Shown here piece by piece: positions 1 to 64,000 of a DNA stretch of 64,000 nt. Below the pieces are notes generated by a model. The model had not been told where the DNA came from. It searched no databases and saw nothing but the letters and a program-made list of their open reading frames with translations. Origin of the DNA: Eledone cirrhosa (lineage: Eukaryota); NCBI GenBank assembly GCA_964016885.1, contig OZ024745.1:38874001-38938000 (forward strand), given 5' to 3'. Positions within the stretch are counted from its first letter, which is position 1. Every line of letters starts with the position of its first letter. The position numbers and the translations under genes were made by a program.

Positions 1-2621
1 TAGGAAACGGATGCATAACATCTGGAACGAGATTGGTCTATTTAAATTAGATGAACAAATATTGGCCGGGCAGGCTCGGGTAATAAGAACTAATGGCTGT
101 ATAAGCGAGCTGGAACTGGAGGAACTGAGCAGAGAGATTAGCTTGGAAATGGAGAGTGGAGTATTCCAGGCAAACGAACCAGTGGGTAATGAAGGTGAAG
201 AGGTTGAGAGAACGGAGGAACCATCCGAAGCAGACAATGTTCTAAATGCTGAAATAAATACTACCTGGAACAGAGATACGGCCATTGAGGAGATGAATGC
301 TGACGGGCTAGTTCAAGATTTAGTTGATATTCTAAACTTAGTGGTAGATGAATTGAACAATGATAGTGGGAAACCTATGAACCTAAGATTTGTAGACAGG
401 AAAAACTTAAAAGAAACAACAGCTAAGGTAAACAAAGTCATCCCCTACCTTAATGCGAGGAGCCTTCACCAGTGCAACAATATCCTCAAAGCAACAGCAA
501 ATGCGGTGAGGAAATTACTTGGCATAAAAGCGAGAGAAACAACAAACAAGAAAGATCAGAACCTTGCTGGAAGTAACGACTGAATGGTCAAATCAGGGAT
601 ATAATAAATGATATCGGAAAGCTTGAGTCCCTACGGAATGGGACACTAAAAAACATACACACTAAAAATAGACTGGAAATGAAGTTCAAAACTAGGACAA
701 ACAGAAAGGATGCCGAAAGAAGTCCCGTGGTACAAAGGACCAGTTACTTATTGATAAGATGGTAATGAGGAATTGCAAGAGGAGTCACTCTAGTCTTGCC
801 ATGGGATGGATAGACTACAAAAAAAGCATTTGACATGGTGCCTCATTCTTGGATCACCAAAAGCCTAGAGATCTTCAAGGTGGAAGATAACATCAGACAG
901 TTGTTGAGCAAAATTATGAAGTCCTGGAAAACAGAGTTAACATCAGCTGGAGAATCCTTGGGAGGCGTGAAGATCAAGAGAGGTATCTTCCAGGGAGATA
1001 GTCTGTCCCCTCTGTTGTTTGTCCTTGCCATGATGCCAATGACCATTATACTGCGAAAAGTGAGAGCAGGATACAAGTTGGGAAAGGGAGAGTTTACCAT
1101 CAACCACCTCCTCTTTATGGACGATCTTAAGCTCTTCGGGAAGAGTGAGAGGGAGTTGGATGTGCATGTTGACACTGTCCGTATTTTCAGCAATGATATA
1201 TGTATGCAATTTGGTATAAGTAAGTGTGGAGTCCTTGTGATGAAGAGGGGTAAATTGATCAAAGCAACCTAATCCAGGTACCAACAGGTGAGATGATAAA
1301 GGAAATTGACACTGAAGAAGGATACAAGTATGTGGGTGTTCTGGAGGCTGATGACATCAAGACCAAAAAAATGAAGGAATTGATAAGATCTGAATAGATT
1401 GTGAGAGTAAGGAGCGTATTAAAGTCACATCTGAACAGTAGGAATGCCATAAGTGCAGTAAATTCCCGAGCTGTGTCTATTATTAGGTACAGTGCGGGAA
1501 TTCTGAAATGGAATGTTGCTGAACAAAAAGAAATGGATAGGAAGACTAGGAAGCTATTGACAACATGTTCGACAACAGGAGTGATGTCGATAGACTCTAC
1601 CTAAGGAGATATGAAGGTGGAAGAGGTCTTATCAGCATAGAGGACTGTGTTCAGATGGGGAAAAATAACCTACACAAATACGTGACTGATAGTAAGGAGC
1701 CAATGATCAGAATTGTACTGAAGGCGAGGACAATAGACCAGAGGTTGTCCAAGGAGGAAATAACAACGAGGAGAAAGAGCAGCCTTCAAGAAAATTCCCT
1801 TCATAGTACCTTCTTTGAGAAAACGGAATTCAGAGAAACACAGACGTGGAACTGATTGAGAAGAGGATACCTTAAAAAGGCTACAGAAGGAATGATAATG
1901 GCTGCGCAAGAGCAAGCCCTCAAAGCGAAGTGGCTGAAACACCATATTTACAAGGAAGAGTCTAGCTCACTGTGCAGGATCTGTGGAGAGAGAGAGGAGA
2001 CTGTGGCTCACATTGTGTCCGAGTGTAAACACCTAGCCCAGACTCACTATAAAGGCTGGAGACATGATGTGATGGGCAGGGTGATCCACTGGCACCTATG
2101 CAAAGTTAACAATTTACCACATTCTGAGAAGTGGTATGAGCATAAGCCAGAGTCGGTGATAGAAAACGATCAGATGAAGGTGCTGTGGGATTTTAGGATA
2201 CAGACGGACAAGAAACTGGAACACAATAGACCTGACCTGGTGGTTTTGGACAAGGAAAAAAGATCGCGCCTGATTGTGGATGTGGCCTGCCCATTCGACA
2301 CGAGAATGCAAGAGAGGGAGAGTGAGAAAATTAACCGATACCAGGACTTAGAGTGGGAGGTAAAAAGGATTTGGAACTGCCATGAAGTCGAAGTGGTCCC
2401 GATTGTCATAGGCGCACTAGGTACTATTTATAAAGTTTCCAGTGATGATTTAGGAAAATTGTCCCCGCCCTGCTTTTTGGAACACTTCAAAAGGCATGTT
2501 TGCTGGGAACAGCAAGAACCCTCCGATAAGTCATGAATATCTGAGGCTGCAGGTAGTGGCGTGATATTCATTTCAACAAACTTTCCAGTTAACTAACATC
2601 AATGACTGAAACTCAAAGAAC
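1..2621 (+). mobile_element. R4/Dong-like RLE non-LTR retrotransposon, family A, copy A1 (decayed; runs off the window start; about 640-nt internal deletion near 697)
   Basis: ORF fragments give RT motifs (GIFQGDSLSPLLF, HLLFMDDLKL), a CCHC knuckle (CRICGEREETVAHIVSEC) and an RLE (RPDLVV...DVACPFD...EKINRY). Colinear with 12956-16180 and ends in (TAA)n. Confidence 0.9.
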
Positions 2622-2637
2622 AATAATAATAATAAAG

Positions 2638-2692
<55 letters not shown>
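2622..2692 (+). repeat. (TAA)n microsatellite: tail/target between A1 and B1
   Basis: Direct reading of the sequence. Confidence 0.95.
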
Positions 2693-2696
<4 letters not shown>

Positions 2697-2709
2697 AAGA
2701 AAACCCCGT

Positions 2710-2798
2710 GACCAAGAAATACCGGGATGGCGGCCGGCGGGGAATAGCCATGTCTCTAGGGGAGAACGACCCCTCTAGTCTTGGTTGACACTCGTTCT
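2710..2798 (+). ncRNA. Candidate HDV-like self-cleaving ribozyme at the 5' end of B1
   Basis: P1 gaccaag/cttggtt with G1-U wobble, P2 agaac(g)/(c)gttct, P3 (g)ac/gt(c) closing loop ccctcta, hairpin in J1/2. P4 is absent or unclear. Confidence 0.4.
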
Positions 2799-2863
2799 AG
2801 AAGTGGTAACACGAAATGATTACCCCTTGGCGGAGAAGGATAAAACGCGACAAAATAAAGTAG

Positions 2864-5800
2864 ATGTCTAATGATGAAATCTCATACCGGATCGGCCGTC
2901 ACCCGGGTAAAAAAGGGCCGCGTCCCTCAGAGAGGAATCAGACTGGGGTCGAAAAATCAGCTAATGGTTCAAACCTTCCCATCACTTCGGAGCTGGAGAC
3001 CTCCCATAACCGGAATACTCCTACTGTTGGCCCTCCATGCTCACCACCAAGAAATCCAAAGAAAAAGAGAGAAAAATGGTCAAGGGAAGATAATAAAGAA
3101 GTCCTTGAGGCTTTCTACACTGCCATGTACTACCCATCAAATACATCGAATACAGAACAAACATATATCAACTGGAAAAAGAAACATCCCGAAAACAGAG
3201 GCTATATTGACAGTAACAAACTAGCCAATATACGAAGAAATATTGTAAGAAAAAAGTTACTAACTGATATAGAAATTGATCAGATCAAGCTAGTAGCACA
3301 AAGTCAGCGAAGGGAAAATGAAGCATGTGTCAGTGAAAACGAGGTAAACTGTAATACTTCGAATCCCAGGGTTGGGGCGGAATCACTGGCAACAGAACAA
3401 ATTAAAGAAAGGAGCGAAAAAGTGGAGGGAGTTCATGCTCAGGATGAAACTCCAAATGAAAATAATGAGATCGTAAATGATAAAGAAATGAATGAGAATG
3501 TACTTGCCAACTTGAAGGATGAAATTATGATCGAATGGATGAAAATAAAAGAATCTGACATGGGGTTACGAGACACCCTCCCTAAGATCCAGAACTCCAA
3601 ATCGAACCAAAAGATAATACACAAGACTAACATAATTCTCAAAAACATTATCATCACAAACAAACTAAACATTACTGACTTAAATCATCTCTATTATGCA
3701 TCGGCTAAAGTCACCACTCACTTATGTGGAGTGAAGATGAAAAAACAAAGGAATTCCCACAAGAAATCTACTTGGCAAGATAACATCAATCGCCAAATAA
3801 ACCTTCTCCGATCTGACATAGAAATTTTAACAAACTATAAAGTAGGTGAACATGTTAAACAAACTAAACTTAGAAAATTGAAAAAAAAGTACAGTATAAG
3901 ATCAACATGTGACATAGACATGCTGATAGAAACAAACAAGCAAAAAGTGTCGGCCAAAGCTGCTCGTATAAGGCGCTTTGAAAAACGATATAGATTCTAT
4001 ACGGACAATAATATGTTCAAAAACAACCAAAGAAACTTCTACAGAAAAATTGGTAAGTCAACAATAACTGCTAAATCAATACCACCCAAGGAGGAAGTGC
4101 AAGAATTCTTGGAAAAGATCTGGGCCGAAGAAAAAGTTCATAACATACATGCCCCATGGATAGACAGACAAATGAAAGAAACAACTCACCTTGAAGAACA
4201 AACATGGGAAAATATAACAGTTGAACAGCTGCGCTTGGCTCTAAGAAAAACCAGCAAATGGAAATCCCCAGGAAAAGACAAAATACAAAACTTTTGGATA
4301 AATGCTCTCACAGAGTCTCATGAACTGTTAGCCCAACTTTACAATGAAATAGTTAAGGAGCCAGAAAAGATACCATCATGGCTAGTTAACGGCATTACAT
4401 TCCTGCTACCGAAGAATGATGAGACAAACAATCCCAAAAATTACAGACCGATAACCTGCTTGACCACAATGTATAAAGTTTTAACATCAGTCCTAACTGA
4501 ATACACATATGACCACCTGATAACAAATGACCTATTTCCCATTGAGCAGAAAGGGTGTAAACGAGGCTCATATGGCTGTAAGGATCAGCTTCTGGTTAAC
4601 AAAATGATACTCGAAGATTGTCATAATAGACACAAAAATCTATCGATTGCTTGGATAGATTATAAAAAAGCATTTGATAGTTTGCCACACAGTTGGATTG
4701 AAAAATGTTTAGAGATTTTCAAAATATCCCCCGTTGTCAGGAGGTTTTTGTCATTCAGTATGAGGACATGGAGAACGACACTCCTTTTGAATAGTGAGAC
4801 AAAATCACTGGAAGCTGGAGAAGTTAACATTAATTGTGGATTTTTTCAGGGTGACTCTTTATCACCGCTTTTATTCTGCATCGCACTTATAGCATTAAGT
4901 AAAATGCTCAATGAAACAAAACATGGATATAGAGTCTATGACAAAACCATTAATCACCTGTTCTACATGGATGACCTGAAACTATTTGCAAAAAATGATG
5001 AACAATTGCAAGGGCTATTATCCACTGTGAAGCAGTTCAGTGATGACATTAAAATGGAGTTTGGACTGGATAAATGCGCCAAAGCAACGTTCACCAGAGG
5101 AAAGCTGCTGAAGAGTTCAGACATTAATCTTGATCGGGGGAACGTGATAAGAGAGCTTGATCAAGAACAAACTTACAAATATCTAGGTGTTTGTGAAGGA
5201 GACGGAATCAAGCACTCGACAATGAGGGAAAGGATAAGGAAGGAATGTTAGCGCAGAGTCAGAGCAATCTTAAGAACGGAATTGAATGCAAGGAATAGGA
5301 TCGATGCCATAAACACGCTTGCCATACCAGTAGTAACCTACAGTTACAATGTCATCAACTGGTCAAGCACAGAGATCCGTAGGCTCGATACAAAAATCCG
5401 AAAATTCTTAACCATGCACAGAATGCATCACCCTAAGGCAGACATAGATATAATATATCTCCCTAGGAAAGAAGGAGGACGAGGGTTAATCCAGTTAGAC
5501 ATTGCGTTGAAAACTGCAACCATTGGATTATCCACATATCTAAGGGAATCACATGATTGGATGATCAAACTCGTTTTGAAACACGAAAGCACCAAAAGAT
5601 CATATTCCATTACAACAGATGCACAAAGATACAGTAATGGACTACAAATTTCAGAAGTCCCATTTACTGCTGAAATGGAATACACAGAAAAAGCAAAGCA
5701 GGTAAAAGTAACTGCAAAGAAAGAACTGCTACAGAAACTGGCTAAGAAATGGCAAGAAAAGCCTCTGTATGGAAAATACCCAGAGCGAGCTAACAATCCT

Positions 5801-6497
5801 GATGTTGACAAAACTTTAACCCATCAGTGGTTGGCATCCTCTGGACTGAAATCGGAGACTGAAGGACTGATTATATCCGCACAAGATCAGTGTCTGCCAA
5901 CCAAAAATTACCAAGCCAACATAATAAAAAATGGGTGCAGCCCATTATGCCGTGTATGCAAAAAACAAACAGAGACCATTGACCATATAATCTCAATGTG
6001 CAGTCCTATAGCTCCAACCGAATACCTAAACAGGCATGACAGAGCTGCACAATACAAACATTGGATAATGTGTAAGCATTTTGACCTGCCCCATCAAAAG
6101 AATTGGTGGGAGCATCAACCACCTCCCATACTTGAAAAAGATCACATCTCAATCTTGTGGAACTTTAGCATCCAAACAGACCGAAAAATAGATAATATTG
6201 AAGGACTTTCAAAGGAGGGTATGCCCGCTAATTGATATGTCTGTTCCAATAGACAAGAATGTATCTATAAAAACATTTGAAAAATTGAGCAAGTATAAGG
6301 ACCTGGAGATAGAAATTGGAAAAATGTGGAAATTGAGAACTAAAACAATACCAGTGGTTGTAGGCGCTCTGGGAATGATACCTAAGGGGTCTAACGACTA
6401 CTTATCGCAAATCCCAGGAAACCCGCGTATAGGAGAAATACAAAAGATAGTACTAATGGGAACTGCCCATATACTAAGGAAGATCCTGTCAATATAA
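2864..6497 (+). pseudogene. B1 ORF (N-terminal domain, RT, zinc knuckle, RLE) broken by TAG at 5249-5251 and a 17-nt deletion near 6190
   Basis: KSPGKD, NYRPITCL, WIDYKKAFDS, FQGDSLSPL, FYMDDLK, CRVC..ETIDHIISMC, EKLSKYKDL. B2 has TAC at the stop and retains ANRPDII where B1 is deleted. Confidence 0.9.
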
Positions 6498-6637
6498 GTA
6501 CATCACAAGTCTAAACACTAAGGATGCATGTGTGAATATGTATGTTCTTTCTTGAACATGGCGGACCTTGTTGTCTCTTGAGGTCACTGGTTGTGACTTG
6601 GTGATAACTCGTATAAACATAAAGCAAGATAAATGCA

Positions 6638-6820
<183 letters not shown>

Positions 6821-7782
6821 ACGCACGAGGTGGTAGAAGGTCATGAAATCGCTCCCGTAAGTTTTTGATTTTTAACATATTTAAATCAATTGTGAAATAA
6901 CAATTCTTAGTACAAATGTTGCATAAACCACCGAGTCAAGTCCCATAAAATTTCGGATCCATATTATATTGTTATATCGCTCAAATATTCAATGTTGTAT
7001 TATATATTTTGTATTCAAAAAAGAAAATGGTTATAAATGGAAAAAAACACCCTCTGTCTACACTATATAGAACAGCTAAATAACAGCAGTTTCACCAACA
7101 CCAGAAACTTGATACAACACCTACCCCATCACACTAAATATAACAGCCAGATAACGGCGATTTCACCACCACCACCACCAATCCCAGCATCATAATAATA
7201 ATTACTATTATTATTGTCTCAAGTTTTAACAAAATGTTTAATTCCAATTTTACGGGAATATGTCAACACAATATATATTAAACATACGCGACACACACTC
7301 ATATATACTACATATCACCAAAATCAATAACGACAACGCCACCGCCGACACCACTCCATCCATCATTGCTACCACTATCCCATCACCGCCGCCACCACTC
7401 CTTCATTGCTACCACCAATATTCCCCATTACCTTCTGTTAACTTAAGAAAGGGGAAGGTGGCGGTATCACTAGACAAGGGAGAGGCTAGCAAATGATATA
7501 AATAGATTGACCTAGTGACCCGGCCACCGGCCAAACCTCAACAACTATGAGACTGCTGGCTCCCCCCTTCCCCACCAACAATATAAAAAGCCCCAGAACC
7601 ACCACCGACATAGCCAACAACAATAACAGGCAACTTCAGCAAAAAGTATATTATATTATTGTAATGCACTGGGTAATTGCTGGCCTTGTGCCTGGAGTGG
7701 AGACAATTATTAATAATGTCATTCTTAAGCCACGCAATGCTCACATTAAGGAACCACTCATGATAATAACAATTTAAAAAAA

Positions 7783-10700
7783 CAACAAAAAAGAAAAAAC
7801 TGTGACCAAGAAATACCGGGATGGCGGCCGGCGGGGAATAGCCGTGTCTCCAGGGGAGAACGACCCCTCTAGTCTTGGTTGACAATCGTTCTAGAAGTGG
7901 TAACATGAAATGATTACCCCTTGGCGGAGAAGGATAAAACGCGACAAAATAAATTTATATGTCTAATGATAAAATCTCATACCGGATCGGCCGTCACCCG
8001 GGTAAAAAAGGGCCGCGTCCCTCAGAGAGGAACCAGACTGGGGTCGAAAAATCAGCTAATGGTTCAAACCTTCCCATCACTTCGGAGCTGGAGACCTCCC
8101 ATAACCGGAATACTCCTACTGTTGGCCCTCCATGCTCACCACCAAGAAATCCAAAGAAAAAGAGAGAAAAATGGTCAAGGGAAGATAATAAAGAAGTCCT
8201 TGAGGTTTTCTACACTGCCCAGTACTACCCATCAAATACATCGAATACAGAACAGACATATATCAACTGGAAAAAGAAACATCCCGAAAACAGAGGCTAT
8301 ATTGACAGCAACAAACTAGCCAATATACGAAGAAATATTGTAAGAAAAAAGTTACTAACTGATATAGAAATTGATCAGATCAAGCTAGTAGCACAAAGTC
8401 AGCGAAGGGAAAATGAAGCATGTGTCAGTGAAAACGAGGTAAACTGTAACACTTCGAATCCCAGGGTTGGGGCGGAATCACTGGCAACAGAACAAATTAA
8501 AGAAAGCATCGAAAAAGTGGAGGGAGTGCATGCTCAAGATGAAACTTGAAATGAAAACAATGAGATCGTAAATGATAAAGAAATGAATGAGAATGAACTT
8601 GCCAACTTGAAGGATGAAATTATGATCGAACGGATGAAAATGAAAGAATCTGACATGGGGGAACGAGACACCCTCCCTAAGATCCAGAACTCCAAACAGA
8701 ACCAACAGATAATACACAAGACTAACATAATTATCAAAAACATTATCATCACAAACAAACTAAACATTACTGATTTAAATCATCTCTATTATGCATCGGC
8801 TAAAGTCACCACTCACTTATGTGGAGTGAAGATGAAAAAACAAAGGAATTCCCACAAGAAATCTACTTGGCAAGAGAACATCAATCGCCAAATAAACCTT
8901 CTCCGATCTGACATAGAAATTTTAACAAACTATAAAGTAGGTGAACATGTTAAACAAACTAAACTTAGAAAATTGAAAAAAAAGTACAGTATAAAATCAA
9001 CAAGTGACATAGACATGCTGATAGAAATAATCAAACAAAAAGTGTCGGCCAAAGCTGCTCGTATAAGGCGCTTTGAAAAACGATCTAGATTCTATAAGGA
9101 AAATAATATGTTCAAAAACAACCAAAGAAGCTTCTACAGAAAAATTGGTAAGTCAACAATAACTGCTAAATCAATACCACCCAAGGAGGAAGTGCAAGAA
9201 TTCTGGGAAAAGATCTGGGCCGAAGAAAAAGTTCATAACATACATGCCCCATGGATAGACAGACAAATGAAAGATACAGCTCACATTGAGGAACAAATAT
9301 GGGAAATATAACAGTTGAACAGTTGCGCTTGGCTCTTACAAAAACCAGCAAGTGAAAATCCCCAGGAAAAGACAAAATACAAAACTTTTGGATAAATGCT
9401 CTCACAGAGTCTCATGAGCTGTTAGCCCAACTTTACAATGAAATAGTTAAGGAGCCAGAAAAGATACCATCATGGCTAGTTAACGGCATTACATTCCTGC
9501 TTCCGAAGAATGATGAGACAAACAATCCCAAAAATTTACAGACCGACAACTTGCTTGACCACAATGTATAACATTTTAACATCAGTCCTAACTGAATATA
9601 GATATGACCACCTGATAACAAATGACCTATTTCCCATTGAGCAGAAAGGGTGTAAACGAGGCTCATATGGCTGTAAGGATCAGCTTCTGGTTAACAAAAT
9701 GATACTGGAAGATTGTCATAATAGACACAAAAATCTATCGATTGCTTGGATAGATTATAAAAAAGCTTTCGATAGTTTGCCACACAGTTGGATTGAAAAA
9801 TGTTTAGAGATTTTCAAAATTACCCCCGTTGTCAGAATGTTTTTGTCATTCAATATGAAGACATGGAAAACGACACTCCTTTTGAATGGTGAGACAAAAT
9901 CACTGGAAGCTGGAGAATTTAATATTAATTGTGGAATTTTTCAGGGTGACTCTTTATCACCGCTTTTATTCTGCATCGCACTTATACCATTAAGTAAAAT
10001 GATCAATGAAACAAAACATGGATATAAAGTCTATGACAAAACCATTAATCACTTGTTCTACATGGATGACCTGAAACTATTTGCAAAAAATGATGAACAA
10101 GTAGCAAGTGCTACTATCCACTGTGGAGCAGTTCAGTGATGACATTAAAATGGATTTTGGACTAGATAAATGCGCCAAAGCAACGTTCACCAGAGGAAAG
10201 CTGCTGAAGACTTCAGACATTAATCTTGATCGGGGGAACGTGATAAGAGAACTTGATCAAGAAAAAACTTACAAATATCTAGGTGTTTCTGAAGGAGACG
10301 GAATCAAGCACTCGACAATGAGGGAAAGGATACGGAAAGAATGTTACCGCAGAGTTAGAGCAATCATAAGAACGGAATTGAATGCAAGGAATAGGATCGA
10401 TGCCATAAACACGCTTGCCATACCAGTAGTAACCTACAGTTACAATGTCATCAACTGGTCAAGCACAGAGATCCGTAGGCTCGATACAAAAATTCGAAGA
10501 CTCTTAACCATGCACAGAATGCATCACCCTAAGGCAGATATAGATAGAATATATCTCCCTAGGAAAGAAGGAGGACGTGGGTATCACATGATTGGATGAT
10601 CAAACTCGTTTTGAAACACGAAAGCATCAAAAGATCATATTCCATTACAAAAGATGCAATTAGATACAGTAATGGACTACAAATTTCAGAAGTCCCATTT

Positions 10701-11690
10701 ATTGCTGAAATGGAAAACACATAAAAAGCAAAGCAGGTAAAAGTAACTGCAAAGAAAGAACTGCTACATAAACTGGCTAAGAAATGGCAAGAAAAGCTTC
10801 TGTATGGAAAATACCCAGAGCGAGCTAACAATCCTGATGTTGACAAAACTTTAACCCATCAGTGGTTGGCATCCTCTGGACTGAAATCGGAGACTGAAGG
10901 ACTGATTATATCAGCACAAGATCAATGTCTGCCCACAAAAAATTACCAAGCCAACATAATAAAAAATGGATGCAGCCCATTATGCCATGTATGCAGAAAA
11001 CAACCAGAGACTATTGACCATATCATTTCAATGTGCAGTCCTATAACTCCAACCGAATACCTAAACAGGCATGACAGAGCTGCACAATACATACATTGGA
11101 TAATGTTTAGCATTTTGACCTGCCCCATCAAAAGAATTGGTGGGAGCATCAACCACCTCCCATACTTGAACAAGATCACATCTCAATCTTGTGGAACTTT
11201 AGCATCCAAACAGACCGAACAATAGATGCAAATAGACCTGATATAATATTGAAGGACTTTAAAAAGAGGGTATGCCTGCTAATTGATATGACTTTTCCAA
11301 TAGACAAGAATGTATCTATAAAAACATTTGAAAAATTGAGCAAGTATAAGGACCTGGAGATAGAAATTGGAAAAATGTGGAAATTGAGAACTAAAGCAAT
11401 ACCAGTGGTTGTAGGCGCTCTGGGAATGATTCCTAAGGGGTCTAATGATTACTTATCGCAAATCTCAGGAAACCCGCGTATAGGAGAAATACAAATGATA
11501 GTACTAATGGGAACTGCCCATATACTAAGGAAGATTCTGTCAATATAAGTACATCACAAGTCTAAACACTAAAGATGCATGTGTGAGTATGTATGTTCTT
11601 TCTTGAACATGGCGGACCTTGTTGTCTCTTGAGGTCACTGGTTGTGACTTGGTGATAACTCGTATGAACATAAAGCAAGATAAATGCAAC
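7783..11690 (+). mobile_element. R4/Dong-like RLE element, family B, copy B2 (full length, several stops and frameshifts, about 70-nt deletion near 10580)
   Basis: Colinear with B1 from 5' UTR to 3' UTR; ORF pieces 7959-11548; ends in (TAA)n. Confidence 0.92.
7804..7892 (+). ncRNA. Candidate HDV-like ribozyme at the 5' end of B2
   Basis: Same pairings as 2710-2798. Confidence 0.4.
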
Positions 11691-12148
11691 TGTAATAATA
11701 ATAATAATAATAATAATGGAAGAAATGGAAGAAATGAAAGAAAACAACAGCCAAATAATTTCCCCACCAACACCACCACATCCACCGCCCCCATCACCAC
11801 TACCACAAAAATGTAGCTACACCATCAATACAGTACTAATATACCATCACCACCGTCACCACTCTGTCATCGCTACCACCAGTATACCCTCACTACCTCC
11901 TGTTATGAGAGGGATGTTAGTAGTGCCACTACACATTACTAGAAGCTAGGAAGTCACCAAAAGATATAAATAGACTGATTTAGTGACCCGGTCAAACAGC
12001 TAACAACAACACTATAATAATTATTGTTGTTTTATCTCTAAACTCTCTCAAAATGTTTAGTTTAAACGGGGTCAAATCTAAACTATAATATAATAATTGT
12101 TTCAATATAAACAACAACAATATAAACAACAACAGCAATAAAATAATT

Positions 12149-12320
12149 GTTTCTACTTTAGGAACAAGTCCAGTGCATTGCTGGTACTTTTATTTTATCG
12201 ACCCCGTAAGGATGAAAGGCAAAGTCAACCTTGGCGGGATTTGAACTCAGATCGTAATGGGACGTAACTATGCTGGAAGTCATGGCGTCCGACCCTCTAC
12301 CGATACTACCAATCGACTAA
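12149..12320 (-). mobile_element. Octopus-type SINE
   Basis: tggtacttt..atcgaccccg.aaggatgaaaggcaaagtcaacct.ggcgggatttgaactcag (B-box-like on the minus strand); recognised from memory; related copies elsewhere in the window. Confidence 0.7.
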
Positions 12321-12869
12321 TAATAACTATAAGCAACAAGTCGACCAATTACAGAACACAGACAAAAACAAATGCATCAAGAAAAATGAAAACAAATTTC
12401 AAATGTCTGGAACGCAACAACCCGTACTTCCCACGTAGCTAAAATCAGAAACAGCCGCAGCAGCAACAACAACACTAGTAATCGATGTTACTGGCCTTGA
12501 AAAACAAAAAGGAAAAAAAAACAAAAAAAAAACAAGTCAGAAATTCAAACATTACAATGAAACTTATGTTTATTTTTTAAAGTTTTTATCTATTTATTTG
12601 TTCGTCTACAGCGCGATGGTGTATCGCGAAAATCAACGGGGGTGATGAAATCACTGGTAGTGATGAAATCACCGGTGGTTATGTAACCATACATTCACCA
12701 ATCCTCGATATGAGTTTTTTAAATGTCGAAACTAAACAGTTCGAATAACTGTGAAGAGGAGAGTGTGACGTCATGTGAAAGACTCTCACCCAGCAAGTGC
12801 TCCCTCGCCCAGCTGCAGCGACCTGGCTGTCATCCAAATACTGGTGGTGTAGGAGGAAGAAGAAGAAGG

Positions 12870-15800
12870 AAAGGGACAAGAAACAACTGGACGAAATAAT
12901 TAAATAGAACTGTTATGGAATGTTACCTGATGAGTAACCCCATGGAAAAAAGGCTATAGGAAACGGATGCATAATATCTGGAACGAGATTGGTTTATTTC
13001 AATTGGCCGGGCAGGCTCGGGTAATAAGAACTAATGGATGGATAAGCGAGTTGGAACTGGATGAACTGAGCAGAGTGATTACGTTGGAAATGGAGAGTGT
13101 AGTATGTCAAGCAAACGAGCCAGTAGGAAATTAATATGAAGAGGTTGAGTAACCTGAGGAAGCATTCGAAGCAGACAATGATCTGAATGCGTAAATAAAT
13201 ACCATCTGGAAAAAGATACGGCCATTGAGGAAATTAATGCTGACGGGCTAGAACAAGATTTGGTTGATATCCTGAACTCAGTGGTAGATGAAATGAACAA
13301 TGTTTATGGAAAAACCTATGAACCTAAGGTTTGTAGACAGGAAAAAGTAAAAAGAAACAACAGCTAAGGTAAACAAAGTCATCCCATACTTTGAGGCGAG
13401 GAACCTTCACCAATGCAACAAAATCCTCAAAGATACAGCAAATGCGGTGAGGAAATTGCTTGGCATAAAAACGAGAGGAAACAACAAACAAGAAAGATCA
13501 GAAGTTTGGTGGAAGAAACGACTGAATGGTCAAATCAAGGACATGAGAAAAGAAATTGGAAAGTTTGAGTCCCTACTGAATGGGACATTACAAAACATAG
13601 ACACTAAAAATAGACTGGAAATAAAGTACAAAACTAGGGGTGGGGATCTAAATACTATCATAGAGGAACTGAAGCAACGCATTGTAGCAAAAAGTGCAAA
13701 GATTATGCGGTAGGAGAGCAGATTCAGTCAGTATAGACAGAACCATATTTTTGACAACAACCAGAAAATGTTGTTTGGACAGCTTGAAGGGAAAGAAAGA
13801 AGCAACAACTTGACCCCTGAGGTGGAACAGACTAAGACATTCTGGAGAGCAATATGGGAGCAGGATGTTGAACATAATGATCAGTCAGTGTGGATTGAGA
13901 CAGTACAAAAGGAGATTAGTGAACAGCTACACCAACAAAATGATTTGAGTATCACAGTTTCAACTCTTAAAGAGTAGACCAAAAAACTAACCAACTGGAA
14001 ATCACCAGGCCCAGATGGTGTACAGGGGTATTGGATCAAAAACATAACATTCCTCCCCACGAAACAGACAACCATGTTCAATGACTGCTTGATGTCGGGT
14101 GAGGTACCAGAGTGGTTGACAAAATGTACCACAGTTCTGGTAATGAAAGACCGAATCAAGTGTGATGATGTTACCAACTACAGACCTATCACATGTCTGT
14201 CCGTAATGTGGAAACTGTTAACAAGCATTGTGTCTGAGGAAATCTACCATCACCTCCACCTAAACAACTTGTTACCGGACGAACAGAAGACCAGTTACTT
14301 ATTGATAAGATGGTAATGAGGAATTGCAAGAGGAGACACACTGGTCTTGGCATGAGATGGATAGATTACAAAAAAGGCATTCGACATGGTACCTCATTAT
14401 TGGATAACCAGGAGCCTAAAGTTCTTCAAGGTGGCAGATAACATCAGACAGTCGTTGAGCAAAAGTATGAAATTCTGGGAAACAGAGTTAACATCGGGAG
14501 GAGAATCCTTGGGAGGCGTGAAGATCAAATGAAGCATCTTCCAGGGAGATAGTTTGGCCCCGTCTGCTGTTTGTCCTTTCCCTGATACCCTTGTCCGTTA
14601 TATTGCGCAAAGTGAGAGCAGGATACAAGTTGGGATAGGGAGAGGTTACCATAAAACACCTCCTCTTCATGGACGATCTTAAACTCTTTGGGAAGAGTGA
14701 GAACGAGTTGGATGTAATTATTGACCCTGTCCGTATTTTCGGCAATGATATATGTATGGAATTTGGTATTAATAAGTGTGAAATCCTAGTGATGAAGAGG
14801 GGTAAATTGACAACAGAAGCAACAGAATCCAGGTAGCAACAGGTGAGATAATAAAGGAAATAGACACTGAAGAAGGATACAAATAGTTAGGTCTTCTGGA
14901 GGCAGATGGCCTCAAGAAAAATAATGAAGGAATTGATAAGATCTGAATTCATAAGGAGAGTAATGAGCGTATTAAAATCACATCCAAATAATAGGAATGT
15001 CAGAAGTGCAGTGAATTCCCGAGCTGTGTCTATTATTAGGTACAGTGCGGGAATTCTGAAATGGAATGTTGCTGAACAAAAAGAAATGGATAGGAAGACT
15101 AGGAAGCTATTGACTATCTACAGCATTCTTCACAAAAGGAGTGATGTCGATAGACTCTACTTAAAGAGATACTAAGGTGGAAGAAGTCTTATCAGCATAG
15201 AGGACTGTGTTCAGATGGAGAAAAACAACCTGCACAAAATGCGACTGACAGTAGGGAGTCAATGCACAAACTTGTACTGAAGCAGAAGACAATAGACCAG
15301 GGGATGTCCAAGGAGGACATAACAACAAGGAGGAAGAGCAAACTTCATGAAAAATTCCTTCATATTACCTTCTTTAGAACAACTGAATTTAGTGATCCAC
15401 AGACATGGAACTGGTTGAAACGAGGAGACCTTAAACAAGCTACAGAACGAATGCTAATGGCTGCGCAAGAGTAGGCTCTCAGAACGAAGTGGCTGAAACA
15501 TCATATTTACAAGGAGAAGGCTAGCCCACTGTGTAGGATCTGTGGAGAAAAAGAGGAGACTGTGGCTCATATTGTATCCGAGTGTAAACACCTAGCCCCG
15601 ACTCACTATAAAGGCTGAATACATGATGTGATAGGCAGGGTGATCCACTGGCACCCATGAAAAGTAAACAATTTACCACATTCTGAGAAGTGATATGAGC
15701 ATAAGCCAGAGTCAGTGATAGAAAACGATCAGGTGAAGTTGCTACGGGATTTTAGGATACAGACGGACAAGAAATTAGAACACAATATGCCTGACCTGGT

Positions 15801-16185
15801 GGTTTTGGACAAGGAAACAAGATCGTGCCTGATTGTAGATGTAGCCTGCCCATTTGACACGAGATAGCAAGGAAAGAAGAGGGAGGAAATTAAGCGATAC
15901 CAGGACTTAAAATGGGAGGTAAAAAGGATTTGAACTGCCATGAAATCATGGTCGTTCCGATTCTCATAGGTGCACTAGGTACTATCTCAAAGAGTTTCCA
16001 AGGATGGTTAAAGAAGATCAGTCCAGCCCCGGTTTATGGAACACTTCAAAAGGCATGCTTTCTGGGAACAGCAAGAACCCTCCGATACGTCCTGAATATC
16101 CGAGGCTGCAGGCAGCGGCTTGATATTCATGTCAACAAACTTTCCAGTTAAATAACATCAACGACTGAGACTCAACGAATAACTA
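12870..16185 (+). mobile_element. R4/Dong-like RLE element, family A, copy A2 (heavily decayed; 5' UTR may extend to about 12600)
   Basis: Colinear with 1-2621 and contains the segment missing from A1 (WKSPGPDGV, NYRPITCL); same 3' UTR. Confidence 0.88.
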
Positions 16186-16265
16186 TAATAAAAGAAGGAC
16201 GATTTCTTAAGCCTTCATTACCCTTATTGATTGGTGATGCGCGTTTCGCTATTAGTCTGTTAAAA

Positions 16266-16400
16266 GTTCGATCTGTATCAACCTGGCCCGACTCTGGAAT
16301 CAAAACTCGTCGGACCGCTGCTGTTGTAATGCTATTAAAACAGCAGAGTTCCTACGAACTTTTAATTCCAGAATCGGGGAAGATTGATTCAGATCGAACC
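16266..16400. repeat. Imperfect about 135-bp palindrome (MITE-like or fold-back)
   Basis: gttcgatctg.atcaa/ttgat.cagatcgaac, ccga.tctggaat/attccaga.tcgg, ctgctgtt/aacagcag. Confidence 0.7.
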
Positions 16401-17097
16401 TTGAGCCGCCCAATAGATAAATAAACCAATAAATCAACAAAACTGCAGTTTTTTCCGTATCTTCCCATTTTAAAATGTATAAATATAAATATTCTTATTA
16501 TCTCAGTTAACTTAATTTAAATTTAACTTAATATTTACTTACATTAAATACAAAACCAATATCCCTCATGACTCATTAAAACAATGATATATAACACGAT
16601 ATACCCATCCATTCATTTATATATATATTTATCTATTTATCTATTTATTTATGTATTTATTTATGTATCTATTTATTTATTTATTTATTTTTAAATCTAT
16701 TTTTTTCTATCTATTTATTTTTCTATCTACTTATAAAATAAAATATTATATTAGAAAATAATTTAAAGCAACTAATTTATCGTAAATACACGTACTATTA
16801 GAAATATACTTAGAATATATTTCCCCAAAATTAACGTTATATGAGTTTTATTGATCCTCTTGTTCATTTCTTCTCTCTATTTCTCTCGTATTATTTTTTA
16901 TCTTGATCCACTTATATTGTTCTCTCTCTCTGTCCTCCAGTGTCATTTAAATAAACGGTTTTTCAATTATTTACATATTAATTTGCATATTCACACTTAA
17001 GTTTGAATAATCCATAATATATTTCCACTGTCCAGTGAATTTCCAACCGATAAGGTATGATTCTCATGGGTATGTCTCTATTTATAAAACAAATTTG

Positions 17098-17290
17098 TAT
17101 TTTATATGATTAACGCGTAACAATGTTGTCTTGGTTGCCCTTGAAATATATATAATAAAATAAATCTGGTTTTATAAATATAGTTTCCACTTATTTAATA
17201 TCATTGAATATTTACTCCAGTAACCCCTTTGAGTGCTCTAAATCAGTAATAAACATTTATGTTCGTCGTACTTCTAACAAATTAAATACC
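17098..17290 (+). mobile_element. Diverged relative of the 19912/33752 hammerhead family (core mutated)
   Basis: tattttat-atgatta-...ctt-gaaa-tatata-ta-ataaaata, then tctggttttataaatatagtttcca as in 20438-20540. Confidence 0.6.
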
Positions 17291-17344
17291 ACTTCTACTT
17301 ATATACGTATATATATATGTGTGTGTGTGTGTAAAGTTAAAGAT

Positions 17345-17442
17345 CCCTTTACGTTCTAAGTTCACATCCCACTGTGATTAACCTAGCCTTTCCTCCTTTC
17401 GGGATCGATAAACTAAAGTGCTAGTAACTTACTGGGGTCGTT
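17345..17442 (+). mobile_element. Octopus-type SINE fragment
   Basis: Reverse-complement relative of 12149-12320 (gcctttc.tcctttcggg.tcgataaa...tactggggtcg). Confidence 0.6.
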
Positions 17443-17933
17443 GGGTTTAAAGTAGAATTCGAAACCCTTATTGTCTTGAGGACTGTGTATTGAGAAACTA
17501 TAAATATTCTAAGGAGATTACGCAATAGCGATTGCCTAAATTCAAGAAATGATATCTTCTTACATCGTCCATATGTCTGGAAACACCTCTTGCATAACTA
17601 CAAAGCTACGGATTGAATAACAACAGCATTCTAATTTTCTAAGCAACTCGAACATCTTTTTCGGACTTTCGGTTTCTGCACATGCGCGTTCATACGGCTG
17701 TTCTTCCTGTTCCGTAAAATCATGTGAGTCCGTGCTGCAGATTGGCATAAGGTGGAAAAATTGATCTCGGTATAGTGAACTAACTGTTATGTTACTACTT
17801 CTACCAAATTCGTCCCAGTGACCGAGCGCTCTACCACTACGGTTATTGCCTTCCAGTGTTCTACCTCTCTTATTTTCTCGCTCTCTTTTTCTCTCTCTAT
17901 ATATATCTCTTTCTCTCTCTCCCTCATTCTCCA

Positions 17934-17991
<58 letters not shown>

Positions 17992-17993
17992 TG

Positions 17994-18210
17994 TTAAAAT
18001 AACAGATTAAAGTTTAAGCAAAGCATCGCTGCTTTCACCCTTAACGGGATTTTCTGAAACAAAAGGCTGAAAGGGTGAAAGCAGCGATTCTTTGCTTAAA
18101 CTTTAATCTGTTATTTTAATAAATATTTGCTCTAGGGTTCTTATATATTTGATATATATTTATCCTTATCGAGCCCTACTTGGATTTTAGTCTTCATATT
18201 TATTATTATT
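17994..18210. mobile_element. Fold-back element with about 57-bp arms carrying a hammerhead 3' half, in (TA)n
   Basis: 17994-18052 is the reverse complement of 18070-18119 region; minus arm reads aagggt-GAAA-gca-gcga-tgc-TT. Confidence 0.7.
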
Positions 18211-18219
18211 ATATATATG

Positions 18220-18254
<35 letters not shown>

Positions 18255-18307
18255 GCGCACACACACACAGATACATGTATATATATATATATATATATAC
18301 ACATGCG

Positions 18308-18350
<43 letters not shown>

Positions 18351-18368
18351 ATATATATACATATATAA

Positions 18369-18399
<31 letters not shown>

Positions 18400-18420
18400 C
18401 ATATATATACATATACATGC

Positions 18421-18495
<75 letters not shown>

Positions 18496-18571
18496 TATAT
18501 ACATATACATGCATGTATATATAAATATATATATATTTATATATATATATACATATATATACATATACATG

Positions 18572-18634
<63 letters not shown>

Positions 18635-18639
18635 ATATT

Positions 18640-19755
18640 GGTCGGGATTGCGCATGTCTGCGCTTCTCCCACCAGGTTTTCGATGACAAACGCCAGCTTC
18701 TTTGCCAACCCATCGGCCAAAATCTGTAACTCTGTGTTGAGCAGAGTTATGGGCCGGAAGTTACCTACGTCATCCCCCTTGTTCTCGTCCTTCCTGACTA
18801 ACATGATTACGCCCTTGGTCACAGAACTGGGAATTCTCCCGTTCTGCTGCCAGTTGCAGTAAACCGCTTCCAGGAGACCGGAGAACAAGTCCGGCACTGC
18901 TACGTAAAATTCGTAGGGTAGACCGTCGAGACCTGGAGATTTGCGTTTGCCGCATTGGCTCATCGCGTACCCTATCTCAGCGGCCGAAATCGGCCTTTCG
19001 CAGAACTGTGCCTCGCTGTCCGAGAGTCGCGGTAGGCCGTCGCGGTATGAACCGAAACTCATCGCCCCTCCCGGCGCGCAGCCCTGCCCGAACAGTTAAG
19101 CAAAGTGTCGCTGAAAGGCCGCGCACATTTGCTTCGGCTCACGTATCACGCGTCCGTCTTGGTCTTTCAAAGACCGAATCGTGGACATGTTGCCACTTTT
19201 CGCCTCCGTTACTCGGGCCCAACTAACTGCTTTGGCTCCCTCGTTTCCCAGAGTACGTATTTTGCTTCTGACAACGCAGCCTTCATGCTTTCCGTCGAAC
19301 AACCAGTCCAAGGCCGTTCCCGTCGCTAGCATGCTGGCTACATGGCCACTCCTAAGTGCCTCTTCTACATTATCTACCAGTTCCTTTTCAGTCTTATTTC
19401 TATCTAACACCAATTATTTACTGAAACCTTTCGAGTCTAATCTAACTGCCCTCTTGAGAGAGTACCACCATCTGTTGTTGACGATGGCCCCCGTCAAGTG
19501 CTGCTTAACTAAAGTGCTAATCCGTCTACTGTAGGCTTTGCATGTCGGTAACGATAAGTACAGCTTCCTGTAGCCGGGTCCCTGCATATGGGTTTTGTCA
19601 AGGTTGACTAAGCAGGTCACTAATTTGTGATCTGAATAGGCAACCGTGAACATTTGTGGACAGCTTAACATGTCCCTATCCTTCTGTCTAACTATAACCC
19701 TATCTAGGTACGATCTAGATGTTCCGCGACGATTAGTCCACGTCCACAGTGGCAT
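18640..19755 (-). mobile_element. Tx1/L1-clade LINE ORF2 fragment (end of APE endonuclease to start of RT)
   Basis: WTW...SYLDRV...SDHK and [13 protein letters not shown]...[14 protein letters not shown]; in-frame stops; bounded by (TA)n on both sides. Confidence 0.85.
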
Positions 19756-19767
19756 ATATATATATAT

Positions 19768-19810
<43 letters not shown>

Positions 19811-19828
19811 ATACATTTACACACACAC

Positions 19829-19913
<85 letters not shown>

Positions 19914-20038
19914 AAGTTAATTTAAATTGTTGGGATACAACAAGCAAATATTTTTATAACTGATATAAAGCACTCAACAAATATTTGGAGTAAAAATACG
20001 ATATTAATAAATGGAAATTATATTTATAAAACCATATT

Positions 20039-20103
20039 TATTTCATTATACATATTTCAAGGACACCAAGTTAAATTATGGTGTGCTTTCATCAGATAAA
20101 ATA
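20039..20103 (-). ncRNA. Type I hammerhead ribozyme motif
   Basis: Reverse complement of 20438-20502 with intact core. Confidence 0.8.
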
Positions 20104-20437
20104 TGATATAGAACAGTTTTATAAATAAATATTGACATACCCTTAAAGAATGCAATAGTGGAGTTGTAGCTTTAGTTAAGTAAGTCAGTATTGGATATTT
20201 TAAAAATAAGCCGTTGGGTTATGGAGACAGAGAAAGATAGAGAAGGAAAGAGAGAGAAAGAGCAGAACAACTTCTCTATATTTCTCTGTCTCCATAACCC
20301 AACTGCTTATTTTTAAAAATACCCAATACTAACTTACTTAACTAAAGCTACAACTCCACTGTCCGGGAGCTTCCAACAGTAATGCTTGCATTAGTTAAGG
20401 GTATGTCAATATTTATTTATAAAACTGTTCTATATTA

Positions 20438-20502
20438 TATTTTATCTGATGAAAGCACACCATAATTTAACTTGGTGTCCTTGAAATATGTATAATGAAA
20501 TA
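20438..20502 (+). ncRNA. Type I hammerhead ribozyme motif (minimal stem III)
   Basis: tattttat-CTGATGA-aagcacacca(loop)tggtgtcctt-GAAA-tatgta-TA-atgaaata; stems I and II pair. Confidence 0.82.
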
Positions 20503-20541
20503 AATATGGTTGTATAAATATAGTTTCCATTTATTAATATC

Positions 20542-20592
<51 letters not shown>

Positions 20593-21699
20593 TACATACA
20601 CATACATACATATATATATATATATATACATACCTAGATATGTTCCTTTTTATAATGTCGGTTGGGCTGCCTTTGTTATCGTGTTAATATACCACTTGTA
20701 GTTTTTGTGAAAGGAAAAAAAGCATTGTTGGCCTTTAAATCTAGTGGAGCATGAATTATCCGTTGAACATATTTGGCTTGTGCTCAGAACATATTTCAAA
20801 CACTCCATCAACTACAGAAACAGATGGTGGTGTTAGCCTCAGGGTTTTCCTTCCCCGAAAGCAAAAATATGTTGGATCTTTATTAAATGTCTGTATGTAT
20901 TTTGTTTTCTACTTGTTCGCCTATTCGCCGTAACTTGTAATGACTGATTCAAACAGATCTTCTATTGGAGCTTATCGCACGAATGATTTACATAAATACA
21001 ACTAAAAATACAAATGGAAATAAGGATAAACCATAAATCGATGAAAAAATTGCCCCTCTTTACCTTAGGCAGATATTGTTACTTAGGAATGCATTATTTG
21101 TATTATTGTTAGTATTACAATTGGTATTATATTCGTACAAGTGGGACCAAGCAACACTATTTAAGGTTTTCGTTGGGGACTTTTCAAATGTTGCTTCTAC
21201 TTTTGTGAAGTCGGTTGCAAATCTTTGCTAAGTGCCGCAGAATTGACGTCATGGCAATCATCGAGGAACGGGCTCTAGCCAGTTCCAGAAATAAAATGTT
21301 TGAAACAATTCCATTATTTCGAAGATAACGACTCAATTTGTAGAGATCGGATTGTACATTATTAAGCAGTTGTGTTATCTGTTGATGAATGTTTTGGTAG
21401 TAATTATAGAAGGCTCTACGACTGTAAACGCAATAACGATAAGAGCAGTAGCAGTAATTATAACAACAATGATAACAGCAAAAGTAAGAGCAACTATAAC
21501 AAGAACATCCGGCACAACATCAATAGGGACTGTATATTTGTAGATAATGATGTTTCCTCTCTATGAATTTGGCAGTCAGAAAACCAGTAGTAACACTGCA
21601 ACCCCCACCACCAGCATAGTCCCGATTACGTTACAACAGGAAAAGCAATAACACCAACAGCAATTTAACCAAAAGCAACACTGGGGAGCAAATCAATAT

Positions 21700-22580
21700 G
21701 AAGTCGGTAACTTCTGGTTGTCCTCATCAACACAATGGAACCTATTTTGATTGATAAACGAATGACCGCCGACGAAACTTCGAATTGGCTCTGGCTCCGC
21801 CCAGTAGACGTCACTCTTGATCTTCTTGTAGACCTCCAATCGCCACAGAGTACATGGGGTGCCATACAGTATTCTCGGACAGGCTAGCCCGTCAGCTGGA
21901 CCAGCACCACCTCACATTTTTTTGCTCGGCCTCGTAACCCCACACCGGAGCCTGGCTCAATGCCTTACCCGCCTTTACAATTGGCACGCAGTTGGATAAT
22001 GATAGCTTGCGAATCAGGGTTTAGTTGAGGCTCGGCCTCCAGATACGAGCCAAATGTTTCTGCAGATCCACCGTTGACTCTTTTGGCCTCGAATCACTGT
22101 CCAGTCGCTTGATGCCGGCCACCTTCCTCACAATGCTGCGCTCAACCCGGTTTTAAAGCATGGCCTGGATACTGTACGCATACTACACCAGCTCGATCCG
22201 GTGGGGCTGGATCAAGGAGGCTGCAAAAGGAAAGACGGCATGACTATTTTCCGTTGCATAGTAGTACACGCCATATGCAGCGCCTCATTCGGCAGCAGCA
22301 ACCTGGTGCAGTTTGCAACTAGCCCAGACTCTGCTGCACTTCGGGCTGATGAGAGAAAACTCTCCAAATATCGCTCACTCTCCGACAGGTTTGCGGTGGA
22401 GCCCGTAGCGGTTGAGAAATCTGGTGTGCTTCGCGCTAGGCCGCTTCCCTACTCACCACCATCTGCTCAGAGTTGACTAGCCGTATGTCTGAGCCTCGTC
22501 AGCTGGAATGGCTCATCCAGCGCGTCTCCCTCACCCTCCATTGGGGATATGACTTCTCTATGCTATCCCAGAAGGCCGCG
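21700..22580 (+). mobile_element. CRE-clade-like RLE non-LTR retrotransposon 3' remnant
   Basis: WLNALPAFTIGTQLDNDSLRI..LRLG, GCKRKDGMT (RPDG-like), RKLSKY..L...FAVEPVAVEKSG. Confidence 0.7.
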
Positions 22581-24108
22581 CGTAGCCAAGATGGCAGATG
22601 TATATCTATAAAAACACTGAAGATGAAGCAAAGAATCCTTTGTAAGATTAAAGCACACGAATTTAAGTTCTCTACAAACTAAGCATAAATAATTAATAAT
22701 TAATTCCAAAAAATACTTAATAAAGTTGATCAAACTGATGCACAGTCGTATGTTCAATATAGCATGTGTGAAATAAATCTGTTAAAAAGATTTACGAATA
22801 TGTACACACACACATACACACACACACACATTTGTATATGTATATATAGTTTGTGAGCGTGTTTTTTCGGGAATTTCTTTTGAGACAAGTGTCTAATATG
22901 TAATACATAATTTTAGAAAATAAAAATTCAGTGTAATGATTAAAATTTAAATAATTATAGTAAACAGTAATTCCGGAATATTATTTGAAAGTATAAAAAT
23001 GATGTAAGTAAATATCCTGAATTACCAGAGAAATGTCGTAGAGCAAATTTTATGAAAGTCCACGATGAACAAACAAACAAAGAAGAAAATTCATTTCACA
23101 AGTCAATACGATTTCAAGGATATAATTACAAATTATTTTGGCATACATACACACAGACATGTATATAGTTTTTCACTTTTATCTGTCAGTGTACGTCTTA
23201 GCCTGTGTGTGTGGAAAAGCAAACGCATAATTATATAGATATGTGCTTGTTTCAGGGTATATACGTGAGAGTGAAAGGGAGAATTAATCATAGTGATGAA
23301 CAGTGAAGTATGTTTTTCAAAGCTTATTCTAAGTTGAGAGGGAGCATAAATATATAACTATAAAACCTAATGTAATAACTATAAAACTTACAATACACAC
23401 ACACACAAACACGCACACCCATACACAAACATGCCCCAACGCGCATATATATATACATATATATATAACGAAGAGGTCTTTGTATTTCAATCTTACATCA
23501 TTATATTTAATACGTTTTTACTGTTATATATATTTCAGTACCATCTATCATATATATATATATATGGCTTACCCGCTTAAAGTGCTTGCCACACAATAAT
23601 CGTATAAAAATGAGACACACTTGCATGCTCCATGTGTAACTAACGCATACACTACCTACTAGATCTGACTATCAAACTATCCTCTTGCATTATCTGTGTT
23701 AACTGCCGAATGTATTTTAATTTTAATTTTGATTTTGATTTTGATCTTGTATTTGAATTGCTGTACAAAGATAGTATAGTATAATATATGTCACTCCACT
23801 GTACATCAATATATATATATATATATATATGTATCTGTATGTCTCTTGCGTTGGACAGGAGGTCAATTATGTGTACAAACATTGAAAAATGCTCCGAAGA
23901 ATCCAAGCCTAGGTTTGGATGAAACAATTGTAAGTGAATAAATGCTTTGAATATAGCTGTAATTCTTGTGAATTCTATATCACTGCTCTGTAGAACAACT
24001 GTTGTTATTACATTGAACTATTTATCTTACTGGTAATAAGGTAGTAATAACTATAAACAAGTTTAATATATAACCATACAGTTTAATAAACAACTATAAA
24101 TAGTATCC

Positions 24109-24149
<41 letters not shown>

Positions 24150-24449
24150 GAGAGAGAGAGAGAGGGGGGAGGTAGGGAGGGGAGGAGATAGATATAGAGA
24201 AGGGGGAGCGTGGATTAGAGACGAACAAATTTGGAGAAATTATGTATTAAACATGCAAGAAGAGGGACGAGCAGGATCGGTTCAATCCATTTTGGGCTTG
24301 CTACAAGAAGGATACAGTTTAATTACTGGAAACAGTAAAATATTACAACTAGAAGAAAAATGACATGAAAAAAGTAAATAAATAAACGTAAGCAACTTTT
24401 CAAGAAATTTATCCGGGACACATTTTGTTCTAATATTGCCATTTATCTC

Positions 24450-25300
24450 AACCTAAATATTTCGAAAGGATAATAACGTATTATTACCGAATACGGGTAG
24501 ATTATCAACAGTCGAAATATTATCAAGTCTTTGACACAGCTGAATTATCCTGTCTGTGCTTCGTTTTACAGGTTCTGGGTGGCTGGATGGCCTTCCTATC
24601 AACATATATTTTGCAAAGTTTACTGTATATGTGTATCGTGAAGATCTCCAATAGTGCTGAACACAACTGAAAATCGTCACGACTCGTTCTAGCAGGATTT
24701 CTACGAAGGTTCATCAAGCGTATCCCTCACAATCTTACAGGCTGTTCCGGGTGGCACCAGCAGCAGAGAGATTCATGGTTATTGCTTCGACGAAAGAACC
24801 CTCTCTACGATAGCGGGTTTAAGAACGAAGATATATACGATGTCATAGTTGTATGAAAACTGTGATGGTCTGGTCGAATTTGAGAATGTGGTGACTAGGA
24901 AGTGTGCTTGTGACCTCCAACAACGTGGGAGATATTGTGGTGATGACAGTACTGCTGTAACATGAATGTTTGTAGGACGGAATAATCCTGCATAAAATAT
25001 GGGTGATACGATTTAGGAGAGCATGGTATGATTCTGGATTGAATAGAGTGGTGTGCGTAAAGAGATGGTGAGAATAGATATTGGGGTGAGAGAACAGCGC
25101 GGGGAATGGGATGTGTCAGCTCTCATTTCATGCTGGCTAGCGTGTCTTCAACCAAACAGCGTGTCACGCTACTCGTGTACGACGATATTCCTACTTTTTC
25201 TGGGTCTGGATTTTCCACCAGTTCCCTGCATTGTGACTTCTCACCAATTTGTTCAGGTACAAACAAACATTTTGAACACTTTATTTCTTTATTGAGATTT
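24450..25300 (-). mobile_element. Highly decayed Penelope-like remnant
   Basis: LCKIYVD...RT.KTKH resembles the GIY-YIG YIG..T...R..EH motif; very degenerate. Confidence 0.35.
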
Positions 25301-25674
25301 TTTATATTTAAAACTTTTCCTTAACTTATATGACTTACATCCGAATTCATGTTTTTTTTGTTTTCTCTATCTTCCCCACTGTATCTTCTCTTTCTATATT
25401 CCCTCTCAGCACAAACACTGCACACTGTACTTATTTCTATTACTATTCTTGGTCAATTACAACTACTCCTTTTGCTTTATTCGTGTATTTACTCGAAAAG
25501 TCCCACACTGCCCCATTCTACCTCATATTTTCATTTTTTTTAAAATTTCCTGTTCCGATGCTATGTCTGCTGTGAACACCGATAGATAGCTGAAGTGTAA
25601 GGATTATTTCTTTTTTTTTTTCAGTTGTCCGTCACTGTCTTTAATTAACCGCGCGTGCCCATACACACACACAT

Positions 25675-26276
<602 letters not shown>

Positions 26277-26300
26277 TATATGTATATACATATATATATA

Positions 26301-27405
<1,105 letters not shown>

Positions 27406-27653
27406 CGTTTCTGAATTTGTTTAGCAAGATCCTTTATCTGAAATCGTGTGTTGAAACCGATATTGTTATACTTTGGGAGGGTCATGTTGCCAATAAGAAA
27501 CACACGCACCAGTGCTTTCAATTCAATTTATTATATATTTATTAATTTATAAATTTACAAATCTACAAACTTAAACAGGCTTAAACAGGCAAAGCTAAAT
27601 CGGGATACTATAGAGTATACCAATAGATATCCCACAAAATTGACAGTATCAAT

Positions 27654-30600
27654 ATGGCCGACACCTCATTATCAGAAGAGTTCAACAACAAAAATACCAA
27701 CATTTATGGGAACACGGAAATAGATAATAATGAAATGTCTGTGTTATGTCTGCCGTCCAAATTTGCGACATTCAAGAAGGTAAATATGATTAGTTGTCTG
27801 TCAGAAATAGAAAAATCATTTACAAAACTACGCTGGAGCATCAAAAACAAAAGCAACAATATACGCACACACATATACAACACACATCCCAACAACAACA
27901 GACACACAGACACAAACAACAATAACAACAACACACACATCAACAACAACAACAATAGCAACATACCCAGATACAACAACAACAAACACGCAGACACAAA
28001 CAACAATAACAACACACACAACAACGATAACACACACGGAGACAACAACACACATCAACAACATCACACATCAACAACAACAACACACACGCATTCAATG
28101 CCTCTCACCACCACCACAATCTTAACAAACACACAGACACAGAAAACAAGTAATGACAGTAGCACAGAAATCAGAGAAATAAGGGAAAGTAATAGGATTA
28201 AAAGGAAAAGGAGATGGGAGACTAAGGACAAAGAGAATAACCAAGACGAACACACAGACACACAAAATAGGGTAGATAACAACATTGAGCCAGTGGAAAG
28301 AGACAGGAGTAATTATGAGAGACATAGAAACAACCATGAGGCTGTTGGTGGAAATAGAAATAGAAACAACACAACTAACAATAACAATAGCACTAGTACA
28401 CATAAAGCAGCAGCCTGGAACTCTCCGTTTTATAATCCCTCCGATAAATCATTCGACCTGCGACGAGTCCACGCCACGACTTTGCCATTTAACAAACGCA
28501 CGCAGTTGCCGTCGCAGGTCGATGAACAAACAGAAGCACAATTTAGTATAGCTAAATCCGAACTTAGAAATATTATAGAACAGTATAGCAAGAAGCATAA
28601 TAGAATAGAGGCCCAGCAACTGGGAGAAAGATCTGCAAATGGCTTGCGTAAGCTCATGCAGCGCTCGCGTAATGGAGAGATAGCATGCTTTCCAACAGAC
28701 AAGTCTGGCAGAATGTCGGTTGACAGCCTGCCAAACTACATCCAGGCAATGCAATCCCACATCACTAACACAAGAGAGGTAACGCCACAGGAGCATGAGG
28801 ATAGAGAAAAAGCCCTCAATGCCCATATGGTGATGTGGACGAATATAATGCAGCCCAACAAAAGGACTGCCAACAACTTCCAGGCCTGGAACAAAGACGT
28901 GCCGGCGTTGTATGGGCTTCGAAAAGACCATAAAATGGGCTGGGACCCTGTCGCGGGACCACCAACACGACCAGTCTGTGGAGCTAACATTGCTAGTAAC
29001 TACAGACTGTCCTACTTCCTCTCCCTGATCATACGCCCCATCATTGAGATGTCCCCAGATGTATGTGACAGCACGGAGGACCTCCTCAGCAGAATCGACG
29101 CGGGTAACCGATCTGGGGACCTAACAAACTGCATAATAGGCAGTATGGATGTTGTGTCCCTGTATCCATCTATTCACGTGGATTTTGCTGTGGAGAAATG
29201 CGTAGAAATGATCAGAGAGAGCAAGGTTGAGTTCGGTGGGATTGATACCAGTGAGCTGGGACTTCTACTTAAGCTTACCCATAGTAATAGTTACCTAGAC
29301 ACTTATGACCTTAGCAGCCTGTGCCCTACAAGACCAGCAAGAGGCAGACCACCTACCATTACCTCAATTGCCAAGAAAACCCACACAGATAGATGGAACG
29401 GGTGGACCAGAGCCATACGAGAGCCATACGCACACCCGAAAACCACGATGAACTGAAGAAAATGATTGCACATGCGGTAGGGGCCAGCCCAAAATTAACC
29501 CTTAAGGAACATATGTTCAAATTTAATGGTAAAACATATGCCCAAGAGGAAGGAGCAGCCATTGGTGTTAGCATTGCAGGCGACATAGTAACTTATTCAT
29601 GGTATGGCGGGACAGTAGACTTAAACAAAAACTTAAAGAACAATTAGAAGACAGCTTAACCCTGATAATGTACTCCCGCTACGTAGATGATATAAACATC
29701 GTAGTTAAGACACCCCCACTAAAGAACAGTCAGGAACTAGAGAAAAACACAATGGAAAGCATCCAGCAAATAGCAAACTCCATCCACCAGAGATTTAGAG
29801 TTACTGTAGACTAACCAAGTAGACACCCCAACCATCGATTACCTGTACTAGATACAGAGCTCTGGTTAGATACCATTAACAACCAAAAACAAATCCACCA
29901 TTCCCATTATGCCAAACCCATGACTTCCAAACATCTGATCCACCGAAACTCGGCCATTTCGGACCATACCAAAATCAACATACTGATTGCGGATTTGGTA
30001 CGGGTGATGAGAAATGTGTCCCGCATGTGCAACCCCGGAGAACTAGAGAGACACATACAACACTTCATCCACCGTATGCAGTTCTCTGGCTACAATCAGA
30101 GAGATAGAATCAGAGTGTATAAAGGAGCCAGAACCAAATGGTAAATAATGGTAAATAATGACATAAATGGGACCTGCCCCTTGTATAGGAGCACATTTTG
30201 GAATAGAATAGAAAGAACTAGGAACAAGGCCAATAGAATAAACTCATGGTATGATAGCAATAAATACCAGAGTGTAATGTTCATCAATACAAACCCTAGA
30301 GGCGAACTAGCCTACAAATTTAGAAGGGCCCTAAATAGACATAAACTCAATATTAAGATAGTAGAAAGACCAGGTACCTCTGCAAAAACACTTATTAGCA
30401 AGACATACCCGTTCCAAAGACCCTCATGTATAGATAAGAAATGTATAACCTGTAAAATAAGCCCCCATATTAACTGTAAAACTAGAAATGTAGTGTATAG
30501 CATAAGATGTACTGAAGGACAATGTAGAAACAAAAATATAGTGTACATAGGTGAGACAGCTCGTAGTATAGGGGAACGAATAAATGAACACTGGCGAGAC

Positions 30601-30790
30601 CTCCAAGATAATAAAGAATCATCTGTGCTCTACCAACATGCTAAGATAGAACACAGGGTAGATTAGAGAACATAGAAATAAAAATAGAATCCACACACAG
30701 AAAAGATGCAATGTTTAGGCAAATTACAGAGGCAGTAAGCATAAAAGAACTACAACCAAAATTAAATAGAAAATATGAGTGGAACAGCAA
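27654..30790 (+). pseudogene. PLE RT + GIY-YIG endonuclease ORF with frameshifts and stops
   Basis: PTDKSG, LYGLRKDHK, TRPV, SMDVVSLYPSI, QEEGAAIG, RYVDDI, Cys linker CIDKKCITC..C, NVVYSIRC...VYIGETARSIGERINEH. Confidence 0.9.
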
Positions 30791-30998
30791 CATCACAACT
30801 TACAATTAAGGACAACATGAAAACACACACAGGACAAAATGAAAACACACACACACATAGAACAAACAACTTACAATTAAGGACAAAATGAAAACACACA
30901 CAGGACAAAATGAAAACACACACACACATAGAACAAACAACCAACCAACAATAAATAAATAAACAAATAGATAAATGAACACAAACACACACAGACAC

Positions 30999-31056
30999 CC
31001 GGATGTGGCGCATGCGCAAACTGAGCACACACCACACACACAGAAACAAAATGGCG
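30999..31056 (+). promoter_or_regulatory. Candidate pLTR promoter motifs (ETS-like, NRF1-like, YY1-like)
   Basis: ccggatgt, gcgcatgcgca and aaaatggcg just upstream of the hammerhead; aagatggcg in the 44 kb copies. Confidence 0.35.
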
Positions 31057-31102
31057 TAGGATAGAAGAAAGGAAAGGCACAGAAACAAAGAAAGGAATCC
31101 AC

Positions 31103-31147
31103 AGTCACTGAAGAGGTCACATAGTGTGTGACGAAAGGACTATGACT
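31103..31147 (+). ncRNA. Minimal type I hammerhead in the PLE pLTR
   Basis: agtca-CTGAAGA-g-gtcaca(tagtg)tgtgac-GAAA-ggac-TA-tgact. Confidence 0.75.
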
Positions 31148-31430
31148 ATATATAAACAACTATCTGGTTGTGGAACCAACCAACCAACCAGAAATGTATA
31201 AGTTTGTAGATTTGTAAATTTATAAATTTATAAATATATAATAAATTGAAGTGAAAGCACTGGTGCGTGTGTTTCTTATTGGCAACATGACCCTCCCAAA
31301 GTATAACAATATATATATATATATATACTGTATATATATACAAATATATATACATACATATGTGTATACATTATATATATATACACACACATACACACAC
31401 AGACCCACACATATATATATACACACACAC

Positions 31431-31479
<49 letters not shown>

Positions 31480-31493
31480 TACATATATATATG

Positions 31494-31532
<39 letters not shown>

Positions 31533-31535
31533 GTA

Positions 31536-32096
31536 TATCATCTTCATCATCATCATCATCAAAGTTTAAGATCTATCTTCCACGCTAGCATGGGTTTAGA
31601 GGGGAATTGTCCTACTTGAATCAACAAGATTCGTCTCGCTTGTATAGCAGGTTTTCTATGGCTGGATGCCGTTCCTAACACCAACCACGTTTACAGTGTG
31701 GAACTGGTAGGTTTTTACCGTGTTACCTACACGGCCCCATTACAGCGTGAACTGTATGTTACTTTTGTAATGACAAGAACACGACCGTATTTATTTTGGA
31801 CTGGATGTTGTGGTACCAACATAACTTTACAGAGATAGGGTGGTGTTGCTGGGAGTGGGGGTGAAGTAGGGGCAGGGGAAGGGGTATATATTTGGTTAAG
31901 AGGTGCCTATTGACAGCAGGTTTCGCTTTGTACATAGACAAGGCGGGTCCTCTGTATTACTGCGTAGCGCCAAAGCTCTCGGTCCAGTGATATTGTCTTA
32001 GAGAGGTCTAAGTGTGTGAGGTCGGAATTCATCAAATTGTCCCAGGTTTTTCTGGGTCTACCTACTATGTAACTTCCATCAATTTTGATAGCCCTG

Positions 32097-32100
<4 letters not shown>
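31536..32100 (-). mobile_element. LINE (RTE-like) 3' end with (GAT)n tail
   Basis: Minus strand encodes GRPRKTW near 32060-32040, followed by a 3' UTR and a (GAT)n tail. Confidence 0.6.
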
Positions 32101-32129
<29 letters not shown>

Positions 32130-32130
<1 letters not shown>

Positions 32131-32385
32131 TTGTGGATAATGGTAGCTATGGGGTTTCCATAGGCGGTATGCCAACATTAGCACTCAATATTCATACAGA
32201 GTAGAGCGTACATGGTATAAAAAAACAAAAAATCAATGATGCAACTGGACTCAATTTATTGCGTATTACAGTTGTTTCGCCAGCAGGTAGCTCGAGACAT
32301 TATCACTCGAGCTACTTGCCGGCGCAACAATTGTAACACGCAATAAACTGAGTCTAGATGCATCACTGATTTTTCGTTTTTTTAT

Positions 32386-32390
<5 letters not shown>
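32130..32390. mobile_element. Fold-back element with about 82-bp arms carrying a hammerhead 3' half, in (TA)n
   Basis: 32215-32296 is the reverse complement of 32306-32387; minus arm reads ctggc-GAAA-caactg-TA-atacg. Confidence 0.75.
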
Positions 32391-32452
<62 letters not shown>

Positions 32453-32938
32453 GAAAAAATACAGTAGAAAATGGTAGAAGGATTTCTTTCAGTATAACGT
32501 TAACACATTTATTTATTGAAGTACGGATTTCTTCAATTAATCGAGTACCAGTTTCAGCTTTATATGCCTTTTCAACGACGGAAGTTAAATTGCATATTTA
32601 TACGAATAATATTAAAACGGATAAATATTTTTTTAGTTTTTACATACATATTAATAGAGGAAAATTCATATTTTGTCCGTAGTGCTGTCAGTGTTGACCA
32701 ACAGAGGTGGTAGAAGTTTAAGTTGTTGGCTGTCGAAAACTCATCGCATACCGGTCTGGATTACAATTATCGCTACGCATTGTGTATCTTCACATACATT
32801 AAATACACCCAAGATTTGTTGAATCTCCGGTCACAGTACTGCACACTTTCTCTCTTTATATAAATGCACATATAATTATATATATACGCATACACACACA
32901 TACACATACACACGTACACACAGACACAATTATATATA

Positions 32939-32987
<49 letters not shown>

Positions 32988-33122
32988 CTTAAGTATTTCC
33001 GAAGAAAAAAGAGTGCTCTAGGTATAAAACATGTATTTAATTAGACAATGAACAACACAATATATAACCACTTAGAAGGAAAAATATTTGGTAATGGAGT
33101 AGTTATATATTCTGTTGTTCAC

Positions 33123-33163
<41 letters not shown>

Positions 33164-33751
33164 TTATTGACAGGTTAATTGTATAAAGGATTTTAAAAAA
33201 CCACCCGATTGAGAACTTATTCGATTTGTGCTATTTATGCAATGTTTTGAATGATATACACTTACTGAATTCTTTTGCCAAAATCTGGGGTAATTTCCCC
33301 TCGTGTTTTCCACACGTGGTTTAACTTGCCTCTGTGTCACTCACACATTTAGTACGGAGCAAAATACCTGTTGATAATGTGATATTCCTGGTTCGATCAT
33401 TATACCTAAAGCTTATATTTTTAAGCAGACAGTACTTAGATTTAGGTGTCTTAGAAACCATGCATTGGATTTTAACATACATTTCAAGGTGTCCAGGTCT
33501 GGTTTTATTATTTATTTTTTTCATTTATTTTGTTTTGACCTGTTTAGCTTGATTTGATTGTTAGTTAGGTGGTTGATATTTTCTTGACCACTTTTTTAGT
33601 TTTGTATGGCTTCTTAACATATTGTTTAGCTCTGATTTTAACTATTGAGCACTTTGCCAGTGTCATTTCTGATTTTTGAGTTTCGTTTCACCTATCCTAC
33701 TCGCCGAAATGCGATTCTCGCTGAATCAATATATCTCTCTCTCTATATATA

Positions 33752-35180
33752 TACGATATTAACAAATGGAAACTATATTTATAAAATAATATTTATTTCA
33801 TTATACATATTTCAAGGACACCAAGTTAAATTATGGTGTGCTTTCATTAGATAAAATATAATACAGAGCAGTTTTATAAATAAATATTGACATCCCCTTA
33901 AAGAATGCAACCATTACTGTTGGAAGCTCCCGGATAGTTGAGTTATATCTTTAATTATATTATTAGGTAAGTTGGTATTGGATATTTTTAAATAAGCCGT
34001 TGGGTTACGGAGAAAGAGAAAGAGAGAGAAAGAGCAGAACAACAGAGAGAAAAATGAGAGAGAGAAAGGAGAAAGAGAAAGGAGAGAGAGAGAAAACTCT
34101 AAGTCATATCTTGTTGAGTTATCTTAACATTTGAGATGAAATGAATAAATAAAATTAGAAATGTTAATAATCATGAATGGAATATACATATATAATATGA
34201 GAAATTTAACCATTATTTAAATATGATTAAATGTTTAGTTAATCAGTTAAATATTGAGATCAATACATTAAAAATTAGGATCTATATATTAAGAAATCTA
34301 TATATTATTATTAAGACTATATTATTAAAAATCTATATATTGTATAACACATATATACACGCACAAATACATACATATAAATATATATACACACGTATAA
34401 AAATATATATACATATATATGCTACGTATAAACATATATATACATATATATACTACGTATATAATATATACATACAACATATAAAGGATTCTTTCATTTA
34501 AGATATAGGAATCTTATAAAATCAGAGAAAGTCATTTCAATGTAATATCAAAGCAGCGTGAGGGAAAATGATGTTATTTAGTTATATCAATGTTACAATT
34601 GTTAAGATATTAAATGAAATGTTATGTTATACACACGTTATGTTATTAAACACATTTTTTCGTGTTTTATATAATAAGTTTTAGAAGATTACCTGTTATG
34701 TATTTATGACTGTTATTATATGTCTATTTGTCACGAATCTTTGGATAATCCCTATAAATAAGTGCAATCGAATTGTATGGATATACATATATATATACAT
34801 ACACAATTCCCACATATACATACATTTCTCTTTCTCCGTAACGCAACGGCTTATTTAAAAATATCCAATACTAACTTACCTAATAATATAATTAAAGATA
34901 TAACTCCACTATCCGGGAGCTTCCAACAGTAATGGTTGCATTCTTTAAGGGTATGTCAATATGTATTTATAAAACTGCTCTATATTATAATTTATCTGAT
35001 GAAAGCACACCATAATGTAACTTGGTGTCCTTGAAATATGTATAATGAAATAAATATGGTTTTATAAATATAGTTTCCATTTGTTAATATCGTATTTTTA
35101 CTCCAATTATTTGTTGAGTGCTTTATATCAGTTATAAGAATAGTTGCTTGTTGTATCCCAACAATTTAAATAGAACTTTT
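33752..35180. mobile_element. Second copy of the 19912 family: inverted arms (33752-34025 / 34825-35095) around about 800 nt of AT-rich spacer
   Basis: Direct sequence comparison; hammerhead in both arms (minus copy has CTAATGA). Confidence 0.85.
34988..35052 (+). ncRNA. Type I hammerhead ribozyme motif
   Basis: tttat-CTGATGA-aagcacacca...tggtgtcctt-GAAA-tatgta-TA-atgaaa. Confidence 0.78.
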
Positions 35181-35214
35181 ACATATATATATATATTTAT
35201 ATATATATACACAT

Positions 35215-35275
<61 letters not shown>

Positions 35276-35314
35276 CATACATATACATATATTTATATAT
35301 ATACACATGGATAT

Positions 35315-35393
<79 letters not shown>

Positions 35394-35397
<4 letters not shown>

Positions 35398-36063
35398 AGT
35401 ATGTATACATATATGTGTACAGACGTAGAGTAGTATGTATATATATACATACATGCACACATATATATATATATATATGTACGCATGGATTCACCAAACA
35501 TTTACTATAATGCTCGGTGTGTTTGTAAACAAACATCCCGTATGAAGCCGCAGTGTCTAGCAACCTCCGTTGCTCGTTTGTTCAACACTGACAAAGGAAC
35601 GCTGTACTAGTTTCAATCTGGTTAGCTATCGCCAGCAACGTATACCTTCCAGCCAGATTTTTGAACGTCCGAAAGTATACACTTTCCTTATGCATATTAA
35701 CGGCTGAGTAGTCCAATTTGTATATCGAGTGTGTTAATCGGCCGGGTGCACCGAAAACGATAAACGGAAAAAAATGAAACGATATTTTCGGTGCACCGGG
35801 CCTATTAACCCACTCACTATGCACATTGGGATACTCAGCCGCTAATATGCATAAGGAAAGTATATACTTTCGTATGTTCAACAATCTGGCAGGAAGGTAT
35901 ACGTTGCTGACGATAGTTAACAAGCTTGAAACTAGTACAGCGTCTCTTTGTCAGCGTTGAACAAACGAGCAACGGTGGTTGCTAGACACTGCGGCTTTAT
36001 ACGGGATGTTTGTTTACAAACACACCGAGCATTATAATAACTGTTTGGTGAATCCATACGTAC

Positions 36064-36094
<31 letters not shown>

Positions 36095-36222
36095 CATGTA
36101 TGTATATATGTATACATACTACTGTACGTCTGTATACATATATGTATGTACGTATACATACTTATCTTTAAGTAAGGGCCGTACTAAGAGTGGGAAATGA
36201 AATTTCGTTTCATTTTTTCCGT
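35394..36222. mobile_element. Retrozyme-like fold-back element, about 445-nt monomer (35785-36222) plus an inverted junction-spanning arm
   Basis: 35394-35757 is the reverse complement of 35785-36163; the centre 35760-35782 is the reverse complement of the monomer 3' end (36205-36222). Confidence 0.82.
35901..35943 (+). ncRNA. Minimal type I hammerhead with palindromic stem III
   Basis: acgttg-CTGACGA-tagttaacaagctt-GAAA-ctag-TA-cagcgt; stem II is weak. Confidence 0.7.
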
Positions 36223-36473
36223 ATATATATATATATATACAATGTATATATATATTGATTCGTTGCAATTATATCGTTGCAAATTCGAATATATTCATTA
36301 AGTATGAAAATTGTCTTTCGGATAATAATTAGATTAGAGTGAGGCGATGTGTTTTTCTGAATTTTAGTTTTTCAGTAGTTAATTATTCCTTGAACTTTTC
36401 ACATTTTAAACTGCAGCTAACATTACTAATAAATATTACACGAAGAAGCATGCTTACAAAGGAAATAAAAAAT

Positions 36474-36497
36474 TACTACTGCTACTACTACTACTAC

Positions 36498-36585
<88 letters not shown>
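36474..36585 (+). repeat. (TAC)n(TAA)n microsatellite
   Basis: Direct reading of the sequence. Confidence 0.95.
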
Positions 36586-38732
36586 TTTGTGGTGGATATT
36601 TAGAAACGTCAGTATGCCGGACAAGATACATTATAAGCATTTAATTACGGCACTTAAGTTTCTAATTTCAAATACCTCCTAAGTAAACCTCGACTTTCTC
36701 CTCCTCATATTGCTGGCCTTGTGCAAATGTAAGTAAGAAATATCATTTGTTGTAGTACTAGAAGTAATATTATTGCGATATGTTTTCTGGTTTAATGTGG
36801 AGGGGCACCTGCACACTGAAACCAGACCAAATTCCGTCCCGTTATGCTTGATCTCCCATGGAAGGGAAGAGGAGCAGAATGACAGCAGATTGCCGAGGTA
36901 TTTCCTGTTTTCTATTTGTAAGTAAAAGACAAACATTAACATTGATGAAATAATAACGAAACAATTTATAAAGAAATATCGCTAAAATGATATTTGTTAA
37001 GTAATACCTAATTTATTATCCTATTTTCCACAATCTAATTTATAGATATGGACATGGAGAGTTAAACTATCTTGCCATTCTTCCAGAGATGAGGCATACA
37101 TAAATAACCCAGAACGAACCCAGCCGAAACAATTTCTGCACTTATTCACTTCTGATGCTCTAATATATACCCCAATCATTCGCCGCGGACTGGTAATTTA
37201 TTTAACGTTCACAGAAAGTTGAAATGTAAAAATTATCGTAGTACGCCGTTTACACAGATCATAGAGAGCCTCAAAAATTACAAGGCATTTTCTATGAAAC
37301 ATTCACGATTCTGCTAATTCCTATGTTTGAATATCTGCGTTCAGTTGCATGGTTCGTTCAGGCCAAACATAGAACTACACACCATTATTACAACGATCAC
37401 AGAAAATTTAATCTAAAGTTAAAAGAGAAATATGTTCTGTGAATACCAAACTAAGATTAAGTGTCAGAAAATCAGCATCACCTCAGACGAATAAAAATAT
37501 TCACAGTAAATATGATAACACTCAAATAAATGCTTTACTCACCATCTACTCGGAAGAAAGCATAGATATGTTTAAGAGGTAAAACATGACTCATTAATAC
37601 ATACCTACTTGGTTTTAAATTTCTTGTAATAAAACGAGACTCTTGTCAGAAATATGTATAGTATTTGACGAAAAGAAATAGCATAATGCTAATCAATAGT
37701 AAATATATGTTTAAAATACCTTGCATGTATTAGATACATAGAACATATTAGCAGGGCAAATGTGTTAACGTGGAATATAAGAATAATAGAAATATAAACA
37801 CCGAGACAAAATCTTAGCTCCCCTCACTATATCGACTACTCAACCTCATCTACACGAATGCACATATGAATACATTAGAATACTTGGAAATGTGTAGCTA
37901 TACAAATGTTGAAAGTATGTATAAAATATGTTTAAAACAAGACGTACATTCCGATGCATACGACGATTAGGTAATGTTAAAGTTAGTCCTAAGACATGTT
38001 GTATCTGTATATATATAGATATATAAAGACGAAGTTTTCTGTATGTGTGTGTGGACAATTTTAATGAGAGCTCATACATTCTAAACCATTCATGTGATTT
38101 CTTTGAAATCTTTTACAGAGCTTCTCTTTGCACAAAACCTGTACATCATCTACAAAGGCTTTCAAAAATCGATATTGGGGCTTTTGGAGACATTAAACAA
38201 TTTCGGTTATTTGTGTGAATTTTCGTGATTAAGTAACACAAGAGTTATCTTTCGTAATTTGGCTCATTCAGATTTTAATTTACTCTTTGTACTTGAAACA
38301 AAAGGTACGCGTCCTTGAGTCTAACAATATCATTTTGTATATTTCACACCTAGCAATTTCTAAGTTAAGTTATAGATTTGACATTGTATAATTTATCGTT
38401 TCAAGCTTGATGTTCGTACATTAAGTGATGCTATAACTTTTACAATATTATGTTTTGTACATAATAGTGTCTATTATTCACTTCACTTCTCTATGTCATG
38501 ATGCGCTTTTACTGTTGTCAACAATATTCATACCTAGACTGGATTTCTGTTGTTACATGGTATAATGGATGACACCGAGCTCACATAATAATTGTTTCGT
38601 TGGAAAGTGCCTAAGGTTTTCATGTTTACATAAAGCATGTTTTTCTTCAATGTATTCAAATTTACTTTGTTTAGTTTAATTTAGCTACATCGAAAACAAC
38701 TTGAACCGTGCAAAGGACGGGTAGTTTAGCCA

Positions 38733-38799
<67 letters not shown>

Positions 38800-38802
<3 letters not shown>

Positions 38803-39563
38803 CGAAGGAAATGTGGTAAGGAACCAGGTGGACCATAACGCACCAAAGTACTCAATACTTAGGGTAGTTGAGTGGGTAATAGGAACGAGTAGCACCCCGA
38901 CGGCTGAGCTCAAGCTATATGATTTTTAATACAATGAAATACCAATGACCGTTGGCAAATCACTGATGAGGGACTCATTTTATAACATGTTATCCATGTG
39001 CAACCATGCATTATTCTTCTCCCCATATTTTTCACATATATTTACCTAAACTGCGATTCTGTTTTTCTCTCTCTCTCTCTCTTACTGCTCCCTCGTTCTC
39101 TCTGTTTTCTTACTTTCTTTCGTCCCCTCTGTCATGTCAGTTAACACTTTCTCTCTACTGACCTCTTCCTCGCACTTCCACTCACTCACTCACCGTTTCT
39201 CCCCTTCTCACTTCCCCCCGTTCGCTGCGAAAACGATTTTCCTTCTTTCTTGCATCGGATTCATCGCGAAAGGTCTATTTCTTACTCGCTCATATATTCA
39301 CCCAGCTTATACTGATAGAATAACTATGTAGCTCGTGTTTCTTCCTATCTTCGGTTAGCTTTCCCCTGTGTTGTTTACTTGTCTCATTCGCTTTACGCGT
39401 TTTAATTGTCCTAATAACTTATTTTAGTTATTATTGCACCAACGTGAAGTATATGATTTTTAATGCAATGAAATACCAATGACCGTTGGCAAATCACTGA
39501 TGAGGGACTCATTTTATAACATGTTATCCATGTGCAACCATGCAGTATTCTTCTCCCCATATT

Positions 39564-39570
<7 letters not shown>
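38800..39570 (+). mobile_element. Chimeric element: inverted fragment of the 40591 family (38800-38915) fused to a 534-nt unit with about 120-nt direct repeats
   Basis: 38916-39035 repeats at 39450-39570; CTGATGAGGGA is present in the repeats but no matching GAAA. Confidence 0.75.
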
Positions 39571-39630
<60 letters not shown>

Positions 39631-39669
39631 TGTGTGTGCGTGTGTGTGTGTGTGTGTGAGTGTGTAGGC

Positions 39670-39830
39670 GAATTGTCAGTTCCATTAGAAAGCCGGATAG
39701 GATGCATTGCGGTACTCCTTTCGGCTCCCAGTTCTCTGAGTTCATGTCAGGCCGAATTCAACATTCCTTTCCTCCATTCGAGGTTGATAAAAACAGTACC
39801 AGTCAACCTCTGGGCTCGATTCTTCCTCTA
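39670..39830 (-). mobile_element. Degenerate octopus-type SINE
   Basis: Opposite strand reads gactggtactgtttttatcaacctcgaatggaggaaagg...tgaactcag, similar to 12180-12250; strand given is that of this match. Confidence 0.5.
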
Positions 39831-40542
39831 TATCTTTATCCTTCTCAAGAAGAAATATACTGAATTCAGACCTGGAAAGTTGATGGGTCTCATCCAGTTT
39901 AAACGCCACAGGACAATACAGCGGCCCTATGAATTCCTCCTGAGGTACGAAACCATGCATACATATCTATAACTATGATTTGTCTTGCTTTAATATCAAC
40001 TGTATTGCCTTCATTCGTCATATTAATAAATCCGAGGAGTTTACTTTAAGCAATTAAAAGTTTTGCTTACCTCTCTGATAGAGGATATCTGATTTTATCC
40101 CAGCAAACATTTTAATCAATAGAATATGAGATCGGCTGTCTGCTTGGTAATTGTGAAGTCACCATTTTTTGCTAATTATTTTGCACTTCCGGTAATTAAA
40201 GATTTGACATCAATTATCGGACACGGATATTTATTTTATTTTCTTTTTTTTTTGCTAAAATCTGAACCTATACCAACATTGCTTGGATTAATACATTATT
40301 TTCCGATAGAACAAAAGAGAAATTTATTTATGGTTTGTGATTCTTCATCCAATTACCACTTCGAAGACTTAACAATTTGTGTAGGACTCCGGCGTATTTT
40401 TATTCGTTCATCGTATGTTCCGTATATCTTCTATACATAGAAAATGTACATATCCTCTTTTTCAAATAATACCTATCGTATTTTACCTTTAGACACACGC
40501 GGTTCTATATACCTGTATATTTGCATTACTTTTTTGTTTATG

Positions 40543-40590
<48 letters not shown>

Positions 40591-40593
<3 letters not shown>

Positions 40594-40783
40594 GGAACAC
40601 GTAAGACCCCGACGGCTGAGCTCAAGCCGTTTCGACGGCTAATTCTGACAGAATTATCCGTCGAAACGGCTTGAGGTCAGCCTTCGGGGTCTTACTTGTT
40701 CCTATTACCCACTCTACTACCCTAAGTATTGAGTACTTTGGTGCGTTATGGTCCACCTGGTTCCTTACCACATTTCCTTCGTT
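40591..40783. mobile_element. Fold-back element whose axis is hammerhead stem II, in (TA)n
   Basis: gacggctaattctg-ac-agaattatccgtc-GAAA-cggct(tgagctc)agccg-TC-ggggtc; the CTGATGA half is replaced by the inverted arm. Confidence 0.78.
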
Positions 40784-42197
40784 ATATATATATATATATA
40801 TATATCCGATATTAATCTTTACTCCTATCTATTTTATAGCTAAGCTTACGTGACACACAAAACATGATATATGAAAGGCGTAATTATTCGTGCTATATTT
40901 ACACAGATATATACTTTTATTTATACCTCAAGACTTAATTATGCCGTAATTACATATTGAACTCACTTTATTTCAATGTGTTCTATATTGATAAGAAGGA
41001 ATGCATTGCTTTGAACTCTGTTTCAGTTCCCTCCATAGTTTTTTCTTCCGATGACACAAAATATATAGCGTTTTACATTTCCTAGAGATGTAACTCATCT
41101 ATCACATTGTCATTTGCTTCATTACACTTAATACTGAGCAGATAATTAATGTAGCCTGTATCTATTTCTCAAAGTTGTCTTTTTTATAGTTAATATTAGT
41201 TTAACTGGTCGTTTTTTTATATTTACACCATTCTTTATAGTACTAGCTAGTAAATTGGATTACTAACGAACTACTAAATCTCATGCCCCGAATATATATG
41301 CGAACCTTGCAATATGTTAAAGAAAATATTTTCTATATTGAGAAGGTGGTCGTTATGTTGATCTGAGGAAATCAAAACAGCAATGGCAATATCAAACAAA
41401 CACACAGCCTGCGTTTTATTGTCCGCTCATCATTCAAAATTACCGAAAACTATTATATTTTCTTAATAAAGAAATACGTACATATGTCTAGAGTTCGATA
41501 CAGGAGCCTTCACATTCCAAATTACGCACCTCTTCATCTTTTATACGCAATGCAATCATATAGTATTTATTATGTTATGATTGATGTGTTAGTTAATCTG
41601 TATATAAAATAAAAATTAAGAAATTGAAGAATTATAATCCGTATATAACGGTCATTTTTGTGGGCTTCCTTCACAAGTGACCCGCGAATGATTACATTTC
41701 ATGTTTTTATTAAACATTTTATACACGAATAGTCTATATATATATATATTTATATATTGTGCATATTATTTATTTTATTATTCCATATTTCCTCATATTT
41801 ATTTATATTACCAATCAATATAATATAATTCACATTTCAACGAATCAAAAAAAATAAAGGACTTGAAGAACATACGCTGTTGAACTAAAACCACGAAACT
41901 ACTGATATATATTATATGTAATGATTATATTTCGATATTCTTTCATTTTAGACATTATTATATTTCAACACCAAATTCTATTGCACATAAATGTATTCCA
42001 CATAAATGTATTCCATTGCTATGATGTTTATAGGAAATAATTATTCCCATTATATTTACGAAAGATTTCGTTTTTCTTATATATCACGTGTGTATATTCA
42101 CTTTCCTGTTAGTATGGTTTGAGCAAGTTATCACTGTCAGAGTATATCTTCGAGTGAGTCGTGTTTGTATGATGAACCTCTCACATTCATTTGGAGG

Positions 42198-42305
<108 letters not shown>

Positions 42306-43558
42306 ATGATTGTACGTCAATAATCCAACATCGTTTGTATGAATGAATTTCTTTCTTTCAGCCAAACCATATTACCAAATGTGCTGGAGATGCTTTTTAG
42401 TAAAGCCTACACTAATGACATTACAACGCCCCATTACCTCTTATCATTTGTCAAACATTTCATATGGTGTAATGTGTTTAATTTATTGGAGTATCAGGAA
42501 TGGTCTCACAGATTATTTAATGAAAAGGGACAGAGAGAAAGATAGAGGGAGATAGAAAGTTAGAAAGAAAGAGGAGTGAGAGAGCGATAAGAGTGATAAG
42601 AGAAGCTGGACTCAAAGAGGGTGATGACATAAGAGGACGAAATATTGTGAGGTTGACTGCATGAGGTGATAATGGAATTGAGGGTGATTGAAGGGGTTAT
42701 GGGAAGTAAATTGTAAGAATTGTGAAAAAGAATTCAAGTGATGGTTAGAGATTATATTGGTTGACAATGCGAGAAAACTGGAATTCAATAGTGTGAGCCT
42801 TGTTGGGAGAGTGATTTGGCTGGTTACGTAGAAAATTGGATGATAGTGATTATGGTGTATACTATCCGCTGAAATCACTCATATATACATATCGTGAGGA
42901 CGAGACATGTAAAGCATTAAGAATGATGTAGGTGGAGATTGTGTATGGAGAGGTCCACTACCATTCCTTCTTACATACGTGACACAGTGTAGTGAATTGG
43001 AAATAGAGTGAGGGAGAGAGAGAGAGTGATGAAAGGATCAAACATATGCAATGCCACTCCTTTTGGGTTGGAAAGAATGGTACGAGGAATCAGAGAGAAA
43101 GTAAGTTGAGAATAAGTAGGTAGTATGTGTATGAGGTCTAGAGAGAGATTTTATATAAGTTCTACTTTTTATATGACATATATCCATGATTAGCCTCTGC
43201 TTATTTGTTCTTTATCCTTTATGTACATTAATATTCCATTTCTCATAAAATAAGCGCACTTCATTTCGGTCAGGATATTTAAACATAAAGGAAAACCGTA
43301 TTTAAGCCTCTGCCCTTCAAACTTGAGTTGTAATTCAATAGATATTTGTGCGCTTCCCGTCACCGCTTAGCTGCAACATTACTATATGATCGGTCACGGT
43401 AAATTTAGTGTAGCGAAATAGTATTCCCACAACCGGGAACAAACAGTTATAGTCTACTACACGTATACTATATTTCTACGTATATGTAAATGCAAAGGAA
43501 TACTGACACAATACACATACACACATACACACACACACGCACACATACACACACACAG

Positions 43559-43640
<82 letters not shown>

Positions 43641-43643
<3 letters not shown>

Positions 43644-44356
43644 AACCAAACGGAAATTTATAAATTCCTAAATTTATAAATTTATTATAATAAACTGAAG
43701 TGAAATTTCTGGTGCGTGTGTTTCTTATTGGCAACATGACCCTCCCAAAGTATAACAATATATATATATACATATATATTGTTATACTTTGGGAGTGTCA
43801 TGTTGCCAATAAGAAACACACGCACAAGCAGATTTCACTTCAGTTTATTATAATAAATTTATAAATTTAGGAATTTATAAATTTCCGGTTGGTTGGTTGG
43901 TTCCACAATCATATGATTGCTTATATATTGTCAAAGTTCTTTCGTCACACATTCTGTGAACGCTTCAGTGACTGAGATTCTTTTTTTGTTTTTGTGCCTC
44001 TCATTTGTTCTGTCCTACGCCATCTTGTTTTTGAGTGTGACACACAAAAACAAGATGGCGTAGGACAGAACAAAGGAGATGCACAAAAACAAAGAAAAGA
44101 ATCCCAGTCACTGAAGAGTTCACAGAATGTGTGACGAAAGAACTTTGGCAATATACAAACAATCATCTGGTTGTGGAACCAACCAACCGGAATTTTATAA
44201 ATTCCTAAATTTATAAATTTATTATAATAAATTGAAGTGAAAGCAACTGGTGCGTGTGTTTCTTATTGGCAACATAACCCTCCCAAAGTATAACAATAAC
44301 GGTTTCAACACACGTTTTCAGATAAATAATCTTTTTAAACTTATTCAGAACGAAAT
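43641..44356. mobile_element. ORF-less triple (+/-/+) array of pLTR fragments of the 27.4-31.3 kb Penelope family; hammerheads at 44106-44150 (+) and about 43929-43973 (-)
   Basis: High similarity to 31040-31310 and 27404-27560; palindrome axes near 43768 (TA) and 44038. Confidence 0.87.
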
Positions 44357-44369
44357 ATATATATATAAG

Positions 44370-44461
<92 letters not shown>

Positions 44462-45854
44462 TACATATTTGTGTGCGTGCACATGTTTTTGCCTGTGCAT
44501 GTGTGGTATGTGTTAGAATTGAAATAATCAATTGGTAAACGAAGAAAGTAAAAGCGCATAGAAGGAAAAAAATAGATGTCGGCTGAACGAAAATATAAAA
44601 TTTAAATTTAAAACAGAATAATATATAAGAAAAGTTGTGAATGTAAGAAAATATCTTGAGAGATTTATTTGAAAAGAAATGAGTTAATTAAAATTCACAG
44701 TTGCATGGCAATTTGTTTGTGCATAATACGTCTTCTAATGAACACGATTGAGTGCTTCGCTGTTTAGCATTATCTTAATCATGTCTGATTTGAATGAAAC
44801 CTATTGTTAAGATATATAACATGGCCGATTGATATATTCCATGCGTAATTATGTAGTTGGTTTCAGGAGGAATGGTAATAAAGAAAACAATAAGTCTATA
44901 TGTCCTCTAAGAAACAACATTGTTCTTAACAGCATTAGCAACATATATAAATCTTTCCAGTGAAAAAAATATATAAATAAACCACATCGAAATACTTAAA
45001 AGTTGAAATAAAGAAACCCGAATAATTCAGGACACATTCTTGCAATATTGGATTATAATACATTTTATAATAATTAATAGAAACCATTAGCAATTGAATT
45101 TATTCCTTAGTTAAGTTTTCTGTAAGATGTAACTTGGCACCAATAAGAGGTACAATTCCATTGATACAGACGGCTGTTGAATTGTATGGCTGCATTATGT
45201 ATTTACCCTTGTTTTAAATGATAATTTCTAAAGTTACTTCGAAAGAAAATAAAATAAAATAAAAAGAAACATCATATACTGAAATACAATAAAAATGTTT
45301 AAATGCAGCTACAGAACTATATCTATAAGGATATAAAACACAATAAAAACACTTAGTTCTGATTTACATCTGCTTTTGTTTTGCCAAAATAATTAATGTT
45401 TTTCTGTTATTTTTAACCTGTGAATGTAATTCTGTTCACTGATAACACGAGAGACCCCATAGGCTGGTAGTCATGACAGGCGATACTCGTGCCAGACATA
45501 GACAAAAGCTTAGCTGGTACCTCGGGTAAGAACATTTCTCTCATACAATTTCTGTCGGCATGAAGAAGGAAGCATTGTTTGTTATTAAGGAGGGCGGAAA
45601 GACGCATGTTATAGAAGGAATTCTTATATGAGACTGCTTTTCAATAACAGGAATCAGAGTGTTGCGTACTCAAGGGTCGATATATCATTATAGCAAAATA
45701 TGGATTTAGGTGTATTTATTTTTTTCTACGTGAGAGACAGTGTTGTTTGAATATGATGGAAGTGATATCATCAGAACGGGTTATCGTGTTGGTTTCAGGT
45801 GAAACGATAGCTTTTTCCTGTGTATGTTGTGTTGCCATATTACGTAGTCTCTAT

Positions 45855-46073
45855 ACACATGCATGCACACACGTTCATATATTATCTTAAATCATGAAGC
45901 TGCACTTTTGACCTGAGTGTCGATGAAACGGTGCTCATTAAAGGTTCTATATTTTAGATTAAGGGCAAAATACTTACACACACATATATATATATATATA
46001 TATGTGTATGTGTGTGTGTGTGTAAGTATATATATATATATATATATATATGTGTATGTGTGTGTGTGTGTAA

Positions 46074-46164
<91 letters not shown>

Positions 46165-46296
46165 TCTTTTGCCCTTAATCTAAAATATAGAAGCTTTAAT
46201 GAGCACGCTTTTACACGAAACCTATGACCGACCATCAGATCAAATATGCAGCTTCATGATTTAATAGAATATATGAACGTGTGTGTATGCATGTGT
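45855..46296. mobile_element. Tail-to-tail inverted pair with degenerate hammerheads around a (TA)n core
   Basis: 45855-45976 is the reverse complement of 46161-46296; consensus tttgat-CTGATG.-...-GAAA-gcgtgc-TC-attaaa. Confidence 0.65.
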
Positions 46297-46443
46297 TCTG
46301 CCAAATACAGTCAGAAAGTATAGAAAACCTTCCTATGTCACAGATCGGTGTACTCAATTCTGGTGTATGGGCTTAATCATTAGAATATGGGACAAAATGC
46401 TTCTGCGGCATAACATCATGGACATTATGTTCTAATTCAACCT

Positions 46444-46649
46444 TCTGGCAGGAAGGTATACGTTGCTGACGATAGCTAATAAGCGTGAAACTAGTACAGC
46501 CTTCCTTTGTCAGTGTTGAACAAATGAGCAACGATGGTTGCTAGACACTGTACGGCTTAATTCGGGAGGTTTGTTTACAAACACACCGAGCATTATAATA
46601 AATGTTCGGTGAATCCATACGTACATGTATATATGTGTGCATGTATGTA

Positions 46650-46691
<42 letters not shown>

Positions 46692-46795
46692 TACTACTGT
46701 ACGTCTGTATGCATATATGTATGTACGTATACATACTTATATTTAAGTAACAGCCGTACTAAGAGTGAGAAATGAAATTTCGTTTCATTTTTTCC

Positions 46796-46800
<5 letters not shown>
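46444..46800 (+). mobile_element. Third, 5'-truncated copy of the 445-nt family with a hammerhead at 46460-46502
   Basis: acgttg-CTGACGA-tagctaataagcgt-GAAA-ctag-TA-cagc; colinear with 35885-36222. Confidence 0.82.
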
Positions 46801-46881
<81 letters not shown>

Positions 46882-48229
46882 AATGTGTACAGCTGACTAT
46901 CTATTTTGTAAGGGCCTATTTCGTTTCTTCATTGGACATCTATTTAACTTCGACTGACATGATTGTTGCTATGACCCTTGTTTAATTTTCTTCTCCAATT
47001 TTGTTGATTACTTTTTTTGGTCTGGATCAGAAGTTAGCGACTGTGTTTATAGACCGGAAAAGGAACTTAATGACTGCAAGATACATCCAATTTAACCTTA
47101 ACAATTGTCATCTTGTTATATTAGAATGAATCTTGAATTTTTCTTTTGCGTAAGGACAGTTTAAATAAAGCTTAATTGCAATAAAGTAATATCATTCGCA
47201 TGAACAACAAGATTTCTTCTTGAAATAAGTTTTTTTGTATTAGAAGAAAATCCTCATATCCGTTTCAGTGCTGTTTCTTTTCATTGTGTGTCTATATTTG
47301 CTTCATATTCTTATAATTTCTCTGTTCTCTGTTATTCGTTTTCAAAAACAGAAAAAAAAGTCCAAAATCTAATATGACAAAATGTCCCTTCTCGACAACA
47401 ATCAAGGAGAACATTTTATCTCTATTCCACATTACACTGACATGAGATGTAACTGAACATCTGTCACGACCGCACAAACAATCCTGACTTATCTGCATAT
47501 CCTGCTGTCATCTACCATATATTGAAATTTCCCACATACCATATCTTACCAATTGCGAATCAGTGCCTGCACATAGTATGCCTGAATACATTGACTTAAA
47601 AATCTGTTTAAAGAGAGGGTTAGCCACGTTAATGGCGCAGGGTTTGAAAATTCCAATCGCACAGGGAAACCAGATCCTATGTTTTACATATGTGTGTGAC
47701 CCTCAATACACTAAATAACTAGCTCTAAAACTAGCTGCTATACTAGCCATACCATATATAAATCTATACAAGAAACGTAGAAAAACTAAACATTACATTA
47801 ATGATATGAATTAAATATACAATCATTTTCCTACTCTAAAACATTAATTAATTAAAAAGCGAAATCAGTATATATTCTATAGTGTGATCTTTAACCAGTT
47901 CACTGTCATATTCATCTTTGCAATCATAATGTTGTTCCACCCAGGTAGTAAAAGCCTGGACATTCGTACAAAAATAATTAATATCAATGCTAAATTCCCA
48001 TAATTTTCTATATTACGTAACTTGGAGTTACACGCAATTATCTGGGAAACGTTTTTTTAGGCATAGATACCGTCTGGCCCTTATTGCTTCGACTACTTCA
48101 GACAGAAGTTTATGTAATATCCGTTTAGGTGATATATTTCTCTGTTAGGGCCAATAAACCTTTTTAGAACTCCATGTAGTAAGGATATAACAATTCCAAC
48201 GAGACCAGGTGAAAGGAGTTCTTGTTTAT

Positions 48230-49040
48230 GTAGTAGGCTATCATCATATTTAATTCCCTTGAGTATTCCAAGGAGTTAATGAACCATATACATATATATT
48301 GAACAATGAAGACACCAGGTAACATTTAGTGCTAAAATGTTCATTTGCTAACCATTATTTCAACATTTGATTGAACATGTTGAAGTGATATAGTAAGTAA
48401 ACGTATGTAGTTATGTAACGCCATATTGACATTATTATTATATATATATATATATATATTCATTTTATTAAGACTATATAGAGAGTTTCGCCTGTTTATC
48501 ATAGAGGCATTAGACATACACATTTGTTGAGCATTACCGACGTGACCGTATGGTTTTTTAGCTACGGGCATAGATGCTTCGTTATTGCGGCTATGTAGAT
48601 GGCACGTACAATAAACGTTCTAGAGTGTGTATTTTCTCCTTATTTGCTTTTACCAGAGATAGCTTGTTCATAGCGAAGGTGGGCGATGTTTTTGTCTCTA
48701 TAAAAGCTTGAAATGTTGACCTTCCAAACTGTAATGCATATGTCGAACGTATAAATGGGCAGCCAGAAGTTCCTTCTTGAAAGTACTATATTTCTCTTCA
48801 TTCAGAAGAAAGCGAGAGATCTACTGATCATTAGAATGTCGTTCTAAAGAAATACATATTAAAATTGATAACAACAATTAAAGCTCGAACCGATGTTGCC
48901 TGACACACTCATGATATACTAGACATTCTCTGATACATTCATAAAGGTAAATAGAAAAGATTTAAAATCTTTTCGTTTCTGAAAGGAAATATACATATCT
49001 TCGAAAGCGAGGCTACCAAAATTTATACTGGATATAAATG
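48230..49040 (+). mobile_element. Decayed Penelope-type RT remnant
   Basis: tatgtagatggcacg (YVDGT, similar to YVDDT) near 48593 followed by an NGQ..PFL.V-like segment. Confidence 0.35.
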
Positions 49041-49075
49041 CATTATATATGTTTACATATGTCATCATATACACC

Positions 49076-49453
<378 letters not shown>

Positions 49454-51426
49454 TATATAACTATATAAATATGCGTACATATATAATATATGTGTAGCAT
49501 TTATTTATATAGCATGTATATATATATATATACAGATAGAGAGAGGGGGAGAAAAAGAGAGATAGAGGGTAAGAAAGTGTGGTAGAAAAAGAGAAATTGA
49601 AAGAGTGAGACAGTGAATGATATGCCTGTGTCTTTTGTTTTATTCGCATGTGTGTGAGTGTTTTGGGATTAAATGGTGCCGTTACTATGCATTAGAATCC
49701 AAAATAATGAATATTGTCTGCGTAATCTATAGAAAATGTAAAGTCATAAATGTCAAATCACATGTGCTTCAAAGAAATTGTCTACACTGTTGAAAGCTGG
49801 ATTTCCTCTATCTTATTTCTGTCTCCAATATGTAACTGAAACACTAAATTTAATTTTCACTTGCAGTGTTTTATGAATAGCTGACTCGTGAGTTTTATAG
49901 TTCGCTATATTACAACTTATTTATATCCATTCATCTCCTCAATGGCTTGTATTTTCTCTTATCGTATTCGATGCTTTAGGAACTCGGTGTCTTCAAGTGC
50001 CCCACCGGTCCTTTCATTTGAAACTGCAATCTTTTCATTTAACAACACAATGATCTTCATTCATAAGAGGTAACATGTTCTGATGGGATCATTTATCAAA
50101 ATATTTTGTTAGTCTACTATATTAAATGCTTCATCCATGGTCATAATACTCTGATAGCAACATTTTTCATCAATGGATGTCAATAATTTGTTTCCAATCT
50201 ACAGTTATGAAATTTAGCCAGAAATATTTTCATTTGTTTATATGAATTTCCATATCTCAAAGAAAACAATTTACAGATATATAAACAGAATGGGTCAATA
50301 AAAGCAAATAAAAAATGATATCTCAAACTAACCACATATCCATTCGTAGATAACCAGATAACATATGAGTAAAAGGTAAAGATTCACATTCAGTTATATT
50401 ATAACCGTTGAAATATACATTATCATTGTAATATGTACGTCTGAAGGTAATTCCATTACATTTAATTGACATCGTTTCTTTGTAAGGAGCTGATTTAATG
50501 ATAAAATGATTACGGTATTTAATTAAATTACAGTAATGTTAATGTGAATCACATTCATTTTGCGGTGTGATTTTCGACAGTTTTGCGCTAAGTCACAATT
50601 ATGAATTTTACACATTAAGCAATTAAATTAAATAATGCCGATTGTACTAATTCTGATTGTGTATATAATTGGTTTGAAATTATAAAATGTACGCAAGTGT
50701 TTGTTCAGGTAACGGCATATTGTATAAATGAAACAAAAAAACTTGTATTGCATAAGGCAATATCAACCAATCTCATATATGATTATCTTGAACGAGATTA
50801 TATATAATATAAATCTGGTTAGAAATAATCGTTTGGATGTACATCTGTAGGCATTTGTTCCATTTTCACTGGAGAGATTATCCAGCTCTACAAAATAGGA
50901 AATATCTGGAAAGTATCATATCTGAAACACTAATCTAGCATAAGATTCGATATAGTGAATTTAACGTGCTTAATGAAAATAAGCTGAATAATATATTATG
51001 GATGCTTACGTATTGATAAGATCCACAAGTGTTTGACGCACTGGAGTTAGACATATTCTCTTTAATTCGTTGAAATGTCCGTGATCACCAGCAGACAAAT
51101 AAAGAAGGAATTGTCTCCGATTTGTGCTTTCCTTTTATTTTTCATTACACTTCATCAAGAAACCACACAGTCCCTGCTTCTTCCATATTTTTTATTAATT
51201 GCTTTACTGTGACCTGTTCTGTCGTTCTTTCCATTTACTTTGCTGTTATTAACTCTTTCCCTTTTATTCTTTCTCTCTGCTCCCCTGCTACTCCGTTTTC
51301 TCTCGTCTCTGCCTCCTTTCGCCTACACCCGCCGAGTTTAGACTTGTTTTCTACTGCGTTGAAATGTCCGTAATCTTCAGCAGACAACTGAAGAAGGGAT
51401 CGTCCTCCGTTTGTGTTGTCTTTCTT

Positions 51427-51485
<59 letters not shown>

Positions 51486-51522
51486 TGCATGTCTCTCGGA
51501 CATGACATCCTTATTTTAATTT

Positions 51523-51574
<52 letters not shown>

Positions 51575-51889
51575 ATTAGTGCCACGACAAATGAGCAAAC
51601 CAATATGAAGGACGCGCTGAGAATGGAAATGTATATGAGCTCCCTGGATTTTGCGCAATAGACTGCGATGAAGGGGCGACTCAAGTTAGAACAATAAAGC
51701 GGAGGAGACTTTTTTGGTTTAGGTTAGCTCATTGCTGGAAAGATTTATCCATGGTATTTGAAGTTACGTAGCATGTACTTCACAGCGTAGGGGCAGCGAT
51801 TAACAACGATTAAAAATCGGCTCTTGTGGTGAGGCAATTACTATTACGTAATATTTGCATGTGATTCATTTGTCCATAAATATACGGAG

Positions 51890-52790
51890 CACAGGACAAT
51901 TTCCAATTTCCGTATGACCTGAATTTGATCAGAATTTTCCATTGAATGGAGTTATCTAAGAGTTCGGCCTCACGATCAGCATAAAAAAGACCAACATCTT
52001 AAAACTTCACATAACTTGGTTCCAGCAACTCTAGCAACCTCACTCTGTACATCGAGCTGAACTTAAGGATTGGCAAAGCATCAGCAGAAATGGCCCGCCT
52101 GTCAAGGTGGGTGTGAGAAAACTCCATGCTAACCATCAAGACACGGATCAAAATGTACTAAGCCTGCGTGCTGAGTACCCTACTGTATGGAAGCTAGGCT
52201 TGGACTCCATACTCCGGCCAAGAACGCAGGCACAACACCTTTCAAGTACCCTGCGTCGATAGGATCCTCGGCATTTCATGGCAGGATCACGTCCCTAACA
52301 AATATATCTTAGTACGGAGAGGAACTCCCATCATGGTTGCTCTGCTGACAAAGAGACGCCTGCGTTGGCGTGGCCATGTTAGCCGCATACAGGTTCGCAG
52401 AATACCCAAAGGCATTTTGTATCACGAGCCTACCTCTGGCTCCAGACGCACAGGAAGGCCCATACTCCGTTATAAAGATGTATGCAAGCGGGACCTCAAG
52501 CCGGGTGGTATCGCAGCAGCAGGCCTTGAAGCGATGGCAGCTGACCGCAGCAGCTGGCAACTTGCTATAAAGGAGGCTATTAAGACATCAAGGAGGCCAT
52601 TAAGAGCACGGGAGAGAGGAGCATTGTGAAAAAATGAAGAGAACGCAGACGTCAGATAGTAGAGTCAGCGCCTTCGACGACACCGTCTTCACATGCAGCA
52701 ACTGTAACAGGACCTGCCGTTCACCGATTGGATCCTACAACCACAGACGGCGCTGCAGTTCTATCACAGACTGACCTCCATGGCACAATC
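51890..52790 (+). mobile_element. RTE-clade LINE 3' remnant
   Basis: ELNLRIGKAS..MARL, TRIKMY*ACVLSTLLYG, RRLRWRGHV.R....RIPK.ILY.E...G.R..GRP.LRYKD.CKRDLK, C-terminal CSNCNRTCRS.IG..NH...C. Confidence 0.85.
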
Positions 52791-55700
52791 AACATTGTTG
52801 AATGCCAGAAGAATATTATGGCGAAATTCTTTTCGTAATAAGGAGAGGAATATATTGATATTCGACCTCTTGCTTTAAATGAGTAGACACCATACAAAGG
52901 TAATTAAGTTCGGTGTTTCTGATAACCGGGTGAGCGATTAATTCGACCACCCGCGAAGAGGTACAACCCAACCAACCACCCACGATCCATTTGTCTCCTG
53001 CATAATATCAACGTTGACTCTAGCAGAAACTACCGCGATGTGACATTGAAAGCTGAACCAGATGATTTCAATAGTTTATAAGTTAGATTTTAAATTAGTA
53101 TAATTTAAAGCATTTATTTCTGTATTCTCACGATTCAGTCAATCCCCAAACTTGATGTAATCATTGACGGTATTTATTTTTATTATTTATATTAGCTTAT
53201 ACATTCATCGCAGGTGCATTTGATGCCCGGTACTGCATCACGTTAATTCAGTCATTCTGTTCATCAGTAGGAAGTAACAAGAAAATAACAACAATGAAAG
53301 GCGTCATTAACAAAGACGCAATACAATTTGCACTTAATGCTTTATGACTTTACTCATTACACTAAGTATAAACAGGTTGGAATTCAGTATTAGAGAGATT
53401 CTATGAAACGTAGAAGTATTTACAAGTGAATTGATGTACATTCAGACATTCTTTATGTAGAATGTTCAGGTAGAATTTGTCAAACAATACTGCTTTATCC
53501 ACATCAGATTTCTGTATGTATTTCTTACAAAAGTAAAATAAAAATTTCGTTTATTTTATCAGACTTCCTTCAAGTTCTAGAAATGGGATGATGAAGTAAA
53601 TGATTGTGATCAGTTTCGAGATAATTACTTATGAATAAGACATGATTTATTTTTCTTCAACCCAGTAATTAGATTTTACTTCAATGTCTTCCTATACGTA
53701 AACATATGTTGTACAACCATCATCATGATACTCGAATTCAAACAAGACTACTAATTATCCTAGACCAAATATTTGATTCATGATTAATTTTTAGACGGAA
53801 TGTGGGGAAAATGGTACAAGATTTACCCCGGCTGTTACATCAATGTTTTCTGCACAATGATGGATTATATCTGGCCCATATATTAATAGGAAAGACAAAC
53901 GAGACATGGAACGATTGTTGACATTTCAATCCTTGTTAGCTCGTTCACTTAAGTCATATCATAAGAATGACATATGCAAAAACACATGTATTCTGCCCAG
54001 AGTAAGGTACTGTACATCTCAAATTGAATGGACTTTTCCTATTTTGGCATGGTATGAATTTCAAATGCCATGTTACGGTTACTTACGCCATATATAATGA
54101 AGTGGAGTTGCTAATTCTGACAATGAATCGCAGCTGAATTAGCAATGATAATAGAATTGGCCAACAAATTAGTTAATAAACCTTAAAGCACCTACACGAA
54201 ATTAATATATTCTAGGCTCTTACACTTGCGTTACTAAATCAACTCCACCCACTATAGCAATGGTGAAGCTGTGTATTATAAGGAACCACATGGAACATGA
54301 CGTTGGATAAGGTACAATGATTATTAAGCGCACTGCTATTATATTCCGGAAATGAAAAGTGAATTTAAAGTAGGAGGACAAAATAAAAAAAAAAGACAGG
54401 TCTATAAAAAAATTCCCAGCTAACAGGGATAAGGTAGAGTTTGAGCATTGTCCTGTAAATTCTTTGACTAAAATACTTCAATAATGTTATAATATTTTCA
54501 ATAGAAATGAAGGAATGTGAAAAGACATGAAGAGCGTGGTGTTCTGTAGTGTTTTACTCTATCCTGAATAACGAACGATGATATATTTACAGTTTGTAAA
54601 TCGACACTAGATCGATTAGATTTATCTCAGATTCGAATCAGAGTTATCATTCCAATGAAGGATAGAAGCCTTGTTCAAATCCAATCTCAGCTGAATACGC
54701 CGAAGAAAAAGGCTTGGAGTTCATCGCTGAATCATATCAAAACATAATGTCGGTATACTTGTTATAAACATACACTAAAAAGCTCATCATAACAGGTGGG
54801 AATTATTGAAGCTATAAAAATAAGAGATCTGACATATTCAGATATGCAGGAAATTCGTTATAAAAAATATGGTTTTCATTACATTAGTAATTATTTGCAT
54901 CATGGTATATAAATATGAATAAGAATGTGTTTTCATGAATTACGTATAATTGTAAAATGTGGTAAGTTTAGGGAATATGGGAATTGTAAATGTGCTGCAA
55001 TGTTAGATATATAAAGGGAATGGTGTATATCATACTGAACCCACCGAAAGTAACATTATCTAGCACTTTAAATGTTTAGCCCAATTTACTCTACTTTGGG
55101 AAATGTAAGTGTATTTATATTGTTATATGGATATTTCGAAATGGTGAACCTGTATTACTGGAACTTAAACATACCTTAACGAATCTATTACATTGATACT
55201 TACATATATGCATATGTGCATGCCCAAACGAAGTGCCTCTAATGTTACATATAATAATAGAAGGAATACACACTAATAACGAAATACATTGGTTAACACT
55301 TCTATTTCCATGATGATACACGACTAAATTTCTTCTTACCCTATACAAAATAATGATATAAAGAACAACGATATTCCAAAAACATAACGCCACTGAGTGC
55401 GAGAAAATAAACATCTATTATATTTGCTGGAGTTTGTATCTAACCGGCAGCGTAAAATTGCAATATACTATGAGGGGAAAAAAGAAAATAAAATATATAT
55501 ATATATATGTATATATATATATGTATATATATATATAACATAACTTCAATTGGCGTATTTAATGGAACATGTACATTTCTACTTGGATATAATTACTACC
55601 AGTCAGTTCAAGATAATGGATGTTTCTGACGAAAATAGGCAAATAAAAAGGTGCCAGAAATAGAAATGCGAAGATATTTTGTTTGGTATAACATAATTCT

Positions 55701-55848
55701 TGTTTCATACACAATTGACTGCAACACTGACTCTCTAAGGGAATGTAACAAGGGTCATTGTTTGCTGCAAGTAACAGAACGAGAAATATTTACAATAAAA
55801 ATGTGCAAATGAATAGTTACACTTAATCACCCTCTCTCATTCTGCCCC

Positions 55849-55895
<47 letters not shown>

Positions 55896-55899
55896 GACA

Positions 55900-57110
55900 G
55901 AGTAAGATTTTTAATATATTCCATACGGATAAACATATGAAACAAGAAGTTTAAAATGCGATTGTTCTTTTGAGAAGGATTATTTACAATGCCTTATAAC
56001 TTTATGGGTTTCACAAATTTCATGACTCCTAGAACTAATAGAAATTATACACGAAATACTGTAGATCATTATTAATAAACTCTGGTACAGAATGTGCCAA
56101 ATCAATAGATATTCAATAATTACGAAAAAAACAACTTCAGATACATCCAGTATTATAACCTATAAATCAGTAGAAAATCGGAGACATACATAGACATATA
56201 TCAATATCCACAATAATGTCACACTATTGAAACAAGTTAGAAGAATGAAAGTAACACTAGAAACACATAAAATAAGCAAAAGCAAGCGACAAATCCTCCC
56301 TTAACACACGACTCGTTGGCGCCAAATTACTCAACACAAACACAACACCAACCAACTTATAACATATATAGATTTCATTTGTAGTTGCCATGTCTAAATT
56401 TACTAAATCATGACGGTCCAGTTTCTTCCGCGAAAGTACCAGAAAATTCGATCTCTAATCCCGTGTTCACACTCAACGTATCATATTATACTTTAAAAAG
56501 ATAGCAAACTAAGCCACCATTTTGCATATCACTGAACGAAACATGTCAATCCCGAATTCTGGCGTGAAATTAACACAAAATTCGAAACCTAATTACGTCT
56601 ACTTAATAAAATTATGAAATTATACATGAAACATTTAGCAATCTGAGCCACATATTTTACATTGAAAGAACTTGGCAATACCAGTTAGATGCGATTAACA
56701 CGAGAGCACAGCTACATCTCATTTTATATCTCTTACCTTTTGAAAATCATGAAACTTGTGAAACCAGGGAAGCAATAAATAAAGATCCAAATGTTCAACT
56801 AGTTTTGCCTCTATATAAATAAAACCTCAAGAAAAGCCACACAAACGAATATATATACAAGTCTTATTTATCACACCTGGGCTGGACAAAGCTCCCGCTT
56901 CATGTGGACGATTCCCTTTTAATTCGCTTCCATTTGATACCTGTGAGTCTTTGAGATGTAATTTTATTTGCAATTTACCTGACATTCTCTCAATTTATAT
57001 TGATTTGTTGTTCATATTTTGAGCCTGAAAATGTGACGGTATGGAGGAATTCCGGAGATGAAAGATATATCAGTACTTAACACTTGTTGCCAAATATACT
57101 CTATATATCC
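55900..57110 (+). mobile_element. Very decayed Penelope-like 3' remnant
   Basis: GIY-YIG-like traces near 56640-56800 (FYI..T....MRL..EH; REAI) followed by a degenerate ctgaaaa...gaaagatatatc. Confidence 0.3.
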
Positions 57111-57151
57111 AAACATCTGTAAACAGTATTTACTATAGTTATTAGCACATA

Positions 57152-57274
<123 letters not shown>

Positions 57275-57309
57275 TATATTATATTATATTATATTATATT
57301 ATATAGATA

Positions 57310-57364
<55 letters not shown>

Positions 57365-59636
57365 GGGGTAACAGATTGTAGGTAATCCACTCAAGTGTAG
57401 TCCAGTTATGGTACTCCGAGTAGTGGATGATATCAACGCTTGGCTAAGTTTGACTCAACAAGGCGTTTCCATAGTGATGTTGCGAGTACGCTGTAATTCC
57501 TATGTTGTAAACACTTGGAGTAATGATAAATCAGGAAAGAAGAGTGACACGGTTTGCTATACAAAAAAGGTTTTTAATCTCATTGCTGACAATTGTTTCT
57601 CTGAACTGGTAGGTGTAGAGATCGCTACACGTTTGTTTTCACGTTATTCGATCAGCAATACAAAGTTATAACCAGTCAATTCATCGGAGCTTGTGAGAAA
57701 GAAAGGAATATACAGGCATGCCTACTATATATAGTAGTAATGGCATTCAATCAGAACAATAACAACAATACTAACAATTCTAGCAATAAATTATTTGAAA
57801 TAATCACAACATCAATCTAGGTGGGAAGTATAGTATATCTACGATTTTAGCGTGTAAAACTAGCTGACATGAGGCAGCTGTATAAAATTGACATGTAAAA
57901 GCTGTCATGGGGTGTGCTATATATATAGTGTAAAGATAAGCCGGTGGCTTTAAACGATATAGGTCTGGTGGCCGTAAGAATCATTTATTATCTGACAGAT
58001 GAAGAATTTATCACTGTATTGAGGATAGTAATATTTGTGTGGTCTATATTATATGAAAGGGTTGTCTAGCTTTCTCATCATCAATAACATACGTGTATAA
58101 GTCAAAATTAACAGAGTATCAATATAATAGGCAAGTTAATACAGAGGTTAAGGAGGCAATATATATATATACACACACACATATATATATATATATAATT
58201 TATTTTGAAAAATTGGTTGAATTTTACTTGTTCTGCTTATCTTAATATTATAGTTCTGGTATGTCAAATTAATATCATTGAACAACCCTGAATCATAGAC
58301 AGCCTATGTATTTCCAGGGGTACTTAGTACCCATGGGCATATTAACTTCTTTTAATATACTCCGTTATGTAGAGAACAAATCTGTTGTTCTATTTAGCTG
58401 CTATTTTTAGTAGTAAGATAGACAGAAAGTCTATGTTTTTTCCCGCTCTTATTTCGGACTGGTTCACGTACGGGTCACTTTTCGACCTCATTTAGATCTG
58501 TGCTAGCTGGCGGATGGCGATATATTTTATCGTTCCTGGGACTTTAGTCCTAGGAAAGGAAAATGCTTCTCTGATGAACATTGATTTTCCATTGGAAATC
58601 CAATGGATTTCTAATGTTTTACAAAGCGAAACTGATCAGTAAGGGCAAACTTGATAGATAAATATTTAAATAATATTTTTTAATTTATTTTGAAAAATTG
58701 GTTGAATTTTACTTGTTCTGCTTATCTTAATATATATATATATAAAGAGAAAACATGCTGACTACAATTATAACACGGGGAAGGTAAAATACTGCCGTGG
58801 TAGTATTTTGAAATGTTCTTGGATTTAGGTTCATTTGTTGAGTGTCAAGTGTGAGTAAGTTGTGTTGACAGCAGCTGAGAAGAGATATTTATATGGGTTG
58901 ATAAGGTAATTACAGACATTAGTGTGCTATAGAACTAAGAAGTCTAGAATGTACTTAATGATTATATTTGTGTGGTGGTCGTGCAGTAAGTTCCCAGAGT
59001 TTTTTGGCGAGGGTTGTAGAACCCATAAGTTAAGGACCCAGAACTTAAGGACAATAACACGAACTACAGTATCACCTGGTCGAAGTCGTCGGCCGCGAAG
59101 ACCTACAGTACCGGCATGTCCCACTGTAGGCTTTGTGATCTAGAATTACTAAATATCCTTAGAAATGTAAAAAGGCTACTCAACAATAAGTTAGAAAGAT
59201 CAATCTTCTGCAGACGCAGGATCGCCACTAAATTCAAAAGCTAGACAACCCTTTCATCTAATATAGACCACACAAATATTGATATCTTCACTATAGTGAT
59301 ACATTCTTCATCTGTCAGATAATACATGATTCTTACGGCCACCTGACCTACACTGTTTAAAGCCACCGGCTTATATTTACACTACATATAATACACCCCA
59401 TGACAGCTTTTACACGTCAATTTTATACATCTGCCTCATGTCAGCTAGTTTTACACGCTAAAATCGTAGATATACTATACTTCCCACCTAGATTGATGTT
59501 GTGATTATTTCAAATAATTTATTGCTAGCATTGTTAGTATTGTTGTTATTGTTCTGATTGAATGTCAGAGAAACAATTGTCAGCAATGAGATTAAAAAAC
59601 ATTTTGTATAGCAAACCGTATCACTCTTCTTTCCTG

Positions 59637-59640
<4 letters not shown>
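57365..59640. mobile_element. Large inverted-repeat element (arms 57528-57604 + 57744-58072 versus 59240-59640), probably PLE-derived, in (TA)n
   Basis: Direct reverse-complement match; GAAA-caattg-TC-agcaat hammerhead 3' half in both arms; internal 52-nt direct repeat at 58196/58681. Confidence 0.72.
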
Positions 59641-59710
<70 letters not shown>

Positions 59711-60159
59711 GTTGTTGGCATGGGCCTGCGAACCTCAGGGACAATATTCATAGCGCAGGTATCCCCATTCAATAAACAAATCAAGTAGTCAGCAGTAACC
59801 GCTACAATACATTAAATGGGAGCAAGTGATTACCTCTGGCCTGTACGTATTTCTCCACTTTGGGAGTGTTATATCTTAGAGGGTTTATTATAAAATGTTC
59901 ACGAATGAGTTGTCAAATGGCTGAAAAAGAAAGTGCGTAATTTTTTGTAAGATGCTTATAACCTTATGTATCCATCACATTTGAATAATAAAATAATATA
60001 TATATACACATAAACACCCACGCATTTTCACCCACACATATACATACACATATATGAATACATACCAATATATATATATATATAAATATACATATATATA
60101 CACATATGCATATACATACACACACACACACACATATATAAATACATATATATATATAC

Positions 60160-60236
<77 letters not shown>

Positions 60237-60666
60237 GAAACATTTCAAAGAATTTCACTTTTAAGCCAAAAGTATCAAATCTGACACAACATGTAACCAT
60301 ATAATACTTCACAATAATCTCCTAATCTTTAATATTTTCCTTTCCACATGATCAAAAGCAAATTAAAATATAAACATATAAAACATGTTAATGGCAATAT
60401 TTGAAATATATACTTTCAATATTGAGATCATTCTGAGCGAATATTTAAAGCTCAATAAATCGAAATTATGAATGATTTTAATATTAGTTGTAGTAGTATC
60501 AGCAGTAGCATCACTTATATTAGTGCTATTAACTTTACTAATAAAACACACGCGTCATAGTGTTAATATATATATATATTTATCTATTTATATGTATGTG
60601 TTTATGTAAAATGAATGTGTATATGTATATATATATGTATATATAAGTATATATATATATATAAGT

Positions 60667-60768
<102 letters not shown>

Positions 60769-61487
60769 ATATGCATGTACACTTGCATATCTATGCATTT
60801 GTATATCGACTCAATTACCAGTCTCTCTCATTCAAATGTCTAATATATATTATATATTTATGTATATCACTCTCTATCAATCTCGCCTTTCTTCTCTCTC
60901 CTTCTCTTCATATATCTAATTGATATTTATGTATCTATATATTCCAATATTAATAAATATCGGATTCCATTGAGTCAAATGAATGACACAACTACATTTA
61001 AATATTTTATCTCACGTGTTATTTTCCTGTTTCTACGTTAAAAGAAATTCCATTTTATAGAAACATATTAAGGGTGAAGGAAATTGCATACTAAAGTTTT
61101 CTTCCATTGCCAATCTCTTCATTCATGTCAGTTCCTATTACTGTGATGCATTTTGTTTCAACTGCAAGCAATGATCGTCTGATATTATTGAAATGCCGAG
61201 AAGTGATCTGACCCAGCAGTTTTCTGAAGAAGTTCAATATTTCAGAACACTTTTGAAAAGATTTTCCCTTTTTACATTGCATTCGAATTATAGTGCTGCT
61301 ACCTTTAAAGTCACGATACCGAAGATTCTGCTCATTCAATTACGTTATATATTTCCATCAATAAATACACGTAACAATGACAGAATATATGGAAAATCGC
61401 ACTCGATATCTCTCCCTTTCTCCCCCTACGATCTCTTTCTCTTTTCCATTTATCTCTCTAAGTTACTCTAGGCCCCTCTTCCCTTTG

Positions 61488-61579
<92 letters not shown>

Positions 61580-62230
61580 GTCCGTCTCAAGGCAGGCTCA
61601 TATACCATCAACACCAAAAACACAGAGCTGGCATATCTAAGAACTGACTAACTGCCTGATGAGTTCATGCAATTGACTTATATTTCTTCACTATATACAT
61701 ATATATTTATACTTATATATATATACTATTATATATAAACATATATACATATATACATACATATATATACAAATTTATATATATGTATATATATATATAT
61801 ATATGTTGGTCTAGTTCACTAGCTTCTATGGAGCGCTTGACACACATCTCGGAAGTTGTTTTTCGCTAATTTCCAATAGCCGAATTACGATGTTCGCTAA
61901 TTTATATTTGTATTAATCTCTAGAGTCTAGCAATAACACATATACTGAATGAATCCGTCAAAACTAAGGATTGCCCCCTTGTCAAGCCCCACGTGGGTTT
62001 TGATAACGGTCAGTCCTTGGCTTGGCACTGAACTAAAAGCATGTTGAGAAAGTGACTTCCTTGTTCTATTATCATACCAAAAGCTTAACATGATTTGTCT
62101 AAGCACACAGTACTTGATTTAGGAGTTGCAGAAACCGAATGCCTGATATTACCAACCTTCCAGGGGTCCGGGTATAATTTTCAATCATATTTTATTTGTT
62201 TGACCTGAATTACTTGTTCGTTACTATGGC

Positions 62231-62551
62231 TGTAGTTTAACCATCGTCTCAGTCTGTTTGGCCTTTTGACTTATGTTGTTGCTGTAGTTCACTAGCTTCT
62301 TTGCAGTGCTTGCCACACATCTCGGAAGTTGTCTTTCGCTAATTTCCAATAGCCGAAATAAGATTCTCGCTAATTTATATTTATATATAAATATATATAA
62401 ATTTAAATTTATATTTATACATAAATATAAATTAGCGAGAATCGTATTTCGGCTATTGGAGATGTGTGGCAAGCACTGCAAAGAAGCTAGTGAACTAGAG
62501 TAACAACATAAGTCAAAAGGCCAAACACACTGAGGCGATGGTTAAACTACA
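62231..62551. repeat. Fold-back element with about 150-bp arms; partial third copy at 61805-61912
   Basis: 62231-62380 is the reverse complement of 62412-62551, with a 22-nt indel. Confidence 0.8.
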
Positions 62552-62573
62552 TATATATACATACATATATATG

Positions 62574-63688
<1,115 letters not shown>

Positions 63689-63828
63689 TTTTGAGTTTAT
63701 GTTGGTTGTATACATCAGTATGCAGTCTGGAGCACTCGACGAAGTGCGCAGGTTGGTTTGGTTACTCCGGTGTAGTGTAAAATAAAGTTAATTAAAAGTC
63801 AAATGATTAAAATTTAGCTTCGTTTATT

Positions 63829-63883
63829 ACTGCTATATATATTTCAGTGACAGCCATCTTTGGCTGTGACCTCTTCAGGCAGT
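63829..63883 (-). ncRNA. Type I hammerhead motif in another fold-back element (axis about 63949; runs off the window end)
   Basis: Minus strand: actgc-CTGAAGA-ggtcacagcca(aaga)tggctgtcact-GAAA-tatata-TA-gcagt; 63899-63947 is the reverse complement of 63952-64000. Confidence 0.8.
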
Positions 63884-64000
63884 TTGAATTAGTATGGTAT
63901 AGACAAGTACATATGTTGTTGAGGTGTATAATATTTTCAATACTCTGAGATCAGAGTATTGACAATATTATACACCTCAACAATATATGTACTTGTCTAT

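Follow-up and report, generated by a model that had tools for sequence, protein, structure and literature searches.

An inverted pair of 444-nt hammerhead-bearing units with the marks of a Penelope-like insertion in Eledone cirrhosa, probably belonging to the non-LTR retrozymes

Introduction

Insertions of Penelope-like elements (PLEs), as described in the portions of the literature available to us, include partial tandems, inverted 5'-truncated copies, a tail at one end, and microsatellite targets (PMC8557442; PMC3846280). A PLE protein studied in vitro cleaves the two strands of its target and extends both, with reverse transcription starting from two internal sites that bound the tail, and the hammerhead ribozyme of an anole PLE is assisted by protein, its cleavage being dispensable for insertion in vitro (PMC11167929, available sections). 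Pairs of hammerheads lying on opposite strands, 100–700 bp apart, have also been reported in PLEs (PMC4209133).

Retrozymes, whose expression yields linear and circular monomers (PMC7229834), have been proposed, from co-occurrence and phylogeny, to be derivatives of PLE pseudo-LTRs (Li, Clavereau and Pollet 2026, bioRxiv 2026.07.22.740005); a word search of the accessible text of that preprint found neither the word "tail" nor inverted insertions. The same text reports no cutting in 8 of 9 tested dimer hammerheads of Xenopus. In the axolotl, HHR_Amex1, whose helix III consists of one base pair and a palindromic tetraloop, showed 6% cleavage as a monomer, and HHR_Amex2, whose helix II has a U-U mismatch at its base, showed 22%; both cut far better as dimers (PMC7229834, available sections).

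Here we describe a unit with a period of 444 nt that is present in three copies in the window, that is, the whole 64-kb stretch of Eledone cirrhosa DNA analysed. It shares with endonuclease-bearing PLEs 5' truncation, an inverted 5'-truncated copy next to it, a one-sided tail, a microsatellite target, and a hammerhead in a terminal repeat. Unlike PLEs as these are presented in the accessible text of Craig et al. 2021, Arkhipova et al. 2013 and Frangieh et al. 2024, the unit has no ORF, its period is 444 nt instead of 3–4 kb, its tail measures 57–61 nt compared with the published 30–40 bp (PMC8557442), and the tail runs directly into the unit start. With the metazoan non-LTR retrozymes, going by the available description (PMC7229834), it shares a non-coding unit within the 150–450-nt range, a GC content under 50%, and a type I hammerhead of canonical size, and with non-LTR retrozymes more broadly (PMC7229834; bioRxiv 10.64898/2026.07.22.740005) an apparently head-to-tail template and co-occurrence with PLEs. 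Unlike retrozymes as described there, the window contains an inverted pair and a truncated monomer instead of a direct tandem array, the genomic ends do not coincide with the predicted cut but lie about 285 nt downstream of it, and the element is known from DNA alone. The kind of element is therefore not a new one; the one point added here is an arm copied across the tail-to-head join.

An inverted pair and a third copy

A BLAST search of the window with the right arm of the pair returned the left arm (35757–35390; 88% identity over 378 nt, E 5e-138) and a third copy (46436–46800; 365 nt at 87%, E 3e-128); beyond these, the 64 kb gave no further full copy or full direct tandem of the unit. The three copies occupy 35395–35782 on the minus strand, and 35785–36222 and 46436–46801 on the plus strand, the first two forming an 830-nt near-palindrome, a head-to-head pair at a TA target in microsatellite-rich, animal-type DNA (Table 1). 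A sequence-only reading of this DNA had proposed a permuted monomer of about 445 nt in three copies, one of them at 46444–46800; all of this held, with the period set at 444 nt and the bounds of the third copy at 46436–46801.

Table 1. Coordinates of the inverted pair, its hammerheads and target runs, and the third copy (positions within the window)
Feature	Position	Strand	Description
Left (TA)n target run	35384–35397		Within a longer microsatellite that follows the hammerhead-bearing repeat copy 34821–35180
Left inverted arm	35395–35757	-	Flush end in (TA)n, no tail; 88% to right arm
Left-arm hammerhead, damaged	35599–35641	-	A6 replaced by G in the core; stem II with one mismatch
Hairpin centre	35758–35784	-	Last ~19–26 nt of the tail and 6-nt spacer, joined to unit start
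Right arm	35785–36222	+	438 nt of the 444-nt unit; GC 37%; contains no credible ORF
Long interrupted stem I with hammerhead at its tip	35876–35962	+	Stem I, with bulges, reaches 23 pairs; -20.5 kcal/mol for this fold
Predicted type I hammerhead	35901–35943	+	Core from 35907; stem I of 6 bp; stem II at 35914–35927 on a U-U base; palindrome 35931–35936
Internal TA/TG microsatellite of the unit	36063–36120	+	Length differs from copy to copy
Tail, 57–61 nt	36166–36222	+	Present in right arm and third copy, lacking in left arm
Right (TA)n target run	36222–36239		Outer end of the pair
Third copy, 5'-truncated	46436–46801	+	Tail present; 3' end in (TA)n; hammerhead core at 46466

At the hairpin centre, read on the minus strand, 35764–35782 corresponds to the last bases of the unit (36205–36222 in the right arm and 46780–46797 in the third copy), and is followed by a 6-nt spacer and then by the 13-mer that opens the right arm at 35785. 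The 28-nt loop aligns to the end of the third copy at 24 of 26 positions (score 40) and to the end of the right arm at 20 of 22 (score 32), the latter score being reached by none of 5000 letter shuffles, although the best shuffle scored 31, a thin margin that is due to a T run. These alignments uphold the earlier proposal that the centre contains the reverse complement of the monomer 3' end joined to its 5' start. The period follows as 438 + 6 = 444 nt, with 37% GC, and the third copy extends 4 nt into the spacer letters. About 25 nt of the second unit are present at the tail-to-head join, which was observed once, in one arm; a 6-nt motif occurs on either side of this join, and about four bases, judged by eye, are common to both sides of the head-to-head turn.

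No ORF for reverse transcriptase (RT) and GIY-YIG endonuclease is present in the arms; only two chance frames, of 122 and 149 aa, overlap them, and the 122-aa frame gave no Pfam match. Compared with the third copy, the two arms have 11 changes in common, five of which are listed family variants. Over about 190 columns, end gaps left out, they also carry private changes, 6 on one arm and 9 on the other, and one site differs in all three copies. The combination of common and private changes indicates that the arms belong to one subfamily and have aged in place.

Signature of a Penelope-like insertion

The left arm ends flush with (TA)n, the right arm runs 57–61 nt further to its own (TA)n, and (TA)n is found at both outer ends of the pair as well as at the 3' end of the third copy. 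The inverted partner, the one-sided tail, and the (TA)n target together identify the hairpin as a PLE insertion, a point that the sequence-only reading had missed, and we regard it as almost certainly an ordinary PLE-type insertion product of this genome. In all eight other palindromes that we picked from a self-comparison of the window and measured, too, one arm directly abuts a TA run, and four of them clearly extend on one side only, by 56, 77, 85 and 92 nt. Among nine tails tested, however, only that of the 444-nt unit recurs at its own hairpin centre. A rule by which the loop belongs to the tail-less arm was considered and dropped: it is true for this pair and, judged by eye, false for two other palindrome families of the window, C and E.

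A decayed RT/GIY-YIG PLE lies 4 kb away, at 27410–31330, with RT-like motifs in broken frames (identified by eye) and a GIY-YIG domain with a Pfam E of 3e-4, just under the cut-off. The element has Atlas matches of 0.96–0.97, some of them to clusters in which 11–27% of the members contain GIY-YIG, and carries an inverted 5' copy of its repeat. It also shows a Cys-rich linker ahead of the GIY-YIG domain, an arrangement that we take to be Neptune-like, and a hammerhead at 31108. Its first ORF includes a long Asn/Thr/His-rich stretch, resembling the N-rich inserts described in the available part of PMC3846280. The family at 43641–44355 is the terminal repeat of this element, here as three pieces whose orientation alternates; a hammerhead lies at 44111, and a tail of 56 nt is present on one side only. 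The 444-nt unit gave no alignment to the window's own PLE repeat, and against the window's other repeats it scored no better than shuffles in eight of nine comparisons, the ninth giving 26 against 25.

Several other palindromes of the window carry hammerhead cores, and at least five unrelated hammerhead-bearing families are found within the 64 kb. One repeat family (19911–20545, 33729–34033 and 34821–35180) has a hammerhead core with a long stem II (20446, 20095 and 34996) and an 85-nt tail, and the hairpin insertion sits in the TA run that ends its 34821 copy. Head-to-head repeats at 25769–26181, 62753–63160, 63334–63700 and 63878 have cores at 25985, 63319 and 63878 and tails of about 90 nt. 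Palindromes beside TA runs in which our scans found no hammerhead core are located at 17953–18200, 26296–26733, 40591–40783, 62231–62551, 45855–46296 and 63899–64000, that at 45855–46296 being joined via a TA run and not head to head. The window further contains, at 1–16200, non-LTR retrotransposons beside (TAA)n runs, presumably R4/Dong-like and bearing both RT and a restriction-like endonuclease motif, among them two 96%-identical copies in tandem (2668–6667 and 7760–11717) and two copies of a second family, as well as fragments of other LINE-type reverse transcriptase genes at 18760–19806, split by a long TA microsatellite, and at 52198–52629.

A predicted dimer-type hammerhead

The palindrome ACTAGT is present in all three copies (35931–35936, 35606–35611 and 46490–46495). 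As stem III, ACUAGU would provide one pair and a palindromic tetraloop in a monomer and six pairs between two motifs, so that our pair tables bear out the earlier claim of a dimer-type hammerhead whose stem III is this palindrome only. In the right arm, stem I comprises 6 pairs and stem II 4 pairs on a U-U base, and an internal loop of 3x1 together with a loop 2 of 4 nt could offer a loop 1–loop 2 tertiary contact; the U-U, in place of a G10.1-C11.1 pair, is found at the base of stem II in all three copies. The predicted cut we take, from standard hammerhead numbering, to fall after GUA at 35937. The left-arm hammerhead is damaged (Table 1) and that of the third copy has mismatches in stems I and II, and the motif looks intact in the right arm only. 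On its predicted anatomy, the right-arm motif is a canonical dimer-type animal type I hammerhead.

Hammerhead assignment here is based on a pattern scan and pair tables and not on Rfam, which listed no hammerhead among 144 matches at E≤1 over the whole window, the one match at E≤10 within 271 nt not being a hammerhead either. The scan for a core with paired stems found 7 loci in the window, compared with 0–2 in each of 20 shuffles, and recovered the right arm only among the three unit copies. Computed pair probabilities for the right arm are near 1 in the distal stem parts, 0.41–0.55 in proximal stem I, and about 0.2 in stem II; given these values, the predicted ground state of this copy is a fold other than the hammerhead. 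Because the two arms lie on opposite strands, they could not form a hammerhead dimer together, and a transcript through the hairpin would contain one sense ribozyme and would be expected to fold as a long duplex.

The motif resembles the PLE min-HHR, as defined in the available text of Cervera and de la Pena 2014 (PMC4209133), in its palindromic 15.2–16.2 region, dimer architecture, and opposite-strand pairs. That ribozyme, however, has a tiny or absent helix III, a helix II of 7–8 bp, a helix I of 4–5 bp, an extra base after A9, and G10.1-C11.1, and with a helix I of 6 bp, a helix II of 4 bp and a U-U base, the 444-nt unit falls outside this definition; the word "minimal", used in the sequence-only reading, was not borne out. 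By the features described in the accessible text of PMC7229834, the unit combines the weak helix III of HHR_Amex1 with the U-U base of HHR_Amex2 in a single ribozyme.

Copies in sequencing data

In a run search, 20 of the 23 runs listed contain part of the unit and none contains half of its words. We compared four runs with the right arm: X1 and X21 (organism A), X4 (organism B), and X19 (RNA). The family is present at high copy in organism A, with 3028 contigs in X1 and 30,318 of 12,467,656 raw RAD reads in X21, and was found in 7 contigs of X4. The RNA contig set X19, from another sample, yielded 0 contigs with the family; contigs cannot reveal circles. In X1, the window's letters at 35817 and 35824 have zero depth; lacking these two private letters, X1 does not include the window's very copy, so the data come from a relative or from another individual. 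Pattern scans for additional copies gave 0 and 0 loci in metagenome contigs, 0 in genome contigs, and 3 and 1 in viral contigs, all of the latter being 16–18-nt chance matches without flanking similarity.

The reads resolve stem II, for which the sequence-only reading had asked for a family consensus: C at 35917 accounts for 99% of the X1 depth and 97–98% of the X21 reads, giving AGCT/AGCT, and the pairing is kept. Position 35921, in the stem II loop, is variable. Variants of the U-U base and of the core do not occur among the 40 of 66 rows listed; about 1.5 core variants would be expected by a rough count, so that their absence among these rows carries little weight.

Fifteen variable places are listed in 35876–35962, of which 7 are unpaired, 4 keep their pair when changing alone, and 4 make up two couples in stem I that keep pairing only when both members change. 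In the plus-mate reads of X21, G at 35904 (84%) and T at 35940 (93%), and likewise T at 35894 (63%) and G at 35948 (89%), would keep the pair if the changes are joint. The X1 frequencies, 8% against 36% within the couple 35904/35940 and 0.02% against 15% within 35894/35948, disagree with those of X21, and stem I covariation, coming from unphased reads, is suggestive only.

Four opposite-strand joints are listed in the reads, each with different breakpoints, from a search that covered the 5' two thirds of the unit, the 3' third including the tail being skipped as a repeat. Within the part covered, where a tail-to-head join would not appear, no go-back joint is listed. One X1 contig flips strand at the 5' edge of the compared stretch, where up to 48 letters are unseen, and is neutral with respect to the join. 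A steep drop in depth at the 5' end of the unit was rejected as a measure of the truncation rate because about 9 private right-arm changes are located there. Some RAD reads of X21 are dominated by a divergent subfamily, with U at core position 7 and other sequence behind 35965 (10,202 reads), which implies that the family has at least two old branches.

Discussion

The unit is best read as a hammerhead-bearing pseudo-LTR followed by a tail, and its sequence features make membership in the non-LTR retrozymes probable. For the family as a whole, we consider it reasonably likely that it is an ORF-less, 444-nt, non-autonomous PLE derivative of the non-LTR-retrozyme type, mobilised in trans. In the mechanism that we infer, the unit RNA would be head to tail, as a multimer or a circle, and a PLE RT/GIY-YIG protein would act in trans, nicking both strands of a (TA)n run. 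Two cDNAs would then start about 60 nt apart, at the tail end for the right arm and the third copy and further in for the left arm, and would become joined head to head via a few bases of microhomology. On its way, the left cDNA would pass over the ribozyme site, still uncut, and over the unit start before entering the tail of the preceding unit, generating the hairpin centre. A left cDNA that ran from the unit start into the previous tail implies that the units of its template followed one another head to tail and left no space for an ORF, and we hold it very probable that the left-arm template had this arrangement.

In the same scheme, two hammerheads paired through ACUAGU would, as a dimer, cleave multimers down to single units. 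Dimer dependence of this ribozyme is likely by analogy; the earlier inference that activity would need tandem transcripts nevertheless goes too far, given the monomer cleavage, protein assistance, and dispensable cleavage in published hammerheads. The hairpin could also have arisen by self-priming on antisense RNA, a route proposed in the available part of PMC3846280, and near-symmetric centres would fit this too. Here the loop is part of the short arm, in families C and E of the long one, so that no single rule is favoured. More tentatively, the template may have been a 444-nt circular RNA that the PLE protein copied from the PLE's own two internal starts, each cDNA making about one lap and both passing the uncut ribozyme site. 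Of the 444 nt, 438 are covered by the right arm, and the left arm spans about nine-tenths of a unit; neither exceeds one lap, and this limit, on the basis of two arms, fits a circle.

The chief competing explanation, which we judge possible though rather unlikely, is that the copies are stumps of an ordinary autonomous PLE of 3–4 kb, ending in its 3' pseudo-LTR and absent from the window, and that the join was a one-off, produced by a template jump at insertion or inherited from a single partial-tandem source locus. 5'-truncated PLE ends with inverted partners are indeed common, as far as the accessible text of PMC8557442 describes them, family A in the window bears exactly such a relation to its long element, the join was observed once, and the 6-nt motif that flanks it could guide a jump. 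Yet the right arm ends 6 nt before the full 444-nt period and the third copy enters the spacer, as would be expected with the join in the template, and ORF-like upstream sequence is absent from all three unit copies.

The near-palindrome could in principle owe nothing to a PLE. A satellite or retrozyme unit might have spread by a non-PLE route, the hairpin being a later DNA fold-back or an assembly artefact, which we consider highly improbable: although a DNA fold-back would likewise give two arms of one subfamily, a copy cannot outgrow its template, and here the tail is on the right arm and a 5' extension on the left, an asymmetry equalled in unrelated families of the window. Microsatellite-rich DNA is hard to assemble, but arms that differ by 12%, with private changes on both, are not a collapsed or mirrored read. 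Still less probable, to the point of being scarcely credible, is a fold-back DNA transposon or MITE with long terminal inverted repeats and an incidental hammerhead match. An 830-nt near-palindrome in a TA target would suit such an element, whereas its unequal ends, the solo 5'-truncated copy, the variable inversion points in the reads, and a hammerhead complete in its anatomy, long stem I included, would not.

Four unit motifs of 12–14 nt, searched for in published full text, led to one unrelated paper. They were not found in the two of three PMC4209133 supplements covered, and gave one chance match, inside an ORF, in a file of PMC8557442. As far as these texts and files go, the high-copy hammerhead family is provisionally undescribed.

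The locus itself is decayed mobile DNA. Returning to the reading that we prefer, a PLE derivative of the retrozyme type, the insertions of this family unite a retrozyme feature, the short head-to-tail unit, with PLE features, namely the tail, the inversion, and the TA target. The ribozyme of the unit, with two weakening features, offers a clean test of dimer or protein dependence. On the proposed mobilisation of animal retrozymes by PLE proteins, and on the question of a circular template, the family provides a test case as well. In the cited literature, so far as available to us, the link between PLEs and retrozymes has been supported by co-occurrence and phylogeny only; if the circular template were true, these insertions would be direct genomic evidence that PLE enzymes mobilise retrozyme circles.
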